DNA of 64,000 bases, from positions 903 through 64,902 of the forward strand of contig CAYZCL010000154.1 in assembly GCA_964476595.1 (NCBI GenBank). Reading direction: 5' to 3'. The notes beneath the pieces are model-generated. The model saw only the letters and a program-made list of their open reading frames with translations, searched no databases and was not told the origin of the DNA. Positions 1-64,000 of the stretch are shown one piece after another. Numbering within the stretch: position 1 is the first letter of the stretch; every line of letters begins with the position of its first letter. A program made the position numbers and the translations under genes. This stretch comes from an uncultured Desulfobacteraceae bacterium (GTDB taxonomy: Bacteria; Desulfobacterota; Desulfobacteria; Desulfobacterales; JALSRD01).

Positions 1-783
1 GAGGAATGCGCCGATGAGCACCACCAGCGGATTCATGTAGGTGCCGCCGATCTTGAAGTAGAAGCCGCGGGCCTTGACGGTCAGCGTGTCGGCCTTTTGG
101 CCGTTGACGTACACGCTCATGGGCGTTTCGGGCGGAATACGACGGCCCAGTTTGAAGGAGGCCGTGAATTCGCCGGTTTCCTTGTTCAGGTTGATGCTGA
201 CGTCCTTGTTCCAGTCCTTGGTGTTGTCGTTGGACAGCACCATACGGGCGTTTCCGCCGCCGATGGGCCGTTCCTTGGAAATAGTGTTGATGCCGAATTT
301 CTTTTCATGGGTGAAGATCAGAAAGTCCCACTGCTTGGCATCCTTGATGGGGCCCAGGTACTGCTTGACGTCGTCGGGGATGTCGGACCATTTCTTGAGC
401 TTGTTGACTTCCATCTGCCACTTGAAGGGCGGGAAGGCGAAGGGACCCGAGGTCTGTCCCTTGGAGACCACCTTGGGAGTGGCGAACTTGTCCGGCGCCG
501 TGGTCAGGATGTAGTAGTTGGGTGGAATGGCGGTGTCGCCGAACAGCTTCTTGAGCTTGGCTTTTTCCTTGGAGCCCGGGCTGTCGTCGGCCTTGAACAT
601 TTTTTCCGAGCACACCACCAGGTAAAGTTCCTGACCCGGCTCGATCTTACCCTTGAACTCGACCTTGGCACCGGCCTTAGGGGTTTTCGGTTTGATTTGG
701 ACGGTTGCGGCACCCGCCGATGCCGCTACTAGAAACAGCATGGCAGTCAGAAGCGCCAACCCCACAGTGATCTTTCTGGACAT
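1..783 (-). CDS. Exported hypothetical protein, partial (C-terminus lies beyond the left window edge)
   Basis: Absent from the supplied ORF track because it is open at the edge. My own minus-strand translation starts at ATG (CAT 781-783), preceded by GGAGGAGG (complement of cctcctcc 788-795), and stays open for 261 codons to base 1. The N-terminus MSRKITVGLALLTAMLFLVAASAGAATVQ looks like a Sec signal peptide. The last residues (NPLVVLIGAFL) look like the start of a TM helix. No family recognised. Confidence 0.7.
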   Translation of the reverse strand, partial: MSRKITVGLALLTAMLFLVAASAGAATVQIKPKTPKAGAKVEFKGKIEPGQELYLVVCSEKMFKADDSPGSKEKAKLKKLFGDTAIPPNYYILTTAPDKFATPKVVSKGQTSGPFAFPPFKWQMEVNKLKKWSDIPDDVKQYLGPIKDAKQWDFLIFTHEKKFGINTISKERPIGGGNARMVLSNDNTKDWNKDVSINLNKETGEFTASFKLGRRIPPETPMSVYVNGQKADTLTVKARGFYFKIGGTYMNPLVVLIGAFL

Positions 784-1119
784 TTTACCTCCTCCTTCGC
801 GATAAAGTGTAAAAAAATTCGGTGAACATCGCAAAACTCCCCTGCCTGTCATCACTCTTTTCCAAGTCTTCTTAAAACAAGCAAGGGATATGCCATCACA
901 GGGGGGCGGTGCCTGTCACCGCCCTGCCGAACGCGCTCTTTGTCTAAAAATAACGTTAAAACAGTTGTTTGTAATGCTGAAAGGCGGAAAAAGGGTTGGG
1001 GAATGAATTTTTCAGGCGGTCGCTTTTGACGATGCGGTCGGGGGTAATAAGTGCATTAATTTTATTGCATGAATGGTTGTCTGGGGTTTTTTTGTAATGA
1101 ATACGGCTGGATAAAAATA

Positions 1120-1156
1120 TGCAAAAAAGCAATTGCGATGCAAATAAATTGTTGCA
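1120..1156. promoter_or_regulatory. Cluster of TGCAA/TTGCA inverted-repeat half-sites (possible enhancer/UAS for the downstream sigma-54 promoter)
   Basis: The sequence TGCAAAAAAGCAATTGCGATGCAAATAAATTGTTGCA contains GCAATTGC, TTGCGATGCAA and TGCAA-N8-TTGCA symmetric elements. It lies about 130-180 bp upstream of the -24/-12 element. Another TTGCA occurs near 1066. Confidence 0.3.
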
Positions 1157-1285
1157 TTGTGGCCCGGAAGCAGTGTTGCCGGGGAAAGGGGGAAGCAATC
1201 CATGACCGATGCTATCGTATCGGAAATATGACGGTTTGTTGTCCGTCGGATCGATCCATGGGTTTCGATGACCGGTCATAGGTAC

Positions 1286-1301
1286 TGGTATGATTATTGC
1301 T
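1286..1301 (+). promoter_or_regulatory. Putative sigma-54 (-24/-12) promoter
   Basis: TGGTATGATTATTGCT matches TGGCACG-N4-TTGCW, with the invariant GG (1287-1288) and GC (1299-1300) at the canonical GG-N10-GC spacing. It lies about 115 nt upstream of the ATG at 1416. Confidence 0.55.
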
Positions 1302-1415
1302 TAAATGAGGTGATTCAGGATCTGTTCGCAACAAGAGGTGCCGGATCCGGCAGGAACAGGGAAAGCAGGAGAGGAGGCCGGTCCTCTTTCATTTTTTAAT
1401 ACCTGGAGGTAAGCC

Positions 1416-3500
1416 ATGGAAAAAGAAGTCTACTCGTTGTGTTTCATGTGTTCGGTCAGATGCCCGATCCGCGTGATCGCCAAAGACGGGCAGGTCAAGT
1501 GGATCGAAGGGAACCCGCACGTCGCCGGCATGGAGGGCAGCTTATGTCCCCGCGGGGCGGCCGGTATCAGCCTGCTTTACGACGATCAGCGGGTGCAGAC
1601 CCCCCTGATCCGGGTTGGTGAGCGCGGCTCCGGCCACTGGCGCAAGGCCAGCTGGGATGAGGCGCTGGACTATGTGGGCGACAAGCTCAAGAAGATCATC
1701 GACGAATACGGGGGACACGCCGTGGCGCTGGGCGAACGCACCCAGCTGGCCACCCACGTGAGCAAGACTTTTCTCAAGGCCATCGGCTCTCCCAACCACT
1801 TCACCCACGACGCCCTGTGCAAGGGCTCGGTCAACACCGCCTGCCGTTCCCTTTTCGGCTACACGGACGCCCAGATGGGCATCGACTATAAGAATTGCAA
1901 GCACATGGTGCTCTACGGCCGCAACCTGTTCGAGTCCGTGGCCGTCAAAGAGGTCAACAATATGATGTATGCGCTGGAACACGGCGCCAAGTTGACCTAC
2001 ATCGATCCGCGCGTGACGGTGACGGCCACCAAGGCCCACCGCTACTGGATGATCCGGCCCAACACCGATCTGGCTCTGAATTACGCCCTGATCCACGTCA
2101 TCCTCAAGGAACGTCTTTACGACGCCGCCTACGTGGACCGCTGGGTGACGGGCTTGTCGGAGCTGATCGAGTTCGTCAGCCCCTACACGCCGGAGTGGGC
2201 CGAGCAGATCACCGGCATCCCGGCCGGCGCCATCGTGGACTTCGCCCGCGAGGTCAGCCACGACAAACCCTCGGTGGTCTTTCACTTCGGCTACCGCGGC
2301 GCCAACCAGGTCGACGAGACCTACGTGCGCCGCTCCATCATGATCCTCAATTCGCTGATGGGCAGCGTCGAGGCCAAGGGCGGTTTCTTCTTCAAGAAGG
2401 GCCCCGGAGAAGAGGGCGGCAAGCCGGCCCGCAAACTCACCGAGCAGAAATTTCCCAAGATCGAAGTCCCGCGCTTCGACAAGGTCGGCACACCGGACTT
2501 TCCGCTGCCGGATCCCAACCACGGTGTGCCCTCCATGTTCACCCACTGCGTGCTCAACGAGGATCCCTATCCGCTCAAGGCGCTCATCGCCTACCGCTTC
2601 GATCCGCTGATGTCCATTCCGGACACCAACCTGACGCGCAAGGCCCTGGACGCCCTGGACCTGATCGTCTCCATCGAGATCAACTACAGCGACATCGCCT
2701 GGTACTCGGACGTCATCCTGCCCGAGTCCTGCTATCTGGAGCGCACCGACTCCGTCCAGCAGGCCAACGGCTTGAAGCCGCAGATGTTCCTGCGCCGCCA
2801 GGTGGTGCCGCCGCGCTACGACACCCGTGACGGTGCCGTCATCCTGAAGCAGATCGGCGAGCGCCTTGGCATTGGAGAGTACTTCCCTTATGAAAACATG
2901 GAAGACCTGGTGCGCTGGCAGCTTGAGGGCACCGGGTTCAAGCTGGAGGATTTCGATGCCAAGGGCTTCGTTGCCTACGGCAAGAAGCAGATCTTCTGGG
3001 ACCGCGCCGAAGGTATCAAGTTCAAGACACCGTCGGGCAAGATCGAATTCAAGTCCTCGCTGCTGGAAGAAGCCGGCTTTGAGTCTTTTCCAGCTTACGA
3101 GGAACCCAAATCACCGGGCAAGGGCCAGTTCCGTCTGGTGGTGGGGCGCTGCGCCCAGCACACCCACGTGTCGACGCAGAACAACCCCTATCTCAACGAC
3201 CTGGTCCCCGAAAACAGCCTGTGGATCAACGAAGACAAGGCGGCCGAACTGGGGATCTCCGACGGACAGATGGTGGAAATTTCCTCCAAGGCCGGCAGCG
3301 GCAAAATCCGCGCCCGGGTCACCGACCTGATCCACCCCGAGGCGGTCTTCATGCTGCATGGCTTCGGACACCAGGCCCAGAAGGCGGCGCGGTCTTACAA
3401 CAAGGGCCTCAGCGACGCTGTGCTGCAGGAGAGCCTGTACGACAAGATCGGCGGTAGCCCCTGCCTGCACGAGACTTTTGTAACGGTCAAGCCGGCCTGA
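1416..3500 (+). CDS. Cytoplasmic molybdopterin (Mo/W-bisPGD, MopB-family) oxidoreductase catalytic subunit, Psr/Phs-like, substrate unknown
   Basis: 694-aa ORF with a GGAGG RBS. The Fe-S motif CFMCSVRCPIRV sits directly at the N-terminus and there is no twin-arginine signal. The candidate metal-ligand region is SPNHFTHDALCKGS, where Cys is followed by Lys rather than the Sec/Cys-His dyad of formate dehydrogenases. Confidence 0.9.
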   Translation: MEKEVYSLCFMCSVRCPIRVIAKDGQVKWIEGNPHVAGMEGSLCPRGAAGISLLYDDQRVQTPLIRVGERGSGHWRKASWDEALDYVGDKLKKIIDEYGGHAVALGERTQLATHVSKTFLKAIGSPNHFTHDALCKGSVNTACRSLFGYTDAQMGIDYKNCKHMVLYGRNLFESVAVKEVNNMMYALEHGAKLTYIDPRVTVTATKAHRYWMIRPNTDLALNYALIHVILKERLYDAAYVDRWVTGLSELIEFVSPYTPEWAEQITGIPAGAIVDFAREVSHDKPSVVFHFGYRGANQVDETYVRRSIMILNSLMGSVEAKGGFFFKKGPGEEGGKPARKLTEQKFPKIEVPRFDKVGTPDFPLPDPNHGVPSMFTHCVLNEDPYPLKALIAYRFDPLMSIPDTNLTRKALDALDLIVSIEINYSDIAWYSDVILPESCYLERTDSVQQANGLKPQMFLRRQVVPPRYDTRDGAVILKQIGERLGIGEYFPYENMEDLVRWQLEGTGFKLEDFDAKGFVAYGKKQIFWDRAEGIKFKTPSGKIEFKSSLLEEAGFESFPAYEEPKSPGKGQFRLVVGRCAQHTHVSTQNNPYLNDLVPENSLWINEDKAAELGISDGQMVEISSKAGSGKIRARVTDLIHPEAVFMLHGFGHQAQKAARSYNKGLSDAVLQESLYDKIGGSPCLHETFVTVKPA

Positions 3501-3591
3501 TACCGGGAGTCAAGAAGAACACGCATTCTGCGGGGGCGGTGAGGCCGCAGGGCCGACCGCCCCGCCGAGCACACCATAGCGGAGGAAAATA

Positions 3592-4113
3592 ATGAGCAAG
3601 TATTTCATGCTGCAGGATCAGCAAAAGTGCATCGGGTGCCATTCCTGTGAAGTGCAGTGCCAGAGCAACAAGAACCTGCCGGTAGGCCCCAAGCTGTGCC
3701 AGGTCATCGAGGTGGGGCCCAAGTTCATCGACGGCAAACCCCGGGCCTCCTATATCTTCATGCCCTGCTTTCACTGTGAAAACCCCTGGTGCGTGGCGGC
3801 CTGTCCCACCGGCGCCATGCAGCGCCGCGAAAAGGACGGCATCGTCTTCGTCGACCAGAATCTGTGCGTGGGCTGCAAAACCTGCATCTCGGCCTGTCCC
3901 TGGGGTGCGCCGCAGTGGAATCCCGAGGCGGGCCGCGTGGTCAAGTGCGACTACTGCATGGACCGCATCGACGCCGGCCTCAAGCCGGCCTGCGTGACGG
4001 TCTGCCTGACCCACTGCCTGAACTTCGGCCAGACCGAGAGTCTGCCGTTCGTCAAGCGCGAACGCTACGCCAAGGCCATGGCCGCCAGCAAGGGCGCCGC
4101 GACGCTGGACTAG
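3592..4113 (+). CDS. 4x[4Fe-4S] ferredoxin-type electron-transfer subunit (DmsB/PsrB/HybA-like)
   Basis: 173 aa with four Cys groups: CIGCHSCEVQC, CFHCENPWCVAACP, CVGCKTCISACP and CDYCMDR...CVTVC. No signal peptide or TM. RBS GGAGGA. Confidence 0.9.
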   Translation: MSKYFMLQDQQKCIGCHSCEVQCQSNKNLPVGPKLCQVIEVGPKFIDGKPRASYIFMPCFHCENPWCVAACPTGAMQRREKDGIVFVDQNLCVGCKTCISACPWGAPQWNPEAGRVVKCDYCMDRIDAGLKPACVTVCLTHCLNFGQTESLPFVKRERYAKAMAASKGAATLD

Positions 4114-4251
4114 CGCCGGGATCTCATCGCCCGTGGCGTAACACGCCGTTCGGGGGGCGCCCCGCCCGAACCGAAGAGAACCTGACTGCTCACCGGGCGG
4201 CCGATACCGTTGCGGCCGCCCGCAAACCCCCAATGGGAAGGAAGATACGCC

Positions 4252-4704
4252 ATGGATGTCGCCGCCGTCGAAGCCATCCTGGAGAAGTACCCGCAAGTTC
4301 GGGGGAATCTGATCGGTATCCTGCACGAAGTGCAAAACCATTTCCACTACCTGCCTGAGGCTGAGCTGCGTTACATCTCCAAGCGCACCGGGATTCCGAT
4401 CACCCAGATCTACAGCATCGTCAACTTCTACAACCGTTTCAGCCTGACGCCCAAGGGACGCAACGAGGTGTGCGTGTGCCTGGGCACCGCCTGCCACGTC
4501 AACGGCGCCGAAAAGGTGCTCAACGCTATCGAGGAGAAGCTGCACATCAAACCCGGCGAGACCACCGACGACATGCGCTACAGCCTGGAAGAGGTTCGTT
4601 GCATCGGCGCCTGCAGCCTGGCGCCGGCCGTGGTCATCAACGAGGAAACCTACGGCCAGGTGACGCCCCGCCAGGTGGGCAAGATGCTCGATAAGTACAA
4701 GTAG
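4252..4704 (+). CDS. NuoE/HydC/HndA-like thioredoxin-fold [2Fe-2S] subunit
   Basis: I moved the start to ATG 4252 (RBS GGAAGGAAG). The tracked ORF begins at 4210. Motifs CVCLGTACH and CIGACSLAP are typical of the NuoE family. Confidence 0.9.
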   Translation: MDVAAVEAILEKYPQVRGNLIGILHEVQNHFHYLPEAELRYISKRTGIPITQIYSIVNFYNRFSLTPKGRNEVCVCLGTACHVNGAEKVLNAIEEKLHIKPGETTDDMRYSLEEVRCIGACSLAPAVVINEETYGQVTPRQVGKMLDKYK

Positions 4705-4773
4705 CGCTGCCGCCGATACCGGTAAAGTGCCGGACGGCGTATGGATCCTGCAGCAGTGACGGGGATGGATACC

Positions 4774-6576
4774 ATGAGTTCTGACAACAAGAAGGAAATC
4801 GTGATCTCGGTTTGCACGGGCACCGGCGGGGTGGCCGCCGGGGGCTACAAGGTGCTCGAGGCCTTCGAGCAGGCGCTGGCCGAAAGCGGCCTGTCGGCCA
4901 CCTACACGCCGCGCACCCACAAGGTCGGCTGCCGCGGCTTCTGCGCCAAGGACGTGCTGGTGGACGTGGCCGTGGACGGCGAGCTGCACACTTACCAGTA
5001 TGTGACGCCGGAACGGGCCCGCAAGATCGTTGAAGAGCACCTCCAGGGCGGCAAGCCCATCGAGAAGTGGCTGGTCAAGAAGGACTACCACCAGTTCCAC
5101 GACAAGCAGCAAAAACTGGTCCTGGCCAACTGCGGCCGCATCGATCCGGAGTCTATCGACGAGTACCTGGCCGCCGGAGGATACAAGGCGGCCGAAAAGG
5201 CGCTGGCCATGGACCCCGACGAAATCATCGAGATCATCAAGGCCTCTGGCCTGCGGGGCAGGGGCGGGGGCGGTTTTCCCACCGGTGTCAAGTGGCAGAG
5301 CTGCCGGCGGGCCAGGGGCGACATCAAGTACGTGCTGTGCAATGCCGACGAGGGCGACCCCGGTGCCTTCATGGACCGCTCCATCATCGAGGGCAATGCC
5401 CACAGCGTCATTGAGGGCATGATCATCGGCGCCCACGCCATCGGGGCCAACGAGGGTTACGTGTACATCCGCGCCGAGTACCCGCTGGCCGTCGACCGAC
5501 TCAAGCTGGCGCTGGAACAGGCGCGTGAGAAGAATTTCCTGGGCGAGAAGATCTTCGGCACCGATTTCAACTTCGACATCAGAGTGGTGCTGGGGGCAGG
5601 GGCATTCGTGTGCGGCGAGTCCACCGCCCTGATGACCTCCATCGAGGACAAGGCTGGCGAGCCGCGTCCCAAATACGTGCACACCACCGACCGCGGCCTC
5701 TGGGGTCGCCCCAGCAACCTGAACAACGTCGAGACCTGGGCCAACGTGCCGCTGATCATCGAGAAAGGCGCCGAGTGGTATGCCGCTATCGGCAGTGAAA
5801 AGAGCAAGGGCACCAAGATCTTCTCGCTGGTGGGCAAGATCAACAACACCGGCCTGGTGGAGGTGCCCATGGGCATCCCGCTGCGCGACATCATTTTCGG
5901 TATCGGCGGCGGCATCCCCAAGAAACGCGCCTTCAAGGCCGTGCAGACCGGCGGTCCCTCGGGCGGCTGCATTCCGGCCAGCCACTTGGACATGCCGGTG
6001 GATTACGAGAATCTCTCCGCGGCCGGTTCCATGATGGGGTCGGGCGGTATGATCGTCATGGACGAAGACACCTGCATGGTGGATGTGGCCAAGTACTTTC
6101 TGGATTTCTGCAAGAATGAAGGGTGCGGACAGTGTACGCCCTGCCGCGAAGGTGTGGCCCAGCTGGTACGCCTGCTCACCGAGATCACCGAAGGCAGGGG
6201 CACGCCGGAGCACATTCCCCTGATGGAGGAGCTGGCGGTCATGATCAAGGACGCTTCGCTGTGTGCCTTGGGCACCAGCGCCCCCAACCCGGTGCTGTCC
6301 ACCCTGCAGTACTTCCGTGAGGAGTATGAGGCTCACATCTACGAAAAGAGGTGCCCCGCGGCCGTGTGCAAGGCGCTCACTTCCTTTTACATCGACGAGG
6401 AGAAGTGCACCGGCTGCACCCTGTGCGCCCGCAACTGCCCTGCGGGCGCTATCTACGGTGAAAAAAAGGAACCCCATCACATCGACCAGGACAAGTGTGT
6501 CAAGTGCCGCGTGTGCTATGAAAACTGCAAGTTCGGTGCCGTGATGAAGGGACAGGGAGGCATGGCTCATGACTGA
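4774..6576 (+). CDS. NuoF/HydB/HndC-like NAD(H)- and FMN-binding Fe-S subunit
   Basis: Probable start is ATG 4774 (MSSDNKKEIV); the tracked ORF starts at 4741. Motifs: GLRGRGGGGFPTG, NADEGDPGAF and EGCGQCTPCREG. A C-terminal pair of ferredoxin motifs (CTGCTLCARNCP, CVKCRVCYENC) and an N-terminal thioredoxin-like extension are also present. This is the architecture of HydB-type (Bfu B) subunits rather than plain respiratory NuoF. Confidence 0.9.
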   Translation: MSSDNKKEIVISVCTGTGGVAAGGYKVLEAFEQALAESGLSATYTPRTHKVGCRGFCAKDVLVDVAVDGELHTYQYVTPERARKIVEEHLQGGKPIEKWLVKKDYHQFHDKQQKLVLANCGRIDPESIDEYLAAGGYKAAEKALAMDPDEIIEIIKASGLRGRGGGGFPTGVKWQSCRRARGDIKYVLCNADEGDPGAFMDRSIIEGNAHSVIEGMIIGAHAIGANEGYVYIRAEYPLAVDRLKLALEQAREKNFLGEKIFGTDFNFDIRVVLGAGAFVCGESTALMTSIEDKAGEPRPKYVHTTDRGLWGRPSNLNNVETWANVPLIIEKGAEWYAAIGSEKSKGTKIFSLVGKINNTGLVEVPMGIPLRDIIFGIGGGIPKKRAFKAVQTGGPSGGCIPASHLDMPVDYENLSAAGSMMGSGGMIVMDEDTCMVDVAKYFLDFCKNEGCGQCTPCREGVAQLVRLLTEITEGRGTPEHIPLMEELAVMIKDASLCALGTSAPNPVLSTLQYFREEYEAHIYEKRCPAAVCKALTSFYIDEEKCTGCTLCARNCPAGAIYGEKKEPHHIDQDKCVKCRVCYENCKFGAVMKGQGGMAHD

Positions 6577-7384
6577 AATGGTCAACCTGACGATCGATGG
6601 TCGAAAGATCCAGGCCCCGCCGGGGACCACGGTGCTGGAAGCCGCCCGCAAGGAGGGTATCTACATTCCCACGCTGTGCTATCATCCGGCGTTACCGCCC
6701 GAGGGAACCTGCCGGCTGTGCATCGTGGAGGTCAGCGGCCCGATCCGCCACAGTGTGCGCGTTTCCTGCATCCAGGAGGTCAAGGAGGGCTTGGTGGTGG
6801 AAACCGACACCGAGCGGCTGAACCACTCCAGGCGGCTGATCATCGAACTGCTGCTGGGGCGTTCGCCGGAAGCCAAGATTCTCCAGGACTTGGCCCAGCG
6901 TTACGGGGTGACCCGGAACCGCTTTGCCACCGGTGAGAACAATGACTGCATCCTCTGCGGCCGCTGCGTGCGTGTCTGCCGCGACGAGATTGGAGCGTAT
7001 GCGCTCTGTTTTGTCAACCGCGGCCCGGACCGCCGGTTGACTACCGACTTCGAACGTCTGTCTGAGTACTGTATCGGTTGCGGGTCGTGCGCCAACGTGT
7101 GCCCGACCGGCGCCATCCAGGTGGAGGACAAGGGGGACCAGCGCAAGATCTTTACCTGGGGTCAGGTCCTGGCGCGCTTCAAACTGGAGCGTTGCGAACA
7201 TTGCGGGACGCCTTTCGCCCCCAAGAAATACCTGGAACTGGTTAACAAACGTGCCTATCAGCCAAAGGGGTTGGAACTGGTGGAATACGTCTGCCCCGAA
7301 TGTTTCAAGAAGCGGGACCGGGTGCCGGAGGGCCGCAAGGCCGGTGCCTTGCGACAGGCCCTCAAGTGGTCGGTACCGCGGTAA
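6569..7384 (+). CDS. NuoG/HydA N-terminal-like [2Fe-2S]/[4Fe-4S] protein without a catalytic domain
   Basis: 271 aa. The N-terminus LTIDGRKIQAPPGTTVLEAARKEGIYIPTLCYHP...CRLCIVEV is a plant-type 2Fe-2S domain as in NuoG/HydA. It is followed by CILCGRCVRVC and CIGCGSCANVCP, and then CEHCG...CPEC. ATG 6569 overlaps the upstream stop codon (6574-6576), and GGGAGG lies 8 nt upstream. Confidence 0.85.
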   Translation: MTEMVNLTIDGRKIQAPPGTTVLEAARKEGIYIPTLCYHPALPPEGTCRLCIVEVSGPIRHSVRVSCIQEVKEGLVVETDTERLNHSRRLIIELLLGRSPEAKILQDLAQRYGVTRNRFATGENNDCILCGRCVRVCRDEIGAYALCFVNRGPDRRLTTDFERLSEYCIGCGSCANVCPTGAIQVEDKGDQRKIFTWGQVLARFKLERCEHCGTPFAPKKYLELVNKRAYQPKGLELVEYVCPECFKKRDRVPEGRKAGALRQALKWSVPR

Positions 7385-7432
7385 CCCGTACCGGGATCGC
7401 CGGTCAACCATTTCAATTTCTAGGAGTAGGAA

Positions 7433-9595
7433 ATGTCTGAAAAATGCCCGGTCAGCGAAACCATCGCCAGGCTCCAGGAGACCATCGAGTCCGGAGGGCT
7501 GAAGAATCCCCGATGCCGACGTATTGCCGAGGAAATTCTGAACCTGGTAGAGGACATCGCCTGGGGCGGCGCCAGTGATGACCATCTGCCAACGGTCCGC
7601 TCTCTGGTGCAGGAATTCGAAAAGGGCGCGCAGTCGACGGTCGGAACTGAGTTGTCCGCCTGGCTGCAGATGACCCTTGAGGAGAGCGAGGAGGTTTTCG
7701 CCAGCCACATCACCACACACAACTGCGCAACGGGAGATTGTGATAAACTCACCCCGGCGCCGTGCCAGATGGCATGCCCCGCGGGTATCGATGTACCTAC
7801 TTACGTAACGCTCATCGGCATGGGCAAAGACGCCGAGGCCATTGAGATCATCCGGCGCGACAATCCTTTCCCCTGGGTTTGCGGCCTGGTGTGCACCCGC
7901 CCGTGCGAATTTATGTGCGTACGCGGCCGCATCGATTCACCGGTATCCATCAAATTTCTGAAAGCCTTTGCCGCCGAACGGGCCCTGTCCGAGCACCGCT
8001 ACAAGAACCCGCCCAAGAAGCCTGACAAGGGGAAAAAGGTGTGCATCATCGGCGCGGGGCCGGGCGGTATGAGTGCGGCGTACTACCTCGCGCTCAAGGG
8101 ATACACTGTACGCGTCATCGAAGCCCTGCCCGTGGCGGGAGGTATGATCATGGTTGGCATTCCCCGTTACCGCCTGCCGCGGGAGGTGATCGATCGCGAG
8201 GTGGCCATGATCGAGGAATTGGGTGTCGAATTCGTATACAATACGCGTTTCGGTACCGACGTGACCATGGAGCAGCTCCGCGAGGAGGGGTTCGAGGCTT
8301 TCCTGTTTGCCATCGGCGCCCACAAGGCCTTCAAAATGGGCATCCCGGGCGAAAAAGACTACCCCCAGGTCATCGAGGCGATCGACCTGTTGCGGCGGGT
8401 GGCCCTCGGCGACCGGCACGTACCGGGCCGCCGGGCGGTGATTATCGGCGGTGGGAACGTGGCCATCGATGCCGCCCGTACCTGCCTGCGCCTGGGCTGC
8501 GAGGAGGTCACCATCGCCTACCGCCGGACCCGGCGCGAGATGCCGGCCGACGTGGAAGAAATCGAACAGGCCGAGGAAGAAGGCGTCAAATTCTCCTTTT
8601 TGACGATCCCCATTAAAGTCGAGGGCAAGGACGGGCGGGTCACCGCACTGCACTGCCACCGCGCCGAACTGGTGCGCCGCGAAGGCAGCAGCCGTATGTA
8701 CCCGGTACCCATCATGGGCAGCGATTTCTTCATGGAGACCGACGTCATTATCGGCGCCATCGGTCAACGGGTGGACAGCGAATGCATGCACGAACTGGAG
8801 GGGGTCAAGTGGACCCGGCGCAATACCATCGATGTCCACATGGCCAGCATGGAAACTTCCATGGAGGGCGTTTTCGCCGTGGGAGACGCCGTGACCGGGC
8901 CGGCCACCGTGATATCGGCCATCGGCGGGGGAAAACGTGCCGCAGAAGCCATTGATCGCTACCTGGAAGGCATCCCCCAGCCCAAGATGCCGCCGGTTCC
9001 CGTGCGGCGGGCGCGGGTGGAATTTCTAGAGGTGCCCGCAAGCACCAAGATGACCCTCAAACGCCCGGAGATGCCGCTGCTGAATCTGGACCGACGGCGC
9101 ACCACCTACCAGCAGGTGGAGCTGGGCTATTCGGAAAAGGACGTGCGCGACGAGGCCCTGCGTTGTCTGCGCTGCGATATCTGCAAGCGCTGTGGCGAGT
9201 GTGTCAAGGTCTGCCGCGACAAGATGGGCATCGACGCCCTGCAACTAGGCTACCTCGACTTCGACCATCCCGTGCAGACCGACTTCCGGCTCACCGAGGA
9301 GCGCTGCATCTGCTGCGGGGCCTGTGCCGAAAACTGCCCCAACGGCGCCATGCAGATCGAAGACCGCGACGGCGAACGCATCTTGTCCATCTGCGGCACG
9401 ATCCTGAACCGCCAGAAGCTGGTCTACTGCGAGGAGTGCGGCGCCGTCATGGGGCCGGCCAAGTATCTGGACTACATCAAGAAGCGCTTCCACACCGTGG
9501 GCCAGATCACGGCCGATCACATGGTCTGCGAGGCCTGTGCGCGCAAACGGACGGCGGCCCCCAATCTGGGCGGGCTGCCGCCGTCGAATATCTGA
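7433..9595 (+). CDS. GltD/SfrB-like NAD(P)H-dependent Fe-S flavoprotein with a C-terminal ferredoxin/zinc-ribbon module
   Basis: 720 aa. GltD-type Fe-S motifs CQMACPAGIDVPTYV and VCTRPCEFMC. Two dinucleotide folds: KVCIIGAGPGGMSAAYYLA and RRAVIIGGGNVAIDAAR. C-terminal motifs CLRCDICKRCGECVKVC, CICCGACAENCP and CEECG...CEAC. RBS AGGAGTAGGAA. Confidence 0.85.
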   Translation: MSEKCPVSETIARLQETIESGGLKNPRCRRIAEEILNLVEDIAWGGASDDHLPTVRSLVQEFEKGAQSTVGTELSAWLQMTLEESEEVFASHITTHNCATGDCDKLTPAPCQMACPAGIDVPTYVTLIGMGKDAEAIEIIRRDNPFPWVCGLVCTRPCEFMCVRGRIDSPVSIKFLKAFAAERALSEHRYKNPPKKPDKGKKVCIIGAGPGGMSAAYYLALKGYTVRVIEALPVAGGMIMVGIPRYRLPREVIDREVAMIEELGVEFVYNTRFGTDVTMEQLREEGFEAFLFAIGAHKAFKMGIPGEKDYPQVIEAIDLLRRVALGDRHVPGRRAVIIGGGNVAIDAARTCLRLGCEEVTIAYRRTRREMPADVEEIEQAEEEGVKFSFLTIPIKVEGKDGRVTALHCHRAELVRREGSSRMYPVPIMGSDFFMETDVIIGAIGQRVDSECMHELEGVKWTRRNTIDVHMASMETSMEGVFAVGDAVTGPATVISAIGGGKRAAEAIDRYLEGIPQPKMPPVPVRRARVEFLEVPASTKMTLKRPEMPLLNLDRRRTTYQQVELGYSEKDVRDEALRCLRCDICKRCGECVKVCRDKMGIDALQLGYLDFDHPVQTDFRLTEERCICCGACAENCPNGAMQIEDRDGERILSICGTILNRQKLVYCEECGAVMGPAKYLDYIKKRFHTVGQITADHMVCEACARKRTAAPNLGGLPPSNI

Positions 9596-9745
9596 CGGGC
9601 GGAGCCGTGCGGGCGCCGGTATCCCGGCCGGGGCCCGCCGCGCGTCGTTCTTTACGGCTGACTTTTTCATTGTGGAGAGGCCCCGTTTGGGTTAACATCC
9701 ACGACAGGCTTTGATGACTGCTGCAGAATGCAAGGGGGATCCGAA

Positions 9746-9958
9746 ATGGCATTTCGAAGAGGACAGCACGTAGAGATTTTCAGAAAATCCGACGACGAGG
9801 GCTGGGAGAGCTACATGGACGAGTTCATCGGCTGCCACGGGGTCATCACCGACCCGGACACGGCCATCAACGATCCCGACGCCCTGGTTGAGGTCAGCCT
9901 GGAGGATCGCGGAACCCACCGCTTCCCCCAGGACTGCCTGCGCCTGCTGGATTCCTGA
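9746..9958 (+). CDS. Small hypothetical protein (70 aa)
   Basis: ATG 9746 is preceded by GGGGGA. The sequence is MAFRRGQHVEIFRKSDDEGWESYMDEF... I recognise no family. Coding status rests only on the ORF, the RBS and the downstream hairpin. Confidence 0.45.
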   Translation: MAFRRGQHVEIFRKSDDEGWESYMDEFIGCHGVITDPDTAINDPDALVEVSLEDRGTHRFPQDCLRLLDS

Positions 9959-9991
9959 GAACCGGGACCATTTCCGATTTCCGCTCCATTC

Positions 9992-10018
9992 CCGGCTGAC
10001 GGCTGAAGCGTCAGCCGG
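9992..10018 (+). terminator. Stem-loop, possible terminator
   Basis: Perfect 10-bp inverted repeat CCGGCTGACG / CGTCAGCCGG with a 7-nt loop. A T-rich stretch (GTTTTGCTTTC) follows, but only after about 15 nt, so this is not a textbook intrinsic terminator. Confidence 0.4.
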
Positions 10019-10198
10019 CGGCCGGGGGGCGTTTTGCTTTCAACCCGCCCCCGGCACCCGCCGTTTCCCCCGGCGGCCGCGGAAGCGGCCGCCGCTTCTC
10101 GGGCCGGAAAAAGTCGTTGCCAAACCGCCGGTGCGATGCCATACTTTTGCGACTTGGTCAAACTTTGCGCTGCCCCGATTGTTTCCCGGAGTGTGAAG

Positions 10199-11125
10199 AT
10201 GGCAAAATGCATGCACCTGCTCGCGGCGCTGACGCTGCTGCTGACACTGGCCTGCAATCAGGAGGAGCCTCCCCTGAAGGTGGACCTGTCCCGCAGGGAA
10301 AAAACGGTGGTCGCACCGGACGCCGATGCTATCACTTACGCGTATCTGCCCCAGTATTCGCACACCGTTTCCTACCGGCGTCATCACCGGCTGGTGGCCT
10401 ACCTGGAACAGAAAACGGGACTCAAGATCCGCCAGATCTTTCCCGACACCTTCGACGAACACATGCAGATGGTGGGTCAGGGCGAGATCGATATCTCCTA
10501 TTCCAACCCGTTCGTCTACGTCAAGATCGCCCATCGTTACGGGGCGCGGGCCTTCTGCCGCATCGTGGAGGCCGACGGCCGCAGGGATTTCCGGGGCCAG
10601 ATCATCTGCCGCGCCGACAACGGCGCCATACGCGACATCGCCGACTGCAGGGGCAAACGCTGGATCGCGGTGGACCCCGGTTCGGCCGGGGGCTACCTCT
10701 ACCCCCTGGGACTGTTCATGGCCAACGGCATCATGCCCGCCGATTTCCGCGAGATCGCCTTTTCACCGGGACCCGGCGGCAAGCAGGAGAAGGTCGTGCT
10801 GGCCGTCTACGCCGGCAAATACGACATCGGCACCATCCGCGAGGGCACCCTGGCGGTGGTGCGCGACAAGGTGGACATCGACGAGATCCGGGTGGTGGCC
10901 AGCACTCCGCGCTATCCCGGGTGGGTGTATGCCGCGCGCGCGGGGCTGGCACCCGGTGTCGTCGAAAAGATCAAGAACGCCATGTGCGCCCTGGATTATG
11001 ACAAGGCGGCGGACCGCCGCATCCTGGCGGCCGCCAGCATGCGGGGCATCCTGCCGTGCGAAGACAGCGACTTCGATTCCGTGCGGACCCTGGCCGGGCG
11101 CGTGGGCATCGATCTCGATCGATAA
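10199..11125 (+). CDS. PhnD-like (phosphonate/phosphite ABC-type) periplasmic solute-binding lipoprotein
   Basis: Start set at ATG 10199 (MAKCMHLLAALTLLLTLAC, lipoprotein-like signal). The body (YLPQYSHTVSYRRHHRLVAYLEQKTGLKIRQIFPDTFDEHMQMVGQGEIDISYSNPFVY..., GSAGGYLYPLGLF) resembles PhnD-family binding proteins. No ABC permease or ATPase gene is adjacent. Confidence 0.8.
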   Translation: MAKCMHLLAALTLLLTLACNQEEPPLKVDLSRREKTVVAPDADAITYAYLPQYSHTVSYRRHHRLVAYLEQKTGLKIRQIFPDTFDEHMQMVGQGEIDISYSNPFVYVKIAHRYGARAFCRIVEADGRRDFRGQIICRADNGAIRDIADCRGKRWIAVDPGSAGGYLYPLGLFMANGIMPADFREIAFSPGPGGKQEKVVLAVYAGKYDIGTIREGTLAVVRDKVDIDEIRVVASTPRYPGWVYAARAGLAPGVVEKIKNAMCALDYDKAADRRILAAASMRGILPCEDSDFDSVRTLAGRVGIDLDR

Positions 11126-11127
11126 AT

Positions 11128-13188
11128 ATGAAACTCGGCTTCCGCGGTAAAATATACCTGGGCATCTTCTTCCTGCTGCTGGTCTTCGGCGTGGTGATCT
11201 TCTTTGTCGTCAGCTGGATCACGCGCGGGGCCCTGCTGGAGGAAAACCGCCGGCGCGGCGCCTCCATCGCGGTCAACCTGGCCGCCCGCGTGGCCGAACC
11301 ACTTCTGGCGGCCGACTTCCTGCGCATGAAGAACCTGGTCGATGAAACCGTGCGGCTCAGCGACGACATCTACTACGCCTTCGTGATGGATCGCGACGGC
11401 CGGGTGCTGGTCCACACCTTCAGCGGCGGCTTCCCGGTGGAACTCAAGGACGCCAACCGCCTGAAACCCGGCGAGAAAATCAGCGTGCGGCTGCTGGACA
11501 CCGGCAAGGTGAAAGTCAACGACTACGCCGTTCCGGTGCTCATCGCCGGCGACCGCTTCGGCACCGTGCGCGTCGGGTTGCTGCGCATCCGCATCGAGCA
11601 GGCCAGCGACCGTCTGCTGCTCAGCGTTTTTCTGGCCACCGGGTTCATCGTCATCCTGGCCGCTTTCGTGGGGGCCATGCTGGCGCGTCCGGTCACCCGC
11701 CGCATCCGCATCCTGCACGACTCCACCGAACAGGTGCTGCGTGGCAACCTGGACGTGCACACGGCGCCGCTGCTGAAAAAAAACTGCTGGCAGATCATGA
11801 ACTGCCGCAACGAGGCGTGTCCGGCCCACGGCGATCTGCGCCACCGCTGCTGGTACCTGGCCGGAACCATGTGCCCCTACTGCGTCGAGGGCGACTACGC
11901 CCGAAAGATCTCCAGCTGCCAGAAGTGCCCGGTCTACCGGCGCTGCTCGGGTGATGAAATCCAGTCTCTGGCCGAGAGCTTTGACTCCATGACGCTCTCG
12001 CTCAAGACCAACCTGACCGAGCTGCAGGAGGCCCAGAAACGGCTCCGGGAGCAGGGGCAGCTGCTGCGGACCATCCTGGACGCCACGCCCGATTTCGTGT
12101 GCCTTCAGGACCGCGATTCCGTGTACCTGGCGGCCAACAGGGCCTTCTGCCGCCTGGTGGGCCGCAGTGAAGCGGAGATCATCGGCCTCACCGGCCGGGA
12201 CCTGTACTCCCCCCGCCTGGCGGAGAAGTTCGCCGCCGAAGACCGCGAGATCATCCGCAGTGGCAAGACCCTGGTCAAGGAAAACCGCATTCGGCGCAAC
12301 GGCGAGCTGCGCTGGCTGCACGTCATGAAGATCCCGGTGCGCAACGCCGAGGGCCGCATCATCGGGCTGCTGTGCTCCAGCCGCGACATCACCGAGTTCA
12401 AGCGCGTCCAGCAGCAGCTGGTCCAGGCGCAGAAGATGGAGACCGTGGGGCAGCTGACGGCCGGCATCGCCCACGAGATCAACACGCCCCTGGGCATCAT
12501 CCTGGGCTATGCCCAGCTGCTGCTGGAGGATGTGCAGCCCGACAGCCAGATGCACGCCGATCTGGAGATCATCGAGCGGCAGGCCAAGATATGCCGCCGC
12601 ATCGTGGCCGACCTGCTGGCCTTCTCGCGGCACACCGAGAGCAGCACCGGACTGGTGGACATCAACCAGGCCGTCGAGGAGGTGGTGACGGTGCTGGAAC
12701 ACACCTTCGGCCTGGAGCGCATCACCATCCGACGGGATTACGGGCGGGACCTCCCGGCCGTGCGGGGCGACCGCGAAAAGATCAAGCAGGTGTTCATCAA
12801 CCTGCTCAACAACGCCCGCGACGCCATCGGCCAGGACGGTACCATTACCATCGTCACGCGCTTCGACCGTGAGGAAGGAAAGGTTCGCACCATCGTGGCC
12901 GACACAGGCGGCGGCATCGCGGCCGGGAACCTGGACCGCATCTTCGACCCCTTCTACACCACCAAGCCGGTGGACAAAGGGACCGGGCTGGGGCTGTCAG
13001 TCTCCTTCGGCATCATCAAGGAACACGGCGGCACCATCGAGGCCGAGAGCCCGCCTTCCAGAGCCACCCGGCAGGCGGCCGGCGTCGAGGCACGGGGAAC
13101 GGCCTTCATCATTCGGTTCCCGCCGGCGGCGCAGGATCGGCCGGACGGGTCGCATGAACAATCGGCAGTCGACGGCCGGGGCGGCTGA
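11128..13188 (+). CDS. Sensor histidine kinase (2 TM, extracytoplasmic sensor, HAMP with a Cys-rich insert, PAS, HisKA, HATPase)
   Basis: Start is ATG 11128, 2 nt after the upstream stop. TM helices IYLGIFFLLLVFGVVIFFVV and LLLSVFLATGFIVILAAFVGAML. PAS region LRTILDATPDFVCLQDRD. H-box AGIAHEINTPL. ATPase boxes NLLNNARDA, DTGGGI and GTGLGLS. Confidence 0.9.
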   Translation: MKLGFRGKIYLGIFFLLLVFGVVIFFVVSWITRGALLEENRRRGASIAVNLAARVAEPLLAADFLRMKNLVDETVRLSDDIYYAFVMDRDGRVLVHTFSGGFPVELKDANRLKPGEKISVRLLDTGKVKVNDYAVPVLIAGDRFGTVRVGLLRIRIEQASDRLLLSVFLATGFIVILAAFVGAMLARPVTRRIRILHDSTEQVLRGNLDVHTAPLLKKNCWQIMNCRNEACPAHGDLRHRCWYLAGTMCPYCVEGDYARKISSCQKCPVYRRCSGDEIQSLAESFDSMTLSLKTNLTELQEAQKRLREQGQLLRTILDATPDFVCLQDRDSVYLAANRAFCRLVGRSEAEIIGLTGRDLYSPRLAEKFAAEDREIIRSGKTLVKENRIRRNGELRWLHVMKIPVRNAEGRIIGLLCSSRDITEFKRVQQQLVQAQKMETVGQLTAGIAHEINTPLGIILGYAQLLLEDVQPDSQMHADLEIIERQAKICRRIVADLLAFSRHTESSTGLVDINQAVEEVVTVLEHTFGLERITIRRDYGRDLPAVRGDREKIKQVFINLLNNARDAIGQDGTITIVTRFDREEGKVRTIVADTGGGIAAGNLDRIFDPFYTTKPVDKGTGLGLSVSFGIIKEHGGTIEAESPPSRATRQAAGVEARGTAFIIRFPPAAQDRPDGSHEQSAVDGRGG

Positions 13189-13249
13189 AACACGCGCCCC
13201 GCGTTGTCACCTTTGAATCGTTTCGTGACATTTTCGGGAGTGATCTGAC

Positions 13250-13612
13250 ATGGCAAAAATTTTGGTCGTGGACGATGTGCAGGATGCGGTCAACCTGATC
13301 CGCCGCATCCTGGAGAAGAAGGGACATCAGGTGTTCGCCTTCACCGAGGAGGAGGATGCCCTCAACCACGCACGCCGCGAGGAGATGGACCTGGCGGTGC
13401 TGGACATCAAGCTCAAGAAGATGAGCGGCATCGAGGTGCTTGAGGAACTCAAGAAAATCACACCCACCATCCGGGCCATCATGCTCACCGGCTACCCCAC
13501 CATGGAAACCGCGCAGGAGTCTCTCAAACTGGGCGCCAACGAGTACTGCGTCAAGCCCATCGACAAGGAAGAGCTGGAGGAGAAGGTGGCCAAGGTGCTG
13601 GCCGAGGGATGA
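13250..13612 (+). CDS. Single-domain response regulator (receiver only)
   Basis: 120 aa with a CheY-like pattern: VVDD near the N-terminus, phospho-acceptor context LAVLDIKL, then IMLTG and CVKP. No output domain. Confidence 0.9.
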   Translation: MAKILVVDDVQDAVNLIRRILEKKGHQVFAFTEEEDALNHARREEMDLAVLDIKLKKMSGIEVLEELKKITPTIRAIMLTGYPTMETAQESLKLGANEYCVKPIDKEELEEKVAKVLAEG

Positions 13613-13633
13613 CTGTCTCCGGGACCGGCGCCT

Positions 13634-14707
13634 TCAAGGATGCGCCGCACAGGTGAGGTCGGCCAGGTAGTAGAAGTAGCGCTGCACGAAGCGGCCCGAA
13701 ACGACTTCCGCCAGGGGGAACACCAGGTCTTCACCACTCATGAAGCGGCCCGAAAAGGCCATGAAAACGTTGCGCGACAGCGTGGTGACCTTCTCCCCGA
13801 TGTCCAGGTGATCGACGAGGCCCGGCGGCGTGCCGTGCAGCCGGCACCGGATGGGGCGCACGTCGAAGAGCATGCAGCTTCCATTTTCGCTTAGGGGGCA
13901 GCGGATCTTCTTGCGGGCGTAGGCCTCGGCCAGCGGTTCCAGCCGGACTTTGCCGTCCCCGCCCATGTTGCGACGCAGGCCGTTGATGCGCTTGTATGCA
14001 TCGGCGGCCCTGTGGATGACTTCCGAGCGGCGGCGGGAATTGAGCGAGCGGTTCATGTTGTTGAGCAGGAAAATAGCCTCCATGAGCTGCAGCTCGAAGT
14101 AGTCGTAGCAGCAGTCCTCGTTTTCCTTTCCGCAGGCGGTCCGGGTGTCCGCAGGGGACGCTGCCGCCGCCCGGTCGATTTCCGAAAGCAGGAGGTCGAA
14201 CTCCTTGAAGTAGGCGCTCAGATCCACCACGCTGCGGCTCTCCAGCGAGGGTTCACGGATCTTGAGCTGGCCGCTCTTCTTGCCGTACTTCTTGAGCAGG
14301 CGCCACTGGCTGTAGTTGGTGGGCTTGGCGCGCGTTTTCTTCAGTTTCTTGGAGGCCACCTTCATACCCAGTCCGCGGCGGATGAGGTACGAAGTCACGA
14401 AAGTGCCTGTGCGGCCGATGCCGTGGCGGCAGTGCACCAGCACCTTCTTGCCCAGGTAGATGGCCTCGTCCAGCCACGCAAGGGCCTTTTCCATGTCTTC
14501 CATGTCCGGGGCGCATTCGTCGGGAATGGGGAGGTAGTAAACCTCGAACCCGCTCTTCTCCTCGATTTCGTGCAGGTCGCAGAACTCGCCACACAGGTTG
14601 ACGATGGCGTCGATGCCCTGGGCCTTGATGCGGTCCAGGTCGTCATAGGACATGGGGGCGTGCCCCACCGCCAGATCATCCGTTATCCAGGTCACTTCAT
14701 AAGCCAT
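13634..14707 (-). CDS. Dual-specificity (CX5R) phosphatase fused to a YkgJ/UPF0153-type Cys-rich metal-binding domain
   Basis: The N-terminal half carries the P-loop HCRHGIGRTG. The C-terminal half carries CGKENEDCC and CPLSENGSCMLFDVRPIRCRLHG, which are typical of the YkgJ Zn/Fe-chelating family. The gene starts 18 nt downstream of the dikinase-like gene on the same strand. Confidence 0.85.
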   Translation of the reverse strand: MAYEVTWITDDLAVGHAPMSYDDLDRIKAQGIDAIVNLCGEFCDLHEIEEKSGFEVYYLPIPDECAPDMEDMEKALAWLDEAIYLGKKVLVHCRHGIGRTGTFVTSYLIRRGLGMKVASKKLKKTRAKPTNYSQWRLLKKYGKKSGQLKIREPSLESRSVVDLSAYFKEFDLLLSEIDRAAAASPADTRTACGKENEDCCYDYFELQLMEAIFLLNNMNRSLNSRRRSEVIHRAADAYKRINGLRRNMGGDGKVRLEPLAEAYARKKIRCPLSENGSCMLFDVRPIRCRLHGTPPGLVDHLDIGEKVTTLSRNVFMAFSGRFMSGEDLVFPLAEVVSGRFVQRYFYYLADLTCAAHP

Positions 14708-14725
14708 GAAAGCCCCGTCCGCCTC

Positions 14726-17281
14726 CTATTCGATTTCCCCGAAGTGATACCGTCCCGCCATGAACTCCTCCACGTAGCCATCGATGGGGTCGTCACCCCT
14801 GAGGTACATGTCCATCAGCCGCGTGGCGCCCAGCAGCCGGCCGAGCATGTCCAGCCGGTTCTCCAGCCGATCACGGGAAACGTTCTTGATTTCGGCGTCC
14901 ACCAGGTCCCCCTTCTTCTGGACGTCGAACCCCAGCCGGTCCAGCACCCCCGTGATGAAATCGGCGCGTCGGCTGCGCCCGTCGAAGTCGCCCCCGCCGC
15001 CGGTGAAGCGGAACAGCACGTAGTTGTCCGCCTTCCGGTCGCCGCACACGGTGTCCACGATCACGAAGTGGTAGCCGAATTTCAGGTTGAGGTTCAGGTA
15101 GTCGTCGGACACGATGGCGTAGCTGGCCAGCAGCGCGGAGTTTTTGCTGATCATGCCGCCGCCCATGGCGATGTTGTCGAACTGGTCCCAGTCGAAGTGA
15201 CTGAAGCCCGACCAGTGGATGTCTGGGTGGCTGAGTCCTTTCCACAGGGCCCGCATGGGGGCGCTCCGGATTTCATCGGGCCCGATCTCCTTTTTTTCCG
15301 GCCCCGTCGACGCCAGCCCGCCGCCGACGTCCAGCATGTAGAAGAGCATGGGGATGTGGGAGACGAATTTCTTGGTATTCCGGGTCTTGCGGGGGCTGCG
15401 GTTGCCCAGCGAGAACATCTCCTGGACGGCCTTTTCGTGGGAAAAGCGGATGATGTCGTGCAGCGAGCGGCAGTTCTCGGGCGTGAAATCCGGGGATTCC
15501 GGGTCCACCAGGCGCAGCGGCGAAATGAAACTGATGATGTACGACAGGCGGCGTGTCAGGGGGCTGTCGGCGGTCAGGTCCCGGCGCGCGCAGGCCTCTC
15601 CCATCAGTTCCGTCACCAGGCCTGCGTAGATTCGGCCGGCGTCGGCGTGCACCGTGACCTGCATGCCCGTTTCGAGCCGCTCCAGCGCTTCGCCGATGTT
15701 GACCACCATGGGCACGCCGAATTCCCTGGCCACCGAGGCGAAGTGCCCGGCACTGCTGCCGGTGGCGGTCACCACGGCGCTGACGCGGTCCAGCACCTTG
15801 ACATAGTGCGGCGAGGCGTTGCGGGCTGCGAAGACACAGCCTTCCGGCAGGTCGGCCAGGCTCTCTCCCTGGCGGTGGCGGTACACGCGCCCGGCGCCCA
15901 CCCCCGAAGACGCCCGCAGGCCGCCCTCGACGATCACCGGGTTTTCGGGTTCGATCAGGGCGCACTCGTCCGCACTGTCGGCCGGGCTGTCGGGGGCCAG
16001 CGGCCGGGACTGCAGGATGTACAGTGAACCCTGCCGGTCGGTGCACCACTCCACGTCCTGCGGTGCGTCGTAATAGTCTTCCAGCCGACGCCCCCATTGC
16101 GCCAGTTGAAGCACCTGCTCCGGCGAGAGGCTGGCCTCCCGCGCCTCTTGCGGCGCGACCGCCTCGACCGCCGTGGTGCCGTCGGCACGGGCCGTGAACC
16201 GCCGGGTCTTCTCGGCGATTTCCTGCGCGGTGATGCGGAAAGGCTCCTCGCGGCTCACGTGGAAGATGTCCGGCGAGGTTTCGCCGCTGACCAGCAGTTC
16301 CCCGAGGCCCCAGATGGCGTGAATGGCCAGGTGCTCTCCCTGTCCGCCGTCGCGTGCCAGGGTGTACATGACCCCGCTGGCGGCGGCGTCGACCATCTCC
16401 AAGATCAGCACCGCCATGGGGGTCTCGAAATCCGCCAGGCCGTAGTTGACGCGGTAGAAGATGGAACTGGCCGTGTACTTGCTGGCGATCACCTGCCGGT
16501 AGGCCGCCAGCAGGTTCTCGGGCCGCACGTTGAGCACCGTCCGGTACTGTCCGGCGAAGGACGACTGCGTGTCTTCGGCCACCGCGGAGCTGCGCACCGC
16601 CAGCCGCACCGGCCGCCCGGTGGGCCAGATGGTTTCCATGCGCTCCCGGATCTCTTCCGCAACTTCCTCCGGCACTTCGGCTTCCAGGACCAGGCGGCTG
16701 AGCTCTTCGGACGTGCCCTCCAGCGATTCGTCCGAGTGGATGTCCAGTCGCGACAGGCGCTCCTGGATGATCTCTCGCAGCCCGTTGTACTCCAGCAGGT
16801 AGTTGAAGGCGTTGGTGGTGATGACGAAACCCGGTGCGGTGGGCAGGCCCAGTCCGTTTTTCACCTGGGCCAGGTGGAAGGCCTTGCCGCCTGCGATCTG
16901 CCCGGCATCCTCGGGAAGGTCTTCCAGCGCCAGCGTAAAGGGCGGCGCAAACTCGAAGGGCGGCGGCGCCAGCATGAAGCGGATGTAGAAGTCGAACTTG
17001 CGGAAGTAGTCCCTCAGGTTGACGTAGCGGGCGCCCGACAGCAGGTCCAGGTCTTCGATGATGCGGGCCACGCACGCCGACAGTTCCTCGTACTTGCGGA
17101 TGATCACCTCCAGGTCCACCCGCTCGTGGTCGTAGTGCATGTGTTCGATATCGGCGATCAGCTCATGGGCCCGTTTATCGTTGGCCAGCAGCGACTTGAA
17201 AGCCTCGTATTTTTTGCGCAGAACCGTGCCGGGAAAGAAGACCTGGTAGGTCCAGTGCTTGAACAGATTTTTAAGATACAT
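14726..17281 (-). CDS. PEP-utilising-enzyme family dikinase-like protein (PpsA/PPDK-type ATP-grasp plus swivel phosphohistidine domain, unknown N- and C-terminal domains)
   Basis: 851 aa. ATP-grasp region motifs: GGKAFHLAQV and VRSSAVAEDTQSSFAGQY. Mobile His domain: TATGSSAGHFASVAREFGVPMVVNI. I do not recognise about 130 aa at the N-terminus or about 290 aa at the C-terminus. Confidence 0.85.
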   Translation of the reverse strand: MYLKNLFKHWTYQVFFPGTVLRKKYEAFKSLLANDKRAHELIADIEHMHYDHERVDLEVIIRKYEELSACVARIIEDLDLLSGARYVNLRDYFRKFDFYIRFMLAPPPFEFAPPFTLALEDLPEDAGQIAGGKAFHLAQVKNGLGLPTAPGFVITTNAFNYLLEYNGLREIIQERLSRLDIHSDESLEGTSEELSRLVLEAEVPEEVAEEIRERMETIWPTGRPVRLAVRSSAVAEDTQSSFAGQYRTVLNVRPENLLAAYRQVIASKYTASSIFYRVNYGLADFETPMAVLILEMVDAAASGVMYTLARDGGQGEHLAIHAIWGLGELLVSGETSPDIFHVSREEPFRITAQEIAEKTRRFTARADGTTAVEAVAPQEAREASLSPEQVLQLAQWGRRLEDYYDAPQDVEWCTDRQGSLYILQSRPLAPDSPADSADECALIEPENPVIVEGGLRASSGVGAGRVYRHRQGESLADLPEGCVFAARNASPHYVKVLDRVSAVVTATGSSAGHFASVAREFGVPMVVNIGEALERLETGMQVTVHADAGRIYAGLVTELMGEACARRDLTADSPLTRRLSYIISFISPLRLVDPESPDFTPENCRSLHDIIRFSHEKAVQEMFSLGNRSPRKTRNTKKFVSHIPMLFYMLDVGGGLASTGPEKKEIGPDEIRSAPMRALWKGLSHPDIHWSGFSHFDWDQFDNIAMGGGMISKNSALLASYAIVSDDYLNLNLKFGYHFVIVDTVCGDRKADNYVLFRFTGGGGDFDGRSRRADFITGVLDRLGFDVQKKGDLVDAEIKNVSRDRLENRLDMLGRLLGATRLMDMYLRGDDPIDGYVEEFMAGRYHFGEIE

Positions 17282-17510
17282 CTTTCACTCCTGCCGGCCG
17301 CCGCGCTTTTCGGGCCGTTGCCCGAGGCCGTCCGGAAGTTTCACCGGGTGGCATTCGCTGATTGCACCCAGTGTAATCAGAAAAGCCCGAACTTTCAACC
17401 CAAGTTATCGCCTTCCCGCCCGGTGTGATTCACCCGGAGGAGTCCGTGTGTTCGCCACTGTTCAGGAACTTTTCCAAACGGCGACTGGGAACGGCGGGGC
17501 TGATTTCCAA

Positions 17511-17539
17511 TTGACAGCCGAGAGGTTTGTTGCCATAAA
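17511..17539 (+). promoter_or_regulatory. Possible sigma-70 promoter
   Basis: TTGACA (17511-17516), a 17-nt spacer, then CATAAA (17534-17539). It lies about 85 nt upstream of the DUF606 gene. The -10 element is weak. Confidence 0.3.
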
Positions 17540-17622
17540 TAAATGAAATTTCCAGTGGTGCCATTGCGCAAATCGCAGCGGGTCAGGGCCCGCTCTCTTT
17601 TTTAGAAAACGGTGAAAATGCC

Positions 17623-18072
17623 ATGCCGAGCATTCTTCCCTACATGCTGCTGGCCGTGGTGGCCGGCTTTTGCCTGCCCACCCAGGCCGGCATCAACTCC
17701 CAACTGAACCTGTGGACTCGTTCCCCGGTGCTGGCCGCTGCCATTTCCTTTGCGGTGGGAACGGCCGTGCTGGTCCTTTTTGCCCTGGTGGCCCGTATTC
17801 CGCTGCCGGCCGGAGAGGAGGTCTCGCAACACCCGTGGTGGATATGGATCGGCGGTTTCGTGGGCGCCTTTTACGTGGGTTCCACCATCGTGCTGGCGCC
17901 CCGGCTGGGGGCCGCTTCCATGGTGTCCACGGTGGTAGCCGGACAGATGATCGCCTCGCTGGTGCTGGATCACTACGGTCTGATCGGCTACAGCGTGCAC
18001 CCGGTGAGCTGGCTGCGGGTGATGGGGGTGCTGCTGCTGGTGGGAGGAGTGGTAATGATCCGGGTGTTTTGA
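17623..18072 (+). CDS. DMT-superfamily small membrane protein (YdcZ/DUF606-like)
   Basis: 149 aa and strongly hydrophobic with about 5 TM helices. The N-terminal QAGINSQL context is typical of DUF606. Confidence 0.75.
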   Translation: MPSILPYMLLAVVAGFCLPTQAGINSQLNLWTRSPVLAAAISFAVGTAVLVLFALVARIPLPAGEEVSQHPWWIWIGGFVGAFYVGSTIVLAPRLGAASMVSTVVAGQMIASLVLDHYGLIGYSVHPVSWLRVMGVLLLVGGVVMIRVF

Positions 18073-18137
18073 GCCGTTTTGGCGCCCCGGGTGGGGAGGG
18101 GGCGGGACGCCTCCGGCGGGAGGACGTCCCGGTTTCC

Positions 18138-19379
18138 CTATTTTTCGTTGGCCGACTGCAGGATGCAGTGCAACAGAACATTGGCGCCGGCCTCGCAGTC
18201 TTCCCAGCGGGTGTTTTCCACTTCCACGTGGCTGCGGCCGCCGATGCTGGGTACGAAGATCATGGCCGTCGGCGCGACTTGGTTCATGTAGCTGGCGTCA
18301 TGGCCTGCGCCGCTGACCATGTACAGGCTGGGGTAATCCAAGGCCTCGGCCGTGTCCAGCACGCGCTGCACCAGTCTTTCGTCAAAAGGTGAGTGCTCCA
18401 CGCGCCAGGTTTCCTCGATGCGGATGGGGCAGCCCCGGCGTCGCGCGATGACCTCGAAATCGGACCTGAGCTTTTCCCAGGCGTCGATGGCCAGATCGTC
18501 GTCCCACGAACGAATGTCCACCGTGAAGTGCACCTTGTCCGGGATGATGTTGCGCGAGTTGGGGTGGTTCTGGATCTCTCCCACCGTGGCCACCATGTTG
18601 CCGCCCATGCGGGCCGGAAGCTCGTTGACTTTCAGTATCATCTCGGCGGCGGCGCACAGGGCGTCGTGGCGCCCCTCCATGGGCGTGGGGCCCACCTGGT
18701 TGGCCTCGCCCTCCAGATAGACGTCGTACCAGTGCAGGCAAAGGATGCCCTTGGGTGCACCGATGATCTTGCCCTCGCGCTCCAGGATGGGGCCCTGCTC
18801 GATGTGGTATTCGTAGTAGGCGTGTACCGGCCATTTTCGGGCCGGCACGTCCCCCTTGTAGCCGATGCGGATGAGCTCGTCTTCGAAGCGCTTGCCGTTG
18901 ATGTCGGTGCGGTCGTAGGCCCAGTCGCGGTCCAAGGCACCGGCCCAGACTCCCGAAGACACCATCGCCGGGGCGAAACGCGAACCCTCCTCGTTGGTCC
19001 AGTCCACGATGTCGATGGGCCGCTCGGTCTCGATGCCGTGGTCGTGCAGGGTGCGCAGCACCTCGAGCGCCCCCATGACTCCCAGGATGCCGTCGAAGCG
19101 GCCGCCCTTGGGTTGTGAGTCGATGTGCGACCCGCTCATTACAGGGGCCAGGTCGTTGCTGCGCCCCTTACGGCGACCGAAGATGTTGCCCATCTCGTCG
19201 ATGGTGACTTTGAGGTCCAGTTCTTTCAGCCAGCTGACGAAGAGATCTCGCGCCTGCTTATCCTCGTCAGTCAGGGTCAGCCGCTGTACGCCCCCGCCGG
19301 GGGTAGCCCCGATCTTGGCCATTTCCTCCAAGGTGCCGCGCAGCCGCCGACCGTCGACTCTCAGGTCTTTCCGTTCCAT
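18138..19379 (-). CDS. M20-family Zn amidohydrolase (N-carbamoyl-L-amino-acid / allantoate / beta-ureidopropionase type, AmaB-like)
   Basis: 413 aa. Motifs SGSHIDSQPKGGRFDG, NEEGSRF and GAGHDA. It is the last gene of the preT-preA-dihydropyrimidinase operon. Confidence 0.85.
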   Translation of the reverse strand: MERKDLRVDGRRLRGTLEEMAKIGATPGGGVQRLTLTDEDKQARDLFVSWLKELDLKVTIDEMGNIFGRRKGRSNDLAPVMSGSHIDSQPKGGRFDGILGVMGALEVLRTLHDHGIETERPIDIVDWTNEEGSRFAPAMVSSGVWAGALDRDWAYDRTDINGKRFEDELIRIGYKGDVPARKWPVHAYYEYHIEQGPILEREGKIIGAPKGILCLHWYDVYLEGEANQVGPTPMEGRHDALCAAAEMILKVNELPARMGGNMVATVGEIQNHPNSRNIIPDKVHFTVDIRSWDDDLAIDAWEKLRSDFEVIARRRGCPIRIEETWRVEHSPFDERLVQRVLDTAEALDYPSLYMVSGAGHDASYMNQVAPTAMIFVPSIGGRSHVEVENTRWEDCEAGANVLLHCILQSANEK

Positions 19380-19394
19380 GGGTTCACCTCTTTT

Positions 19395-20786
19395 CTAGAA
19401 TCCCTCGAAGGGCTCTCGCTTGACGAAGCGGCCGCGGCCGACCTCGCCCACGAATTCCATCTGTTCGCCGTTCCAGCGGGCCACCTTTTTACCGCGGGAG
19501 TAGACCAGGTGCGGCATGCCCGTGATCTCGAAGCCCTCAAAAGGCGTGTAGTCCACGTTCATGTGCAACCTGCTCTGGGTGATGGTGAACTTCTGCTGCG
19601 GGTCGAAGACCACGATGTCGGCGTCCTTGCCCACGGCGATCTCGCCCTTGTCTTTCAGGCCGAACATGCGCGCCGTGCCGGTGCACAGCACGTCCACCAT
19701 GCGCTCCAGGCTGATGCGGCCCTTGACGACACCCTCGGAGTGCAGCAGGATCAACAGGGTTTCAATGCCCGGCGCGCCGTTGGGGATCTTCTTGTAGTCG
19801 TCCTTGCCGAACATGTCCTTCTTGCCGACAAAGTCGAACGGGCAGTGGTCGGTGGCCACCACCTGCAGGTCGCCGCCCTTGAGGCCCTGCCACAGAGCGG
19901 CGTTGCTCTCGGCGGTGCGCAGCGGCGGCGACATGACGTACTTGGCGCCGGCAAAATCCGGCTCCTTGTAGCGCTCCTCGTCGAGCAGCAGGTACTGCGG
20001 GCAGGTCTCGGCAAATACGTCGATGCCGCGGTCGCGGGCTTCCTTGACTTTCCACAGGCCCTCCTTGGAGGACAGGTGCACGATGTAGATACGCGAACCG
20101 GTCAGCTCCACCATCTTGGCGGCACGGGCGATGGCCTCCTCCTCGGCGATATTGGGGCGGCTGACGGCGTGGTAGTAGGGCGCCAGCTTGCCCTCTTTTG
20201 CGAGCACCTCGTTCATGTGCTGGATGATGTAGACGTTTTCGGCGTGCACCTGCACCAAGCCGCCGTACTTCTTGGTCTCTTCCAGCAGCTTGATCATGGT
20301 GGCGTCGTCCACGCGGAAATCGTACACCATGAAGATCTTGAAGCTCGGCGTGCCGTATTCCAGGCAGGCCTTCTTGACCTCCTCGATGACGTCCGGGCGG
20401 GGGTCCATGACCGCCGGGTGCAGCGAGTAATCCACCGCGGCCTTGCCTTCGGCCCAGGATTTCTTGCGCTCGATGGCCTCCAACAGGGTCTCGCCCTTCT
20501 GCTGCAGGTCGAAATCCACCACCGTGGTCACCCCGCCGCAGGCCGCGGCGATGGTGCCGGTCTCGTAGTCGTCCTGGGCGTGGGTGCCCATGAAGGGCAT
20601 GGAGATGTGGGTGTGCGGGTCGATGGCGCCGGGCAGGATGTACTTGCCGGTAGCGTCGACGACCTCGTCGGCCGGGACGTCCAGGTTGCTGCCGATGGCC
20701 GTGATGCGGTCCCCCTCGGCGTAGACATCGGCGGTGATGCGGCCGGTGGTGCTGACAATGGTGCCTCCCTTAAACAGTACACTCAT
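19395..20786 (-). CDS. Dihydropyrimidinase / D-hydantoinase (cyclic amidohydrolase)
   Basis: 463 aa. Metal site GAIDPHTH, carboxylated-Lys context SFKIFMVY, and VHAEN. The overall sequence is hydantoinase-like. The start overlaps the preA stop by 17 nt. Confidence 0.9.
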   Translation of the reverse strand: MSVLFKGGTIVSTTGRITADVYAEGDRITAIGSNLDVPADEVVDATGKYILPGAIDPHTHISMPFMGTHAQDDYETGTIAAACGGVTTVVDFDLQQKGETLLEAIERKKSWAEGKAAVDYSLHPAVMDPRPDVIEEVKKACLEYGTPSFKIFMVYDFRVDDATMIKLLEETKKYGGLVQVHAENVYIIQHMNEVLAKEGKLAPYYHAVSRPNIAEEEAIARAAKMVELTGSRIYIVHLSSKEGLWKVKEARDRGIDVFAETCPQYLLLDEERYKEPDFAGAKYVMSPPLRTAESNAALWQGLKGGDLQVVATDHCPFDFVGKKDMFGKDDYKKIPNGAPGIETLLILLHSEGVVKGRISLERMVDVLCTGTARMFGLKDKGEIAVGKDADIVVFDPQQKFTITQSRLHMNVDYTPFEGFEITGMPHLVYSRGKKVARWNGEQMEFVGEVGRGRFVKREPFEGF

Positions 20787-22080
20787 TTGGCCCCTCCTTT
20801 GTAAACGGCTCGTATTTGATCTCCTTTTCCAAGCTTGGGTCCATGACCGGCGTTTCGTTGCGCCGCCAGCCCCGCGGCATGGCCTTGTAAGTGATCAGGT
20901 CGGTTACCGGGCAGACGAACTGGCACAGCATGCAGCTCAGGCACTTGTTCTCGTCCAGGACGGGACGTCGCTGATCCCCGTCCCAGGTAAGGGCCTGTCC
21001 GGCGGCGTCACGGCAGACGACGTAGCACTGGCCGCAGCCGATGCAGCGGTCCACATCGTACTGTGTAATCCCCTGCCTTTCAAGGTCGAAGTGGTCGGTC
21101 TCGTGCAGGTGGGGCAGGGCCTTGCCCACCAGTTCGGCAACGCTGTGCACTCCCTTGCGGGCCATGTAATCGCCGAGGCCTTCGATCATATCCTCCACGA
21201 TGCCGTAGCCGTAGTGCATGATGCCGGTGGTTACCTGGATCGTGGAGCTGCCCACCAGGATGTACTCCAGAGCGTCGATCCAGGTCTCGATGCCGCCGAT
21301 ACCCGACAGCGGCAGACCCAGTTCCAGACACTTTGCCATGGAGGCGATGAAGTTCAGCCCGATGGGCTTGACGGCCGGCCCCGAGGTGCCGCTGATGGCA
21401 CCCTTGCCGAACACGTTGGGCCGCGGCACGAAGTCGTCGAGCCCGATTTCCGAGATGCCGCGTACCGTGTTGATGGCACTGATGGCGTCGGCGCCGCCCT
21501 TTTTGGCATACAGCGCCGGTTCGGTCATGTCGGTGATGTTGGGCGTCATCTTGGCCATCACCGGGATGGAGACGTTCTTTTTGACCGCTTCGGTGAAGCG
21601 CTCCAGCAGGTGAAAGGCTTGGCCCACCTTGTGGCCGGCACCCTCGATGCACATGTGGGGGCACGAGAAATTGAGCTCCAGCATGTCGGCCCCGTTGTCT
21701 TCGGCCACCTTGGCCAGGTACACCCACTCGTCCTCGAAGAAGCCCATGATGCTGGCGATGATGCGGTGGTCGGGGTAATGCTTCTTGAGGTACAGGATGT
21801 CGATCAGGTTGTCCTTGAGGGGGCGGTCGGAGATCTGTTCGACGTTCTGCACGGCCATCTCTTTCTTGCTGCCGTAGTGCACGCAGTGCATGCGCGGCGA
21901 GGGGTGGATGATGGGCAGACGGTCTGAGTTGAGCGTCTTGAAAACCACGCCGCTCCAGCCGGCCTCGAAGGCGCGGGCCACCATCTCAGCCGAGTTGGAG
22001 ACCGGCGAGGAGGACAGCAGGAACGGGTTGGTGAAAGTGATGCCGCAAAAATTTACGGATAGATCGATATTGTTAGCCAC
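20770..22080 (-). CDS. preA: NAD-dependent dihydropyrimidine dehydrogenase, PreA-like subunit (DHODH-like barrel plus 2x[4Fe-4S])
   Basis: 436 aa. Active-site context NFSCPHM in a DHOD-like barrel. C-terminal motifs CIGCGQCYVVC and CLSCMLCQFVCP. Confidence 0.85.
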   Translation of the reverse strand: MANNIDLSVNFCGITFTNPFLLSSSPVSNSAEMVARAFEAGWSGVVFKTLNSDRLPIIHPSPRMHCVHYGSKKEMAVQNVEQISDRPLKDNLIDILYLKKHYPDHRIIASIMGFFEDEWVYLAKVAEDNGADMLELNFSCPHMCIEGAGHKVGQAFHLLERFTEAVKKNVSIPVMAKMTPNITDMTEPALYAKKGGADAISAINTVRGISEIGLDDFVPRPNVFGKGAISGTSGPAVKPIGLNFIASMAKCLELGLPLSGIGGIETWIDALEYILVGSSTIQVTTGIMHYGYGIVEDMIEGLGDYMARKGVHSVAELVGKALPHLHETDHFDLERQGITQYDVDRCIGCGQCYVVCRDAAGQALTWDGDQRRPVLDENKCLSCMLCQFVCPVTDLITYKAMPRGWRRNETPVMDPSLEKEIKYEPFTKEGPNECTV

Positions 22081-22091
22081 CGGGATTCCTC

Positions 22092-23441
22092 CTATTGGGT
22101 CAGATAGTCTTTAATGGCGCGGGCGGCCACCTTGCCGTCCTGTACGGCCTGGACCACCAGGGCCGGACCGCGCACGATGTCGCCGCCGGCGAAAATGCCC
22201 TCTACCGAGGTTTTACCGGTGTCCGGGTCCACCTCGATAAGCCGGCGGTCGTTCAGCTTGACACGTGGGTACCAGGCCGGAGAGTCATCGGGTGCCTGAT
22301 TGCCGATGGCTTCGACCACCAGGTCGGCGGGCAGCACCCACTCCGAGCCCTCGATAGCCTCGGGGCGGCGGCGGCCCGAATCATCGGGTTGGCCCAGGCG
22401 TGTGCGCACCAGTTTGAGCCCGCTGATGCGGTCCCCGTCGGCTACATAGTCGACGGGTTGGTTGAGCAGCAGGAAGTGCACACCCGCCTCCTGGGCCTCG
22501 ACGCGTTCATCGGGTTCGGCCGGCATCTGGGCATAGGAGCGGCGGTAGACCAGGTAGACATCGGCAGCCCCCAGACGGGCGGCAGCGCCGATGCAGTCCA
22601 TGGCTACCGATCCCCCGCCGATGACGGCCACGGTTTTGCCGCCCACAGTGTCCCTCATTTGCGCGAAACGTCCATCGCGCAGCGCGGCCAGGAAATCCAC
22701 CGATGACCACAGCCCCTTCAGGGCCGGGCGCTTTTCTTTCAGGCTGGCGGCCTGCCATAGCCCCGGCGCCAGGAAAACAGCACTGTAGCCGCTGGCCAGC
22801 AGTTTTTCGGCGTCGTTTTGTCCGTTGACCGGACTGTTGCACTTGAATTCCACCCCCAGGGCGCGCACGTCGTCGAGCTCGCGGTTCAGGAAGCCAAGGC
22901 TGCAGCGGTAGGACACCACGCCGTAACGCAGCACGCCGCCGGGCTCCGGACGAGCCTCGAAAATGGTCACGCCGAAGCCTTCCCTGGCCAGTTCGGCCGC
23001 ACAGCTCAGGCCCGCTGGCCCCGAGCCCACCACGGCGATTTTTTGCGGCCGTGGGGCACCCTTTTCCAGCACCTGGATTCCCTGGTGCCAGGCGTACTCC
23101 ACCAGGAATCGCTGAATTTTGCCGATGGCGATGGGGCGGTCGGCGCCCTCGGGGCGATCCTGTGACTTGAACATGGCGCTGCATTTTTCCTCACACAACC
23201 GTGCCGTGGGGCACAGCACCCCGCAGGCGCCCCCCAAAATGTTGTTCTGCTTGATGGTACGCACCGCACCGGTGATGTTTTTAAAACGCAGCTTGCGAAT
23301 GAAACGGCCCGGGTCGGTGTCGGCCGGGCAACCGGCCGAGCAGGGTGCGTCGTGGCACAACAGGCAGCGGTCGGCCTCGGCGATGGCCTGGGCCAGATCG
23401 AAGCCTTTCTCCATGGGTTCGAAATCATCGGGTTTGCTCAA
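22092..23441 (-). CDS. preT: NAD-dependent dihydropyrimidine dehydrogenase, PreT-like subunit (GltD-like)
   Basis: 449 aa. Fe-S motifs CLLCHDAPC..CP and GACGVLCPTARLCEEKC. Dinucleotide folds IAVVGSGPAGLSCA and VAVIGGGSVAMDC. Confidence 0.85.
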   Translation of the reverse strand: MSKPDDFEPMEKGFDLAQAIAEADRCLLCHDAPCSAGCPADTDPGRFIRKLRFKNITGAVRTIKQNNILGGACGVLCPTARLCEEKCSAMFKSQDRPEGADRPIAIGKIQRFLVEYAWHQGIQVLEKGAPRPQKIAVVGSGPAGLSCAAELAREGFGVTIFEARPEPGGVLRYGVVSYRCSLGFLNRELDDVRALGVEFKCNSPVNGQNDAEKLLASGYSAVFLAPGLWQAASLKEKRPALKGLWSSVDFLAALRDGRFAQMRDTVGGKTVAVIGGGSVAMDCIGAAARLGAADVYLVYRRSYAQMPAEPDERVEAQEAGVHFLLLNQPVDYVADGDRISGLKLVRTRLGQPDDSGRRRPEAIEGSEWVLPADLVVEAIGNQAPDDSPAWYPRVKLNDRRLIEVDPDTGKTSVEGIFAGGDIVRGPALVVQAVQDGKVAARAIKDYLTQ

Positions 23442-23862
23442 AATAAACCTCCTTAATAGATAAAGAATTTCTTGCCCGGCGAAGGGGTTGCCGGGGACTC
23501 GGCGGGTAGCGGGTTCTGTGTCCCCCAGAAACAGGACGCGGCTTTGAGACTGGACCCTATCCCCGCCTCGCCGCCGGTTCGTATCGATTAAATATTACGG
23601 GGATGCACAGGGGATGTCAAGTTATAATTGGGCTTATTTCGACGAAAAAAGTCATGATTTAGCTTGTATACTGCGAAAACAGAAAAAAGTAGCGCTGAAT
23701 TGTGACGTCATCTTTAAAGTTGAGACTTGATTTATTCACTGTCTTGTGTTTTATCGCTAAATAATATTCATGCCGACGGGGAAATTTTGCCGGCGGTCGT
23801 GAAGATGGTACGCGGATTCGTTTCGTTTGAAACAGTGTTCCTCAAAAAAAGGGGAGGGGTTT

Positions 23863-24732
23863 ATGTCCAGAGTTGTCAAATGCGCGCACATACAGGCAGC
23901 CAACGCACGTTCTGACGGATCGCCGGAAGAGATCAAGACGGCCATGATCGAAAAGCACATCCCGCTGATCGAAGAAGCCGGGAAACAGGGGGTCAACATC
24001 CTCTGCCTGCAAGAGATTTTTCATGGCCCCTATTTTTGCTGCGAGCAGGACATCAAGTGGTATGCCACGGCCGAGGAAGTGCCCGGCCCCATCACTGCCC
24101 GCATGGCCGAGTACGCCCGCAAGTACAAAATGGTTATGATCGTGCCCGTTTACGAGATGGCGATGGAGGGCGTCTACTATAATACGGCCGCCGTCATCGA
24201 CGCCGACGGCAGCTACCTGGGCAAGTTCCGCAAGATCCATATTCCCCACACCTGGCCTGGATTCTGGGAAAAATTTTACTTCAAGCCCGGCAATCTGGGT
24301 TTTCCGGTGTTCGAGACGGCTTATGCCAGAATCGGCGTCTTTATCTGTTACGATCGCCATTTCCCGGAATGCGCCCGTATCCTGGCCCTCAACGGAGCCG
24401 AAATTCTTTTCAATCCTTCGGCCACTACGGCCGGCAAGTCCCAGTACCTGTGGGAACTGGAGCAACCCGCCCAGGCCGTGGCAAACGGCGTATTCATCGG
24501 GGCCAACAATCGCGTGGGGCTGGAAAAGCCTTGGGAATTCGGCCGTTTCTATGGCTCCAGCTATTTCGTCGATCCGCGTGGCGAAATGCTGGCCAAGGGT
24601 TCGGAGGACGCCGACGAGGTGGTGGTTGCCGACCTGGATCTGGACCTGATCCGCGAGGTGCGTGACGGTTGGCAGTTTTTCCGTGACCGGCGTCCCGAGA
24701 TGTACGATGAAATTTGCGACTACCTTCCCTGA
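23863..24732 (+). CDS. Nitrilase-superfamily carbamoylase (beta-ureidopropionase / N-carbamoyl-D-amino-acid hydrolase type)
   Basis: Start is ATG 23863 (RBS GGGGAGGGG). CN-hydrolase Glu, Lys and Cys contexts: LCLQEIF, FRKIHIP and GVFICYDRHFPE. It strongly resembles eukaryote-type beta-alanine synthase. Confidence 0.8.
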   Translation: MSRVVKCAHIQAANARSDGSPEEIKTAMIEKHIPLIEEAGKQGVNILCLQEIFHGPYFCCEQDIKWYATAEEVPGPITARMAEYARKYKMVMIVPVYEMAMEGVYYNTAAVIDADGSYLGKFRKIHIPHTWPGFWEKFYFKPGNLGFPVFETAYARIGVFICYDRHFPECARILALNGAEILFNPSATTAGKSQYLWELEQPAQAVANGVFIGANNRVGLEKPWEFGRFYGSSYFVDPRGEMLAKGSEDADEVVVADLDLDLIREVRDGWQFFRDRRPEMYDEICDYLP

Positions 24733-24833
24733 TACGAAGGGGGGAATGCGATTGTGACGGTGGTGCCGATGCGGACTTTGCGTCCCCACGGCCCTGTATT
24801 CATAAGGAACCAAACCAGGGAGGAAATGAAAGC

Positions 24834-26387
24834 ATGAGCGAAAAAGAGAAGAAGCACTGGATCGTTTACCCGATCGGCAGCAAGCCCAGGTGGCCGCTGG
24901 CCATACTGCTGGGAATCCAGCAGTACCTGACCATGTTTGGCGCCACGGTGTTGATTCCTTTCATCGTGGGAGGCGCGATGAAACTGCCCCCCCATCAGTT
25001 GGCCTTGTTGATTTCCACCATTTTTTTCACCTCGGGCATCTGTACCCTGATCCAGCAGTCACCGCTGGGCAACCGGTTGCCGGTGATCCAGGGCGGGACT
25101 TTTTCCTTCCTGGGACCCACGTTTGCCATCATCGGCATGGTGGCCGCCAAAAAGATCAGCGGTGACATACCCTTGTGGCAGGTCCAGATTCAGGAAATTT
25201 CAGGCGCCATCATGATCGCCTCGGTGGTCGAGATCTTCCTGGGCTACACCGGCATCATGGGGCAGGTGCGCAAGATCATCAGTCCTATCGTCATCGGGCC
25301 CACCATCGCCATGATCGGCCTGGCGCTGTTCGGCATCGGTGCGCCCTGGATGGCCGGAAATTGGATCATCTCACTGATTACACTGGGCGCCCTGGTTGTC
25401 TATTCCCAGGTGTTTTCCCTCAAATCCAAAGTGTTCCTGCTGTTCCCGGTTTTGCTGGCCATCATCACGGGTTGGCTGGCCTCTCTGATTGGTACCATGA
25501 CAGGTCTGATCCCCCCGGGCAACCCGGCCTACCTGAAACCCGGGTTGGTCGCGGCCGCCGACTGGATCAGCTTCAAACCCATGGTCCCTTTCAAGTGGGG
25601 AGTGCCGGACTTTTCCAGCAGCACGCTTTGGGCCGGTGCCTTCGGTATGCTGGCCGGCTATCTGGCTTCCATGATCGAGTCCATCGGTGACTACTATGCC
25701 TGTGCGCGTATCTCCGAGGCGCCGGTGCCTACCGGTAAGATGATTTCCCGGGGGCTGGGCGCCGAGGGGTTGGGTTGTTTCGTGGCAGGCATCATGCAGA
25801 CGTGCAACGGCACCACCACTTATTCGGAGAACATTGGCTCCATCGGCCTGACCCGCGTCGCCAGCCGCCGGGTGATCCGTGCCGGTGCGGCCGTTATGTT
25901 GGTTATTCCCATCGTGGGCAAGTTCGGAGCCGTGCTGGCGACCCTGCCACAGCCCGTCGTGGGGGCCATGTTCGTGGGGCTTTTTGGCATGATCGCCGCC
26001 GTCGGCCTGTCCAATCTGCAGATGGTCAACATGAACAACTCGCGCAACCTTTTCATTATCGGCCTGTCCTTTTTCTGCGGCCTGAGCGCACCTTTCTGGT
26101 TTACCCCCCATTACGACGTGGCCACCGGCAAGATCGTCAGCGGGGCCATCGCCTGGGGCGCTTCCGGCGAACTCGTCAATGTGCTGGGCAATATTCTGCA
26201 GGCCGTGTTGAGCACCGGTATGGCCGTGACCGCTATCGTGGGCATCTTTCTCGACAACGTGTTGCCCGGTGCCACGCGCGCCGAACGGGGGCTGGAAGTG
26301 TGGGAGAAGGAAGCCTCCGACGAGGCCTGGGAAGAAGCCGAGGCCGAATGGGCCAAGATCGGCGAAGGGGAGATGCGGGCCGTTTAG
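24834..26387 (+). CDS. NCS2-family nucleobase (uracil/xanthine-type) permease
   Basis: Start is ATG 24834 (RBS GGAGGAAA). Polytopic membrane protein. NCS2-like motifs QGGTFSF and YSENIGSIGLTRVASRR. Confidence 0.85.
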   Translation: MSEKEKKHWIVYPIGSKPRWPLAILLGIQQYLTMFGATVLIPFIVGGAMKLPPHQLALLISTIFFTSGICTLIQQSPLGNRLPVIQGGTFSFLGPTFAIIGMVAAKKISGDIPLWQVQIQEISGAIMIASVVEIFLGYTGIMGQVRKIISPIVIGPTIAMIGLALFGIGAPWMAGNWIISLITLGALVVYSQVFSLKSKVFLLFPVLLAIITGWLASLIGTMTGLIPPGNPAYLKPGLVAAADWISFKPMVPFKWGVPDFSSSTLWAGAFGMLAGYLASMIESIGDYYACARISEAPVPTGKMISRGLGAEGLGCFVAGIMQTCNGTTTYSENIGSIGLTRVASRRVIRAGAAVMLVIPIVGKFGAVLATLPQPVVGAMFVGLFGMIAAVGLSNLQMVNMNNSRNLFIIGLSFFCGLSAPFWFTPHYDVATGKIVSGAIAWGASGELVNVLGNILQAVLSTGMAVTAIVGIFLDNVLPGATRAERGLEVWEKEASDEAWEEAEAEWAKIGEGEMRAV

Positions 26388-26682
26388 AGGACCTGAGCTT
26401 CAAATGCGTTGACGCAGTGAATAACCGTCAATACACCCGTCCGGCGTGGCGTCACCTTGGCCTGCAGGCAAATCGGCCAGAGGCGTTGCACAATGCCGCC
26501 GGGCGGGATGGATTGACGGCGGATGCCACCGTATGGGTGAATCGGTTCGCCGAGGTTTGTGAGCGATGATCTGCGGCCCGCTGCATGGCGGATTTCGCGG
26601 ATGGCCGACAGGCCTCGGACAACCGATGATCCGCAGCCCTTTCGGCCCGAGAGTGTTCGCAGTGAATCGATGAAAAGGGGAG

Positions 26683-27072
26683 TTGCCTGCCGTGTCCAAA
26701 CTGCCCGGCATAGTGTTGTATACGGCTATTGCGGCCACCGGCCTGGTGGCCATGTACTCGCTGCTCAATGCCGGGCGGCCGGACAGCCTGCTGCGGCTGG
26801 TGATCGTCGACCCCGGAAATGACGTATACGTCGCAGCGTCGTCGTCGTTTATTGTCTTCGTGCTGGGTTTTTTCGTATTTTTTTCCCGCGATCGCGAGGG
26901 ATTCCGGCGGATCCTGGAGATGAATGCCCAGCGTATACGACAGTTGCGCCGGCAGGGCCAGAGCGACGAACAGATCGCCGCCTCCATTCTGGCCGCCATG
27001 GGCAGCACCGGCGGACGCCGACACAAAATGGCCCTGCGCAAGCTGGTCGCTTATCTGAAGGAGTTTGAATAG
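26683..27072 (+). CDS. Small membrane protein, hypothetical
   Basis: 129 aa with two predicted TM helices (GIVLYTAIAATGLVAMYSLL and SSSFIVFVLGFFVFF) and a basic C-terminal tail. No family recognised. Confidence 0.5.
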   Translation: MPAVSKLPGIVLYTAIAATGLVAMYSLLNAGRPDSLLRLVIVDPGNDVYVAASSSFIVFVLGFFVFFSRDREGFRRILEMNAQRIRQLRRQGQSDEQIAASILAAMGSTGGRRHKMALRKLVAYLKEFE

Positions 27073-27536
27073 TGCCGGGCAGTTTCGGCCAGGAGCAGTG
27101 GCTGCTGATTGCCCTGGCCTTTTTCGGCATCATTGGTTATATCGCCTGGATCCGCTGGCGGGATCGCCGCTGGATCGACCGGCGTTTCGGCCATGAAAAG
27201 GTATTGGCCGTCAGTTTTGGCGTTAATTATTTCGGCCGGGCAACCGAACCCGGCCCGCCACGGCGCAGCAGCGGTTTCCTGCTGCTGTTGCCCGACCGTC
27301 TGGTTTACCGCAGCCGCACGGCCCGCCTGGAGGTGGAAATCCCCGGTGCCGGTATTGCCCGCGTCTACCCCGGTTCGTCCCACAAGGGTGTCGACCTGCA
27401 CCAGTCTGTCCTTAAAATCGACTACATCAACACCGACAATCAGCGGGATTGTGTTGCCTTCCGCCTACCCTATCCTCCCCAGTGGGCCCGCGCCATTGAG
27501 ACCTCCCTCATGAATAAGAAGCCGCCGGCAACATGA
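27072..27536 (+). CDS. Membrane-anchored hypothetical protein with a possible bacterial PH/GRAM-like domain
   Basis: The GTG start overlaps the upstream TAG (TAGTG). One N-terminal TM helix (WLLIALAFFGIIGYIAWI). The soluble part (GFLLLLPDRLVYRS...LKIDYIN...VAFRLP) is reminiscent of bPH-type domains. This is a weak by-eye call. Confidence 0.45.
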   Translation: MPGSFGQEQWLLIALAFFGIIGYIAWIRWRDRRWIDRRFGHEKVLAVSFGVNYFGRATEPGPPRRSSGFLLLLPDRLVYRSRTARLEVEIPGAGIARVYPGSSHKGVDLHQSVLKIDYINTDNQRDCVAFRLPYPPQWARAIETSLMNKKPPAT

Positions 27537-27850
27537 TCTCCACCGGTGGATCCCTACTTTGCTTTCCGCTCTGGGGGATAATAGTGATCTTGCGGTACCT
27601 TTTTAGGATCCGTTGACCCGCCTCAATCAACAGCTGAAAATCGAAATTGCGGAGCGTGTGTTTGCGCAGGAACGCGGGAGGCATCTCATGAGGCCGGGAA
27701 ACCGGTATCCGCCGCGCAGGCTGGGGTTGGAAAAGCCATTTTCGAAATTGGTTTGCCAAATGGCACGTGATGACCCGCCGTACTGCGTCCATAAAGTGGC
27801 GGTGCAATCCGATCGGCTGTACTTGAAAAACGCCCAGCGGGTATTTGGCT

Positions 27851-30511
27851 TCATGACAGTATTTTTGCGAGAATTTTTCCAAGCTCATCGATTTTAAACG
27901 GTTTCATCAGCAACTTCCGGATGCCGATATCACGTGCCACCTCCTCGTTGATCCGTTCGCTGTATCCGGTACATAAGACGATGGGGATATCCGGTCGAAC
28001 ACGGAGAATCTCTCTGGACAAAACGTCTCCCGTCATCCCCGGCATGGTCATGTCGGTGATGACGGCGTCATACCGTTGCGGCGCCGCCAGAAAAAGATTC
28101 AGCGCCAACGTTCCATTCGTGCTGGTATCGACTTCGTAGCCAAGATTCTCAAGGATTTCCTTTCCCACTTCCACCAGAGCCTGCTCGTCGTCAGCCAGCA
28201 GGATTCGGCCTGATTTGGCCACAGGGGTTTCGGGGATAGAGGTTTCCTGGTCTGGGGGCGCATCTCCGACATGCGGCAGGAAAACGTGAATGCGGGTCCC
28301 CTCACCGACACGGCTTTCGATGGATAGCCAACCGCCGTGGTTTTGGACAATCCCATGCACCGTCGATAGCCCGAGACCGGTACCCTCGCCCTTTTTCTTG
28401 GTCGTAAAATAGGGTTCAAAAATTCGCTCTATGTTTTCAGGAGAGATGCCGCACCCCGTGTCCGCCACGGTCAAATGCACATATGCACCCCTCTTGTAAT
28501 CAAGAGGTTTTCCCGCTTCACTTCCATTAACGGTGGCCGTTTTGAGGGTCACTGACAATGCACCGCCTTCCTGCTGCATGGCGTGATAGGCATTTGTACA
28601 CAGATTCATGACGACCTGGTGAATTTGTGTGGGATCTCCCCGGACTTTGCATTCGGGATCGATTTTGTGGCTGAGATAGATATTGCTGGGAATGGTCGAT
28701 CGAATCAGTTTCAATGCCTCTTTCACAATAAGGCCGACATCGATGACCCGTTTTTCCGGATCTGTGTGACGACTGAATGTCAATATTTGGTTAACCAGCG
28801 CCTTTGCCCGTTCACTTGCCTCCAAAACCCGTTGTAATTTGGATTTCAATTCTTCATTTTTGCCCAACAATTGGTACGTGATCTCGGTGTACCCCATGAT
28901 GGCGGAAAGAATATTGTTGAAGTCATGGGCAATGCCCCCGGCCAAGGTGCCGATGGCCTCCATTTTCTGGGCCTGGAGCAATCTTGACTGCAAAATTTCC
29001 TGTTCCTTATACGCTTTACGGCTTTCGGTGATATCTCTGACAATTTGCACCATTCCCGACATCCGTTGGTCGACAATAGGCAGGGGCAGGGACTTGATTT
29101 CCAGGTATCGCCCGCTTCGTTCATGGTAGATTTCCTCGGCGGTACCATTGTCGGGCCCTGAATCTTCAGGAGGTTGCGCGACGTCCTTCCCTGAAGAGGT
29201 ACAGCGGGTGAGATCTCTGCAGCGTTTCTCCAAAAAGCCCTTCAGCCATGGTTCCAAAGAGGATTTCAAAGCCCTGTTCGAAAGGACGATTTGACAGTTG
29301 GAATCATGGATGGCGATGCCTTCATCAATCGTATCAAAGGCTATTTCCCATTCCCTTTTAACAACGGTGATCCGCTTGTTGATGGTTTCAAGGCGAAATA
29401 CATGTGACAGAAAAAACGCGATACAGATGGACAGGAGCAGCGCAGTGGGTTCAAACCATAAGTTGGCACCGGCAAACAGGGCAAAAGAGACCAACAAACT
29501 GGCAGTGATGGCAAAAGACCAGACAAGGGCAGCCTTTCGGATGCCGACATCGGCGAACACAACAAATACAATGAGGCCCATGATCAGTATGTTGGCCCGC
29601 TGGATCCAGTCGGACAGCCGGCGAATCCCGCTATGGTCCAGCAGGTTGTTGACAATCGTGGCCTGCACCTCGACACCGGCGGTTTTGTCCCGGGTGGTCG
29701 AAAATGGCGTTAACAGACCTTCTCCGAGGCCTTTTGCCGTCAGGCCTACCAGCACGATTTTATTCTTGAAGAAAGACGTGGGATAATGGCCGTTGATGAC
29801 GTCGGCCATGGAAACAGGGGCGATGCTTCGACTGGGGCCGTAAAAGTTGATAGCGGCATAATCCCTCTGGAGTATTTCATTTCGGGTCTCGACCGGTGAC
29901 TGGCGGGTGCGCAGCCGGGGTTGGCGCGGAAGTGCCTGTCCGCTCACAAGTTCGTAAATTACCGAGGCGAAAGACGGTACCTCCCTGTCGCTCCGGTATA
30001 GGGTGTGAAAAACGCCCCGAACGATACCGTCGATACCCTGATCAACATGAACATGACCGACTCTCGTTCGTGAAAAAAGCGGCCGTGGAGCGGAAACTTT
30101 GCCATGGTTTCCTATATACATGGCCAGCACGATGTGATCCGATCGGCCCAGGGCTTTGGCAAAAACGGAGTCGCTTTTCGACGACTCGCTAAAAAGAAGA
30201 TCGAAACCGATGACATCTGCCAAACGCAACCGACTGACAAGGTCGGCATAATAAGACCTGTCAAGGGGCCACCGGCCCAATTGGGATAAAGTGCCTTCGT
30301 CAATGGCGACAATCACCATTCGTGAATCCGGGACCCTCTTGCCTCTGATTCTGAAAAATAGATCATAAAAATAATTGTCACTTCCGACAAAGGCTCCCAA
30401 GTACTCCATCAACAATAGGATGAGCACAGCCAACAACATCACCAGAATGTAACGAATATTCAGGTTGTTGAATTCAGACAATCCCAGTATATCTTGAATT
30501 TTCGTGGACAT
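27851..30511 (-). CDS. CHASE2-domain hybrid sensor histidine kinase (CHASE2, TMs, PAS, HisKA, HATPase, receiver)
   Basis: 886 aa. CHASE2 hallmarks: VIVAIDEGTLSQLGRWPLDRSYYADLVSRL...IGFDLLFSE. H-box AGGIAHDFNNIL. ATPase box GTGLGLS. C-terminal receiver: RILLADDEQ...VITDMTMPGMTG. The gene is visibly richer in A+T than its surroundings. Confidence 0.9.
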   Translation of the reverse strand: MSTKIQDILGLSEFNNLNIRYILVMLLAVLILLLMEYLGAFVGSDNYFYDLFFRIRGKRVPDSRMVIVAIDEGTLSQLGRWPLDRSYYADLVSRLRLADVIGFDLLFSESSKSDSVFAKALGRSDHIVLAMYIGNHGKVSAPRPLFSRTRVGHVHVDQGIDGIVRGVFHTLYRSDREVPSFASVIYELVSGQALPRQPRLRTRQSPVETRNEILQRDYAAINFYGPSRSIAPVSMADVINGHYPTSFFKNKIVLVGLTAKGLGEGLLTPFSTTRDKTAGVEVQATIVNNLLDHSGIRRLSDWIQRANILIMGLIVFVVFADVGIRKAALVWSFAITASLLVSFALFAGANLWFEPTALLLSICIAFFLSHVFRLETINKRITVVKREWEIAFDTIDEGIAIHDSNCQIVLSNRALKSSLEPWLKGFLEKRCRDLTRCTSSGKDVAQPPEDSGPDNGTAEEIYHERSGRYLEIKSLPLPIVDQRMSGMVQIVRDITESRKAYKEQEILQSRLLQAQKMEAIGTLAGGIAHDFNNILSAIMGYTEITYQLLGKNEELKSKLQRVLEASERAKALVNQILTFSRHTDPEKRVIDVGLIVKEALKLIRSTIPSNIYLSHKIDPECKVRGDPTQIHQVVMNLCTNAYHAMQQEGGALSVTLKTATVNGSEAGKPLDYKRGAYVHLTVADTGCGISPENIERIFEPYFTTKKKGEGTGLGLSTVHGIVQNHGGWLSIESRVGEGTRIHVFLPHVGDAPPDQETSIPETPVAKSGRILLADDEQALVEVGKEILENLGYEVDTSTNGTLALNLFLAAPQRYDAVITDMTMPGMTGDVLSREILRVRPDIPIVLCTGYSERINEEVARDIGIRKLLMKPFKIDELGKILAKILS

Positions 30512-30521
30512 ACTCGTCTGC

Positions 30522-32177
30522 CTACAAGCCGGGAGTTAACAAAAAAAGGATCACTGCGGCCGGGATCCATTTGGCGTATGGATTTTTGATTTCAAAACAC
30601 TGGGGTTTTGAAAATTTTCCCTGCACACCATGGGAGTCGATACTGCTGATTCGGACGTAATATGTACCGGCCTTTTGGGGTCTTGGAAAAGAAAGTTGCG
30701 GCATTTTGGTTTTTTCATCGATGATGATCGATTGAAATGCCGCGTCCCTTGCGACCTGGACCCGATAGTGGAAGTTTGGGCCGACATCCCGCCACTGCCA
30801 TTCGATCCGGTCTTTGTGGACTGCGGGTTTGCCCATTTGGGGGGATGCAGGCAACGGAGCCATTTCAAAGGATATCGAATTGCTCCATTTTCCCCGGAAG
30901 CGGTCTTCCGCTATGGATCTGATCCTGAAATAATAGACGGACGGCGGCAATTTTTCCAGACGGTAGACATGCGGCCGGAAATTATCAATGTCGGCAGCGA
31001 GATTGTGGAATTCGGGGTCCCGGGAAACTTGCAGATGGTAACTGCGAGCATCGAGAACACGCATCCAGCGCAGTGAAATGCTCTGTCCATAGATACGGGC
31101 GCCATTGCGGGGAAACCGGACAAAAGGGGCCATGGGGTTGACTCGCAGCGAAAACCGCAGGGGGAGAGATGCGGGGCCCTCGAGTCCGAACTTGTCGATG
31201 GATCGGCTGCGCAGAAAATATGTACCGTCTTCCAGGTCCCTGAGCAAAAGCCCCTCGCCGGGCACAATGGTCTTATTGAACACGAGTTTTCTGAAATCTT
31301 TCTGCCTCGCCAGTTCAACCCTGTACTGTTCGGCACCGTCGACCGGCGCAAATTCGATTCGGATGGGAAGAGAACGGTACAACGTTTCGCGGGCCTTTCC
31401 GGAAGGGGGAGGCAGCAGCTCGACCGGAGAAAGCGGCGCCTGCCCCTTTGCCACCAGCGTCCCCTGCATGCGCCGGAGTTTGACTCTTTTCCCCCGGGCG
31501 ATGACGTCTACCCGGCCTCCCAAGACCTCGCAACGCATGTTTTCCGAAACATCCACGTCGGTACGAAAATGGGTTCCCCGGGCAGCGGCAATGGCCGAGG
31601 GCGTTTTGATCTTGTATCGCGTTTTCTGGCCGGTCTTGTCGCGGAAACGCAAGATGGCTTTGCCGGCCTCCAGGAAGAATTCAAGTATTTGCTGGATTTT
31701 GCTTAGCTTGCGGGATTCTTTGAGGCAAAATTGGGTGTTCTGGCGCAACAAAACCGAGCGTCCATCCCCGAAGCGAATTTCGACCGAAGCCCTGTCTCCT
31801 GTTCGAATCGTGTCTCCCGGATAAACCAGCAGGTTCACCCCGACCGGTGCCCACTGTTTGCTGGACCGTTCGCGGTGGGTGACGTCACCGGCAATGAAAG
31901 TCACCTTACCCGGAATCGTCGTTCCCTGCAGCAATTCAATCGGAATTTTGAGCTTTTGCCCTGGGAAGATACGGGCCGGTTTTTTCAGTCCGTTGATCGC
32001 TGCAACCTTTGGCCAGTCCTTAGAATTTTTCAGATAAATGTTACAGATATCGTAGAGGTTCTCTCCCGCCTTCACCGTGATTTCAATGGTCGGGTGCTCA
32101 CCGGCGACGGCGTTGGCGAAAAAGGAAAAGATGCATAGCGATAGAAAACAGGAAAAAAAGATTACGGCTGACTTCAT
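30522..32177 (-). CDS. Secreted LysM plus FecR-domain protein with C-terminal Ig/FN3-like repeats and a hydrophobic tail
   Basis: 551 aa. Signal peptide MKSAVIFFSCFLSLCIFSFFANA. LysM region ITVKAGENLYDICNIY...PGQKLKIP. FecR-like region GKVTFIAGDVTHRE...GDTIRTGDRASVEIRFGDGRSVLLRQNTQF. The stop lies 10 nt upstream of the CHASE2 kinase start. Confidence 0.85.
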   Translation of the reverse strand: MKSAVIFFSCFLSLCIFSFFANAVAGEHPTIEITVKAGENLYDICNIYLKNSKDWPKVAAINGLKKPARIFPGQKLKIPIELLQGTTIPGKVTFIAGDVTHRERSSKQWAPVGVNLLVYPGDTIRTGDRASVEIRFGDGRSVLLRQNTQFCLKESRKLSKIQQILEFFLEAGKAILRFRDKTGQKTRYKIKTPSAIAAARGTHFRTDVDVSENMRCEVLGGRVDVIARGKRVKLRRMQGTLVAKGQAPLSPVELLPPPSGKARETLYRSLPIRIEFAPVDGAEQYRVELARQKDFRKLVFNKTIVPGEGLLLRDLEDGTYFLRSRSIDKFGLEGPASLPLRFSLRVNPMAPFVRFPRNGARIYGQSISLRWMRVLDARSYHLQVSRDPEFHNLAADIDNFRPHVYRLEKLPPSVYYFRIRSIAEDRFRGKWSNSISFEMAPLPASPQMGKPAVHKDRIEWQWRDVGPNFHYRVQVARDAAFQSIIIDEKTKMPQLSFPRPQKAGTYYVRISSIDSHGVQGKFSKPQCFEIKNPYAKWIPAAVILFLLTPGL

Positions 32178-33176
32178 TGTGACCCCCTGATCGCCTGGTC
32201 GGCGGACAATGAACCCCGTTGTGCAATCCTCAGCCCTGGAGCAAGGGATTTACAAGTGTTCCACATGGTAACACCCAGCATGGCCCCGGCCCCGCCATAC
32301 GCGCATGCCAAGCCTATGGAGCGGTAGTCAACATCTCCCGACCATCAAAGAGGCTCCTCTGATAGGAAACGAGCGTCTTTGGGCTCCCGGATCAAAGTGT
32401 TTTCCCGTGAGAGGGTCACGAGATGGCTGCCCGTGCCATGATAGGAAGGCATGCCGATTCGCCAGAACTGGGATTGAAAGACTCCCCAAAAAAGATTTCT
32501 CAATTATATATTTAATTTAAGAAAACAGCACGCCATCCGGCGCTGACGTGCCCTGACATGTACGAAGAGGTTTTCCGGACGGGCATCGGTGTGGAATTTT
32601 CAGAGAAAGATTCAGGGTAAGCCCATTTACGATCCGGTTTCCGCCAAAGCCAAAATCATCCATATTCACCATCGCCCCAATGACACCCCGAAACCAATCA
32701 TTTTCAGACCCGGTTTTCAAGTAAAGACTTCGCGGCTTGAATCACTTCAGTCCGTCGCGGGAATACCCCTGGTCTGGTAGCCGCGCTTCCTGTGATTGCA
32801 TCCATGGGCACGGCAGAACGGCTTCGATCTGACAGCGTCATTCTGGGGTCAACATGTCAAATAGTCGTTTGAGTGTCAAGGGTTATGTAAATACAATATG
32901 TTGGAGCAGATTTCGTCTCCGGCCAACATGGGCGGGAGCACTTTTCCCGGTGAATGTTTTGAATGCCTTTCGAGGTGATTTTTGCACATCGCTTCACGAT
33001 TTTTCAGGAAACCCGTATATCGCCGGAGCAGACTTTTGGGAGGGTGGTATTGTTTAATGCATTGAATTAAAATGTAATTAGGCTCTCTCCTTTTGGAAAT
33101 GCACAATTGATTTATATTGAAATTGGAGAAAAATACCCTTGTATAAAGAAAACCCAGCACCGGCGAGATTTCTTTT

Positions 33177-33518
33177 TCAGCGGTACTGGGTGTTGGGGTC
33201 TTCCAGGATGCCGGGCAACCGGCATGGCCACCGCGAAAACTGGGAAATCCTACAAACAGCTGGGTCCTCAAACTGAGTGAAAGTCTTCTGGATTCCGGCC
33301 TCGTAGATCCTGTCCAGCATCCGGGCCCGGTTGTCGTCGCACAAACGCGCCGGATCGACGCTCGTGCCCAGCGGCAGGTCCGTGTCGTTTTCGGCAAATG
33401 CATCTTTGGTACAACGGCGTACGCCCCGAGAACGTGTCGAGCACCATGGCCATGACCGCCAGCCCCGCAGAGAGCCGCACCCGGCTGTCGACCATGGCAT
33501 CCACCGAAGCCGTTCCAC
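33177..33518 (-). pseudogene. Remnant of an IS1634-family (DUF4277-type N-terminus) transposase gene, frameshifted and truncated
   Basis: Two overlapping minus-strand frames together read ...VSAGLAVMAMVLDTFSGRTPLY / ...DAFAENDTDLPLGTSVDPARLCDDNRARMLDRIYEAGIQKTFTQF... From memory, this matches the conserved N-terminal region of IS1634-type transposases (..AVKAMILNGLGF..RPLY ... LNDDRLGRALDxLYEAG.TxLF). No DDE domain follows. Confidence 0.55.
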
Positions 33519-33555
33519 GTATGGGCGCAGAGGCGGCGGGTTATTATTTGCCGTT

Positions 33556-34938
33556 TTAATAGGGAAACGCGATTCCCATTTCGAAAAGTTCGTCCTTCAC
33601 ACGTCGGTAAAGGCTCTCGTGTGCATCAGTGGGTAATGCTTTGGCCACGTCGTAGCACTCCTGGTACGTACTGCCCAGGGGCGCCGTGGCGGCCTGGTCC
33701 TCGTACCTGGAGAGCAGTTTGAGGGCGATTTCGTTGGCCTCGGACAGGGTCATACCCTGGCGCGCCACGGCGTGGCCCACCTCGGCGCCCAGGCGCGCCT
33801 CCAGGGGGGTGGCGCGGTTGCGGTGCTTGTTGCGCGTGGATGCCATTTCCCACAGGTGCCAGCCGGTGACGGTGCTCACCAGGGCATGGCAGGCGGTCTC
33901 GTAGAAGAGCATTTCGGTCATGGGGCCGGCATTGGCGAAGCCGTTGGAAGTATAGAGCAGATTGCTGTTGCGCGAAAGGGCCTGGCCGGCCACGGCGATG
34001 GGCCATAGCAGTTCGCGGGTGGTGTTGGAACCGTAGTTGAGGTGGAAGGGGAAGTGCTGGTTGAAGACGGCCCCGTGAACCACCAGGCCCATCAGGCTGT
34101 AGGCCACCAGTGTTACAGCGATACCCTCGGATCCGCCACACCAGCCGCCGTAGATGGGGCCGGTCAGGTGGCCGGTGTAGCAGCCGTACTGAGCGTAGTG
34201 CACGGCGCGGTTGAGGAGCGTATCGGCGGTCTTGAACTCGGTCAGTCCGCCCACCAGGCGCGCGTCGGTGGTGCGCACGCCCCACTCGTTGTTAGACACG
34301 GCGATCTGTCCGCTGTCGTGTTCGGCCGTGCCCACGGCCACCAGGAAAGTCCCCGGTCGCCCCAGCTGTCGCGCCGCCAGGCGCAGGTTGTAGATGTGCT
34401 GGATGCAGCCGTTGATCTCGGTGGGGCCGCCCGAAGAGATCAGCTGCCCCATGGACTCTTCCAGGATGGGCGCGCAGAATCCGTCCAGCAGCGGTTCGCG
34501 CAGATAGGCCAGGCACATCGAGTAGTGCAGGTTTTCGTCGCAGGTGATGTCCGGGCTGAGGATGCACAGCGGCGGCTCGGGGTCTTCCACCTGCCGGTGC
34601 TTCCAGAAAACGGCGTCCTTGCCCTCGCCGACCCAGTAGGCTCCCCTGGCGTGGTAGAGGGCCTCGCGGATCTCGTCGTCGCCGACCATGATCATACGGT
34701 GGCTGTCGGTGTTGTAGACTCCCACCTCGCGGAACAGGTCCCAGCCGGCCTGCCACACGCGGTCGGCCAGATCGGGATCGTCGGGCACCGGCGTCTGCGG
34801 GTCGCAGCGGATTTCGTACTGCTTGATGATTTTTTTCAGGGTAGGTGTGAAACGCCGGGGCAGAAAATCGTCCTCCTCCATGTGGGGTCCGGTGCCGCAG
34901 CGTTCGATCATTTCCCAGAGCTTGTAGACGGTGGTCAT
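33556..34938 (-). CDS. MtmB-family (monomethylamine methyltransferase-like) protein lacking pyrrolysine
   Basis: 460 aa and uninterrupted. By eye it is collinear with Methanosarcina MtmB as I remember it. Examples: AGWDLFREVGVYNTDSHRMI vs AGFEMLLECGIYCTDTHRIV; PIYGGWCGG vs PIFGGYAGG; GSNTTRELL vs GSTNTRETL; and the C-terminus GSTYQECYDV vs GKTFQECYDV. After the shared GRPG motif, the Pyl position is a sense codon (GTG at 34339-34341). Confidence 0.85.
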   Translation of the reverse strand: MTTVYKLWEMIERCGTGPHMEEDDFLPRRFTPTLKKIIKQYEIRCDPQTPVPDDPDLADRVWQAGWDLFREVGVYNTDSHRMIMVGDDEIREALYHARGAYWVGEGKDAVFWKHRQVEDPEPPLCILSPDITCDENLHYSMCLAYLREPLLDGFCAPILEESMGQLISSGGPTEINGCIQHIYNLRLAARQLGRPGTFLVAVGTAEHDSGQIAVSNNEWGVRTTDARLVGGLTEFKTADTLLNRAVHYAQYGCYTGHLTGPIYGGWCGGSEGIAVTLVAYSLMGLVVHGAVFNQHFPFHLNYGSNTTRELLWPIAVAGQALSRNSNLLYTSNGFANAGPMTEMLFYETACHALVSTVTGWHLWEMASTRNKHRNRATPLEARLGAEVGHAVARQGMTLSEANEIALKLLSRYEDQAATAPLGSTYQECYDVAKALPTDAHESLYRRVKDELFEMGIAFPY

Positions 34939-34953
34939 GTTTTCTTTCCTCTA

Positions 34954-35586
34954 TTATTTCAGCAGCGTCGCCATCTGTTCGGGGGCGGCGTTGGCGTCCT
35001 CGCAGTACAGGTCCGCGCCGATCATGTCGGCCCACTCCTGGCTGGCGGGGGCGCCGCCGATCACGACCTTGTACTTGTCGCGCAGGCCCTTGTCCTTCAG
35101 GAACTGGATGATCTCCTTCTGGCGGGGCATGGTGGTGGTCATCAGCGAAGAGGCCCCGATGAAGTCGGCGCCCATTTCCTCTGCCGCCTTGATGAAATCC
35201 AAGGGGTCCACGTCGTAGCCCAGATCACGGACCTCGAAGCCGTTGATCTCCAGCATGAGCTTGACGATGTTCTTGCCGATCTCGTGCAGGTCGCCGCGTA
35301 CCACCCCCAGCACCACCCTGCCCCGGACCTCCGCGTCGCGGCTGCTCTCGAGCATGCGCGGACGGGTGATGTCCACCACCGCCATGAGGGCCTCGCCGGC
35401 CATCATGACCTCGGGCAGGAAGATGTCCAGGTTGGCGAACTGTTCCCCCACACGCTGCATGGTGCGGGTCAGGGTGTCCAGAATGTCCAGGGGGTCGACC
35501 CCTTCGGCCAGCAGTTTGTGGGCCAGTTCCTCGCTCTGTTCCTTCTCTCCGCTCTCCACCAGTTTGTCCAGTTGTTCCAGTGACAT
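34954..35586 (-). CDS. Cobalamin-binding corrinoid protein (MtmC/MtbC/MttC-like, B12-binding_2 plus B12-binding)
   Basis: 210 aa. DxHxxG motif GDLHEIGKNIV, then a Rossmann-like B12 domain (IGASSLMTTTM, KVVIGGAP). It lies 15 nt upstream of the MtmB-like gene on the same strand. Confidence 0.9.
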   Translation of the reverse strand: MSLEQLDKLVESGEKEQSEELAHKLLAEGVDPLDILDTLTRTMQRVGEQFANLDIFLPEVMMAGEALMAVVDITRPRMLESSRDAEVRGRVVLGVVRGDLHEIGKNIVKLMLEINGFEVRDLGYDVDPLDFIKAAEEMGADFIGASSLMTTTMPRQKEIIQFLKDKGLRDKYKVVIGGAPASQEWADMIGADLYCEDANAAPEQMATLLK

Positions 35587-35690
35587 GTCGATCCTCCAGA
35601 TCAGATGATTCCCGCCGCCGGCGCGGCGATGCTGATCGATCAGTAATATATCACAAATATGATGTCAACATATTAAATGATGTATCAGGC

Positions 35691-35719
35691 TTGACAGGTG
35701 CCGGCTCCCCCTTTATGAT
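35691..35719 (+). promoter_or_regulatory. Sigma-70-type promoter for the GntR gene
   Basis: TTGACA (35691-35696), a 17-nt spacer, then TATGAT (35714-35719), about 27 nt upstream of ATG 35746. Confidence 0.5.
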
Positions 35720-35745
35720 GGGTTGCCATCATGCGGAGGGGGGCC

Positions 35746-36378
35746 ATGCAGAAAGGCGAAGTGTACGAACAGCTGCGGTCGAAGATCATCACCAACCGGA
35801 TTCGCCCCGGTGAGATCCTCACCGAGAAGGATCTCATCGCCGAATACGGTATCGGGCGCACACCGCTGCGCGACGTGCTGATGAAGCTTCAGGAGGAGAA
35901 GCTCATCCGCACCATTCCACGCATGGGCTCCATGGTGACACCGCTGGACATGGCCGAGATGCGGGAACTGGTGGAGGTGCGACGTGAACTGGAGGGGTTT
36001 GCCGCCCGACTGGCGGCCGAACGCATCTCGTCGCAACAGCTCGACACCCTGCGCGGCATCCTGCAGGAGGCCACCGAGCAGTTTCGCGACGAGCGCCGGG
36101 TGGACAATATCTCGGACTACTTCGACACGCGCTTTCACCATGTGTTGTACGAGGCGGCTGGCAACGGCAAGCTGGTGGAGATCCTGCAGAAACTGCACGT
36201 CCAGATGCTGCGGCTGTGGTTCTCGCTGGGGTTCAGGACCATTCCCTTCGCCAGCCAGTCCGACAGCCTCTACGCCCTGCTCGAGGCCGTGGCGCAGCGG
36301 GACGGCGCCGCCGCCCGCGTTGCCATGCAGCAGCACATCGACCTCTACGCCGCCCGCCTCAAGGAACGATTTCTCTAG
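35746..36378 (+). CDS. GntR-family transcriptional regulator (FadR/FCD subfamily)
   Basis: Start is ATG 35746 (RBS GGAGGGGGG). The N-terminal wHTH is YEQLRSKIITNRIRPGEILTEKDLIAEYGIGRTPLRDVLMKLQEEKLI. The C-terminal helical FCD-like domain includes FHHVLYEAAGN. Confidence 0.85.
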   Translation: MQKGEVYEQLRSKIITNRIRPGEILTEKDLIAEYGIGRTPLRDVLMKLQEEKLIRTIPRMGSMVTPLDMAEMRELVEVRRELEGFAARLAAERISSQQLDTLRGILQEATEQFRDERRVDNISDYFDTRFHHVLYEAAGNGKLVEILQKLHVQMLRLWFSLGFRTIPFASQSDSLYALLEAVAQRDGAAARVAMQQHIDLYAARLKERFL

Positions 36379-36418
36379 CGTTCGCGCGCCTCTCGTGTCC
36401 GCCGGGTCGGGAAAAGCG

Positions 36419-37129
36419 CTACTTTCTGCGTTTCGACTGCCGGAACTGGCAGTTTTTCAGGCCGCACGCGTCGCATTTGGCGGCGGGCGGGCGTTCGCGG
36501 GCGGGGCCCAGGGGGGCCAGGAACGAAATGGATTTTACCGGGGTCATCACCAGGCTGTCGTTGAGGGTGACGCCGATGGCGCCGGCGTCTGTCAGGGTGA
36601 AGATGAGGCGCTGGGCTTCGACCGGGAAGCCGTTGAGCCCCGGCCCGAGGCGACAGCCGCAGAAGAGGCCCCGTTTCGCCGCCCGCCGGGACAGTTCCCC
36701 GTGAAGAATTTCGCCCAGCCGGTCCAGCAGGGCGACCCCCACGGCGTCCATGAGCGTGGCGGTGTAGAGGTCCCCGCCGCGGGTCAGCTCCCGGCTGTGC
36801 GCTTCCAGGCCCGGCCCCAGGGTGCCCACCACAGCGGCCAGGTAGACGTTTTGCGGCCCGCACAGCGCCGCCCCGCCGGTCAGGACGGCGCCATCGGCCA
36901 GCACGATGTCGCCGCCGGGTATCGTTTCGACAATGGGGTGCAGGCCTACGGCGGCCGCCGGCCGGATCAGCCGCAGACCCGCTGCGGCGGCCGCGGCGAT
37001 GCGCTCCCGGGTGCCGGGGTCGGGCACGTACTGCGCTCCACCGAAGTAGCGTGCCACCTGGTCGGGTCGGACCGCCAGATCGGCGGGATTATAGCGCACG
37101 ATGTCGCGTTGGACGGACGGTGGTTTCAT
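36419..37129 (-). CDS. Methionine-synthase activation-domain-like (Met_synt_B12-like) protein
   Basis: Start set at ATG 37129 (MKPPSVQRDIVRY...). The pattern VARYFG..., LMDAVGVALLDRL, RLGPGLNGFPVEAQRLIFTLTDAGAIGVTLNDSLVMTPVKSISFLAPLG matches the small stand-alone MetH activation-region proteins found beside corrinoid methyltransferase genes. C-terminal motif CDACGLKNC. Confidence 0.65.
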   Translation of the reverse strand: MKPPSVQRDIVRYNPADLAVRPDQVARYFGGAQYVPDPGTRERIAAAAAAGLRLIRPAAAVGLHPIVETIPGGDIVLADGAVLTGGAALCGPQNVYLAAVVGTLGPGLEAHSRELTRGGDLYTATLMDAVGVALLDRLGEILHGELSRRAAKRGLFCGCRLGPGLNGFPVEAQRLIFTLTDAGAIGVTLNDSLVMTPVKSISFLAPLGPARERPPAAKCDACGLKNCQFRQSKRRK

Positions 37130-37438
37130 GACCGGAAATTCCTGCGGTGGTGTGAGTGTCGTATGAGGTCCGGCAGACTGCGAACCGGCCCCCTCCGTGT
37201 CCCGCGGCCGGGCGTCCAGCGTCCGCCCCACGGGTGCAGGCCGAATATACGCCCCCGGACGTGTTACGGCAAATGATTTTGTAATTGCCCCTGGGGACGA
37301 TAAAGGTTATTGAGGCTGTCGGAGCGCAGCCGAAGAGCGCCTTCGGCGGAGACGACGGGAGAGGGGGTGGTATGCTTTCCTGTACGACACGACTCCCGCA
37401 GTGTGGTTTTATTCTGACACCGGATTGCTGAATCGCTC

Positions 37439-37918
37439 ATGAAAGTCATTTTCGTGGAACTGGACCGTTGCCTGGCCTGCCGGAGCTGCGAGCGGGTGTG
37501 CTCCTTCCAGGAGACCGGCGGGTTCAAACGGGAAAATTCGAACATCTGGGTGCACGTGGACCTGGACCGGCGGTCTATTTTCACCATGACCTGTCTGCAG
37601 TGCGAAACCGCCATGTGCCTCGAAATCTGCCCGGTCGAAGCCATCCGGCGAGACCCCCGCACCCATGCCGTGGTGGTGGACGAAGCCCGCTGCGTGGGTT
37701 GCCGCATGTGTGTGCCGGCCTGCCCCTTCGGCAATATCCACTTCGAGAACCGGCGCCACGTGGCCGTCAAGTGCGACCTGTGCGGCGGCGACCCCCAGTG
37801 TGTCAGGAACTGCATGGCCGGTGCGCTGCACTACGCCGACATCAACGAACTGGCCGAAATCAAGCGCCGGCGCATGGACGGCCTGCTGGTGCAGCGCGAG
37901 GAGGGCCGTTCCCGGTGA
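37439..37918 (+). CDS. Multi-cluster [4Fe-4S] ferredoxin (HycB/DmsB-like)
   Basis: 159 aa. Cys motifs CLACRSCERVC, CLQCETAMCLEICP, CVGCRMCVPACP and CDLCGG..QCVRNC. Confidence 0.85.
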   Translation: MKVIFVELDRCLACRSCERVCSFQETGGFKRENSNIWVHVDLDRRSIFTMTCLQCETAMCLEICPVEAIRRDPRTHAVVVDEARCVGCRMCVPACPFGNIHFENRRHVAVKCDLCGGDPQCVRNCMAGALHYADINELAEIKRRRMDGLLVQREEGRSR

Positions 37919-39984
37919 ATACCCGCCCGATCATCGAAAACGGCGTGATCCCCACCTTGTGCCGCATGTGCGACACGCGCTGCGCCATCGATGTGCATCT
38001 CAAGGATGGAGTCATCTCCGACATTACACCCTTTCAGGGGCACCAGGTCAACCACGGCCGCATGTGCCCGCGGGCCACGGCGGCCATCGACCAGTTCTAC
38101 CACCCCCGGCGCATCACGACGCCGCTCAAACGCAAACCCGACGGCAGTTTCGAAAAGATCTCCCGCGAACAGGCCCTGGACGAGATCGCGGACAGGATGG
38201 CGGCCCTGAAGGAGGCCTACGGGGCCCGGAGCGTGGGGTTCTGGAAAGGGGAGGGGGTGGGCTTCGCCCAGCAGGAGCAGTACGTGCGGCGTTTCGCCCA
38301 CGCCTTCGGTTCGCCCAATTATTTCTCCAATGACTCGGCCTGTTACAACGGGCGCTACCTGGGACACAGTTTGGTTTTCGGTTTCTGGAACCCTTTTCCG
38401 CGCTTCACCGAGGCCGGGCTCATCCTGCTTTTCGGCACCAACCCGCCCATGTGCCACCCGCCCTTCATGCGTGAGTTCGCCGACGCCCGCGCCCGCGGCG
38501 CCAAGCTGGTGGTCATCGATCCGCGCCTCAACCCGGTGGCCTGCTATGCCGACATCTTCGCCCAGCCCTATCCCGGCACCGACGGCGCCTTGGGCTGGGG
38601 CCTGATCCGCTATCTCATAGAGCGCCGCAGCTACGACCACGAGTTGGTGGAGCGCTTCTCGGTGGGTTTCGGACGCCTGGCCCGTTACGCCCGTCGTTTC
38701 ACGCCGGAGGTCGTCGAGCAGGAGACCGGCATCTACAAGGATGTGCTGGTGCAGATCGCCGAGATGATCATCAAGTACAGCCCGCATGTCAGCATCTTCA
38801 CCGGCGCCGGCCTGGAACACCACGAAAACGGGGTCAACAACATCCGCACCCTGGCATCCCTGGGCTGCCTGTGCGGGGCGCTGGACCGCGGCTGCGGCTT
38901 CTTCTGGCCCGATCCGTTCCCCGGCCGCCGGCTGGAGCTTTACGAGGAGCTGCCCCTGGAGGACCAGGGTCCCATCGGGGCGAACCGCTTTCCGGTGCTT
39001 TACGAGAAGCGCAGGGAGTGCCACAGCATGACGGCCATGGACTACATGCTGGGCGACGGCGACTACCGGCTCCGGGGGCTGGTCATGACGGCCGCCAACC
39101 CCGCCGTGACCAACCCCAACACGGCCAAGGTGGAAAGGGCCCTGTCCGGCCTGGATCTGCTGGTGGTCAACGATTTTTTCATGACCCCCACGGCACGCCT
39201 GGCCCACTACATCCTGCCGGCGGCCACCTTCCTGGAACGCTCCGAACTGCATTGCCACATCAAGTACCAGTTGGTCACCTTGGCCCGCAGGGTACTGGAG
39301 GTGCCCGGCATCCGGGACGAATACATGCTCTGGCACGACCTGGCCCACCGGCTGGGATTCGGACGGCAGTACTTCCCGTGGGAGAGCGAAGAGGAGGTCA
39401 CCCGCTGGATCCTGGAGCCCACCGGCATTTCCCTGGAAGACCTGGCGGCGCACCCCGAGGGGATCGTCTACAAGCCGGTGCGCTACCTCAAGTACAGGCA
39501 GCGACCGCTGCCCACCCCCTCGGGCAAGATCGAGTTCGCCTCGGCCTACCTCGCCGACAAGGGGCTGAGCGAACTCCCCGAGTACACTCCACCTTACCAC
39601 CGCCGGCGGGCGGGCGGTGAATACCCCTTCGTGCTCACCACGGGTGCGCGCATGTCGCTGTTCTACCACTCCCGCCACCAGAACATCCCGCGCTTTCGCA
39701 CCGTGCACCCGGCCGCCGTGGTCGAGATGCACCCGGACGACGCCGCCGAGCTGGGCGTGCGCAACGGCCAGCGCGTGCGCATCGTCTCTCGGGCCGGCAG
39801 CCTGGAGATCGCCGTGTGCATCGTGCATCCTTCCGAGCTGCGCCGGGGCGTGGTCGAGGTCTACCACGGGTGGGAAAAATGGCGCGTCAACCGGGTGACC
39901 TGCGACGACGTCAACGATCCCATCAGCGGGTTCCCGCTGCTCAAGGGGGTTCCCGTGCGCATCGAACCCATACAGGACCCGTGA
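37915..39984 (+). CDS. Second cytoplasmic molybdopterin (MopB-family) oxidoreductase, substrate unknown
   Basis: The tracked ORF (37468-39984) overlaps the ferredoxin gene out of frame. The real start is most likely GTG 37915, overlapping the ferredoxin TGA (GTGA). N-terminal Fe-S motif CRMCDTRCAIDV. No Tat signal. Candidate ligand region SPNYFSNDSACYNG. C-terminal beta-barrel-like region GQRVRIVSRAGSLEIAV. Confidence 0.85.
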   Translation: MNTRPIIENGVIPTLCRMCDTRCAIDVHLKDGVISDITPFQGHQVNHGRMCPRATAAIDQFYHPRRITTPLKRKPDGSFEKISREQALDEIADRMAALKEAYGARSVGFWKGEGVGFAQQEQYVRRFAHAFGSPNYFSNDSACYNGRYLGHSLVFGFWNPFPRFTEAGLILLFGTNPPMCHPPFMREFADARARGAKLVVIDPRLNPVACYADIFAQPYPGTDGALGWGLIRYLIERRSYDHELVERFSVGFGRLARYARRFTPEVVEQETGIYKDVLVQIAEMIIKYSPHVSIFTGAGLEHHENGVNNIRTLASLGCLCGALDRGCGFFWPDPFPGRRLELYEELPLEDQGPIGANRFPVLYEKRRECHSMTAMDYMLGDGDYRLRGLVMTAANPAVTNPNTAKVERALSGLDLLVVNDFFMTPTARLAHYILPAATFLERSELHCHIKYQLVTLARRVLEVPGIRDEYMLWHDLAHRLGFGRQYFPWESEEEVTRWILEPTGISLEDLAAHPEGIVYKPVRYLKYRQRPLPTPSGKIEFASAYLADKGLSELPEYTPPYHRRRAGGEYPFVLTTGARMSLFYHSRHQNIPRFRTVHPAAVVEMHPDDAAELGVRNGQRVRIVSRAGSLEIAVCIVHPSELRRGVVEVYHGWEKWRVNRVTCDDVNDPISGFPLLKGVPVRIEPIQDP

Positions 39985-40075
39985 TCCACGCGCCGCAGGG
40001 CGTTTTCACGATGCTTTCCCCGACATGCATGCCGGCCGCTGCTTGCGGTCCCACCGGCGCCGTCTCCGCACCGGC

Positions 40076-40104
40076 TTGACAGAAAGCGCCGATACCCATA
40101 CAAT
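40076..40104 (+). promoter_or_regulatory. Sigma-70-type promoter upstream of the ABC transporter operon
   Basis: TTGACA (40076-40081), a 17-nt spacer, then TACAAT (40099-40104), about 135 nt upstream of ATG 40240. Confidence 0.5.
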
Positions 40105-40239
40105 CGGCACATCCTTCTTCGGGTGGCGGTGATCCCCAGCGGATGACGGGCCGCGTATGCCTGCCATGCCGCCGCCGGGGGGATTTTTTCTCTGTGCCGG
40201 CCACGACCGGGAGAACACCACCAGGATCTTTTATCGCTC

Positions 40240-41064
40240 ATGAGTGAAGGAACCGTCGCCCATCGCCGCAGGCCCGCCTGGCGCACCTTGATCCGGTCGC
40301 CGTGGATGGACGTTCTGCAGTACGCCTTGGTGCTGGCCGGCGTGGCCTGGTTCTTTGCGCGCGGCACCACCCGCATGGGTTACAACTGGCAGTGGTACCA
40401 GGTGCCGCAGTACATCTTCCGGGTGGTCGACGGGCATTTCCAGGCCGGCCCCCTGTGGGACGGCCTGATAGTGACCCTGCGCATATCGGGGATCAGCCTC
40501 CTGCTGGCCTTCCTCATCGGGCTGGTCACCGCCCTGGCGCGGCTGTCCCACTCTTTCGTGGCGCAGACCTGTGCCCGGCTCTACCTGGAGCTGATCCGCA
40601 ACACGCCCCTGCTGATCCAGATCTTCTTCATCTACTTCGTGCTGGGACCGGTGCTGGGCCTGAGCCGCTTTCCCTCGGCGGTGCTGGCCCTGAGCCTCTT
40701 CGAGGGCGCCTACGCCTCGGAGATCCTGCGGGCCGGCATCGTTTCCATTCACCGTGGACAGTGGGAGGCGGCCTACAGCCTGGGACTCGGCACGTTCGAT
40801 ATCTACCGCGACATCATCATGCCCCAGGCCATCCGGCGCATCCTGCCGCCGCTGACCAGCCAGGCCATTTCGCTGGTCAAGGACTCGGCCCTGGTGAGCA
40901 CCATCGCCATCTACGACCTGACCATGCAGGCCCAGGCCGTGATATCGGAAACCTTCCTGACTTTCGAGCTGTGGTTCACGGTGGCCGGTATGTACCTGAT
41001 GGTCACCGTGACGCTGTCGCTGGTCGTCAACATCATGGAAAACCGGCTGCGGGTGGTCGGTTGA
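40240..41064 (+). CDS. Polar amino-acid-type ABC transporter permease (HisM/GlnP family)
   Basis: 274 aa, multi-TM. EAA-loop region [32 protein letters not shown]. Confidence 0.85.
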
Positions 41065-41089
41065 ACGAAACGCATTTTTCAGGAGCATC

Positions 41090-41842
<753 letters not shown>

Positions 41843-41903
41843 GGGCCGCCGGCGGGTTCGATTTATCTGTTTCATTTCACCTATCAGCGAAAGGAGGCGT
41901 GGT

Positions 41904-42734
41904 ATGAAGAAGAGGCGAACCTGGCCGGTAATCCTGGCGGTGGTGTTGAGTCTGAGCCTGAGCGGAGCGGCCCTGGCCGGCAAGCTGCAGCAGCAGCTGG
42001 TCCAGGAGAGCACCATCGAACACATCATGAAGCGCGGTGTCATGCGGGTGGGCATGGACACCTTCGTGCCCTGGGCCATGAAGGACAAGACCGGCAAGTT
42101 CATCGGCTTCGAGATCGACGTCGCCACCCAGCTGGCCAAGGACATGGGCGTCAAGGTGGAGTTCGTGCCCACCAAGTGGGCCGGGATCATCCCGGCGCTG
42201 CTGACCGGAAAGTTCGACGTCATCATCGGCGGCATGGGCATCCGGCCCAAGCGCGCGCTGAAGGTCAATTTCACGCTGCCCTACGACTACTCGGGTATGT
42301 CCATCGTGGCCAGCAAGAAACTGGCCGCCGGCTTCCACTCGCTGGCGGACTTCAACAAGCCCGACGTGCAGATCGCCTGCAAGCTGGGCACCACGGCCGC
42401 CATGGCCGCCAAGAAGTTCATTCCCAAGGCCAAGCTGCGCCTCTTCGACGACGAGACCCAGGCTTACCAGGAACTGCGCAACGGCAACGTGCACGCCGTG
42501 GTGGGATCGGCGCCGCGGCCGGCCTTCGAGGCCGTCACCTACCCGGAAACGCTCTTCATGCCGCTGAAGGAAAATTTCACCAAGGAGCCCATCGCATTCG
42601 CCCTGCGCAAGGGCGACTTCGACACGCTGACCTTTTTCAACAGCTGGATCATCCTCAAGACCGACACCGGCTGGCTCAAGGAGCGCCACCACTACTGGTT
42701 CGAGACCCGCGACTGGGCCGGCAAACTGGAGTAG
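41904..42734 (+). CDS. Family-3 periplasmic solute-binding protein
   Basis: Signal peptide MKKRRTWPVILAVVLSLSLSGAALA. Body: MRVGMDTFVPWAMKDKTGKFIGFEIDVATQLAKDMG...WAGIIPALLTGKFDVIIGGM. Confidence 0.85.
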   Translation: MKKRRTWPVILAVVLSLSLSGAALAGKLQQQLVQESTIEHIMKRGVMRVGMDTFVPWAMKDKTGKFIGFEIDVATQLAKDMGVKVEFVPTKWAGIIPALLTGKFDVIIGGMGIRPKRALKVNFTLPYDYSGMSIVASKKLAAGFHSLADFNKPDVQIACKLGTTAAMAAKKFIPKAKLRLFDDETQAYQELRNGNVHAVVGSAPRPAFEAVTYPETLFMPLKENFTKEPIAFALRKGDFDTLTFFNSWIILKTDTGWLKERHHYWFETRDWAGKLE

Positions 42735-42806
42735 CCGCCCCGATGCCCGCGGGCCGGCGTCCCCTCGCCGGCCCACGGGCCGTTTCATGGAACGCCCCGG
42801 GAAGAA

Positions 42807-43697
42807 TTGCGCGTGTATCGTAAGAAGACCCGCATAACGGCCCTGGACCTGGTGCTCATGGCGCTCATCCTGGCCGTGCTGAGCTACATCGGCTACCGCC
42901 TGACGGTGAAGCTCAACTACAAGTGGAACTGGCCGGCCATCCCGCGCTACCTGCTCTACTACAGCAGCGAGCACCACGCCTGGATGTCGGGCATCCTGCT
43001 CGAGGGCCTGTACACCACCATCCGCCTGAGCGTCTGGGCCACCCTGATCGCGGCGCTGCTGGGCCTGGTCACCGGCATCATGCGCGCCACCGGCGGCCTG
43101 TTCAGCCGCATGATGGCCCGCACTTACGTGGAGCTGATCCGCAACGTGCCCCCGCTGGTGCTGGTCTTCATCTTCTACTTCTTCTTCAGCGCCCAGATCA
43201 TGCCCCTGCTGGGCGTGGAGGATTTCATCCGCTCGCGCTCCCCGGCCGCCCAGCGCTGGCTGGCGGTGTTTTTCGCCACGCCGGATGTCTTCAGCGCCTT
43301 TCTCTCGGGCACCATCACGGTGGCCGTTTTCCAAGGGGCCTACATTACCGAGATCGTGCGTGCCGGGATCCAGTCCATCGAGCGGGGACAGTGGGAGGCG
43401 GCTTACGCTCTGGGCCTTTCGTGGCCCCGGCAGATGTGGGATGTGGTGCTGCCCCAGGCCCTGCGGCGCATCCTGCCGGCCTTGGCCAACGAGTTCATCA
43501 ACACCATCAAGTACTCCGCCATCGTTTCCATCATCTCCATCCAGGAACTCACCTTCCAGGGCATGCAGATCATGGCCAGCACCCAGATGACCATCGAAGT
43601 GTGGCTGGTGGTCACCGCCATGTACCTGGTGCTCTGCCTGGTGCTGTCGGTGGGGGTGCAGTGGCTGGAGCAGCGCCTGGCCCGCAGCGATGCCTGA
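42807..43697 (+). CDS. Second polar amino-acid-type ABC transporter permease
   Basis: 296 aa. EAA-loop region [31 protein letters not shown]. The start codon is uncertain (TTG 42807 or GTG 42813). Confidence 0.85.
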   Translation: MRVYRKKTRITALDLVLMALILAVLSYIGYRLTVKLNYKWNWPAIPRYLLYYSSEHHAWMSGILLEGLYTTIRLSVWATLIAALLGLVTGIMRATGGLFSRMMARTYVELIRNVPPLVLVFIFYFFFSAQIMPLLGVEDFIRSRSPAAQRWLAVFFATPDVFSAFLSGTITVAVFQGAYITEIVRAGIQSIERGQWEAAYALGLSWPRQMWDVVLPQALRRILPALANEFINTIKYSAIVSIISIQELTFQGMQIMASTQMTIEVWLVVTAMYLVLCLVLSVGVQWLEQRLARSDA

Positions 43698-43706
43698 CGG
43701 GGCCGC

Positions 43707-44951
43707 ATGGCGGCGGCCATGGCACTGCTGATCCGGGCCCGCCGGCTGCTGGAGGTGCGGCGGGGCGAGATGCTGCCCGACCCGCTGGTGGCCGTCGCCG
43801 ACGGCCGCGTCCGCGAGATCCTCCCCGGTGCGCCGGCGCCGGACCCGTCGTCGGGGCGCCGGGTGCTGACGTTTCCCGACGGCTGTGTTCTTCCCGGCCT
43901 GGTCAACACCCACCTGCACCTATGCGCCCCCTCGCGGGGAATTCCCTTTCATCGGCCGCAGTCCGACCATGCGGCCCTGCGGTGGGCCATGCGCAACGCC
44001 CGGACCGAGCTGCTAAGCGGCGTGACCACCGCCCGCGACTGCGGCGACCAGAACGGCGTGCTCTTCCGGCTGCGCCGGGTCGCGGCCGCCGGTGTGTGCC
44101 GCGCCCCCCGCCTGCTGCTGTGCGGTCCGCCGCTGACGCGTCCCGGAGGCCATGCCCACTTCCTGGGCGGCGCGGTCAGGGGTCCCGAAGGCGTGGCGCA
44201 GGCCGTGCGGTCGCACCTTGCGGCCGGCGCCGATTTCATCAAGCTGATCGTCACCGGCGGCGGCACGCCGGGCACCGACCCGGCCCGCGCCTACTACGAC
44301 GCCGGCGAGATCGCCGCCGCCGTCCGGACCGCCCACGACTGCGGCAGACCCGTGGCCGCCCACTGCCGGGGCACCCCCGGCATCCGCCTGGCCACCGCCG
44401 CCGGGGTGGACCACATCGAGCACGCCTGTTTCGAACAGCCCGACGGCCGGCTGCGTTTCGACGCCCGGGTGGCCGCACAGATGGCCGCCGCCGGCGTGGC
44501 CGTCACCCCCACCATCCAGCTCTACCGCGACATGCTCGCCGCCCTGGAAAAAAAGCGCCTTTCGACCGGCCTGGACGCGGCCGAGCGCCGGCTGCTGGCC
44601 CGCCTGCCCGACACCATCTCGCGGAAATTTGCCGCCCTGCGCGAGTTTCGCCGGTTCGGCATAACCTGTTTGGCCGGCAACGACGCCGGCCTGCCGCATA
44701 CCGGTTTCGGCCGCCTGTGGCGGGAACTCGAGGCCATGACGGCCGGCGGCCTGACGCCCCTGGAAGCCATCCGCTCAGCCACCCTGACCGCCGCCCGCGC
44801 CCTGCGCCTCGCCGGGGAAGCCGGATCCCTGGCGCCAGGCATGCCGGCCGACCTGATCGTGGTGGATGGCGACCCCCTGAAAGACATTCGCGCCCTGTCG
44901 CGCGTGCGCCTGGTCCTGCAGGCCGGCCGGGTGGTCACCGAACAGCCATGA
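43707..44951 (+). CDS. Metal-dependent amidohydrolase-superfamily protein (COG1228-like), substrate unknown
   Basis: 414 aa. HxH site PGLVNTHLHL, later His contexts (VAAHCRG, VDHIEHA) and an Asp context (LAGNDAG). The start lies 9 nt after the permease stop. Confidence 0.75.
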   Translation: MAAAMALLIRARRLLEVRRGEMLPDPLVAVADGRVREILPGAPAPDPSSGRRVLTFPDGCVLPGLVNTHLHLCAPSRGIPFHRPQSDHAALRWAMRNARTELLSGVTTARDCGDQNGVLFRLRRVAAAGVCRAPRLLLCGPPLTRPGGHAHFLGGAVRGPEGVAQAVRSHLAAGADFIKLIVTGGGTPGTDPARAYYDAGEIAAAVRTAHDCGRPVAAHCRGTPGIRLATAAGVDHIEHACFEQPDGRLRFDARVAAQMAAAGVAVTPTIQLYRDMLAALEKKRLSTGLDAAERRLLARLPDTISRKFAALREFRRFGITCLAGNDAGLPHTGFGRLWRELEAMTAGGLTPLEAIRSATLTAARALRLAGEAGSLAPGMPADLIVVDGDPLKDIRALSRVRLVLQAGRVVTEQP

Positions 44952-45206
44952 CGGGCCTCTCCGAACCCCTTCCGAAACGCATCGCCCCCTCGTGTCCCGT
45001 GTCATCCACGGGCCCGCTGCCCGGCGCATGGCGATGGCAGGCGGCGGTCGGTATGCCTGCGGTTCCGCGGGGCCGCCCGTACCCCAACGGGACCCGGGCG
45101 GAAGCCGTGGCGCCCTGCCGAAGACCGGGGTTGCGTGCGGCCGACCCGCCCAAGGGCCAAAAGGAACTTGTTCCTGCCGGTCTTTCGGTGCTATGACCTG
45201 CCGAGA

Positions 45207-46409
45207 ATGACCGGCCCCGAAAAGAAAATATTCGCCACCCTGTTTTTCTCCATCTTCGCCGCCGTGACCGGCGTGGGCATCGTGGTGCCCCTGCTGCCGG
45301 TCTACGCCCACAGCCTGGGGGCCACGGGGCTGTACATCGGCATGATCTTCGGCGCCTTTTCCCTGTCGCGCACCGTGTTCCTGCCCTATTTCGGCCGCGT
45401 CTCCGACCGCCGTGGCCGCAAGCCCTATATCGTGAGCGGCCTGCTGGCCTACTCGGTGGTGTCGGTGGCCTTCATCTTTTCCAAAAGCGTAGAGAGCCTG
45501 ATCGTCATCCGCCTGTTTCACGGGGTGGCCTCGGCCATGATGATGCCGGTCATCCAGGCCTACATCGGCGACATCACCCCCGCCGGCAAAGAGGGGTTTT
45601 CCATGGGCGTGTTCAACATGTCCATGTTCCTGGGGCTCAGCCTGGGGCCGCTCATCGGCGGCGTCATCAAGGACCGCTTCAGCCTGGAGGCGGCCTTCAT
45701 CTGCATGGGGTCGCTGTCGCTGGTGGGATTTCTGCTGAGCATCATCTTCCTGCCGCCCACACGGTCGGAACAGGTGCTGGCCCGCGTCCAGACGCCCATG
45801 AAACTCAAGGCCCTGATCGCGGATCCCTTCATTTCGGGCCTCTTTTCCTTCCGTTTCGCCTACACGGCCTGCATCGGCATCATCTGGGGGTTCGTACCCG
45901 TTTACGCCGACGCCCGCTTCGGCCTGTCCAGCGCGCTCATCGGCGGGCTGGTGACCACCGGGGTCTTCATCAGCGGGTTGATCCACGTGCCCATGGGCTA
46001 CCTGGCCGACCGTTTCAGCCGGGTGAAGCTGGTGGTCGCCGGGGGGCTGCTGGTGGCGGTTTCTGTGTGGGCCTTCGGCTGGGCCAACGGCTTCTACGGC
46101 ATGCTGGCGGCCTCGATTTTTTTCGGCCTGGGCGGCGGTGTCTCGAACCCGGCCCTGATGGCCATGAGCGTGCACAAGGGCAGCCAGGCGGCCGCCATGG
46201 GGTCGGTGATGGCCTACCTCACCATGGCCCACAGCCTGGGCATGCTGGCCGGCTCCCTGCTGGGCGGCATGATGATGGATCTCTTCCAACTGCGCCAAGC
46301 CTTTCTGCTGGGCATGCTCATCATGCTGGCCGGGGTGGGGGCCTTCTACCTGCTCACACGGCTGCGGCCCGCCGTGGTGGCCACCGTGGCCGGAGGACCG
46401 CAGGCCTGA
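45207..46409 (+). CDS. MFS transporter
   Basis: Start is ATG 45207 (MTGPEKKIFATLFF...). About 12 TM helices. MFS loop motif GRVSDRRGRKP between TM2 and TM3. Confidence 0.85.
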   Translation: MTGPEKKIFATLFFSIFAAVTGVGIVVPLLPVYAHSLGATGLYIGMIFGAFSLSRTVFLPYFGRVSDRRGRKPYIVSGLLAYSVVSVAFIFSKSVESLIVIRLFHGVASAMMMPVIQAYIGDITPAGKEGFSMGVFNMSMFLGLSLGPLIGGVIKDRFSLEAAFICMGSLSLVGFLLSIIFLPPTRSEQVLARVQTPMKLKALIADPFISGLFSFRFAYTACIGIIWGFVPVYADARFGLSSALIGGLVTTGVFISGLIHVPMGYLADRFSRVKLVVAGGLLVAVSVWAFGWANGFYGMLAASIFFGLGGGVSNPALMAMSVHKGSQAAAMGSVMAYLTMAHSLGMLAGSLLGGMMMDLFQLRQAFLLGMLIMLAGVGAFYLLTRLRPAVVATVAGGPQA

Positions 46410-46456
46410 ACACCCCCGCGGCGTCTTCGTCCCCGCGCGCGGGCGGGTGCGCCGTG

Positions 46457-47371
46457 CTACAGCGGGTGCAGCAGGCCGTCCAGGCGCAGCGACGGCGGCA
46501 GCGGGCCCAGGTCCGCCTGGACCTTCAGGGCTTCCCGCAGCCCGCTGCTGTCCACCCGGCCTTCGGTCTGCCAGCGCGGCAGGTCGCGCATCAGGGCGGT
46601 CTCGAAAACCGGGGGCGGTATGTCGAAAACCCGGCTGCCCAGCGCAATGGTGTCCGCCGGGCACTCCGCGATGGAGCGGCAGGACCGGCGGAAGGCGTCC
46701 ATGAGCCCGGCGGCCAGTTCCGTTTCGCGCCGCAGCCACCCCTGCTCGGCCAGGATGATGCCCCACTGGTAGCGGGGGTAGTAGTCGGCCACCCGGTCGA
46801 TGACCCGCCAGAGTCCCCGGTGCTCTCCCAGGCTCAGCTGGGGCTCTACCACGAAGGCGGCGTCCACGCGCCCGCTTTCGAACACCTCCGGTTTCCCGTA
46901 GTCGCCGCCCAGCGGCACCAGCCGCACGTCGCGGTCCGGGTCGATGCCGTGGGCCCGCAGCATCCTGCGGATGAAATACGTATCGCAGCTGCCGGTCGAC
47001 AGGATGCCGATGCGGCAGCCCGCCAGGTGGGCGGTGCCGGCGACGCCGGGTCGCGCCGCCAGGTAGTGGTCCAGCCGCTGGAAGACGCTGCTGCCCACGA
47101 TCCTGGCCTGCAGCCCGCCCTGCAGAGCCGCCAGGAAAGGCGGCAGGCCCATCTCGCCGATGTGGACGCGGCCGTCGGCCACCGCGCGCGCCAGCTCGGG
47201 TCCGCCGTGGGCGTACCAGACCCGCAGGTCGATGCCCCGGTCGGCGAAAAAACCCCGTTCGATGCCCCAGTAGAGCGGGAAGCGCTCCATCCAGAAGGAG
47301 GGCGCGCCCCAGATGACCCTGCGCAACGTGCGTCTCCCTGCGTGGGGGTTCCGGAAAGGGCGCCCGCACAC
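46457..47371 (-). CDS. NMT1/THI5-like (SsuA/TauA-fold) binding-protein homologue without an obvious signal peptide
   Basis: The sequence VIWGAPSFWMERFPLYWGIERGFFADRGIDLRVWYAHGGPELARAVADGRVHIGEMG is typical of NitT/TauT-family binding proteins. The N-terminus is not signal-like. The start codon is uncertain. Confidence 0.6.
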   Translation of the reverse strand: MCGRPFRNPHAGRRTLRRVIWGAPSFWMERFPLYWGIERGFFADRGIDLRVWYAHGGPELARAVADGRVHIGEMGLPPFLAALQGGLQARIVGSSVFQRLDHYLAARPGVAGTAHLAGCRIGILSTGSCDTYFIRRMLRAHGIDPDRDVRLVPLGGDYGKPEVFESGRVDAAFVVEPQLSLGEHRGLWRVIDRVADYYPRYQWGIILAEQGWLRRETELAAGLMDAFRRSCRSIAECPADTIALGSRVFDIPPPVFETALMRDLPRWQTEGRVDSSGLREALKVQADLGPLPPSLRLDGLLHPL

Positions 47372-47439
47372 GTGCGGACGCCGGCCGCGTCGTTTTTTCC
47401 CGGTGGCGTCGGGAAGCGGGATCTGCTACAATCCCGCTG

Positions 47440-48375
47440 TCAGAGCATTTCCGGTGTGAAAGCGACCACGTCGTCGATGCGCCCCGCGTCGGCCATCAGC
47501 ATCACCAGCCGGTCCAGGCCCAGGGCGTTGCCGGTGCAGGGCGGCAGGTGCGCCACGTCCGAAAGGAATTTTTCGGGCAGCGGGTAGCGCGCGGCGCCCA
47601 TGGCTGTCCGCCGCCGCCGTTCCTGTGCGAAGCGTCGCCGCTGTTGCCCGGCGTCGGTCAGTTCGCTGAAGGCGTTGCACAGCTCGACGCCGACGATGTA
47701 GAGTTCGAAGCGTTCGGCCAGTGAGGGGTCTTGCGGCTTGAGCCGCGCCAGGGCCCCGCGCGCGGCCGGGTAGTCGTAGAGGAAACAGGGGCGCCCGAAA
47801 CCCAGGTGCGGTTCGATGCGCTCAACCATCAGCCGGTCGAAGGTGTCGTCGGACAGGGCCGCCTCGGCCGTGGTGTCCGTGTAGCGGTCGAAGGCCTCAC
47901 GCACCGACAGGCGCCGCCAGTCGCCCGCCAGGTCCACCTCGCAGCCCCGGCAGCGCAGGCGGCCGGCCTTTCCCAGCGCCCCGGCCACGTGGCGGATGAG
48001 TGCTTCGCACTGCGTCATCATGTGCCGGTAGTCCCGGCCGGCGGTGTACCACTCCAGCAGGGTGAACTCGGGCAGGTGCCTTTTGCCGCGTTCGCGTGCG
48101 CGGAAACAATGACAGATCTGGAAGATGCGTTCGTAGCCGGCCGCCAGCAGCCGCTTCATGCACAACTCGGGTGACGTGTGCAGGAACCAGTCCCCCGCGG
48201 GTGGCGCCTCGATGTGCAGTTCGGGCGCCGGCGCCGGGATGCGCAGGGGCGTGTCCACCTCCAGGTAGCCGTGGGCCAGGAAAAAATCCCGTACCGCCTG
48301 CAGCACCCGTGCGCGCAGTACCAGCTGCGGCCGTTTGGCGGCCAGCGCCCGTCGTTCTTTTTCGGTGTCAGGCAT
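47440..48375 (-). CDS. epmA: EF-P (R)-beta-lysine ligase (class II lysyl-tRNA-synthetase paralogue, GenX/PoxA)
   Basis: Start set at ATG 48375 (MPDTEKERRAL...). Class II motifs: FFLAHGYLEVDTPL, FLHTSPELCMKRLLAAGYERIFQICHCFRARERGKRHLPEFTLLEWY, and GNALGLDRLVML at the C-terminus. Confidence 0.85.
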   Translation of the reverse strand: MPDTEKERRALAAKRPQLVLRARVLQAVRDFFLAHGYLEVDTPLRIPAPAPELHIEAPPAGDWFLHTSPELCMKRLLAAGYERIFQICHCFRARERGKRHLPEFTLLEWYTAGRDYRHMMTQCEALIRHVAGALGKAGRLRCRGCEVDLAGDWRRLSVREAFDRYTDTTAEAALSDDTFDRLMVERIEPHLGFGRPCFLYDYPAARGALARLKPQDPSLAERFELYIVGVELCNAFSELTDAGQQRRRFAQERRRRTAMGAARYPLPEKFLSDVAHLPPCTGNALGLDRLVMLMADAGRIDDVVAFTPEML

Positions 48376-48548
48376 TTTGCGTGCTTTACTCCTGTACCGG
48401 GAGCGGGAATCCGCCGCCGGCCGTCGGGCAGGCCGATCCCCGTGTTCGAACCGTTCCGAGCGGTTCGCCGGGCGCCCCGTGCCGGGGTGGCGCTGCATCC
48501 CGCCACCGCGAAGCGGGTACCTCAATTCTTTATTTGGGAGTCGTTATC

Positions 48549-49553
48549 GTGTATCTCGCCCGTCGCAACATCAACGGCCGGCCACGTTACTTCATCGCCG
48601 AATCCTACCGCAGCGGCCGGGAACTGGCAAGCCGGGACCTGGTGGACCTGGGGCCCGACCCGGAGGACTTCATCGTCTATCCCGGCGGCAACGCTTACTA
48701 CATCCACGAGGCGGTCGGCGAAAAGCTCCTGGAGCGCGGCGTGGACCCCGACCTGGACGAACTGGACCGCATCTTCCTGCCTTTCATCCGGCCGGAGATC
48801 CGCCGCATCATCGACCCGCTGCGCGAACGCGCCAGGGCCATGAATCCGGCCGCGCGCCTGAGCCCCGCGCAGGTGGAGGAACTCGACGCCCAGCTGCACG
48901 TTTTCGACAAGCGGCGGGTGCACTTCCTGCGTTTCGGTCAGATGGAGCAGGACAACGTCGGCCGGCTGCCGCCGGCCCTGCTCCGGCGCTTCTACCGCAA
49001 GTCGCGCGACGAGATCGAGCAGGATTTCATGGCCATGGAGCACATTCTCAAGGAGCGTGAGATCAAGATCTACGTTTACGTGATCTTCGACCTGCAGCGC
49101 TTCTTCACGCGGCACTTCGCGCGCAGCGCCCCGCAGCTGCTGGACCAGGAGGAGGTCGACCGCCGCCTCATCGACGAGATCTGCCGCCTCAACCTGGTGC
49201 TCTTTCCGGAGCAGCGCCGCCGCGGGTCGCGCCTGCACGAGTACATGCAGCGCTACCTGTGCATGTACTTCGACCACGAGTACGCCGGCGCCTCGCTCAT
49301 GGCGGACTACCTGCGGGAGTTCATGAACCGCCACCGCGCCCACTTCCGGCCCGCCGCCGGCCCTTCGGTCAGCGACGAGAAGGCGCAGCGCGTCTTCGGC
49401 GTCGGCGGGGAAGAGCTGCGCGCCATGAGCCGGCGCGAGCTCATCCGGCGTTACCGCCGCCTGGCCCGCCGTCACCACCCCGACCACGGCGGCAGCCACG
49501 AGAAGTTCGTGGAACTCAACGATGTCTTCCAGAGCCTGATCCGGCGCAAGTAA
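48549..49553 (+). CDS. J-domain protein with an uncharacterised ~270-aa N-terminal region
   Basis: The likely start is GTG 48549 (GGGAG 8 nt upstream). The tracked ORF extends upstream, antisense to epmA. C-terminal J domain with HPD: RRYRRLARRHHPDHGGSHEKFVELNDVFQSL. Confidence 0.7.
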   Translation: MYLARRNINGRPRYFIAESYRSGRELASRDLVDLGPDPEDFIVYPGGNAYYIHEAVGEKLLERGVDPDLDELDRIFLPFIRPEIRRIIDPLRERARAMNPAARLSPAQVEELDAQLHVFDKRRVHFLRFGQMEQDNVGRLPPALLRRFYRKSRDEIEQDFMAMEHILKEREIKIYVYVIFDLQRFFTRHFARSAPQLLDQEEVDRRLIDEICRLNLVLFPEQRRRGSRLHEYMQRYLCMYFDHEYAGASLMADYLREFMNRHRAHFRPAAGPSVSDEKAQRVFGVGGEELRAMSRRELIRRYRRLARRHHPDHGGSHEKFVELNDVFQSLIRRK

Positions 49554-49640
49554 CCCCGGCCGCGGTCTGCGGGGGGGGCGCTTTGCAACGGCGGCGGCGC
49601 ACCGGCGGACGGATGTCGGCCTGCCGCCGGGCATGGCCGC

Positions 49641-50162
49641 TCAGGCGCGGCCGGCGGGCGGGGTGCGCGCGATGATCGCATCGCAGACCTGCTCCTGGGT
49701 CAGGCCATCGCATTTTACCGTCACGTCCGCATACCGCTCGTAGAGCCCCATGCGTTCCCGAAACAGGTCGGCGAGACTTTGTCCGGGCCGCCTGGCGATG
49801 CCGCGGGTGTCGAAATCGCCGATACGGGATGTCAGGGTGTCCAGGTGCACGTCGAGGAAAACGATGGTGCCCGTCACCCCGAGGTGGGCCATGGCGCGGC
49901 GGCTGTACACCGCGCTGCCGCCGGTGGCGATGACGTGGCGGGCGAGCCGCAGGCTCAGGATGACGCGCGCCTCGATCCGGCGCAGCGCGGCGTGCCCGTC
50001 TGCGTCCACGATGTCCTGCAGCGTACGGCGTTGCGAAGTCTGGATCAGCACGTCCGTGTCCACGAAGCCGCGGCCGGTTTTCTTGGCCAGGATGACGCCC
50101 ACGGTGCTCTTGCCCGAGCCCGGCATGCCGATCAGAACCAGGTTGGAGGCCTTTTCACGCAT
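49641..50162 (-). CDS. aroK: Shikimate kinase
   Basis: 173 aa. Walker [14 protein letters not shown], then FVDTD, and a typical shikimate-kinase length and layout. Confidence 0.85.
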
Positions 50163-50288
50163 TCCTTACAGGTACCACAGTCGGCACGCCCCTGGCAAGG
50201 GGGGCGGTGCGACCCCAGCGTGCACGGCTTCTCTTTTAATAAAAGGGAATTGTCTGCGTTTGACCGGGGCGGGGCGCCATCATTTTTC

Positions 50289-50317
50289 TTGACTTAGGGA
50301 CCCATTCTGAAGATACT
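50289..50317 (+). promoter_or_regulatory. Possible sigma-70 promoter far upstream of tdh
   Basis: TTGACT (50289-50294), a 17-nt spacer, then GATACT (50312-50317). It would give a leader of about 355 nt. Confidence 0.35.
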
Positions 50318-50674
50318 TTCCGGTGAACAGGCACAAGATATCTCTCATTTTTTCCCTTCCATTGATTGAAAATGGGCGGGAAATCTGTGGATTCAGATGT
50401 CTGTCCGTCAGCATAAGCCCCGGGGGGCCTGTTTGGGGGCCTCCGTATCCCTGCAGTCTTCCCGCATCGCGCACGGCAAGCCGCACGTACCCGGCTGCAG
50501 GCCCGTATCCGCCGGTATCGCATGTGAAGCGGAACCGCCGCCCGCCGAGAGGACAATCAGCGCTCATCGCAACGCATGCGGCGGCGCACGCCCAGCGGTT
50601 TGGGGGACGGCGCAGCGTGCGGCATCGACGCATCGGTGGACATGTTTTCAAGGCACCAACAGAAAGGGGGTAGC

Positions 50675-51715
50675 ATGGCGAACATGAAAGCGCTGGTGAA
50701 GGCCAAGGCCGAAGAGGGGCTGTGGCTCCAGGAAGTGCCGGTGCCCGAAATCGGGATCAACGACGTGTTGATCAAGATTCACAAGACCGCCGTTTGCGGA
50801 ACCGACGTCCATATTTACAACTGGGACGAGTGGGCCCGGAAAACCATTCCCGTCCCCATGCCTGTGGGCCACGAGTTCGTGGGACGGGTGGCCGAAATCG
50901 GCAGCAACGTGCACGACTTCAAGCCCGGCGACTTGGTTTCCGGCGAGGGGCACGTGGTCTGCGGCCGCTGCCGCAACTGTCTGGCCGGCCGCCGCCACCT
51001 GTGCAACCACACCAGCGGCGTGGGGGTCAACCGCCAGGGATGCTTTGCCGAGTATCTCAGCCTGCCGGTGACCAACGTGTGGTACTGCGACGAGCGCATC
51101 CCCACCGACATCCTGGCCTGCTTCGATCCCCTGGGCAACGCCACCCACACGGCCCTGTCTTTCGACGTGCTGGGCGAAGACGTCCTGATCACCGGCGCCG
51201 GCCCCATCGGCTGTATGGCGGCGGCCATCGCCAGGCACGCCGGGGCGCGCTACGTGGTGGTCACCGATGTGAACCCCTACCGGCTGGAACTGGCCGCAAA
51301 ACTGGGTGCCACCATGACCCTGGACGTGCGCACCGAGCGCCTGGAGGACGCCCAGCAGAAACTGGGCATGAAGGAGGGGTTCGACGTGGGCATGGAGATG
51401 TCCGGCAACCCGGCGGCCCTGAACAGCATGCTGGCCAACATGTGCCACGGCGGCAAGATCGCGCTGCTGGGCATCCTGCCGGGCAACACGGCCATCGACT
51501 GGGACCTGGTGGTTTTCAACGGCCTGACCATCAAGGGTATCTATGGGCGCGAGATGTACGAGACTTGGTACAAGATGACGTCCATGATCCAGAGCGGCCT
51601 GGACATCCGTCCGGTCATCACCCACCATTTCCACTACACCGATTTTCAGGAGGCCTTCGACGTCATGCGTTTGGGCAACAGCGGCAAGGTCATCCTGAAC
51701 TGGGAAGACGAGTAG
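50675..51715 (+). CDS. tdh: L-threonine 3-dehydrogenase
   Basis: Start is ATG 50675 (RBS AAAGGGGG). The sequence [53 protein letters not shown] is almost collinear with E. coli Tdh. It is a Zn-ADH with GAGPIG. Confidence 0.9.
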
Positions 51716-51809
51716 CTGCCGATGGCGCCCCCGGCCGGGGCTGACCGCGGGTCTTCGGGGTGCGTTCCCGCCTCCGACACAAAACGATCCAACACCGAAG
51801 GAGTTGACC

Positions 51810-52994
51810 ATGTACGCAAAGGCAAAAGAACAATTCATCGCGCAGCTCGAGGAAATCCGCAAAAGCGGGCTTTTCAAGAACGAGCGTATCCTGACGTCCC
51901 CCCAGTCCGCCCACGTGAAGGTGGGTGAGGAAAAGAGCGTGCTCAACATGTGCGCCAATAACTACCTGGGCCTGTCTTCCCACCCGGAGGTGCTGGCGGC
52001 CGCCCGGGACGCCCTGGACCGCTGGGGCTACGGCCTGTCGTCGGTACGCTTCATCTGCGGCACCCAGTTGATCCACAAGCAGCTTGAGGACGCGGTCTCG
52101 AAATTCCTGGGCATGGAGGACACCATCCTGTACACCTCCTGCTTCGACGCCAACGGCGGGCTTTTCGAGACCCTGCTGACCAAAGAGGACGCCGTCATCA
52201 GCGACGAACTCAACCACGCCAGCATCATCGACGGCATCCGGCTGTGCAAGGCCCGGCGCCTGCGCTACAAGCACAACGACATGGCCGACCTGGAAAAACA
52301 GCTGGCTGCGGCGGCCGACTGTCCCAAGCGCATGATCGCCACCGACGGCGTCTTTTCCATGGACGGGGATTACGCCCCGCTGGACAAGATCTGCGACCTG
52401 GCAGAGAAATACGACGCCATGGTCATGGTGGACGACTCCCACGCCGTCGGCTTCGTGGGCCCCCACGGCCGCGGCACCCACGAACACTGCGGTGTCATGG
52501 ATCGCGTGGACATTATCACCGGCACCTTCGGAAAGGCCCTGGGAGGCGCCAGCGGCGGGTACACCAGCGCCCGCAAAGAGATCGTCGAACTGCTGCGCCA
52601 GCGGTCGCGGCCCTATCTTTTCTCCAACACCATGGCGCCGCCCATCGTTGCGGCATCCCTGAAGGCCATCGAACTGCTGTCGACCACCACCGAACTGCGG
52701 GACCGGCTGGCAGAGAACACGACCTATTTCCGCAGCGAGATGACCGCCCGCGGCTTCGACATCCGGCCCGGCGACCATCCCATCGCCCCCATCATGCTGG
52801 GCGACGCCGTGCTGGCCCAGAAGATGGCCGCCCGCATGCTGGACAGGGGGGTTTACGTCATTGGGTTCTTCTACCCGGTGGTGCCCATGGGCAAGGCGCG
52901 CATCCGTACCCAGATCAGCGCACTGCACACCCGCGAGGACCTGGATTTCGCAATGGAGCAGTTCAGCGCGGTGAAGGAGGAACTCAACATTTGA
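51810..52994 (+). CDS. kbl: Glycine C-acetyltransferase (2-amino-3-ketobutyrate CoA ligase)
   Basis: Start is ATG 51810 (AAGGAG 6 nt upstream). It is a PLP-dependent alpha-oxoamine synthase ([26 protein letters not shown]) located downstream of tdh. Confidence 0.9.
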
Positions 52995-53016
52995 TCCGGT
53001 TCCGACAAGGCGGGCC

Positions 53017-53285
53017 ATGAGACTGTTCAGCGCCTGAAACCGGCTGAGCCCGCTCAAGAGAATCATCATTGGCTTGACTGCCGGTATCCTGCCGGGATTG
53101 ATCGTTCCCCCACCGGCCGACCGGTGGCCGTCTGGGGGTTGTTATTCGTCGGAGCCCTGAAAACCGTTGCACCCATCCTGGTTCTTTTCCTGTTCGTGGC
53201 GGCCGGCTCGCAGAACAGAAGCGGTCAAAAGACCAATCCGCCGGCCACCGCCATCACCATCACCGTTTTGACCCCGGCGGCGGGG
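53017..53285 (+). pseudogene. sstT: Decayed serine/threonine transporter gene remnant (nonsense, frameshift, large internal deletion)
   Basis: ATG 53017 gives MRLFSA-stop(TGA)-NRLSPLKRIIIGLTAGILPGLIV. After a frameshift it reads AVWGLLFVGALKTVAPILVLFLFVAAGSQNRSGQKTN. From memory, E. coli SstT reads ..LFRRLAHGSLVKQILVGLVLGIL...[39 protein letters not shown]. The remnant then jumps directly to ATAITITVLTPAAG, compared with SstT GAAITITVLTLAAV about 200 residues further on. Confidence 0.55.
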
Positions 53286-53345
53286 CGCACCCCGTTCACG
53301 GCGGGGCGGTGTGCCGGGAAGCGTGCGCGGCCAGGGTTACGCCTT

Positions 53346-53930
53346 TCACTCCAGGTCCAGGTAACCCTTGCGCAGGTTCCGGTCGGCCTTTTTGCCCAGG
53401 TTGTAGCGGTAATACATGTGGATAAATTCCGGGTCGGTGATGGTGCCTTTTTCCTTCCCCATGAGCCAGAAAGTCAGGCCTCTTCCCGGGATGTAGGTGG
53501 AAACACTGGTGGCGCCGGGTTTCATATCCCGGTCCAGCCAGGATGCGAAACGCCGGATCAGGTCGCGGTGTTTCTCGACCAGATCGGCGGGGTTGGCCTT
53601 TTCCATGGCCTCGACAAAACCTTTTTGCAGTTTTGGGGCGGTGGCCTTGTCGGTGAGGTAGTGCAGCACGAAATGCTTGACCTGTTCGGATTCGATGGCC
53701 TCGTCGGCGTCGTGGGTGGGGTGCTCGAGGTAGAACGCCCCGGCGAACACCTTGATGAAGATAAATGCCTTGCGCAGGGCCACGCCGTTGAGGTGCAGGG
53801 TTTTGCCGGCGACTTCCTTCTCGGTGGGAAAGCGGACCCCAGCGATTTGCCTTTCACCGCCACGTGCAGCGGCGGGCAGGATCAGCATCAACACCAGCGC
53901 GGTGGCTGGCAGGGTAATCCACGACTTCAT
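53346..53930 (-). CDS. Secreted chalcone-isomerase-like (Chalcone_3) domain protein
   Basis: 194 aa. Signal peptide MKSWITLPATALVLMLILPAAARG. The sequence GVRFPTEKEVAGKTLHLNGVALRKAFIFIKVFAGAFYLE is typical of bacterial CHI-like proteins. Confidence 0.7.
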   Translation of the reverse strand: MKSWITLPATALVLMLILPAAARGGERQIAGVRFPTEKEVAGKTLHLNGVALRKAFIFIKVFAGAFYLEHPTHDADEAIESEQVKHFVLHYLTDKATAPKLQKGFVEAMEKANPADLVEKHRDLIRRFASWLDRDMKPGATSVSTYIPGRGLTFWLMGKEKGTITDPEFIHMYYRYNLGKKADRNLRKGYLDLE

Positions 53931-53993
53931 TGTTCCCTCCTTGTTCAGGCGGCCCCATGCGTTCGATGAAAGAGTGGCTCGCGGCCGGTTGCA

Positions 53994-55313
53994 TCACGGG
54001 CTGCGGACCTCCAGTCGGTCTGCGGGGCGGTCCTGTAGGAAAATCATTTCGAAACGACCGGCCTCGGCGTCATCGTACCATTGGCGGGCAACGCGGCGGC
54101 AGGTCGTGCAGGCCTTGCGCGGGATGTGCACGGCCAGGATACGGCGGCCCGGGCGGGCCGCCGATTCGATGCGCAGGGCACCGGCGCAGTCATCGCAGAT
54201 GCGTATGGTTTCCTGCTGGGTTTCGGAGATGCCGTCGGTGTCATAGAAGATGCTGCGCCGGCGCTGCTGGAATTCCTCCCCGGTGCGGGCCTTTTCCTGC
54301 AGGGCTTCCCGTCGGTCCCAGATCTCCCGCACCGTGTCGCCCACCTCGTGTACCCAGCGGGTGATGTCCGCCGACTGGCGGTGTTTCGCCGGGTCGTAGT
54401 CCGGTTCGGTCACGTGGCGGTAGTCGATGCCGGCCATGGCCAGGATGATGCCGGCGTTGACATAGGGCAGGGCGTCCTCGATGGAATAGCCGCCCTCGAG
54501 TACCGATATGTCCGGCTGCAGTAGTTCGATCAGCCGGGCGTAGCCCTGGGCCGAAAAGTTCATGTTGGTGATGGGATCCGAGTAGTGGTTGTCCTGTCCG
54601 GCGGAGTTGATCACCAGCTGCGGCCGGAACTCTTCCAGGATGGGCCGCACCACTGCTTCGATGGTGTACAGAAATCCTTCTTCGGAAGTGTGGGGCGGTA
54701 GCGGGATGTTGAGCGTAGCCCCCACGGCGTTGGGGCCGCCCATTTCCTGGGGGAAACCCGATCCCGGGTACAGGGTGCGGCCGTCCTGGTGCAGCGAGAT
54801 GAAGAGCGTGTCCGGGTCGTGCCAGTAGATGTCCTGGGTGCCGTCGCCGTGGTGGCAGTCGGTGTCCACGACGGCCACGCGGTCGATGCCGTAGGCCGCC
54901 CGCAGGTACTCGATCATGATGGCCTCGTTGTTGACGTTGCAGAAGCCGCGGGCGCCGTGCACCACCCGCATGGCGTGGTGCCCCGGTGGCCGCACCAGGG
55001 CGAAACCCCGCTGCACGCGCTTTTCGGCCAACGCCATGGCCAGGGCTTTGGCGCCCCCGGCGCTGATGAAGTGCGACTCGGTCATCACGTGCCACAGGTC
55101 GGGCACGCAAAAGTGCACCCGCTGCACGTCGGCCGCCGTGACCATGTCGGCGCGCAGCTCCTCGATGCCCTCGATGTCCAGCAGCCCCTCCTCCTGCACC
55201 TGGTCGCGGGTGTAGAGCAGGCGCTCCTCGCGCTCGGGATGGTTGGGACTGATGGCCCAGTCAAAAGCCGGAAAAAAAACCAGCCCCATCCTATGCCCGG
55301 CCCGCAATGTCAT
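53994..55313 (-). CDS. Histone-deacetylase-family Zn amidohydrolase (AcuC/APAH-like) with a C-terminal Cys-pair extension
   Basis: 439 aa. Motifs RPPGHHA, DTDCHHGDGTQDI and LEGGYS. The C-terminal ~90 aa carry CDDC and CTTC pairs (zinc-ribbon-like). Confidence 0.85.
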   Translation of the reverse strand: MTLRAGHRMGLVFFPAFDWAISPNHPEREERLLYTRDQVQEEGLLDIEGIEELRADMVTAADVQRVHFCVPDLWHVMTESHFISAGGAKALAMALAEKRVQRGFALVRPPGHHAMRVVHGARGFCNVNNEAIMIEYLRAAYGIDRVAVVDTDCHHGDGTQDIYWHDPDTLFISLHQDGRTLYPGSGFPQEMGGPNAVGATLNIPLPPHTSEEGFLYTIEAVVRPILEEFRPQLVINSAGQDNHYSDPITNMNFSAQGYARLIELLQPDISVLEGGYSIEDALPYVNAGIILAMAGIDYRHVTEPDYDPAKHRQSADITRWVHEVGDTVREIWDRREALQEKARTGEEFQQRRRSIFYDTDGISETQQETIRICDDCAGALRIESAARPGRRILAVHIPRKACTTCRRVARQWYDDAEAGRFEMIFLQDRPADRLEVRSP

Positions 55314-56986
55314 AACATCCCCCCTTCAAACTTCAAACTTCCAATCACCCCCGGCTTGACCTGGGCCCGCACCCGGATGTTCCTGCCGGTGGTGGAGAAC
55401 CCGCGCACCATGTTGAAGACTTCCTCTTCCACCACCTCCAGTTCCAGGTCTCCGGCCCGCGCTCCCTTTTTCAGGGCCTTTTTCTCCAGCAGGCGCAGCG
55501 CGTCGCGTCGCGCATCCTCCAGGGCGTAGGCCCCCGTGATGCGCCGCGTGAAGTCTTCCTCGGGCGCCGTCGCCAGCCCCTGCTCGGTGTCGGCCAGCAA
55601 GGTGACCTCGCAGGTGGCGCGTGCCAGGGCCGCGCCGATGGCGTTGGCCACCTCGGGCCGCGGCACCACGCGGCAGGGGCGGCCGGAGAGCGTCTGCAGG
55701 CGCGGCGCGAACAGGGCCGCCGGGCCGCCCATCACCAGGAACGCTTCGGGGTTGACTTGCAGCCCCTCGCGGAAGGCGTGGATGGTGTGCACCGGCCGAC
55801 GGTTGACGGCCGCCACCATCCGGTCGACGGCCGCCAGGATTTTCCCGCAGGTGTGGTCGAACACCGCGGCGGCGGCCTCTTCCACCGCGACGTTCAGCCG
55901 CGCGGCCACGGACGCGATGCCATCGCGGGCCCGCCGGCGGTCTCCAGTCTGCATGTGCCCCAGCACGATCAGGGCGTCGGTGGGTGTGGGCACCGGGCCG
56001 CCGAAGGCCATGGCGCTGCCGCGCCTGCGCGGACCGATGATCAGCCGTCCCCCCTCCACGCGCACTTCGCTGTCGCCGCCTACGGCGATGGACCGCGTGT
56101 ACAGGGCCCGCACCAGGGTGTTGTGCGGGCCGATGCGGCCGCCCGCCGGACTGAGCAGGGGCGCGCCTTCCACCAGCAGCGCCATGTCGGTGGTGGTGCC
56201 GCCCACGTCCAGCACCATGCACTGGCCGGGGCCCGGGTCGGCCGCCAGGGCGCCGGCCACGCTGGCGGCCGGTCCCGAGAGGATCGTTTCGCAGGGGGCG
56301 TCGAGGGAGGCGTCGAAGTTCATGGTGCCGCCGTCGGCCTTGAGGATGTCGATGGGTACCGCAAGGCCCTTTTGTTCCAGGGATCTGCGCACGGCCTGGA
56401 AGAAATCGCGGTGCAGCGGGTAGACCGCCGCGTTGAGGAAAGTGGTGGCGATGCGCCGGGGAAAGTTGAGCCGGCCCGACAGGCGGTGACCGGTGAACAC
56501 CCGCTCGAAACGGTCGCCCAGGCAATGTTGAACGGCGGTCTCGTGGGCCGGGTTGCGCACCGAGAACTTACCCACCACGCCCACCTGCCGGATGCCGTCG
56601 GCCGCCATTCGCCGGGCGGCGGCTTCGACGGCCGCGGTCTCCAGCGGGCGGCGTTCGCGGCCGCGGTGGTCGATGCTGCCGGGCACCGGGTAGTAGTGGC
56701 GTCCGGTTCGGAAAAAAGCCGGGTCCAGGCCCGGCCCGGCCGACACGATCATGCCGGCCGGCGCGATGGTGTCCTCGACGATGGCGTTGGTGGTTAGGGT
56801 GGTGCTCAGCACCAGGCGGGAGACGCCGGCGGCGTCGACCCGGGCGGTGATTCGCTCGAGGGCCTGGAGCACGCTGTGAAACAGGTCGTCGGGCTCGGTG
56901 GGCACCTTGAGGGCCTCGACCAGTCCCTCCCTGCTGAGCAGGACCACATCGGTGTGCGTGCCGCCCACATCCAGCCCGATGATCAT
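55310..56986 (-). CDS. Hydantoinase/oxoprolinase-family (HyuA-like, ASKHA-fold ATPase) protein
   Basis: Start set at ATG 56986 (MIIGLDVGGTHTDVVLL). A second phosphate-binding motif is MVLDVGGTTTDMALL. The stop overlaps the HDAC-like start by 4 nt. No HyuB-like partner gene is adjacent. Confidence 0.8.
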   Translation of the reverse strand: MIIGLDVGGTHTDVVLLSREGLVEALKVPTEPDDLFHSVLQALERITARVDAAGVSRLVLSTTLTTNAIVEDTIAPAGMIVSAGPGLDPAFFRTGRHYYPVPGSIDHRGRERRPLETAAVEAAARRMAADGIRQVGVVGKFSVRNPAHETAVQHCLGDRFERVFTGHRLSGRLNFPRRIATTFLNAAVYPLHRDFFQAVRRSLEQKGLAVPIDILKADGGTMNFDASLDAPCETILSGPAASVAGALAADPGPGQCMVLDVGGTTTDMALLVEGAPLLSPAGGRIGPHNTLVRALYTRSIAVGGDSEVRVEGGRLIIGPRRRGSAMAFGGPVPTPTDALIVLGHMQTGDRRRARDGIASVAARLNVAVEEAAAAVFDHTCGKILAAVDRMVAAVNRRPVHTIHAFREGLQVNPEAFLVMGGPAALFAPRLQTLSGRPCRVVPRPEVANAIGAALARATCEVTLLADTEQGLATAPEEDFTRRITGAYALEDARRDALRLLEKKALKKGARAGDLELEVVEEEVFNMVRGFSTTGRNIRVRAQVKPGVIGSLKFEGGML

Positions 56987-57425
56987 GGCGCCCCCTGTGT
57001 GCGTTTTCGGCTTGTCCGCGCTGCGGGCGCCCCGGCAAAAGCCGGCCCGCGGCGTCTTGGAACCGCCGGGAGAATACCCCAGGTGTCCATCCACTGTCAA
57101 CACGGCCGGCCGTGCCCCTCAGGGCGACGGCAAGTAGCGGTCGGCAGGCCGGGTGCAAGTGCCTTTTGCGATTCAGGATTGTTCGTCGGTGCGGAGGCGG
57201 GTTTCGGCCGTATGCGCTTGGCGGGCCAGCCGGGATGGAGACGCCGGCCGACGGGGGGACTTTTTCGCCGGGATCGCGACTTTCCCCTGTCTTTCACCTT
57301 AAGTTTTTGTTATAGGTGCCGAACATTCCTCTGAGGGGTTGCAGTCCTATGCGATGCGGCGGCAGGCATATCACTATGCTGCGATCTGAGCTGTTGCTGA
57401 AGCGAATCCGAATCCTGAATCCGAC

Positions 57426-59420
57426 ATGCGAAACAATCTGAGATTGTCCTGGTCCCTGCTGATTTTCTGGGCGGTGTGGAACGTCGCCGTGCCGGCCGGG
57501 GCTGCATCCCCTGACCCTTTCCCGGTCTTTCCGGCCATGGCGCCCAACGTGGCCTTCTGGGAAAAGGTCTACACCCGCTATTCCACCCGCCAGGGCATCC
57601 TGCACGACAGCCGCAACCTGTCGGTCATCTACGGCATCGTGCCGCTGGTAGAGCCCGACAGCCCACGTGCCCGAAAAATCAACCGCCGGCGCATCAAGGA
57701 GGCCAAGTACCGCTACCGGCGCATCCTGGAAAAGCTGGCCAAGGGGCAGCCGCCGCGCACGGCCGAGGAGAAACGCGTCGCGCGGCTCTTCGGTCCCGGT
57801 GCCGGCCGCCGCACGTTCCGCAGGGCCATGGGCCGCATTCGCTGCCAGGTCGGCCAGAAGAACCGTTTCCGGGAAGGGCTGATCCGTTCAGGGGCCTATC
57901 TCGACGAGATCCGTCGGATATTTCGCTCCGAGGGGCTGCCCGAGGACCTGGCCTACCTGCCCCACGTGGAATCTTCTTTCGACCCCTCGGCCTACAGCAA
58001 GTACGGCGCCGCCGGTATGTGGCAGTTCACCCGTTCCACGGGCCGGCTGTACCTGAAGATCGACTACACCCTGGACGAGCGCCGCGATCCACTGCTGTCC
58101 ACCCATGCCGCAGCGCAGTTGCTCAAGCGCAACTACCAGCAGCTGCGCGACTGGCCGCTGGCCATTACGGCATACAACCACGGCCTTTCCGGCATGCTGC
58201 GCGCCAAGAGGACCAAAGGCGGCTACGAAACGGTTTTCAAGCGATACCGCAGCCGCAGCTTCAAGTTCGCCTCGCGCAACTTTTATGCCGAATTCATCGC
58301 CGCCCGCCGGGTGGCCAAGGCCTACCGGCGCTACTTCGGGCACCTCACAATCCAGCCCCCTGCCCGGCACCCCATGCTGAAACTCGAGGGCTATGTCGCC
58401 TTCCGGGACGTGGCGCGCCACATGGGCGTGGACCCCGAAACCCTCAAGGCCCTCAACCCGGCCCTGCGGCCGCCGGTGTTCAGCGGCCGCAAGTACATCC
58501 CCAGGGGCTACCGCCTGCGCCTGCCCGACGACCTGCCGGACCGCCGCCGGCTGCTGGCGGCCGGCCTGCCGCCGGAGCTCTACAAGGCCCGCCAGAAACG
58601 CAGCCGTTTTTACGTCGTCCGCCGCGGCGACACGCCGGGCGCCATCGCCCGGCGGCACGGCCTGAAACTGTCCGAGCTGATGGCCGCCAACGACCTCTCG
58701 ATGCGCGCCACCATCTACCCCGGACAGAACCTGCGCCTGCCGGTGCCCGGAGAGCGGCGCCCGGCGGGGCGAAGGGTGGCCCGGGTTCGGCCGTCCGCCG
58801 CAGAGGCCGCATCACCGGCCCCGCCACCGGAAAAGGATCCCCGCCGACCGCGGCCGACCCCCCCGAAGGCCGCCGCACCGGGGGCCGAAAAGCGGCCCGC
58901 GCGGGCGGACGCGGCTGGCGTGCAGCTGGCGGCTGCGGCGGACGTTTCCGCCATCAATCCCGGCTTGGTCACCGGCAACCTTCGGGTGGAGCGGGTCTTT
59001 ATCCGCGGCGGACGGACCATCGGCATCATCCGCGTGCAGATATCAGAGACTCTCGGCCACTACGCGGAGTGGCTGGGCGTGACTGCCCGGCGCATCCGGC
59101 GGCTGAACGGGTTCAGCCACGCGCGGGTGATCCGTGTCAACGAGCCCATCCGCATTCCCCTCGGGAAGGTCTCCCGCGAAGCCTTCGAGGAGAAACGCTA
59201 CGAGTATCACAAGGAGATCACCGAGGACTTCCTGGCCGCCTACCGCATCCAGGAGGTGCAGCGGTACTCCGTCAAGAGCGGCGACAACATCTGGAAGCTG
59301 TGCCGGGAAGTCTTCGAGGTGCCCTTCTGGCTGCTCAGCCGTTACAACCCCGACCTCGACCTGGAACGCCTCAGCCCCTCCCAGACCCTGCTGATTCCGG
59401 TGGTGCGGCAGATCAGCTGA
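57426..59420 (+). CDS. Membrane-bound lytic murein transglycosylase D-like protein (SLT domain plus LysM repeats)
   Basis: Signal peptide present. SLT catalytic region LPHVESSFDPSAYSKYGAAGMWQF. LysM repeats (YVVRRGDTPGAIARRHGL...PGQNLRLP and YSVKSGDNIWKLCREVF). A Pro/Ala-rich linker separates them. Confidence 0.85.
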   Translation: MRNNLRLSWSLLIFWAVWNVAVPAGAASPDPFPVFPAMAPNVAFWEKVYTRYSTRQGILHDSRNLSVIYGIVPLVEPDSPRARKINRRRIKEAKYRYRRILEKLAKGQPPRTAEEKRVARLFGPGAGRRTFRRAMGRIRCQVGQKNRFREGLIRSGAYLDEIRRIFRSEGLPEDLAYLPHVESSFDPSAYSKYGAAGMWQFTRSTGRLYLKIDYTLDERRDPLLSTHAAAQLLKRNYQQLRDWPLAITAYNHGLSGMLRAKRTKGGYETVFKRYRSRSFKFASRNFYAEFIAARRVAKAYRRYFGHLTIQPPARHPMLKLEGYVAFRDVARHMGVDPETLKALNPALRPPVFSGRKYIPRGYRLRLPDDLPDRRRLLAAGLPPELYKARQKRSRFYVVRRGDTPGAIARRHGLKLSELMAANDLSMRATIYPGQNLRLPVPGERRPAGRRVARVRPSAAEAASPAPPPEKDPRRPRPTPPKAAAPGAEKRPARADAAGVQLAAAADVSAINPGLVTGNLRVERVFIRGGRTIGIIRVQISETLGHYAEWLGVTARRIRRLNGFSHARVIRVNEPIRIPLGKVSREAFEEKRYEYHKEITEDFLAAYRIQEVQRYSVKSGDNIWKLCREVFEVPFWLLSRYNPDLDLERLSPSQTLLIPVVRQIS

Positions 59421-59616
59421 TTCTCGAACGCTTAGCGCCGCCGCAGCGTGGTCCGGTAATCTCTTCCCTCTTCTGCTTTCGCGCCTCTCCCGACGTCCGC
59501 CCCGACGCGCAAGGTCGTGGTCTTTTATAAGCGTCTTCCCGCAGTCGGTTCGGCGGATCTGCCTAAATTCCATCAATCTGGTGGCATAAAACCGCGTTTC
59601 GTGCTAAGAAAATTCC

Positions 59617-60330
59617 ATGGCGAAAACGTTGGGCATTATCGGGGGGATGGGTCCGTTGGCGACGGCCCATCTCTTCCAGAAGATCATCACCTGTACCCGC
59701 GCCGAGAGCGACCAGGAACACATCCGGATTTTCATCGACAACAACACCGGGGTGCCGGATCGCACGGCCGCGCTGCTGGACGGCGGGCGGGACCCACGCC
59801 CACATCTCGTCGATTCGGCCGCAAAGCTCCAGGCCATGGGCGCGGACTTTCTGATCATGCCATGTAACACGGCCCACGCCTACTATGAAGACATTGTCGC
59901 CGCGGTGGACATTCCGCTTCTGAGCATGATCGAGGAGACCGCACGCTTTATCCGGCGGCACTTTCCAGAGACTTTGCGGGTGGGATTGCTTTCCACCGCT
60001 GGCACCCGCCGAACCGGAGTCTACGAACGAGTGTTGCGGCGCTACGGGCTGGAAGTACGCACGCCCTCCGAGGCCCGCCAGGCGGCGGTCACGGCGGTGA
60101 TATACGGAATCAAGCAGGGACGCCTGGACATGGATCTGGCGGATTTCTTCGCCGCCGTGGCGCGGTTGCGGGACGACGGGTCCGACGTGTTCGTTCTGGG
60201 ATGCACCGAGCTTTCGGTGGCTTATGATGTCCGCCGTTTCGAAGGCGATTTTGTCGATCCCATGCACGTCATCGCCACCGCCGCCATCCGCTACGCCGGC
60301 AAGCAGGTCCGAAAGACCTGCCGGCGGTGA
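59617..60330 (+). CDS. Asp/Glu/hydantoin-racemase-superfamily amino-acid racemase (aspartate-racemase-like)
   Basis: 237 aa. N-terminus LGIIGGMGPLAT. Two catalytic Cys contexts: IMPCNTAH and VLGCTELS. Confidence 0.8.
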   Translation: MAKTLGIIGGMGPLATAHLFQKIITCTRAESDQEHIRIFIDNNTGVPDRTAALLDGGRDPRPHLVDSAAKLQAMGADFLIMPCNTAHAYYEDIVAAVDIPLLSMIEETARFIRRHFPETLRVGLLSTAGTRRTGVYERVLRRYGLEVRTPSEARQAAVTAVIYGIKQGRLDMDLADFFAAVARLRDDGSDVFVLGCTELSVAYDVRRFEGDFVDPMHVIATAAIRYAGKQVRKTCRR

Positions 60331-60467
60331 ACGGCTCCCACCAGATGGTAGACGTTGGGTGTCCACGGCGGAACGGCGGCTTTTTTCGGGCCCGGCGGAT
60401 GTCGGCGTGCCCGGCTGCGGGTTTCTGGTACAGGACTTCAACATCGAACAAAAGGAGGGGGTAGCAT

Positions 60468-61190
60468 ATGCGCAAAGACGGGATGCATCCGGGAACGAGG
60501 AACATGTTCGGACGAATTGCCGTCGTGGTTTTGGTGCTGGCGGCTTTCGGTTTCCTGACGGCCTGCGCCACTTACCAGGGCGGCAAGGACATCGCCGAAT
60601 CCCGGGAACTGGTCGAACGGGCCAACATGACTTTCAGCCATTTCATCCATGACCCCAACATGGGTTGGATCCGGGCCAACCTGCCCAGAGCCAAGGCCGT
60701 GCTGATCGTTCCCAGCCAGTTTACGGCCAGTTTCATTGTGGGGGCATCCGGGGGCAGCGGCGTGCTGCTGGCCCACGACATGCAGGCCGGGCAGTGGAGC
60801 TATCCCGCCTTCTACACCCTGAGCGCCGCGTCCATCGGCCTGCAGGGCGGTGCCAAGGATGCCGAGCTGCTGCTGATGATCATGACCGACAAGGGCCTCA
60901 ACGCCTTTCTGACCAGCTCTTTTAAACTCGGTGCCGATGCCAGCGTGGCGGCCGGTCCCGTGGGCGTAGGTGCGGCCGCCAAGTTCGCCGATATTTATGC
61001 TTTTTCAAGGGCCCAGGGCGTCTATGCCGGCATTTCCGTGGACGGATCGGTGGTCAGCGTCCGTGACGACTGGAACCAGGGCTACTACGGCCGCCCCGTG
61101 ACGCCGGTGGACATCCTCATTCGCCACAACGTCCAGAATCCGCATGCCGATCCACTGCGTGCGGCCATCTCCAACGCGTCCGGGAAGTAG
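60468..61190 (+). CDS. SYLF (Ysc84/DUF500) domain lipoprotein
   Basis: Strong RBS AAGGAGGGGG. Lipobox FLTAC. SYLF-like core: GASGGSGVLLAHDMQAGQWSYPAFYTLSAASIGLQGGAKDAELLLMIMT. Confidence 0.7.
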   Translation: MRKDGMHPGTRNMFGRIAVVVLVLAAFGFLTACATYQGGKDIAESRELVERANMTFSHFIHDPNMGWIRANLPRAKAVLIVPSQFTASFIVGASGGSGVLLAHDMQAGQWSYPAFYTLSAASIGLQGGAKDAELLLMIMTDKGLNAFLTSSFKLGADASVAAGPVGVGAAAKFADIYAFSRAQGVYAGISVDGSVVSVRDDWNQGYYGRPVTPVDILIRHNVQNPHADPLRAAISNASGK

Positions 61191-61195
61191 CGAAC

Positions 61196-62365
61196 TTGAA
61201 GATACTGGTGTTGGGCGGGTGTGGCATCCAGGGCCGCGCGGCGGTTTTCGACCTGTGCCGCTGTGATGACGTCCGCCGGGTGGTGGTGGCCGATTTGCAT
61301 CCAGAGAACTGGGGGCCGCTTTCTTCGGAGGGGGACATCACGCGTGTGCGGACAGTGCGCCTGGACGCCGCCGATGGCCAGGCGCTGAGGGACCTCTGCC
61401 GGGGGATGGATGTCGTCATCGACCTGTTGCCCCGGCGACACCTGGAGAATGTCTGCCGTGCGGCTATTGCAGCCGGTGTCAGCATCGTGAACACAAACTA
61501 TGCGGACGGCATCTCTCATTTGGACGAAGCCGCCCGCGCCGCTGGCGTAGCCATCCTGCCCGAGTGTGGGCTGGACCCGGGCATCGACCTGGTGCTCTAC
61601 GGCCGGGCGGCCCGCCGTTTCGACGCGCTGCACGTGGTCAACTCCTATTGCGGCGGTTTCCCCGAGAAGCGGGCCTGCGACAACCCGTTGAACTACAAGA
61701 TTTCGTGGACCTGGGAGGGGGTGCTCAGTGCCGCTGATCGTGACAGCCGCTTGGTGCGGGACGGGCGGGTGGTGGAGATTCCGGCCAGACACCAGCACGA
61801 CAGGCAATGGGTCCACGAGGTGGTGTTTGCGGGCCTCGGTCGCCTGGAGGCCATCCCCAACGGTGATGCCGTGCGATTTGTCGCGTTGCTTGGTGCCGGC
61901 GATACGATTCGTGAAAGTGGGCGGTACACGCTGCGGTGGCCCGGCTGGAGTGCATTCTGGCGTCCCCTGAAGCATTTCGGGTTTCTGGACCGATCCCCGG
62001 TGGCCGGACTTCCCGGGGGGGTGACCCCCCGGATGTTTCTGGAAAAACTGATGGGGCCCCAGCTGGTTTACCGGGATGATGAAAAGGACCTGGTGGCCAT
62101 GCTGAACGTTTTCGAGGGCACGGCCGGCGGCCGGCGGCTGCGTCTCACCTATCGCCTGTTGGCGGAACGAGACCTGGGCACGGGCCTCATGGCCATGAGC
62201 CGCACGGTGGCCTTCCCGGCCGTCATTGCCGCGCGCATGATGGTTCGCGGGGAGATCGGCGGCACGGGGGTCCTGTCTCCCTTGCAGGACATCCCCGACG
62301 ACGCCTTTTTACATGCGCTGAGGCGGCGGGGCGTGGTGGTGGAGGAAGAGGAATCCGTGTCCTGA
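61196..62365 (+). CDS. Saccharopine-dehydrogenase-family NAD(P)-dependent oxidoreductase
   Basis: TTG start at 61196. N-terminal Rossmann fold KILVLGGCGIQGRAAVFDL. The length and C-terminal half resemble Sacchrp_dh proteins. Confidence 0.7.
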   Translation: MKILVLGGCGIQGRAAVFDLCRCDDVRRVVVADLHPENWGPLSSEGDITRVRTVRLDAADGQALRDLCRGMDVVIDLLPRRHLENVCRAAIAAGVSIVNTNYADGISHLDEAARAAGVAILPECGLDPGIDLVLYGRAARRFDALHVVNSYCGGFPEKRACDNPLNYKISWTWEGVLSAADRDSRLVRDGRVVEIPARHQHDRQWVHEVVFAGLGRLEAIPNGDAVRFVALLGAGDTIRESGRYTLRWPGWSAFWRPLKHFGFLDRSPVAGLPGGVTPRMFLEKLMGPQLVYRDDEKDLVAMLNVFEGTAGGRRLRLTYRLLAERDLGTGLMAMSRTVAFPAVIAARMMVRGEIGGTGVLSPLQDIPDDAFLHALRRRGVVVEEEESVS

Positions 62366-62553
62366 CCCCTGATCGTATTTGAAAAGCACCGACTGGGTCC
62401 GGGATCTCGCTTGCGGCGTTGGCGGCGCCTCGGCGGGGCAGCCGGAATGCGTGAATGCGGGGTTGTAAGCATCATCGAGGGAGGTGTCCCCGGCGTGGCG
62501 TCGATTCGCCGGGATTTATGTCCATTTGTTATTTTTAAACGGAGGAGGAGAGA

Positions 62554-63357
62554 ATGAAGAAGAGACATCTGGTCGCGGTTCTAATGGCACTGATCCTGAT
62601 GGTGGGCCTCTCTACGGCCGCCACGGCTGGTACGCTGACCGACATCGTCAAGCGCGGCGAGTTGCGCGTGGCTGTGCAGTCCGGTGCGGCACCGATGGCC
62701 TTCGTGGACAAGAACGGCAAGCACACCGGCGCCATGGTTGCATTCGTGGAGGATATGGCCAAGCGTATGGGCGTCAAGCTCAAGATCCTGGATTTTGACT
62801 GGGACGGCCTGATCCCGGCACTGCTTTCCGGTAAGGCCGACATGCTGGCGGCCGACATGACCCCGACGCTTAAAAGGGCGCTCAAGATTACCTTCGTGGA
62901 TCCATGGTATTATGATCAGCTGTGCATTTTTACCAAAAACGACGCTCCCTATAAAACCCTGGCCGACATTGACAAGAAAGGCGTCACGGTGGGTGTTTTG
63001 CTCGGATCCACCGGTGAAACAATGGCCAAAAAGATACTGAAAAATGCGAAAATCAAGTCATACAAGGGCGGCGGCCGCATGGTGATCAACGCCCTGCTGG
63101 CGGGGCATGTGGACGCTGGGGTTAATGACGATATGGCCGTGCTCACGGCGCTTCCCGATTATCCGGCCCATTCGGTGCGTTTGCTGGACAAGCGGCTGGG
63201 CAGCAAGGCGCCGCTTTCTTTCGCCGTGCGCCACGAGTCGGTCAACCTGTGGCAGTGGGCCAACCTGTATTTCAGTACCGTACGCCTGGACGGGACCTAC
63301 GACCGCATCATCCACTACTGGGTCGAGTCCACCGAGTGGGCGAAGGATCACAAGTAG
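62554..63357 (+). CDS. Family-3 periplasmic amino-acid-binding protein
   Basis: RBS GGAGGAGGAG. Signal peptide MKKRHLVAVLMALILMVGLSTAATA. Body: LRVAVQSGAAPMAFVDKNGKHTGAMVAFVEDMAKRMG...WDGLIPALLSGKADMLAADM. Confidence 0.85.
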   Translation: MKKRHLVAVLMALILMVGLSTAATAGTLTDIVKRGELRVAVQSGAAPMAFVDKNGKHTGAMVAFVEDMAKRMGVKLKILDFDWDGLIPALLSGKADMLAADMTPTLKRALKITFVDPWYYDQLCIFTKNDAPYKTLADIDKKGVTVGVLLGSTGETMAKKILKNAKIKSYKGGGRMVINALLAGHVDAGVNDDMAVLTALPDYPAHSVRLLDKRLGSKAPLSFAVRHESVNLWQWANLYFSTVRLDGTYDRIIHYWVESTEWAKDHK

Positions 63358-63387
63358 TCGTGAACCGAACTGTTTGATATGAAAGGG

Positions 63388-63417
63388 GCGGGCGCGGTTT
63401 AGAAAAACCGCGCCCGC
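63388..63417 (+). promoter_or_regulatory. Intercistronic GC-rich stem-loop between the binding-protein and permease genes
   Basis: Perfect 13-bp stem GCGGGCGCGGTTT / AAACCGCGCCCGC with an AGAA loop. No U-tract follows. It is more likely an mRNA-stabilising or attenuating hairpin than a full terminator. Confidence 0.5.
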
Positions 63418-63445
63418 TGACCTCACACGGAGAATCTGTGCCAGC

Positions 63446-64000
63446 ATGATCGCCAACTTCAACTTCCGGGTCGTATGGGAATATATGCCGCTGTTCATGC
63501 AGGGGTTGCGAAACACCTTTTTAATCTCGCTGGTGTCCCTGATCCTTGCTTTGGCGGTGGGCGTCATCGCCTGCGCCTGCCGATTATCGCGCTGGAAGTT
63601 GTTGCGAGGGATCGCCATTGCCTACATCGAGTCCATCCGTTCGACCCCCCTTCTGGTACAGATTTACTTTTTTTACTTCGGGCTGCCCACCCTCGGGTTG
63701 CGTGTGCCGGAGCTCGAAACGGGCATTATCGCGCTGATGCTCAACAGCGGTGCCTACATCGCAGAGATCGTCCGGGCCGGTATCACCTCGGTATCCTCCG
63801 GGCAAATCGAAGCCGGCATTTCGTCGGGCCTGAGCTACATTCAGCGCATGCGTTTCATTATCCTTCCCCAGGCGCTGGGCGTGACCGTTCCACCCCTGTT
63901 GGGGCAGGCCATCGTACTGGTCAAGGACTCGGCCCTGCTGTCGCTGATTTCGGTTATGGAGCTGACGCGTTGCGGCCAGGAGCTGACTTCCGAACGATTC
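63446..64000 (+). CDS. Polar amino-acid-type ABC transporter permease, partial (runs off the right edge)
   Basis: Absent from the ORF track because it is open-ended. From ATG 63446 it reads MIANFNFRVVWEYMPLFMQGLRNTFLISLVSL...STPLLVQIYFFYFGLP...NSGAYIAEIVRAGITSVSSGQIEAGISSGL, which is the HisM/GlnP family EAA region. Confidence 0.8.
   Translation, partial: MIANFNFRVVWEYMPLFMQGLRNTFLISLVSLILALAVGVIACACRLSRWKLLRGIAIAYIESIRSTPLLVQIYFFYFGLPTLGLRVPELETGIIALMLNSGAYIAEIVRAGITSVSSGQIEAGISSGLSYIQRMRFIILPQALGVTVPPLLGQAIVLVKDSALLSLISVMELTRCGQELTSERF

Follow-up and report, generated by a model that had tools for sequence, protein, structure and literature searches.

Results

The window, a 64,000-nucleotide stretch of contig CAYZCL010000154.1 from an uncultured Desulfobacteraceae bacterium, carries at positions 1286-9958 a sigma-54-driven operon of intact genes, seven rather than six in number. 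The original prediction had described six plus-strand open reading frames, all of which are present with the domains it gave them, but a seventh gene had been overlooked. The six are tightly spaced, as had been proposed, with gaps of 91, about 138, 36, -8 and 48 nt between successive genes; ribosome-binding sites are good, and internal terminator-like sites within the operon are no more frequent than expected by chance. A sigma-54 type -24/-12 promoter element (TGGTATGATTATTGCT, 1286..1301, + strand; GG-N10-GC with TTGCT) lies 130 nt upstream of the ATG of the first gene. Because the same motif, TGGTAYG-N4-TTGCT, recurs 64-184 nt 5' of the orthologous start at most of 77 related loci, this element, also part of the original prediction, is more than a chance match. 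A gene for an NtrC-type sigma-54 activator is a conserved neighbor of the operon.

The first gene (1416..3500, +) encodes the catalytic Mo/W-bisPGD subunit, a 694-residue protein (MopB) with the Pfam domains Molybdop_Fe4S4, Molybdopterin and Molydop_binding. Its first residues are those of the Fe4S4 motif (MEKEVYSLCFMC) and its alignment to the PhsA profile begins at profile position 41, so that, as predicted, it is Tat-less; RR leaders are found on its Tat-bearing relatives, PhsA relatives included. The operon likewise holds no NrfD/PsrC anchor gene, and a cytoplasmic enzyme without a membrane anchor is supported by sequence. Among curated models MopB scores best on NCBIfam PhsA, with 596 bits against a cutoff of 694, and the solved Thermus PsrA reaches 480 bits on the same model; this PsrA (PDB 2vpw_A) matches MopB over its full length (E = 1e-115). 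MopB is not a formate dehydrogenase, in keeping with the original reading, as it scores 251 bits against a TIGR01591 cutoff of 666 and possesses Cys135-Lys136, invariant across the family, instead of Sec/Cys-His. Cys135 aligns with PsrA Cys173, which we take to be the Mo ligand. At five aligned sites MopB has R108/H131/C135/Y293/R294, compared to R/H/C/W/R in a bona fide PhsA representative (998 bits) and H/P/C/R/H in Thermus PsrA, its identity to both proteins being 34-37%, and it has two invariant, family-specific residues, Glu107 and Lys136. By these measures MopB is a member of the Phs/Psr group that is PhsA-like at the five aligned sites. The view that its substrate cannot be read from the sequence is thus too strict, as the substrate is not wholly unreadable. 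Nor is MopB an orphan, as it had been called: conservation in Desulfobacterales is high, with approximately 75-96% identity across the best 80 related loci, most of which come from this order, and its nearest 50%-identity clusters are unnamed.

In every untruncated related locus the MopB gene is followed by that of the ferredoxin subunit (3592..4113, +), a 173-residue PsrB/DmsB-type electron-transfer protein with four Cys groups for four [4Fe-4S] clusters (Pfam Fer4_11) that matches both PDB 2vpw_B (E = 1e-29) and WorS (9mqx_E, E = 1e-19). Next comes a 150-residue BfuC/NuoE/HydC-like [2Fe-2S] subunit (4252..4704, +; Pfam 2Fe-2S_thioredx, E = 2e-51) with a conserved Cx4C...Cx3C pattern; its frame formally opens at TTG 4210, but orthologs, which start MDV, and the public 150-aa gene call favor ATG 4252. 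The 611-residue BfuB/HydB/NfnB-like FMN subunit (4741..6576, +; start possibly 4765 or 4774) weakly matches a thioredoxin-like domain at its N-terminus and carries a 2x[4Fe-4S] domain at its C-terminus. The solved structures that it matches best are the bifurcating HydB/NfnB chains 7t2r_B (E = 2.5e-226), 9n5u_B, 9bov_B, 8oh5_B and 9mqx_B, whereas non-bifurcating solved chains score about half as high. The protein also carries the B1 ligands, the B2-site ligands C/T/H/C/C, the B3 and B4 clusters and the AFM and GGPSG motifs; B2-B5 are absent from non-bifurcating NuoEF homologs (PMC9304861; PMC11829005). The HydB-type assignment made earlier is thereby borne out by comparison with Bfu B subunits (top matches at E ~1e-226, B1-B4 ligands present), and judged by its ligands the protein is a genuine BfuB. 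Its B5 site has three Cys (C-x4-G, C-x3-C), and the previously noted CTGTGG, C-x4-G rather than C-x4-C, is real and kept in 11/11 orthologs examined. Since Thermococcus sibiricus NfnB retains bifurcation with Zn at B5 (PMC12018979), the missing Cys is no argument against bifurcation. The last gene of the cassette (6569..7384, +) encodes a minimal, HydA/NuoG N-terminal-like BfuA of 271 residues with a [2Fe-2S] site, 2x[4Fe-4S], a CxxC...CxxC finger and a C-terminal tail. It falls within a paralog clade whose members always adjoin NuoF, and among solved structures it best matches WorA (9mqx_A, E = 7e-50, residues 2-225), which is laid out as A1, A2, A4, a Zn finger and an adaptor helix (PMC12318220).

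The GltD-like NAD(P)H flavoprotein of the original prediction (7433..9595, +) is a 720-residue FAD, NADP(H) and [4Fe-4S] subunit with the NADP(H)-binding NfnL-type domain of NfnA/StnA. It matches NfnA (9bov_A) over residues 99-574 and 610-671 (E = 6.5e-125) as well as 8oh5_C (StnA) and 9n5u_A, and ends in a BfuA-like 2x[4Fe-4S] and CxxC...CxxC domain that shares 41% identity with BfuA residues 127-253 and also matches the HydA/WorA cluster region. The seventh gene (9746..9958, +) encodes a conserved 70-residue protein with an SH3-like beta-barrel and an invariant Cys64, present in 57/80 loci at 59-85% identity. It sits directly 3' of the GltD-like gene in related loci and is genetically tied to it. 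Its family comprises 795 protein-database clusters, every one unnamed and without a Pfam domain; its AF2 model has a pLDDT of 87.7, and Foldseek returns weak matches to PetP, FeoA and the FTR variable chain.

Near this anchor-less operon lies a membrane-protein gene, divergent and upstream, whose 5' part (1..783, -) is cut by the window edge. It encodes a signal peptide, a DUF8269 periplasmic domain and a TauE/SafE transporter (557 aa, DUF8269 and TauE in the public gene call) and shows 37% identity by tblastn to a conserved neighbor family (c3) that is found in 52 loci, in some within the MopB operon itself. The TauE/SafE gene cluster, a histidine kinase and the sigma-54 activator co-travel with the operon. 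Downstream, a possible sensory unit (10199..13612, +; Pfam Phosphonate-bd, PAS, HisKA, Response_reg) comprises a PhnD-like periplasmic binding protein with a weak match to the sensor domain of the tetrathionate sensor TtrS, an sCache/PAS histidine kinase and a stand-alone receiver. This trio adjoins the MopB operon in loci L045 and L077, and the binding-protein gene is immediately 5' of MopB in L084; that the unit belongs with the operon is uncertain. A second HydAN'-type protein and a CBS protein, found in most relatives, are absent from the window.

Modules were counted in the 47 related loci with at least 7.5 kb of downstream sequence. The core of MopB and four-cluster ferredoxin is common to all related loci; 40 of the 47 combine it with GltD, six with Bfu and GltD, and one with Bfu only. 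The NADPH module, meaning the GltD/NfnA-like flavoprotein and the 70-residue SH3-like protein, is therefore present in 46/47, and the Bfu cassette of NuoE, NuoF/BfuB and WorA-like minimal BfuA in 7/47. In the window this cassette sits between the PsrB and GltD-like genes. It occurs without GltD in L065 and L084, and apparently in L009 and L010, which have little downstream sequence. L084, with a MopB of just 49% identity, encodes TauE, the PhnD-like binding protein, MopB, PsrB, a CBS protein, NuoE, NuoF and a WorA-like BfuA, with GltD absent, which indicates that in two divergent lineages a PhsAB-like core has been partnered by Bfu without any dependence on GltD. The original six-subunit picture needs revising accordingly: the constant partners of MopB are the ferredoxin and, in most cases, the GltD-like protein, with NuoEF and BfuA forming an accessory cassette. 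Because most relatives lack this cassette, bifurcation is not a property of the enzyme family as such.

Geobacter SfrAB had been suggested as a precedent, but the closest solved systems are the WorABC 'plug' of WorABCSL and Nfn-Bfu/Stn. WorABC attaches to a polyferredoxin, through which it is connected to a pterin subunit (PMC12318220), and Nfn-Bfu carries a GltD-type NADPH domain (PMC11829005, PMC12018979). The Type-2 Bfu enzyme WorABCSL from Acetomicrobium mobile (PDB 9mqx, PMC12318220) has the same cassette of BfuC, BfuB and minimal BfuA, the latter with [2Fe-2S], two [4Fe-4S], a Cys4 finger and a C-terminal tail as in the window, and leads through a four-cluster polyferredoxin to a pterin-containing catalytic subunit, an order predicted for the window from its genes; the BfuA-WorA (7e-50) and ferredoxin-WorS (1e-19) matches are joined by one between the NuoF-like subunit and WorB (E = 5e-208). 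Its catalytic subunit differs, being of the tungsten AOR family rather than a bis-PGD MopB of the Phs/Psr group, and the window adds the NADP(H) flavoprotein module and the 70-residue protein and has three Cys at B5. Nfn-Bfu/StnABC (PDB 9bov, 9n5u, 8oh5; PMC11829005, PMC12018979) shares the BfuBC core, the GltD/NfnL-type FAD, NADP(H) and 2x[4Fe-4S] domain (E = 6.5e-125) and a MopB-type module hanging off the A-subunit clusters. By contrast, NfnA/StnA is one polypeptide of ~960-1180 aa, which in the window is split into BfuA and the flavoprotein, and its Fdh-like MopB domain is a pterin-less, dead-end remnant, whereas the window's MopB is separate, apparently functional and equipped with its own ferredoxin.

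PhsABC/PsrABC (PDB 2vpw) have the catalytic family, Cys ligand and four-cluster B subunit in common with the window's enzyme, and PhsA shares R/H/C/aromatic/R at the five sites. Unlike these menaquinol-dependent enzymes, that of the window is without a Tat leader and an NrfD-type quinol-oxidizing anchor, is cytoplasmic and has NAD(P)H and ferredoxin as predicted donors; its MopB, 34-37% identical, is under the equivalog cutoff. A cytoplasmic MopB is also coupled to a NuoEF-type nucleotide module in Fdh-Bfu (HylABC-FdhF2, Hyt/Fdh), and Geobacter SfrAB and Moorella FdhAB are cytoplasmic, NADPH-linked pairs of MopB and GltD. The MopBs of all these enzymes, however, are of formate-dehydrogenase type (Sec/Cys-His) with fused NuoG-like N-termini, as opposed to Cys-Lys and 251 versus 666 bits here. 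DsrL, a GltD/NfnB-type flavoprotein with a C-terminal ferredoxin domain, supplies a cytoplasmic sulfur enzyme with electrons from NAD(P)H; it resembles the GltD-like subunit in architecture, and its partner, DsrAB, differs. Likened by description, the PhsAB-like proteins of Dissulfuribacter thermophilus and Desulfolithobacter dissulfuricans (PMC13490349, PMC9751629) are also Tat-less, PhsC-less pairs from Desulfobacterota for which cytoplasmic thiosulfate cleavage is proposed, as it is here. Their TauE/SafE link comes from proteomics and that of the window from synteny, and the cited parts of these reports do not name a flavoprotein or Bfu partner as electron donor. The combination of a Phs/Psr-like MopB, an NADPH flavoprotein and a complete Bfu cassette is absent from the published catalogue of such enzymes.

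Discussion

We propose, with a probability of roughly 0.5, that the operon encodes a Bfu enzyme of Type 2 in which a cytoplasmic, PhsAB-like molybdoenzyme forms the third-substrate module; its most likely reaction is thiosulfate reduction, with NADPH and/or NADH plus reduced ferredoxin as donors. The soluble, cytoplasmic core would consist of the Cys-ligated Mo/W-bisPGD subunit and the four-cluster ferredoxin subunit, with NADP(H) input through the 720-residue GltD/NfnL-type Fe-S flavoprotein and the 70-residue SH3-like accessory protein. Between core and NADPH module, the window's lineage would have inserted a BfuCBA 'plug' of NuoE-like subunit, HydB-like FMN subunit with ferredoxin-binding 2x[4Fe-4S] domain and WorA-like BfuA. 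BfuA and the BfuA-like C-terminal domain of the flavoprotein may both dock on the polyferredoxin subunit, like WorA on WorS, making the molybdenum site the mid-potential end of the Bfu wire. A co-encoded TauE/SafE-type transporter would bring in thiosulfate, to be reductively cleaved at the molybdenum site to sulfite and sulfide with electrons from NADPH and/or, via confurcation, from NADH and reduced ferredoxin, and the sulfite would be reduced by DsrAB. With both input modules, the complex could double as an Nfn/Stn-type transhydrogenase. The substrate, the single complex, bifurcation or confurcation, the docking mode and the transport direction are all what we infer, and gene order is what suggests that the seven products associate.

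Reductive cleavage of thiosulfate has an E0' of about -402 mV, near that of H+/H2, and such published third substrates of Bfu enzymes as H2, formate and NADPH are low-potential couples, with aldehydes lower still. By these potentials thiosulfate is the sole low-potential couple among known substrates of the MopB group and is therefore favored within the Bfu framework (PMC9304861). The TauE/SafE genes conserved beside or inside the operon provide substrate context: according to the cited part of one report, a TauE/SafE protein and a co-occurring membrane protein were more abundant, together with the Tat-less, PhsC-less PhsAB-like pair, during thiosulfate disproportionation by D. thermophilus (PMC13490349).

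The same architecture might instead serve another substrate or direction, as a polysulfide, persulfide or sulfane-sulfur reductase, an NAD(P)+/ferredoxin-reducing sulfite dehydrogenase (Soe-like, about -516 mV) or a tetrathionate, selenite or arsenate reductase, which we regard as distinctly less probable. Psr, Phs, Srr and archaeal Sre are inseparable by sequence (PMC10100899; PMC12998232), MopB is under the PhsA cutoff with its own invariant Glu107 and Lys136, and the Wor-Bfu core is fed by a donor more negative than ferredoxin (PMC12318220). The single invariant Cys of the 70-residue protein could carry sulfane sulfur, the PhnD-like protein weakly resembles the TtrS sensor domain, and TauE/SafE proteins, annotated as sulfite exporters, classically export sulfite or sulfonates, so that the transporter equally fits a sulfite-linked reaction. 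However, the aligned active-site residues of MopB are PhsA-like, not PsrA-like, and on thermodynamic grounds NAD(P)H alone would suffice for polysulfide (about -260 mV), tetrathionate, arsenate and selenite, all of them acceptors of high potential, so that a ferredoxin-coupled cassette would bring no gain. As for sulfite dehydrogenase, SoeA belongs to a separate MopB lineage, bSreA/SoeA (PMC10100899), and a sulfite-to-sulfate shunt would be futile for a sulfate reducer.

It is improbable, in our estimation, that the enzyme does not bifurcate and is an NAD(P)H:acceptor oxidoreductase with two alternative donors, the NuoEF-like subunits giving plain NADH input, as in FdsABG and Hox, and the GltD-like subunit NADPH input. 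Such a reading would fit the GltD-like module serving most relatives alone, the Cys missing at B5, the frequency of non-bifurcating NuoEF homologs (PMC9304861) and the strongly reduced bifurcation of a T. kivui hydrogenase without the B5 domain (as cited in PMC12018979), but the NuoF-like subunit retains the ferredoxin domain with B3/B4, His and Cys at the B2 site and both motifs, AFM and GGPSG, where non-bifurcating homologs lack B2-B5, its top solved matches are all bifurcating, with non-bifurcating chains at about half the score, and T. sibiricus NfnB bifurcates with Zn at B5 (PMC12018979). Least credible is that two enzymes are co-transcribed, a split Nfn-Bfu/Stn-type transhydrogenase (NuoE, NuoF, BfuA, GltD-like and 70-residue proteins) and a PhsAB-like enzyme fed by free ferredoxin: the first four do hold all NfnABC domains but the pterin-less Fdh-like one (PMC11829005), and NCBIfam PRK12814 covers the BfuA N-terminus and the GltD-like protein as though one protein had been split, yet the GltD-like gene accompanies MopB/PsrB in 40 NuoEF-less loci, where transhydrogenase is impossible, the cassette accompanies MopB/PsrB in the GltD-less L065, L084 and apparently L009 and L010, it is placed between the PsrB and GltD-like genes, and a WorA-type BfuA is built for docking on a polyferredoxin.

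Thiosulfate is used by 6/6 model Desulfobacteraceae (PMC5109826), and neither a molybdoenzyme nor a thiosulfate reductase is mentioned in the main texts of PMC5109826 and PMC11887813. If true, a Bfu-coupled, cytoplasmic PhsAB-like enzyme could explain intracellular thiosulfate reduction by such sulfate-reducing bacteria.

Gene layout and promoter

The six same-strand ORFs of the original prediction, which together span 1416-9595 (+), are all present and their domains are confirmed by Pfam and NCBIfam, but a seventh gene at 9746-9958 (+) had been overlooked. The first ORF, starting at 1416, encodes the catalytic subunit MopB (Fe4S4, Molybdopterin and Molydop_binding domains) and is followed by a DmsB/PsrB-type ferredoxin with four Cys groups (PsrB), which matches 2vpw_B and WorS (E 1e-19). 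Next come a NuoE-type [2Fe-2S] protein (PF01257, E 2e-51; most likely start ATG 4252), a NuoF-type protein from 4741 onward that carries an additional thioredoxin-like region at its N-terminus and ends in a 2x[4Fe-4S] domain, a 271-aa protein at 6569-7384 (+) that joins a PF13510 2Fe-2S domain to Fer4-type 4Fe-4S motifs and is here called BfuA, and a 720-aa GltD-type flavoprotein at 7433-9595 (+). The predicted tight spacing holds, with gaps of 91, ~138, 36, -8 and 48 nt and ribosome-binding sites compatible with a single operon. Terminator-like sites within the operon were not more frequent than in shuffled sequence, and the GC-rich stem-loops at 3501-3591, 4114-4251 and 9596-9700, located in the spacers behind MopB and PsrB and downstream of the flavoprotein gene, were not significantly more stable than shuffled controls (z ~ -1.5 to -1.65).

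Upstream of MopB, TGGTATGATTATTGCT at 1286-1301 contains the sigma-54 spacing GG-N10-GC. In most of 77 related loci, a TGGTAYG-N4-TTGCT variant occurs 64-184 nt 5' of the start codon of the orthologous gene, and the neighbours most conserved beside the operon include a PAS histidine kinase and an NtrC-type sigma-54 activator. Because the motif is footprinted across relatives and a plausible cognate regulator lies nearby, these comparisons support the sigma-54-type promoter that had been proposed ahead of the operon.

Sequence family and active site of MopB

MopB had been taken for an orphan, a description that its relatives contradict. A scan of one genome per species returned 473 related stretches, and the 80 best of these are ~75-96% identical, which excludes a unique system; they include Desulfosarcina alkanivorans, D. 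widdelii, Desulfobacula, Desulfotignum, Desulfatibacillum and Desulfoferrobacter, and the closest relatives of the window are Desulfobacteraceae metagenome-assembled genomes. More than 120 protein-database clusters match MopB at 77-95% identity, nearly all of them 693-696 aa long. In an exhaustive search of 50%-identity representatives this family forms a separate cluster, for whose nearest representatives look-ups gave almost no names. The nearest clusters (45-49% identity) are apparently Tat-less since their matches begin at or close to their own N-termini, and alignment confirmed that the cluster representative P0122 is Tat-less. Several relatives at 36-43% identity possess 40-60 additional N-terminal residues, and RR leaders were confirmed in two representatives, P0128 and P0138.

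Among solved structures, the best relative of MopB is Thermus PsrA (2vpw_A, E 1e-115, full length), with acetylene hydratase (2e7z, E 9e-61), ArrA and formate dehydrogenases far weaker; acetylene hydratase was rejected on this comparison, and pyrogallol transhydroxylase on a weak match that came via its small subunit only. A score of 251 bits against a cutoff of 666 for TIGR01591, together with Cys135-Lys136 in place of the Sec/Cys-His dyad, bears out the earlier view that this is not an obvious formate dehydrogenase. The best curated model is PhsA (NCBIfam NF012032 equivalog), which scores MopB at 596.3 bits, below the cutoff of 694, P0138 at 998 bits, making it a true PhsA under NCBI's rule, and Thermus PsrA at 480 bits. 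Pairwise identities are 34% to Thermus PsrA, 37% to P0138 and 40-42% to the Tat-bearing, near-threshold relatives P0125 and P0128, the PsrA/PhsA/SrrA family being delimited at at least 40% identity (Wells et al. 2023).

Two residues, Glu107 and Lys136, are invariant within the family of the window MopB and specific to it. Cys135 is likewise invariant and pairs in alignment with the active-site Cys of Thermus PsrA, whose Cys173 we take to be the Mo ligand. We also compared sites that align with, or adjoin, PsrA His145 and Arg332, two residues with roles reported from the PsrABC structure: at positions 108/131/135/293/294 (window numbering), MopB has R, H, C, Y, R, the PhsA representative P0138 has R, H, C, W, R and Thermus PsrA has H, P, C, R, H. 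MopB starts at its Fe4S4 motif and so has no twin-arginine leader, unlike P0138 and P0128. An NrfD/PsrC-type quinol-oxidising membrane subunit is found neither in the operon nor among its conserved neighbours, where the membrane proteins either belong to TauE/SafE or are small and match no family. Both absences had been noted before, and they set aside a classical respiratory Psr/Phs enzyme. Judged from its sequence, MopB is PhsA-like rather than PsrA-like, yet it falls outside PhsABC because its score is below the cutoff and it has neither a Tat leader nor PhsC.

The window contains a second MopB gene at 37468-39984 (+), whose 838-aa product has a ~150-aa N-terminal ferredoxin-like extension, is only 29% identical to the first and has the formate dehydrogenase alpha model as its nearest match (306 bits, under the cutoff).

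Transport and sensing genes around the operon

Divergent from the operon, and cut at the left edge of the window, a gene at 1-783 (-) encodes a TauE/SafE transporter together with a signal peptide and a periplasmic DUF8269 domain. This DUF8269-TauE gene is a conserved neighbour alongside the kinase and the sigma-54 activator, and some relatives possess a second TauE gene and three small membrane proteins (c7, c8 and c10) that gave no family match. In the Desulfobacula-like loci L033, L065, L077 and L079, these neighbour genes are co-oriented and contiguous with the enzyme genes. On the other side of the operon, at 10199-13612 (+), an sCache/PAS histidine kinase and a stand-alone receiver are encoded together with a PhnD-like binding protein, a lipoprotein. 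This binding protein shows a weak match to the sensor domain, periplasmic in location, of the tetrathionate kinase TtrS (E 2e-8; the copy in L084, a related locus on a metagenome contig, reaches 2e-11). This trio flanks the operon in two further loci (L045 and L077), the binding protein lies immediately 5' of MopB in L084, and the three proteins may form an oxyanion sensor for the system.

Two other gene groups follow on the opposite strand. At 13634-17281 (-) are a dual-specificity phosphatase-like gene and an 851-aa PPDK_N/PEP-utilizer gene, a pair (families c19 and c24) that also occurs near the operon in L033, L065, L077 and L079, while L057 shows only c24. At 18138-23441 (-) is an apparent reductive pyrimidine catabolism cluster consisting of GltD-like PreT-type, DHO_dh plus Fer4 PreA-type, dihydropyrimidinase-like amidohydrolase and beta-ureidopropionase-like M20 peptidase genes.

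Thiosulfate as a candidate substrate

A cytoplasmic PhsAB-like enzyme has been proposed in print before. In Dissulfuribacter thermophilus, a PhsAB-like pair with neither a Tat leader nor PhsC ranks with the most strongly increased proteins in thiosulfate disproportionation, and a TauE/SafE protein and a co-occurring membrane protein are increased as well (PMC13490349); a similar pair is expressed in Desulfolithobacter (PMC9751629). The likeness of these pairs to MopB and PsrB is one of description, and the text examined of the two reports names no flavoprotein or Bfu partner as electron donor (PMC13490349, PMC9751629). Thiosulfate is used by six out of six model Desulfobacteraceae (PMC5109826), and the main texts of two systems papers on this family mention no molybdoenzyme or thiosulfate reductase (PMC5109826, PMC11887813).

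Thiosulfate reduction is favoured as the predicted activity because of its low potential, the PhsA-like residues of MopB and the TauE context. Thiosulfate conversion to sulfite and sulfide lies at ~ -402 mV, H+/H2 at -414 mV, CO2/formate at ~ -430 mV and physiological NADPH at ~ -380 mV; polysulfide lies at ~ -260 mV and the potentials of tetrathionate, arsenate and selenite are much more positive. A ferredoxin-coupled Bfu core pays only with a low-potential third couple and, to our knowledge, thiosulfate cleavage is the only low-enough couple among the substrates of this MopB group. The same machine might instead act on another substrate or in another direction, for example on polysulfide or sulfane sulfur, in sulfite oxidation, or on another oxyanion; we consider this unlikely, though worth keeping in view, as the polysulfide, tetrathionate, arsenate and selenite couples are too positive for a ferredoxin-coupled core to be useful. 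For a Bfu-coupled PhsAB-like complex that has thiosulfate as its substrate, we would offer even odds at best.

Bifurcation-associated features of the electron-transfer subunits

The Bfu gene set is complete, comprising BfuC (NuoE-type), BfuB (NuoF-type) and BfuA with its 2Fe-2S and 4Fe-4S domains, all encoded by adjacent or overlapping genes. The NuoF-like protein scores above cutoff for PF01512, PF10589 and Fer4, with SLBB at 23.2 bits, below the cutoff of 27. From end to end it matches bifurcating BfuB chains, namely those of A. mobile NiFe-HydB (7t2r_B, E 2.5e-226), T. sibiricus NfnB (9n5u_B), C. saccharolyticus NfnB (9bov_B), Stn (8oh5_B) and WorB (9mqx_B), and its full-length alignment to 7t2r_B and 9n5u_B contains all CxxCxxCxxxC motifs. 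The HydB-like features claimed for this subunit are upheld by alignment with bifurcating B subunits. It retains the B1 ligands and both C-terminal clusters, B3 and B4, and at the B2 site DEDTC, T, H, C and C pair with C438/C476/H525/C531/C536 of 7t2r_B. In the published list of B2 ligands, T replaces C476 in about two thirds of BfuB sequences and the His is near-universal in BfuB and missing from non-bifurcating homologs (PMC9304861). AFM and GGPSG motifs, which are specific to bifurcating enzymes (PMC12018979), are present as well.

The B5 site, in the N-terminus of the NuoF-like protein (4741-4950), had been noted for its CTGTGG motif, in which one Cys is missing. This reading stands, with C-x4-G and C-x3-C in 11/11 orthologs, but it leaves the question of bifurcation undecided: in T. 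sibiricus NfnB the aligned B5 motifs also contain three Cys, and that enzyme bifurcates nonetheless with Zn at B5 (PMC12018979). A clade-specific conserved His lies three residues ahead of the second motif (RTHKVGC; orthologs L003-L065), so that a 3Cys/1His cluster might be bound here or, following T. sibiricus NfnB, Zn. That NuoEF serves as plain NADH input to MopB, with no bifurcation at all, is in our view improbable, given that the non-bifurcating Nqo1 and FdsB reach only about half the score against the NuoF-like protein and that the B2-site His, B3/B4, AFM and GGPSG are all kept.

The best solved match of BfuA is WorA of WorABCSL (9mqx_A, E 7e-50, residues 2-225), and the motifs follow one another in the two proteins in the same order. 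As a minimal BfuA, WorA has clusters A1, A2 and A4 and a Cys4 zinc finger that replaces A5, and its C-terminal helix docks on the polyferredoxin WorS (PMC12318220). The 720-aa flavoprotein resembles the NfnL-type NADP(H)/FAD domain of NfnA/StnA (9bov_A, 6.5e-125; also 8oh5_C and 9n5u_A); its N-terminal 100 residues gave no family match, and its last 130 residues constitute a second BfuA cluster-plus-finger module, 41% identical to BfuA residues 127-253. In the Nfn-Bfu enzymes NfnABC and StnABC, one BfuA polypeptide carries 2Fe-2S, NfnL and pterin-less Fdh-like domains, whereas in the window the domains are split over 6569-7384 and 7433-9595, neither gene has the Fdh-like domain, and a separate Phs-like MopB is present instead.

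Modular synteny across relatives

Across the 80 best related loci, the MopB and PsrB genes are always adjacent, save on truncated contigs. We counted the modules that accompany this core in the 47 loci whose sequence extends 7.5 kb or more downstream of MopB: the core occurs with the flavoprotein and without NuoEF in 40/47, with both NuoEF and the flavoprotein, as in the window, in 6/47, and with NuoEF only in 1/47. The cultured Desulfosarcina alkanivorans, D. widdelii and Desulfobacula have the flavoprotein type of locus. Two paralog clades can be distinguished among the 2Fe-2S/4Fe-4S proteins. The BfuA type, to which the window protein belongs, is always beside NuoF, and the second type accompanies the flavoprotein, usually behind a CBS-domain gene; the window is without both of these, and some loci (L003 and L034) possess both paralogs together. 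A metagenome scan with the NuoF-like query returned mostly generic BfuB proteins at 54-64% identity, the informative hits being L081 (98%) and L084 only. L084 (metagenome contig Ga0209721_1000176, 16-8618) encodes, in order, a split TauE, the PhnD-like binding protein, a Tat-less MopB that is 49% identical, PsrB, a CBS protein, NuoE, a 644-aa NuoF and a WorA-like BfuA, and has neither a GltD-like flavoprotein nor a 70-aa gene.

Two independent enzymes that merely share a transcript, a split Nfn-Bfu and a free PhsAB, are very unlikely, because the Bfu cassette and the flavoprotein each join the core independently (the 40/47 loci on one side and L084 on the other), the cassette doing so in two divergent lineages. 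The distribution argues for putative interchangeable electron-input modules around one catalytic core. In Desulfosarcina loci (L043 18121-21780, D. alkanivorans; L020; L046), the cluster adjoins CODH/ACS genes (AcsB, CdhD-like) of the Wood-Ljungdahl pathway, an adjacency confined to this genus.

A conserved 70-aa protein accompanies the flavoprotein

The seventh gene, 9746-9958 (+), encodes a 70-aa protein that is kept in 57 genome loci at 59-85% identity and is 94% identical in L081. It lies directly behind the flavoprotein gene in the loci examined, has moved along with that gene where it is relocated (L033) and is absent wherever the flavoprotein is. All 795 protein-database clusters that match it are 'hypothetical' or unnamed, with no Pfam domain. 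An alignment of 37 sequences has 25 invariant positions, including HG, DPD, NDP, GTHR and PQDC, and Cys64 within PQDC is the sole invariant Cys. AlphaFold predicts a confident SH3-like barrel (pLDDT 87.7), for which Foldseek found fold-level likeness only (best E 8e-3), with hits that include FeoA and two small accessory subunits, PetP and the ferredoxin:thioredoxin reductase variable chain. We read this protein as a small accessory subunit of the flavoprotein, and a role of Cys64 in sulfur handling is speculation. The locus also defines a widespread, unannotated family of 70-aa accessory proteins.

A proposed complex and its implications

We propose that the seven products would assemble into one soluble complex in which the PsrB-like polyferredoxin links the Mo/W site to two electron-input plugs. 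The first would be BfuA of the BfuCBA core, with an NADH site on FMN and a ferredoxin site at B3/B4; the second would be the C-terminal domain of the NADP(H) flavoprotein, built on the same docking module as BfuA. The common type, core plus flavoprotein, would reduce thiosulfate with NADPH, Bfu-only types would do so with NADH and reduced ferredoxin by confurcation, and the window type could take either donor route and might also interconvert NADH, NADPH and ferredoxin in the manner of Nfn-Bfu. We assign a probability of roughly 0.6 to a Bfu-coupled PhsAB-like complex as such. The fullest form of the proposal is tentative and, taken whole, doubtful: that this is the missing cytoplasmic thiosulfate reductase of complete-oxidising sulfate reducers, present here as a four-site Bfu enzyme (NADH, ferredoxin, NADPH, Mo/W) in which flavin-based confurcation drives the ~ -402 mV cleavage without a membrane or proton-motive force.

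A survey of Bfu enzymes lists hydrogenase, Fdh, Wor, Bam, Por, Codh, rubrerythrin, F420, Nfn, Nuo and Mbh as partners and 17 further clades without assigned function, and does not mention polysulfide or thiosulfate enzymes (PMC9304861). Among the papers listed by full-text searches pairing Bfu or confurcation with polysulfide or thiosulfate reductase, none describes the combination, and no publication was found in which a PhsAB-like enzyme is wired to an NfnA-like flavoprotein, to a small 70-aa accessory protein and to a Bfu cassette of the WorA type. The locus adds a predicted third-substrate class, the Phs/Psr-type molybdoenzyme, to the Bfu family. If true, this would be the first Bfu enzyme with an inorganic sulfur compound as third substrate and the first with a bis-PGD molybdoenzyme of non-formate type, and its electron-input plugs, the NADPH module and the Bfu cassette, would be interchangeable parts swapped around one core. 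Relatives provide a natural experiment, since one core is combined with the NADPH module or the Bfu cassette alone, or with the two together. The locus also suggests how Nfn-Bfu enzymes may be related to those whose pterin module works.

Desulfobacteraceae rank among the major sulfate reducers of marine sediments (PMC11887813). The predicted system is of clear interest for the electron-bifurcation and sulfur-cycle fields. The sedimentary sulfur cycle has thiosulfate as a central intermediate, and thiosulfate cleavage with menaquinol in Salmonella is endergonic and needs proton-motive force. A soluble enzyme running on NADPH, or on NADH and ferredoxin, would be a different bioenergetic solution, one that would pass sulfite straight to DsrAB.

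Follow-up and report, generated by a model that had tools for sequence, protein, structure and literature searches.

The best-described counterpart of the locus reported here is the Desulfovibrio 'nitrate cluster' (DVU0251-DVU0245 and Dde_0597-Dde_0605; Korte et al. 2014, Front Microbiol 5:153, PMC4001038). Its genes encode, in order, a TauE-like permease, a hypothetical protein, a PtxB/PhnD-like binding protein, a HAMP/PAS histidine kinase, a receiver-only regulator, a protein with PPDK_N and mobile domains, and a dual-specificity phosphatase (DSP). Transposon mutants of strains DvH and G20 in the TauE, binding-protein, receiver and dikinase genes are nitrate-resistant, whereas transposon and deletion mutants of the DvH phosphatase gene, DVU0245, are still nitrate-sensitive (PMC4001038). 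In G20 pools, unlike in DvH, the phosphatase mutant also gained fitness (+2.08), and G20 cluster mutants were mildly sick on thiosulfate (PMC4001038). The study is confined to phenotypes; biochemistry, an analysis of the domains at the dikinase C-terminus and any comment on conservation are absent from it.

We analysed a 64,000-nucleotide stretch of DNA from an uncultured Desulfobacteraceae bacterium (the window). As a sequence-only reading had described, it contains a two-gene pair encoding proteins of 851 and 357 aa, with an 18-nt gap between the ORFs (Table 1). A GGAGG overlaps the dikinase stop codon, and the promoter match upstream agrees at 9 of 12 positions, with one site found against 0.5 expected. 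The exact dikinase and phosphatase sequences occur in public assemblies within 90%-identity clusters of nine and six members, respectively. We consider it reasonably probable that the two proteins are an antagonistic kinase and phosphatase forming the output of a signalling cluster that is conserved in sulfate-reducing Desulfobacterota. The best reading of the whole, which we favour with some reserve, is a reversible phospho-switch under two-component control and linked to sulfur-oxyanion transport.

Table 1. Features of the locus, in window coordinates
Feature	Position	Strand	Evidence or remark
Long TauE-type permease gene, 5' part	1..915	-	phmmer E 9e-51 to the long TauE of locus L032; cut by the window edge
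PhnD/PtxB-type periplasmic oxyanion-binding protein	10034..11125	+	PF12974, E 2.1e-59
Sensor histidine kinase: sCache_3_2, HAMP with two-CW 8-Cys insert, PAS, HisKA, HATPase	11056..13188	+	Pfam
Two-CW 8-Cys insert in histidine kinase HAMP	~11785..11946	+	
Stand-alone response-regulator receiver, 120 aa	13250..13612	+	PF00072, E 1.4e-27; convergent with phosphatase gene
Phosphatase, 357 aa	13634..14707	-	ORF
Cys6 C-terminal domain of phosphatase, aa 160-357	13637..14230	-	Six invariant Cys and RP284-285
Dual-specificity/PTP-type phosphatase domain, aa 1-150	14258..14707	-	Tc-R-P, PTP-SAK and DSPc matches
Phosphatase Cys93 codon	14429..14431	-	CX5R loop
Dikinase-like protein, 851 aa	14726..17281	-	ORF, whole gene with stop codon; Pfam PPDK_N and PEP-utilizers
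C-terminal domain, aa 563-851, presumed acceptor/phosphotransfer station	14729..15595	-	No Pfam match; model fold alpha/beta
Swivel phospho-His domain, aa 478-549	15635..15850	-	PF00391 PEP-utilizers, E 1.8e-17
Catalytic His513 codon	15743..15745	-	Alignment with PpsA 8a8e
ATP-grasp nucleotide-binding domain, aa 129-433	15983..16897	-	PF01326 PPDK_N, E 1.8e-83
N-domain, aa 1-125, family-specific four-long-helix bundle	16907..17281	-	AF2 model; conserved across loci
Sigma-70-like promoter match, weak evidence	17370..17398	-	Upstream of dikinase gene; TTGAAA-17-TACACT

In PpsA, PPDK and rifampicin phosphotransferase (RPH), the beta-phosphate of ATP is passed to a His on a swivel domain and AMP and Pi are released. 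The 851-aa protein is predicted to be a dikinase-like enzyme without the pyruvate domain and, with 1504 family clusters at 50% identity, appears to represent a widespread His-swivel dikinase type. The AF2 model of the whole protein reaches pLDDT 90.4 and pTM 0.88. Both catalytic domains proposed earlier were recovered by Pfam; His513 of the swivel aligns to the PpsA (8a8e) catalytic His and does not vary among 110 family members, nor do G131, K133, R230, S231, S232, E236, E411 and Q424 of the ATP-grasp domain. Foldseek matched the latter to PpsA 2ols and to the ATP-binding domain of RPH, 5hv6 (TM 0.88 on target). No PEP/pyruvate TIM barrel was detected with Pfam or NCBIfam equivalogs, and PEP synthase equivalog models aligned only via model positions 8-467 of 798, reaching 324 bits where the cut-off is 598.

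The flanking regions, already suspected to be unrecognised, proved to be so: residues 1-128 and 564-851 have no Pfam match even at E<=10, and the N-domain has none in NCBIfam. In the model, N-domain helices span residues 2-15, 17-50, 57-82 and 88-104; the domain is kept across loci by phmmer. The C-domain (~290 aa) of the model has an alpha/beta fold containing an antiparallel sheet and is no TIM barrel. Its family profile matched no PDB sequence, and a Foldseek search of the PDB, one of the checks suggested by the sequence-only reading, matched no known fold (best E 0.007, TM <=0.24). With D609, R612, H615, H738, G761, G762, R772 and D824 invariant in the 110 members, it is presumed to be a new acceptor domain.

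An ATP-grasp domain ~30% identical to that of RPH and structurally close to it, in the part that the RPH equivalog matches, recalls xenobiotic or antibiotic inactivation in the manner of RPH or flavonoid phosphate synthetase. We regard this as the least probable reading. The domain order is grasp-swivel-C, with a central rather than C-terminal swivel, and not grasp-substrate-swivel; the RPH equivalog reaches 241 bits against a cut-off of 999; and the C-domain has no Foldseek match to the RPH substrate domain. A dedicated phosphatase would moreover undo any resistance, and the cluster is chromosomal and conserved alongside sensors, outside any resistance context.

The partner has the CX5R loop HCRHGIGRTG and a DSPc score of 53.5 bits (Pfam cut-off 33.5), with C93, R99 and D63 invariant among relatives; its nearest solved relatives are archaeal PTPs and DUSP23 (E 1e-16 to 5e-9). 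Behind the phosphatase domain lies a tail with the motif C-x6-CC ... C-x7-C-x5-RP-x2-C, whose six invariant Cys are C192, C199, C200, C270, C278 and C288. The tail had been described as a CxxCxxCC-type YkgJ domain. It is indeed Cys-rich, but the literal CxxCxxCC motif is absent, PF03692 (YkgJ-type) misses the window protein and matches 10 of 39 relatives weakly (best E 0.014), and hhalign against E. coli YkgJ aligned the second motif alone, with a probability of 1.2%. The YkgJ assignment is thus weakly supported, and the tail may possibly form a YkgJ-like metal or Fe-S site. This motif and this label are the parts of the earlier description that were not confirmed as given; the ORFs, the ATP-grasp and swivel domains, the missing TIM barrel and the CX5R phosphatase were.

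The pairing itself is well preserved. In 75 of 77 related loci the gene that immediately follows the dikinase gene on the same strand encodes a DSP phosphatase, and single-polypeptide dikinase-DSP-Cys6 fusions were found (P0294, P0321), so the absence of conserved co-occurrence, which would have counted against the pair, is decisively contradicted. In a sister subfamily an unrelated Cys-phosphatase, LMW-PTP, is encoded upstream (L084, L092) or fused (P0362), a non-homologous replacement of the partner. About a quarter of the phosphatase-bearing loci (18/76) are DSP-only, without a Cys6 tail. Comparative data therefore support a genuine functional pair, which appears to be conserved across hundreds of sulfate-reducing bacteria. 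Against the switch, an adjacent phosphatase occurs in just ~4 of 13 loci of the ConA-like sister subfamily, whose members carry a C-terminal ConA-like/LamG jelly-roll extension (weak Pfam matches PF21708, 26.3 bits, and PF13385).

That extension, together with the resemblance of a dikinase-DSP pair to plant glucan water dikinase (GWD) with SEX4, could point to reversible phosphorylation of a glucan or other polymer, following the logic of GWD with SEX4/LSF2 or of laforin. We hold this to be very improbable. Pfam finds a carbohydrate-binding module in neither window protein, glycogen or starch genes are not among the 25 most conserved neighbour families, and the DSP has its nearest relatives in archaeal PTPs and DUSP23 rather than in laforin or SEX4. 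The jelly-roll is a generic domain, present in many secreted stand-alone proteins as well; the module is linked with a two-component system and TauE, and the published phenotype is about anions (PMC4001038). Of the interpretation offered before, then, the pyruvate-domain-less dikinase, the novel end regions and the functional pair are supported, and the glucan and rifampicin analogies are not.

The pair is the distal part of a conserved binding protein/histidine kinase/receiver module, often with a TauE permease. The binding protein likely starts near 10199, at the signal-peptide-like stretch MAKCMHLLAALTLLLTLAC, and the histidine kinase likely at the ATG at 11128. The eight Cys of the kinase insert are 100% conserved across 33 orthologues, and the window kinase scores 36.4 bits with NCBIfam two_CW_domain (cut-off 35). 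Among 40 loci that have a Cys6 domain and extend 5 kb or more downstream, receiver orthologues (E<1e-35) are present in 37 and histidine kinase orthologues (E<1e-150) in 29; among 13 loci without the domain, in three and none, respectively. The binding protein has orthologues in 29 Cys6 loci and in no DSP-only locus. Cys6 presence thus co-varies with the two-component genes. Gene order varies while this linkage persists: L039 has dikinase-kinase-receiver-phosphatase, and L028, L029 and L175 have kinase-receiver-dikinase-phosphatase, with 2-nt gaps or overlaps and the receiver directly upstream of the dikinase. Of 82 loci, 19 have a long-TauE orthologue; among the 31 loci that are 18 kb or longer, 12 have a TauE-type gene of any kind. 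The permease may be the effector of the module; its presence within 10 kb in just ~40% of long loci counts against the switch. Other recurrent neighbours are a cytoplasmic molybdopterin oxidoreductase and Fe-S proteins. Neither the wider module nor the published cluster had been picked up by the sequence-only reading.

These same neighbours, with TauE, would also suit metabolic activation, in which the dikinase would phosphorylate a small anion imported by TauE, or another sulfur-oxyanion metabolite, as PpsA does with pyruvate. Nitrate sensitivity would then arise from uptake or misuse of nitrate, for example in an ATP-wasting side reaction, the phosphatase would serve for correction or salvage, and the role of the two-component system would be limited to adjusting activity. 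The characterised relatives PpsA, PPDK, RPH, PigC and RedH all use small molecules or glucans, the invariant Asp, His, Arg and Gly set of the C-domain looks enzyme-like, and the G20 mutants have a growth defect on thiosulfate (PMC4001038). Nevertheless, this reading is unlikely, if the strongest competitor. With a bulk metabolite as substrate, a kinase and phosphatase fused in one polypeptide would run a futile cycle, and no enzyme that could go on to use a phosphorylated product is conserved beside the pair. Both families that supply the partner phosphatases are classic protein-phosphatase families, the linkage with a stand-alone receiver is tight, and some family members could not make any product at all.

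Those members form a whole lineage, in Dissulfurimicrobium and relatives, in which the N- and C-domains are fused without ATP-grasp or swivel; it keeps the phosphatase and the stand-alone receiver, accompanied by an NtrC-type regulator and a kinase. Its persistence counts against the kinase/phosphatase switch and suggests a C-domain role without need for a swivel His in cis. It would fit a phosphorelay station, with the N+C unit as phospho-acceptor (for example at invariant His615 in the motif RF-x-HE, H615-E616 lying on the long helix 607-627) exchanging phosphate with the stand-alone receiver and/or the NtrC-type regulator, in the manner of Spo0B. ATP-driven input would come from the ATP-grasp and swivel, and the phosphatase would drain the relay; LMW-PTP relatives are known to hydrolyse P-N bonds (phospho-arginine). 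We nonetheless consider a relay improbable: hhalign of the C-domain, its helix region and the N-domain against histidine-kinase DHp/CA cores gave probabilities <1%, Foldseek matches of the C-domain to DesK had a probability of 0.07-0.18 and TM <=0.15, the DSP-only loci mostly lack a receiver, and we know of no DSP that hydrolyses phospho-His.

In the phospho-switch that we prefer, the dikinase would bind ATP in the ATP-grasp domain, transfer the beta-phosphate to His513 and release AMP and Pi, as the conserved catalytic residues and PpsA/PPDK/RPH chemistry suggest. The swivel would ferry the phosphate to the C-domain, whose invariant Asp/Arg/His/Gly-rich site would stand in for the pyruvate TIM barrel, and there it would be handed to the acceptor; the phosphatase would strip it off again through Cys93, Arg99 and Asp63. 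With the kinase adding and the phosphatase removing, the pair would set the phosphorylation level of one target. The balance would be controlled from the oxyanion-binding protein through the sCache/two-CW/PAS histidine kinase to the stand-alone receiver, probably via protein contacts with the Cys6 domain or the dikinase N-domain; co-variation is what points to this control, receiver contact included. The phosphorylated state would turn on a pathway including the TauE-type permease, probably for thiosulfate or sulfite-type anions, as the published Desulfovibrio genetics suggests (PMC4001038). Sensitive DVU0245 mutants beside resistant kinase mutants are the pattern expected of an ON kinase and an OFF phosphatase; the gain of the G20 phosphatase mutant counts against it. 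Our preferred candidate acceptors are a protein, which could be the dikinase itself or part of the permease pathway, or a small molecule dedicated to signalling; bulk metabolites, glucans and antibiotics rank below these. Against a protein stands the fact that all substrates defined biochemically in the superfamily are small molecules or glucans.

Compared with known systems, the window module has the gene families of the nitrate cluster, with the same content and order. A Desulfovibrionaceae contig with the nitrate-cluster layout encodes a clear orthologue of each window protein, and the novel C-domain and the two-CW insert are present there too (Pseudodesulfovibrio: C-domain 2e-73, histidine kinase 5e-191, receiver 2e-53, DSP 4e-77). 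The nitrate cluster is one operon headed by TauE, whereas in the window the binding-protein, kinase and receiver genes converge with the pair and TauE lies 9 kb off, past a molybdopterin-oxidoreductase operon. Gene content and order and the Desulfovibrionaceae intermediate, rather than the DVU0246/DVU0245 sequences, argue for orthology. With PpsA/PPDK (EC 2.7.9.2 / 2.7.9.1) the dikinase shares the ATP-grasp-then-swivel order and conserved catalytic residues, but it has an unrelated alpha/beta domain in place of the TIM barrel and an extra 4-helix N-domain, and scores under the equivalog cut-offs. A precedent for a PPDK-derived regulatory kinase without pyruvate domain is VadK (Rv1127c) of Mycobacterium tuberculosis, which autophosphorylates on its swivel His and acts as a regulator, not a metabolic enzyme (PMC13400623). 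The available text of that source describes ATP-binding and phospho-transfer His domains only and makes no mention of further domains at the N- or C-terminus, of a phosphatase partner or of a link to a two-component system; VadK is of a different branch, NCBIfam PRK05878 matching only residues 451-591 of the window dikinase. RPH, PigC and RedH have homologous ATP-grasp and swivel-His chemistry; in RPH, however, the swivel is C-terminal and the substrate domain central, and no phosphatase partner is known. GWD with SEX4/LSF2, and laforin, share the general idea of setting a DSP-family phosphatase against a His-swivel dikinase, whereas the window pair has a signalling context and neither carbohydrate-binding modules nor glucan-metabolism neighbours. 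The archaeal-type PTPs (Tk-PTP 5z59, SsoPTP 2i6i) and human DUSP23 have the CX5R loop and upstream Asp in common with the window phosphatase, which differs by its fused 200-aa Cys6 domain and its dedication to a dikinase.

Both enzymes of the pair keep their catalytic residues. Pfam placed PPDK_N (PF01326) at residues 129-433 of the dikinase (E 1.8e-83) and the PEP-utilizers swivel domain (PF00391) at residues 478-549 (E 1.8e-17). The PEP/pyruvate TIM barrel (PF02896) was absent even at E ≤ 10, so that the sequence-only reading of an ATP-grasp and swivel dikinase lacking a TIM barrel holds. In an alignment to PpsA (structure 8a8e), His513 of the swivel falls on the catalytic His; it and the ATP-grasp residues K133, R230, S231, S232, E236, E411 and Q424 do not vary across 110 diverse relatives. 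PEP synthase equivalog models gave 313-324 bits against cut-offs of 598-740 and covered the first 467 of ~790 positions; NF005057, for example, reached 324.5 bits (cut-off 598) over model positions 8-467 of 798 only. Likewise, Foldseek aligned 465 columns of the full-length model with PpsA 2ols and no more. A conventional PEP synthase is ruled out by the missing TIM barrel and the sub-cut-off equivalog scores. A GGAGG sequence overlaps the dikinase stop codon, ahead of the phosphatase gene. No sigma-54 promoter was found upstream of the dikinase gene (window-wide matches were fewer than expected by chance), and Rfam and tRNA scans of the whole window returned no match.

Positions of the gene pair, the adjoining sensor module and the reduced N+C-only relatives (window positions unless a locus is named)
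Feature	Position	Strand	Remarks
TauE-type permease gene	1..915	-	window starts inside the gene
PhnD/PtxB-type binding protein	10034..11125		convergent with the pair
Histidine kinase (sCache_3_2, HAMP, PAS, HisKA, HATPase)	11056..13188	+	convergent with the pair; Pfam
Two-CW insert of the kinase	11785..11946	+	eight invariant Cys, between two HAMP helices
Stand-alone receiver	13250..13612		convergent with the pair; Pfam
Phosphatase ORF, 357 aa	13634..14707	-	18 nt downstream of dikinase ORF
Dikinase ORF, 851 aa	14726..17281	-	co-directional with phosphatase ORF
N+C-only protein, L001	8001..9182		
N+C-only protein, L171	8915..10087		
N+C-only protein, L173	7275..8576		

The phosphatase belongs to the dual-specificity branch of the PTP superfamily, with an HCX5R(S/T) loop, a general-acid Asp upstream of it and a DSPc score of 53.5 bits (Pfam cut-off 33.5). 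Its P-loop reads HCRHGIGRTG; C93, R99, T100 and D63 are invariant among relatives, and the closest solved structures are archaeal PTPs and DUSP23. The CX5R phosphatase proposed earlier from the sequence therefore stands, but the CxxCxxCC motif attributed to its tail is absent. Six Cys of the 200-aa tail (Cys6) are invariant and follow the pattern C-x6-CC ... C-x7-C-x5-RP-x2-C, in which C-x6-CC takes the place of the first motif and the second YkgJ-type motif (C...C...RP..C) is found. PF03692 (YkgJ/UPF0153) did not match the window phosphatase or its tail and was matched weakly by 10 of 39 phosphatase relatives (best E 0.014); hhalign against E. coli YkgJ gave a probability of 1.2%. Canonical CxxCxxCC proteins were not found in the 1.3 Mb of loci examined, and some phosphatase relatives are labelled 'Fe-S-cluster containing protein' in JGI annotation. 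The YkgJ label is unproven.

The two flanking regions of the dikinase (residues 1-128 and 564-851) had been called unrecognised, and neither gave a Pfam match even at E ≤ 10. An AlphaFold2 model of the full-length protein, built on a 110-sequence alignment (pLDDT 90.4, pTM 0.88), depicts the N-domain as four long helices in a bundle and the C-domain as one long helix leading into an antiparallel, helix-containing beta-meander, not a TIM barrel. The full-length model matched PpsA, RPH (rifampicin phosphotransferase), HpeI and PPDK via the ATP-grasp and swivel domains only. With the C-domain model alone, Foldseek returned nothing below E 0.001 from the PDB (best TM 0.24), with weak matches to RecJ/DHH, YbjN-like, C-Ala and DesK structures, and the family profile found nothing below E 0.3 among PDB sequences. 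Kinship of the C-domain to a known fold was thus not borne out by either search, and it has no detectable kin among solved structures. An HPt/DHp-like unit in the N- or C-domain was also rejected, with hhalign probabilities below 1% against 61 histidine-kinase cores. The C-domain does have an invariant polar set (D609, R612, H615, H738, G761, G762, R772 and D824), a pattern that looks like a catalytic or ligand site. Its motifs read CRSLHDIIRF-x-HE, FGYHF, GGGGD-x2-GR and LGRLL-x-TRLMDM.

The dikinase family comprises 1504 clusters at 50% identity in an exhaustive HMM search, which was the source of the full-length relatives (a word-indexed search gave only proteins of at most 503 aa). When genomes were scanned with the C-domain alignment, at least 572 at species level proved to encode a relative, nearly all of them Desulfobacterota. 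Pairing was counted by running phmmer with the window domains on the six-frame ORFs from 82 loci. Of the 77 loci with room for a DSP (dual-specificity phosphatase) gene, 75 have one immediately downstream and co-directional, and 76 have one somewhere at the locus. Co-occurrence, the check that might have refuted the pairing, instead shows dikinase and phosphatase to be an obligate pair in the main family. In the proteins P0294 and P0321, dikinase, DSP and Cys6 form a single polypeptide. On the long-read-style contig of locus L002 (6917..9479), the dikinase appears as two overlapping gene calls (366 aa and 492 aa), probably an assembly frameshift and not a real split. P0080, a C-domain relative, has PF02954 and PF18024 (Fis-type HTH) beside its swivel domain, which could reflect fusion to the C-terminus of a sigma-54 activator or chimerism in the gene call.

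A sister dikinase subfamily (P0328, P0362 and relatives; loci L083-L089 and L091-L104) carries a 200-aa ConA/LamG-like jelly-roll C-terminal extension. An unrelated Cys-phosphatase, LMW-PTP, is encoded directly upstream in L084 and L092 and is fused N-terminally to the dikinase in P0362; one member (L087) has a DSP downstream. Phosphatase pairing is facultative in this subfamily (~4 of 13 loci). Both the fusions and the exchange of one phosphatase fold for another speak for a phosphatase that acts on the dikinase product or on the dikinase itself. The ConA-like extension was considered as a clue to a glycan substrate and set aside, since the domain is generic, being frequent also in stand-alone secreted proteins from soil metagenomes (L106-L170), and since pairing is limited to those few loci.

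The pair belongs to a larger system than the first reading saw, and its genes are linked with those for a sensor kinase and for a receiver without an output domain. In the window, a HisKA/HATPase kinase gene and a receiver gene, both recognised by Pfam, adjoin each other as a two-component system. Receivers and kinases were counted where a locus had 5 kb or more of downstream sequence, and binding proteins at all loci. An orthologous receiver occurs at 37 of 40 loci with a Cys6-tailed phosphatase and at 3 of 13 without the tail; the corresponding counts for an orthologous kinase are 29 of 40 and 0 of 13, and a binding protein occurs at 29 loci with the tail and at none without it. Gene order varies from convergent to HK-RR-DIK-PHO (kinase, receiver, dikinase, phosphatase; L028, L029 and L175) and DIK-HK-RR-PHO (L039). 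Linkage that outlasts such reshuffling marks out a functional unit. Of the 82 loci, 19 have a long TauE-type permease orthologue within 10 kb; among the 31 loci spanning 18 kb or more, 12 have a TauE-type gene of any kind. The conserved neighbors of the pair are the kinase, receiver, binding protein, TauE and a Mo-oxidoreductase. The kinase insert, with two CW motifs, scored 36.4 bits against the NCBIfam two-CW domain (cut-off 35) and could be a cytoplasmic metal or redox sensor; our literature search found no publication on this domain. The true start of the kinase is most likely the ATG at 11128, 2 nt past the binding-protein stop, instead of 11056, and that of the binding protein is most likely near 10199, at the signal-peptide-like MAKCMHLLAALTLLLTLAC, instead of 10034.

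Several other gene groups lie in the window. An operon-like redox row (1416..9595, +) encodes a 694-aa molybdopterin oxidoreductase, a Fer4_11 subunit, NuoE-like and NuoF-like proteins, a 2Fe-2S/4Fe-4S protein and a 720-aa GltD-like Fer4_20/Pyr_redox_2 protein; at L001, L058 and L171-L175, too, genes for a molybdopterin oxidoreductase and Fer4_11 are found close to the module. A reductive pyrimidine-degradation-like set (18138..23441, -) includes PreT-like Fer4_20/Pyr_redox_2 and PreA-like DHO_dh + 4Fe-4S proteins, a dihydropyrimidinase-like amidohydrolase and a carbamoylase-like M20 peptidase, with a YdcZ-type membrane protein gene (17623..18072) divergent from it. At 27851..32177 (-), an 886-aa CHASE2 hybrid histidine kinase is encoded beside a 551-aa LysM/FecR-domain protein. 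GC content is 52-54% across the 28-34 kb stretch against ~63%, and this region may have been acquired separately.

All gene families of the poorly annotated 'nitrate cluster' of Desulfovibrio vulgaris Hildenborough (DvH; DVU0251-0245) and D. alaskensis G20 (Dde_0597-0605), described by Korte et al. 2014 (PMC4001038), are present around the window pair. The published order is a TauE-like permease, a hypothetical protein, a PtxB-like binding protein, a HAMP/PAS kinase, a receiver-only regulator, a 'pyruvate phosphate dikinase / mobile domain / ATP-grasp' protein and a dual-specificity phosphatase (PMC4001038). A Pseudodesulfovibrio-type (Desulfovibrionaceae) contig has the same order (TauE, hypothetical, binding protein, two-CW kinase, receiver, 820-aa dikinase, DSP-Cys6), and its proteins match those of the window in the C-domain (2e-73), kinase (5e-191), receiver (2e-53) and DSP (4e-77); the dikinase-DSP pair also occurs in a Desulfovibrionales MAG. 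Judged by the published gene list and this intermediate, the window module probably corresponds to the nitrate cluster. Strong fitness gains in 100-150 mM nitrate, but not in nitrite, came with insertions in the genes for the permease, the binding protein, the receiver and the dikinase, and DvH isolates mutated in DVU0246, 0247, 0250 and 0251 grew unimpeded in nitrate (PMC4001038). Transposon and deletion mutants of the DVU0245 phosphatase were still nitrate-sensitive; a complication is that the phosphatase mutant, too, showed a fitness gain in G20 pools (PMC4001038). These genetics place dikinase, receiver and permease in one pathway, with the DvH phosphatase mutant opposite in behavior (PMC4001038). 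G20 cluster mutants were mildly sick on thiosulfate; as a guess, the authors proposed a leaky thiosulfate transporter, without committing themselves to a native function (PMC4001038). Our search for later papers on DVU0245-0251 found none. Across characterized dikinase-phosphatase pairs, the two-CW domain and follow-up of DVU0245-0251, it returned Korte et al. 2014 and a report on VadK (Rv1127c of Mycobacterium tuberculosis; PMC13400623) only.

Reduced forms of the dikinase bear on what the C-domain does. In Dissulfurimicrobium hydrothermale and relatives, the N- and C-domains are directly fused, ATP-grasp and swivel are absent and the C-domain motifs are intact; P0330 consists of N-domain, swivel and C-domain only. 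Because the N+C-only lineage lacks ATP-grasp and swivel, the C-domain has a role independent of a swivel in cis. The N+C unit may on this account act as a relay or receptor: the lineage persists in a conserved setting (YjbQ, N+C protein, DSP-Cys6, receiver, NtrC-type regulator, hypothetical protein, kinase, molybdopterin oxidoreductase), although profile comparison with kinase DHp/CA cores gave this function no support.

The system is a His-swivel dikinase kind with a new putative acceptor domain, a dedicated but interchangeable Cys-phosphatase and two-component control. In the mechanism that we propose, the ATP beta-phosphate would be transferred onto His513 with release of AMP and Pi, and the swivel would carry it to the C-domain site and on to the acceptor. 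The DSP would undo acceptor phosphorylation, and the receiver would set the kinase/phosphatase balance, possibly via the co-varying Cys6 tail. The phosphorylated state would enable the TauE-linked anion pathway. As the acceptor we favor a signaling target, be it a protein or a small molecule dedicated to the purpose, since fusing kinase to phosphatase would make a futile cycle of a bulk metabolite, the two families of partner phosphatase are both classic protein phosphatases, and no enzyme using a phosphorylated product is found among the conserved neighbors. More tentatively, and with the odds in our judgment against it, the pair would be a PEP-synthase-fold signaling kinase with a dedicated Cys-phosphatase eraser, acting on a protein (itself, the TauE pathway or a receiver) or making a new phosphorylated messenger, as the enzymatic output of a two-component system without a DNA-binding regulator, and would amount to a new bacterial phospho-switch. 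If so, the switch would gate sulfur-oxyanion transport post-translationally in sulfate reducers and would use a previously undescribed acceptor domain and two Cys-cluster sensor modules (two-CW and Cys6). The family is large and nearly confined to sulfate- and sulfur-cycling Desulfobacterota, and its only functional data are the Desulfovibrio nitrate-resistance phenotypes, which were unexplained in 2014 and bear on nitrate treatment of oil-field souring. Domain anatomy and conservation together yield a testable mechanism, running from sensor to receiver, to dikinase ON and phosphatase OFF, and to the anion permease.

Two analogies raised by the sequence-only reading fare poorly. Likeness to glucan water dikinase and its glucan phosphatases is not supported, as neither window protein has a Pfam match to a carbohydrate-binding module and the conserved neighbors are not glucan-related. 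RPH is built of ATP-grasp, a central substrate domain and a C-terminal swivel, whereas the swivel of the dikinase is central (478-549 of 851); the RPH equivalog NF041857 reached 241.5 bits against a cut-off of 999, and Foldseek detected no RPH likeness in the C-domain. PEP synthase shares the ATP-grasp and the central swivel with its catalytic His, but has a C-terminal TIM barrel where the dikinase has none. VadK provides a precedent as a PPDK-derived regulatory kinase (PMC13400623). Should the acceptor be a protein or a messenger, the His-swivel dikinase scaffold would, beside VadK, be extended from metabolism to signaling.

Follow-up and report, generated by a model that had tools for sequence, protein, structure and literature searches.

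The MtmB-like gene and the corrinoid protein gene directly upstream of it form a genuine bacterial module of two genes for methyl transfer, and it is strongly conserved. As judged from sequence comparisons, the MtmB-like protein belongs to an uncharacterised branch of the MtmB family and appears not to be an orthologue of MtqB, the non-pyrrolysine MtmB of Methanococcoides methylutens Q3c. Our best reading, which we hold tentatively and place just short of probable, is that it acts as a methyl donor:corrinoid methyltransferase whose substrate is a methylated derivative of histidine. The module lies in a 64-kb stretch of DNA that was analysed as a whole (the window), with the following features:

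33556-34938, minus strand: non-pyrrolysine MtmB-family methyltransferase, predicted MT1 (methyl donor:corrinoid protein methyltransferase), 460 aa; PF05369, 1NTH/1L2Q, AlphaFold2, orthologues, dN/dS
34339-34341, minus strand: GTG codon of Val200, at the position of MtmB Pyl202, inside the clade-invariant VAVGTAEHD; alignments and codon reading
34954-35586, minus strand: cognate corrinoid protein, cap domain and B12-binding Rossmann domain, 210 aa; PF02607, PF02310
35587-35730, no strand: divergent promoter region; palindrome and sigma-70-like promoter
35731-36378, plus strand: GntR-family regulator carrying an FCD ligand domain, transcribed away from the corrinoid/MtmB-like operon; PF00392, PF07729
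36419-37129, minus strand: stand-alone MetH-activation-domain-like protein (TM0269-like), 236 aa; PF02965, family profile against 1J6R
37439-37918, plus strand: four-cluster ferredoxin-like subunit; Fer4 families, best NCBIfam resemblance to PadI/DmsB-type subunits
37915-39984, plus strand: cytoplasmic Mo/W-bis-PGD oxidoreductase, 689 aa; PF04879, PF00384, PF01568
40240-43697, plus strand: polar/basic amino-acid-type ABC transporter (permease, ATPase, SBP_bac_3 binding protein, permease)
43707-44951, plus strand: amidohydrolase, Cc2672 type (Xaa-Arg/Lys carboxypeptidase / Xaa-Pro dipeptidase); PF01979

A pyrrolysine-free member of the MtmB family

The only Pfam match of the MtmB-like protein was the MtmB family itself (PF05369, E 3.3e-86, 290.3 bits, residues 7-455 against positions 3-449 of the 450-position model), and the MttB and MtbB models gave no match at E<=0.01, which confirms the family assignment made by eye in the initial annotation. 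In a phmmer search of the PDB, Methanosarcina barkeri MtmB (1L2Q/1NTH) was matched at E 9.6e-51, residues 8-458 against 10-458. The two proteins are collinear from residue 8 to the C-terminus at 27% identity and share the GRPG and QECYDV motifs, LGSTYQECYDV pairing with AGKTFQECYDV of M. barkeri MtmB. The AlphaFold2 model (pLDDT 95.3) has the same TIM-barrel fold, with a TM score of 0.95 and an rmsd of 1.3 Å over 454 columns to 1NTH, whereas MttB/MtgB is an unrelated MT1 sequence family (TM ~0.5 by Foldseek).

In the phmmer alignment, GRPGTFLVAVGTAE pairs with GRPGMGVXGPETS of M. barkeri MtmB, so that Val200, the end of strand 198-200 in the model, takes the place of Pyl202. The frame from 33556 to 34938 contains no internal stop codon and hence no in-frame UAG; the absence of pyrrolysine, with Val at the aligned site, had been read correctly from the sequence. 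Pfam scans of the ~39 open reading frames of the window revealed no pyl genes, and no tRNA genes were found in the window. In MtmB, an electrophilic imine reportedly activates methylamine (Hao et al. 2002). That the protein is nonetheless a genuine monomethylamine methyltransferase working without pyrrolysine is hardly credible. Databases do label it 'monomethylamine:corrinoid methyltransferase', and the fold is shared with MtmB, but Val200 cannot supply such an imine (PMC9842639), in published docking MtqB reached only -0.2 kcal/mol with monomethylamine, compared with -2.1 to -2.9 kcal/mol with tetramethylammonium and choline (PMC13044021), and the genomic context consists of amino-acid transporters and catabolic genes, none of them methylamine-related. 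With Val in place of pyrrolysine, monomethylamine cannot be activated through a pyrroline adduct, and therefore the substrate of this bacterial protein, unlike the pyrrolysine-activated methylamine of the methanogen enzyme, must come with a good leaving group of its own, for instance a quaternary ammonium or N-methylimidazolium.

The protein belongs to a bacterial clade (72-95% identity) of at least 80 species from Desulfobacterales, Desulfobulbaceae and Spirochaetes, and its orthologues fall into more than 120 clusters that share 72-83% identity with it. Desulfocicer vacuolatum DSM 3385 is among the carriers of the orthologue. At 50% clustering, the nearest representative is 52% identical and the following ones at most 37%, and a neighbour-joining tree sets the clade apart from the M. 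barkeri MtmB branch. Over 106 orthologue clusters, 132 of the 460 positions are invariant, including VAVGTAEHD around the pyrrolysine position, and dN/dS was ~0.06-0.15 in most comparisons within Desulfobacterota and 0.33 against one Spirochaete. The clade is under purifying selection, and together with the TM score of 0.95 these values show that the active-site scaffold is not that of a degenerate relic. For the comparison with MtqB, the Methanococcoides homologues P0513 (M. methylutens) and P0550 (LMO-2) stood in for the strain Q3c protein, and these are 29% and 26% identical, respectively.

The corrinoid partner and the other genes of the window

The corrinoid protein gene lies 5' of the MtmB-like gene, and 15 nt separate its end from the MtmB-like ATG, which is preceded by its own ribosome-binding site, AGAGGA. 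The protein carries the DxHxxG motif as DLHEIG (residues 99-104, 35275-35292), and scored 199.9 bits against TIGR02370 and ~190 bits against the MtgC/MtbC models, all below cut-off. Of 84 loci, 76 have a corrinoid gene immediately upstream of the orthologue, as do all 36 loci in which the flanks reach 8 kb or more on both sides of the pair (full-flank loci); M. barkeri MtmB likewise has an adjacent DxHxxG corrinoid gene. The initial annotation had already placed this gene 15 nt upstream in the same operon, with a divergent GntR/FCD regulator, and both observations stand. The intergenic region contains the palindrome AATATGATG-T-CAACATATT at 35656-35674, a putative operator, and a sigma-70-like promoter at 35691-35719 in front of gntR. 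At the matching position, relatives have an FCD-type GntR in 9 loci and a UTRA (HutC-like) GntR in 36 others; the UTRA regulator matches the HutC model best, with 118 bits, which is below the cut-off.

The MetH-activation-like protein, to which a role in corrinoid handling or reactivation had been ascribed, matched PF02965 marginally (25.1 bits against a Pfam cut-off of 25, scored on the enclosing 270-aa open reading frame 36419-37231), and its family profile matched PDB 1J6R, TM0269 of Thermotoga maritima, at E 3.4e-9 over almost the full length. Its gene occurs in 30 related loci, mostly immediately downstream of the MtmB-like gene. TM0269, the reactivation domain of a split methionine synthase, is likewise a separate polypeptide beside a B12-binding protein, whereas the protein described here is linked to a methylotrophic MT1/corrinoid pair instead of MetH and has an additional invariant C-terminal KCxxCxxxxCQFR (36440-36478). 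The Tyr of the SAM motif RxxxGY of MetH is not conserved in its family (R-x-x-P-G-L/I). It plausibly acts in corrinoid reactivation.

Further along the window, the best PDB matches of the Mo/W oxidoreductase were FdhF of HDCR and acetylene hydratase, with Cys-Tyr (SACYNG, 38335-38352) replacing the Sec/Cys-His of formate dehydrogenases. This enzyme is a conserved neighbour of the corrinoid/MtmB-like system (22 of 36 full-flank loci), and the ferredoxin-like subunit accompanies it in related loci. The Mo enzyme has no place in the scheme proposed below, which we count against the histidine reading.

Cystine and Lys/Arg/Orn binding proteins are the closest matches of the ABC binding protein, and the amidohydrolase, whose gene follows the ABC genes in 6 related loci, scored 209 bits against NF051886 (below cut-off) and is nearest to the L-arginine carboxypeptidase Cc2672 (PDB 3MTW, E 9e-40). 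Both are at least as similar to Arg/Lys-type proteins as to those of the His type, which argues against a histidine derivative. They could point to another methylated basic amino acid (methyl-lysine, methyl-arginine or similar) that enters through the Lys/Arg/Orn-like transporter and is freed from peptides by the amidohydrolase, and the recurrence of this module fits such a substrate. We consider this improbable: genes for lysine or arginine breakdown do not recur beside the pair, while those for histidine-specific enzymes do, and the scores of both proteins are too far below the family cut-offs to indicate specificity.

Genes around the orthologues

Pfam scans of the ~39 open reading frames detected no MT2 and no RamA/RACo in the window, and tblastn with 311- and 358-aa URO-D MT2 proteins, RACo and MttB gave no homologue there, in agreement with the initial annotation, which saw no MT2; hut and hisC-like genes were also absent from the window. 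The related loci supply the MT2, the activase and the link to histidine catabolism. Among the 36 full-flank loci, an ABC transporter was present in 24, a non-pyrrolysine MttB paralogue in 23, a GntR-UTRA regulator in 21, a URO-D protein of the MtaA/CmuA type in 19, the Met_synt_B12-like protein in 17 and an AcsV/RamA-like RACo in 13. Hut enzymes were found in 9, and Hut or a HisC-like protein in 12 (25-33%). The assignments of the histidine-related neighbours exceed the model cut-offs: HutH, with a GASGD MIO motif, 667 bits (TIGR01225, cut-off 539), HutU 434 bits (TIGR01228, 375), HutI 455 bits (TIGR01224, 298) and the HisC-family aminotransferase 314 bits (277). By our own estimate, a single-copy operon in a 4-7 Mb genome would lie within 10 kb of the pair in a fraction of a percent of cases, compared to the 9 of 36 observed for Hut. 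The hut-bearing loci are phylogenetically related to one another; the hut genes occur in at least three differing arrangements, which argues against a single inherited accident. In the archaeal/Aminicenantes sister clade (~50% identity), the Bathyarchaeia contexts P0434 and P0450 showed the corrinoid gene alone and no hut. These two contexts count against the histidine reading, as do the minority share and relatedness of the loci with the hut link, the lack of hut, hisC-like, URO-D and RACo genes in the window, and the sub-cut-off HutC scores of the UTRA regulators.

These operons also bear on the direction of methyl transfer. A homologue of a SAM-binding domain is tightly linked to the pair and the window has no MT2, so the Met_synt_B12-like protein might load the corrinoid from S-adenosylmethionine for methylation of an acceptor by the MtmB-like protein. 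This is very improbable, since relatives combine MttB (a second MT1-type protein), an MtaA-like MT2, an ATP-dependent activase, uptake transporters and hut in a demethylation layout, and TM0269, the nearest solved relative, is reportedly a reactivation factor and not a catalytic methyl donor (Huang et al. 2007).

The initial annotation held that no substrate was assigned to any non-pyrrolysine MtmB. For the family this is outdated, as MtqB uses tetramethylammonium and choline to methylate its corrinoid protein (PMC13044021, March 2026); for the present clade it still applies, because this is separate and only 26-29% identical to the Methanococcoides proteins. MtqB, the only characterised non-pyrrolysine MtmB, could suggest that the MtmB-like protein is an MT1 whose substrate, a quaternary amine or betaine, has nothing to do with histidine, for instance a tetramethylammonium- or choline-like compound or another marine osmolyte, the hut/hisC adjacency being mere clustering of nitrogen catabolism. 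The adjoining MttB paralogues, whose characterised relatives demethylate quaternary amines, fit this, as do the lack of hut in the window and of hut or hisC-like genes in two-thirds of the full-flank loci. We regard it as unlikely while giving it appreciable weight, considering the distance to the Methanococcoides clade, transporters of the polar amino-acid type instead of the betaine/choline type (OpuA/BCCT), and the frequency of Hut. For the histidine-derivative reading, MtqB in turn provides a precedent, acting on quaternary amines, compounds with a nitrogen that is by itself a good leaving group (PMC13044021).

A putative route for methylated histidine

Under the histidine reading, the co-transcribed pair would make up the half of a corrinoid-dependent methyl-transfer system that determines the substrate: the MT1, an MtmB-fold TIM-barrel, would bind the methylated nitrogen compound and offer its methyl to the Co(I) corrinoid that the 210-aa protein carries. 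A candidate substrate is ring N-methylhistidine, which the Cc2672-like amidohydrolase possibly frees from dipeptides or N-acyl forms after import; alternatively, N-alpha-methylated histidine such as hercynine may be handled jointly with the adjacent MttB paralogues. The histidine left after demethylation would feed into HutH/HutU/HutI, or into transamination by a HisC-type enzyme together with an arylpyruvate:ferredoxin oxidoreductase. An MtaA-like URO-D methyltransferase, presumably encoded elsewhere in the source genome and beside the pair in about half of the related loci, would take the methyl group off methyl-Co(III); in these relatives it is a shorter protein, without the His of the MtaA zinc motif HxC. 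Oxidised Co(II) may be returned to the cycle by the TM0269-like protein, with the RACo activase in relatives, and the GntR/FCD protein of the window would control the operon.

The same logic of a pyrrolysine-free MT1, a corrinoid protein, an MT2 and an activase is found in the non-pyrrolysine MttB-superfamily systems (MtgB/MtgC/MtgA for glycine betaine, MtpB, MtcB, MtyB, MthB), which likewise serve anaerobic demethylation of nitrogen compounds, although their MT2 is pterin-binding and not of the URO-D type. MtqB, also a non-pyrrolysine MtmB with its own corrinoid protein, feeds coenzyme M via MtbA in a methanogen, whereas the present clade belongs to sulfate reducers and spirochaetes and is surrounded by amino-acid transporters, hut genes, the Mo enzyme and the MetH-activation-like protein. 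In these bacteria, the gene neighbours suggest demethylation of a methylated histidine-type compound rather than of methylamine.

A Pyl-free MtmB-fold protein and its corrinoid partner

The genes considered here lie in the window as follows.

33556-34938, minus strand: MtmB-like gene, 460 residues, PF05369
34954-35586, minus strand: Cor, corrinoid protein with cap and Rossmann domains, DLHEIG
35731-36378, divergent from the Cor-MtmB-like operon: GntR/FCD regulator
36419-37129, minus strand: Met_synt_B12-like gene, 236 aa, beyond the GntR/FCD regulator
Between the Met_synt_B12-like gene and the Mo enzyme: ferredoxin-like gene
37915-39984: Mo/W-bis-PGD oxidoreductase (Mo enzyme), 689 aa, SACYNG at 38335-38352
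After the Mo enzyme: polar amino-acid ABC transporter, four genes
After the ABC genes: amidohydrolase, closest to the L-arginine carboxypeptidase Cc2672

The only Pfam model matched by the MtmB-like protein, a predicted methyl donor:corrinoid protein methyltransferase (MT1), was PF05369 (MtmB), with a score of 290.3 bits against a cut-off of 25 (E 3.3e-86) and with residues 7-455 covering model positions 3-449 of 450. Neither this protein nor the Met_synt_B12-like family is covered by an NCBIfam model. Among solved structures, Methanosarcina barkeri MtmB (1L2Q/1NTH) was matched at E 1e-50 over residues 8-458. In this alignment, LGSTYQECYDV stands opposite AGKTFQECYDV of the M. barkeri protein and GRPGTFLVAVGTAE opposite GRPGMGV-Pyl-GPETS, so that Val200 (codon GTG, 34339-34341), which is invariant in the clade, occupies the place of the pyrrolysine Pyl202. 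The ORF contains no internal stop or in-frame UAG, hence no Pyl at this position, and the 64-kb window holds no pylTSBCD or tRNA-Pyl, nor any other tRNA gene according to ARAGORN. An AlphaFold2 model (pLDDT 95.3, pTM 0.94), for which 60 diverse homologues were used, was compared with 1L2Q/1NTH using Foldseek, which gave a TM of 0.95 and an rmsd of 1.3-1.4 Å, indicating the MtmB TIM-barrel fold, with MttB and MtgB well behind as structural matches (~TM 0.5). A barrel strand of the model ends at Val200, as it does at Pyl202 in MtmB. The initial annotation had placed the protein in the MtmB family, had described its collinearity with MtmB and the two motif pairings by eye, and had read a Val codon in an uninterrupted frame at the Pyl position; these sequence observations proved correct in every particular. 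Since Val cannot replace the pyrroline imine, the nitrogen of the substrate would already have to be a good leaving group. Genuine methylamine use, to which family and fold might point, is barely conceivable and, alone among the rival explanations, excluded for practical purposes.

The corrinoid protein Cor contains a PF02607 (B12-binding_2) cap domain (53.8 bits) and a PF02310 domain (95.6 bits), with the DxHxxG motif as DLHEIG at residues 99-104. It scored below the NCBIfam TIGR02370 cut-off (199.9 versus 215.3 bits), and below those of the MtgC and MtbC models as well; judged by these scores, Cor is a distinct though related subgroup of the MtmC/MtbC/MtgC-type corrinoid proteins. Its stop codon lies 15 nt upstream of the start of the MtmB-like gene and both genes have ribosome-binding sites, in agreement with the single operon and the divergent GntR/FCD regulator described initially. 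The 144-nt gap between the regulator gene and the Cor operon carries a sigma-70-like promoter (11/12 match, 35691-35719) and an imperfect palindrome, AATATGATG-T-CAACATATT (35656-35674), which is a candidate operator. No riboswitch or other RNA was found in the window at Rfam gathering thresholds.

Relation to other non-pyrrolysine MtmB proteins

Anoxic sediments and guts abound in non-pyrrolysine relatives of the methylamine methyltransferases. To our knowledge, very few MttB relatives and, since 2026, a single MtmB relative have been assigned substrates. The latter is MtqB of Methanococcoides methylutens Q3c, a non-Pyl MtmB homologue that acts as a tetramethylammonium/choline methyltransferase (Kashyap et al., Front Microbiol, March 2026; PMC13044021), and the earlier premise that non-Pyl MtmBs have no assigned substrate is therefore out of date; this part of the initial interpretation did not stand, and the interpretation as a whole is partly supported. 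Most non-Pyl clades in the tree of 1,061 sequences of that study still lack an assigned function. In dichloromethane-grown 'Ca. Formimonas warabiya', the most induced protein is an unrelated non-Pyl MtmB (PMC9768040). CdmB (chloromethane) and MthB (phosphocholine) were also considered as matches and rejected as members of other families.

Database searches yielded more than 120 clusters of close relatives, 72-83% identical and all of 460 aa, and orthologues of 72-95% identity in 80 species-representative genomes. The hosts are Desulfobacterales, among them cultured Desulfocicer vacuolatum DSM 3385 and the Olavius Delta-1 symbiont, Desulfobulbaceae and Spirochaetes, and the clade as a whole comprises hundreds of 90%-identity clusters from at least 80 species of marine Desulfobacterota and spirochaetes. 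Among the representatives of a library clustered at 50% identity, the closest was 52% identical to the MtmB-like protein and all others at most 37%. The sister group, at ~50% identity, consists of Bathyarchaeia, with Gln at the Pyl position, and Aminicenantes, with Val (P0181). In a neighbour-joining tree the MtmB-like clade was far from the branch of M. barkeri MtmB, whose nearest clade (P0268, P0291 and P0267) consists of Methanomassiliicoccales-type proteins.

For the comparison with MtqB, the Methanococcoides homologues P0513 (M. methylutens) and P0550 (strain LMO-2), reached solely via a Methanohalobium homologue (P0411), were used in place of the Q3c protein itself. With 29% and 26% identity, respectively, to these two non-Pyl MtmBs, the MtmB-like protein does not appear to be an MtqB orthologue and would fall outside the MtqB clade as represented by P0513 and P0550. 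The LMO-2 copy has a corrinoid gene upstream, and the copy of M. methylutens MM1 has no adjacent corrinoid gene.

Over 106 clusters, 132 of the 460 positions were invariant, including seven His, four Trp, three Cys and the stretch VAVGTAEHD around residue 200. The dN/dS ratio was 0.06-0.15 in most comparisons and 0.33 against one Spirochaete locus. By these sequence measures the clade is under strong constraint, which argues for a working protein and against the relic that the initial annotation had allowed for. Very probably, Cor and the MtmB-like protein form a functional non-Pyl MT1/corrinoid module in a clade distinct from MtqB.

The Bathyarchaeia loci L092-L094 carry 50%-identical relatives with Gln at the Pyl position. 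Of these three full-length contexts, L092 and L093 have genes for a corrinoid protein and for a PurM/SelD-like protein (AIRS/AIRS_C) next to that of the MtmB relative; the AIRS gene of L094 is ~7 kb distant, at the edge of the locus. The AIRS protein might serve as an alternative ATP-dependent partner. These sister-clade contexts gave no clue to the substrate.

Conserved neighbours and the MetH-like protein

To survey gene neighbourhoods, all ORFs of 84 non-redundant loci were clustered and the recurrent clusters annotated. Two canonical operon layouts emerged, in which RACo is the reductive activase and URO-D an MtaA-like methylcorrinoid:acceptor methyltransferase (MT2). Layout A reads RACo< MttB< GntR-UTRA> Cor> MtmB> MetSynB12-like> PadH-like NADH reductase> ferredoxin> Mo enzyme> ABC x4> URO-D> Trx-like, and layout B reads RACo< Mo enzyme< ferredoxin< HutH< HutU< GntR-UTRA> Cor> MtmB> MetSynB12-like> URO-D> Trx-like> CobW> MttB. 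Frequencies were counted in 36 loci, those flanked by 8 kb or more on each side.

Neighbours of the MtmB-like gene in the 36 full-flank loci
Corrinoid protein: 36/36
ABC transporter: 24/36
MttB paralogue: 23/36
Mo enzyme: 22/36
UTRA-type GntR: 21/36
URO-D: 19/36
MetSynB12-like: 17/36
RACo: 13/36
Hut or HisC-like aminotransferase: 12/36
Hut enzymes: 9/36

The URO-D proteins are of the MtaA/CmuA type and the activase is AcsV/RamA-like. What is established is a Pyl-free MtmB-fold enzyme with a translationally linked corrinoid carrier, conserved together with MT2, activase, uptake and catabolic genes. MttB paralogues are frequent neighbours, and a quaternary amine with no relation to histidine is an unlikely substrate, though one to be reckoned with. 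The URO-D MT2 lacks the His of the MtaA HxC zinc motif (FFICG). In L006 (12397-13941), L007 (12451-14441) and L061 (13294-13689) its gene is followed by those of a Trx-like protein (131 aa, CxxC, weak match to the HUIPC Trx-like selenoprotein family) and a CobW-type GTPase. The mlp clusters of Kountz and Balskus were rejected as counterparts of these URO-D/Trx/CobW genes, as they hold multiple Mlp URO-D and no MtmB.

HutH, HutU and HutI of the related loci each scored above the NCBIfam equivalog cut-off, and HutH carries the MIO motif (ASG), so that an identification of this lyase as ergothionase was rejected. The neighbouring aminotransferase passes the HisC model and, in spirochaetes, sits with an indolepyruvate:ferredoxin-oxidoreductase-like enzyme; for the UTRA regulator, HutC was the best model, with a score below cut-off. 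The hut genes surround the Cor-MtmB pair in at least three different arrangements. We estimate the chance of a single-copy hut operon lying within 10 kb in a 4-7 Mb genome at well under 1%; the loci surveyed are, though, phylogenetically dependent on one another. Six spirochaete loci (L034, L047, L049, L057, L064 and L073) hold as many as six MtmB-family paralogues in arrays, alongside the HisC-like aminotransferase and indolepyruvate:ferredoxin-oxidoreductase-like genes, which suggests a methyltransferase family for methylated aromatic or heterocyclic amino acids.

The window represents a reduced, rearranged variant of the canonical operons, and the same layout is found in L010, a 95%-identical relative. 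Cor-MtmB, the MetSynB12-like gene followed by ferredoxin, the Mo enzyme, the ABC genes and the amidohydrolase are kept, and the regulator is of the FCD type instead of UTRA. Pfam scans of ~39 ORFs across the 64 kb revealed no MT2, activase, pyl or hut genes, and MT2, activase and hut reference proteins had no tblastn matches there, in line with the MT2-free window noted initially; MttB is absent from the 64 kb as well. Given the polar amino-acid transporter and the carboxypeptidase-like amidohydrolase, another methylated basic amino acid may be considered as substrate, but we regard this as quite improbable. The Mo enzyme, with FdhF of HDCR and acetylene hydratase as its closest solved relatives, keeps the Cys metal ligand and has Tyr in place of the catalytic His of formate dehydrogenases. 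It was rejected as a canonical formate dehydrogenase on account of this Cys-Tyr pair, versus Sec/Cys-His, and a score below the formate dehydrogenase cut-off.

Several other features of the window were recorded. The ~1.4 kb directly downstream of the MtmB-like gene (32177-33556) contain no convincing gene, and in relatives this position is occupied by MetSynB12-like or URO-D genes. It is part of a stretch of lower GC (27851-33556, 0.52-0.54 versus 0.62-0.70 elsewhere in the window) that holds a CHASE2 hybrid histidine kinase and a LysM/FecR protein. A cluster for reductive catabolism of pyrimidines (18138-26387) comprises a carbamoylase-like M20 amidase, a dihydropyrimidinase-like amidohydrolase, a uracil/xanthine permease, PreA-like and PreT-like dihydropyrimidine dehydrogenase subunits, and a beta-ureidopropionase-like CN hydrolase. 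What looks to be a soluble, NAD(P)H-linked complex around a second Mo/W-bis-PGD oxidoreductase (694 aa) is encoded at 1416-9595; its other members are a NuoF-like flavoprotein, a 2Fe-2S/4Fe-4S protein and a GltD-like Fe-S flavoprotein of 720 aa. Further nitrogen-heterocycle catabolism genes are found at 53994-57103 and 59617-60330, where a histone-deacetylase-family protein adjoins a hydantoinase/oxoprolinase A-type protein and an Asp/Glu/hydantoin racemase is encoded close by.

The likeness of the Met_synt_B12-like protein to the MetH activation domain, recognized in the initial annotation, was upheld by PF02965 (25.1 bits, cut-off 25) and by a profile of 23 orthologues, positions 50-234 of which, nearly the whole length, matched PDB 1J6R at E 3.4e-9. 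This structure is that of the stand-alone Thermotoga maritima protein TM0269, which is reported (Huang et al. 2007) to be required for reactivating the split methionine synthase TM0268. Unlike TM0269, the family has an additional invariant C-terminal KCxxCxxxxCQFR motif. Its R-x-x-P-G is invariant, but Leu, Ile or Cys stands at the Tyr position of RxxxGY, the SAM-binding motif of E. coli MetH. The natural inference is that the protein returns Co(II) corrinoid protein to the cycle, for which the NADH-flavoprotein and ferredoxin encoded directly after it in layout A might supply the electrons. A MetH-like partner also brings to mind a system driven by SAM in the methylating direction, which seems very unlikely.

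A possible methylated-histidine substrate

In the mechanism that we propose, the MtmB-like enzyme would methylate Co(I) from the substrate. Methylated histidine is the best candidate because of the genomic link to HutH/U/I, HisC-type transaminases and HutC-like regulators, although the full explanation, including a histidine-derived methyl donor, is tentative and falls a little short of an even chance. With a ring N-methylhistidine, one demethylation would yield histidine, with an imidazolium leaving group; this would fit MttB-free loci, such as the window, and the dipeptidase-like amidohydrolase (anserine or balenine-type precursors). An N-alpha-methylated histidine (hercynine) would fit the frequent MttB neighbours, but would require demethylation of non-quaternary intermediates. 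Either form may be the substrate, and we make no choice between them. In the literature library searched, no paper was found that links hercynine or methylhistidine to corrinoid/cobalamin methyltransferases.

Taken jointly, these elements would describe the first corrinoid-dependent methylated-histidine demethylase with MetH-type SAM-dependent reactivation and a dedicated Mo/W enzyme, a combination that is rather doubtful as a whole. Its donors would be ring N-methylhistidine (from anserine, balenine, actin or ovothiol) or histidine betaine (hercynine, ergothioneine), and a MetH-type SAM-dependent protein would serve a catabolic methyltransferase system. The Mo/W enzyme might pre-process thio-histidines or act as an electron-input module supplying low-potential electrons. 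Marine sulfate reducers and spirochaetes would then grow methylotrophically on abundant animal and algal metabolites, with histidine entering the Hut pathway.

The enzyme architecture was already known; new here is a substrate hypothesis that can be tested, and the MetH-like reactivation partner is unusual. The clade has a conserved, information-rich operon that is present in a cultured strain, D. vacuolatum DSM 3385. Through the link to histidine, 'unknown substrate' gives way to a few candidates open to testing. The analysis also corrects the widespread database label 'monomethylamine:corrinoid methyltransferase', which inflates the methylamine use inferred for sulfate reducers. If the proposed substrate is right, anaerobic methylotrophy would gain a new class of methyl donors, the turnover of methylhistidine or histidine betaine in sediments would have a route, and the chemistry of the MtmB fold would be wider than now assumed.
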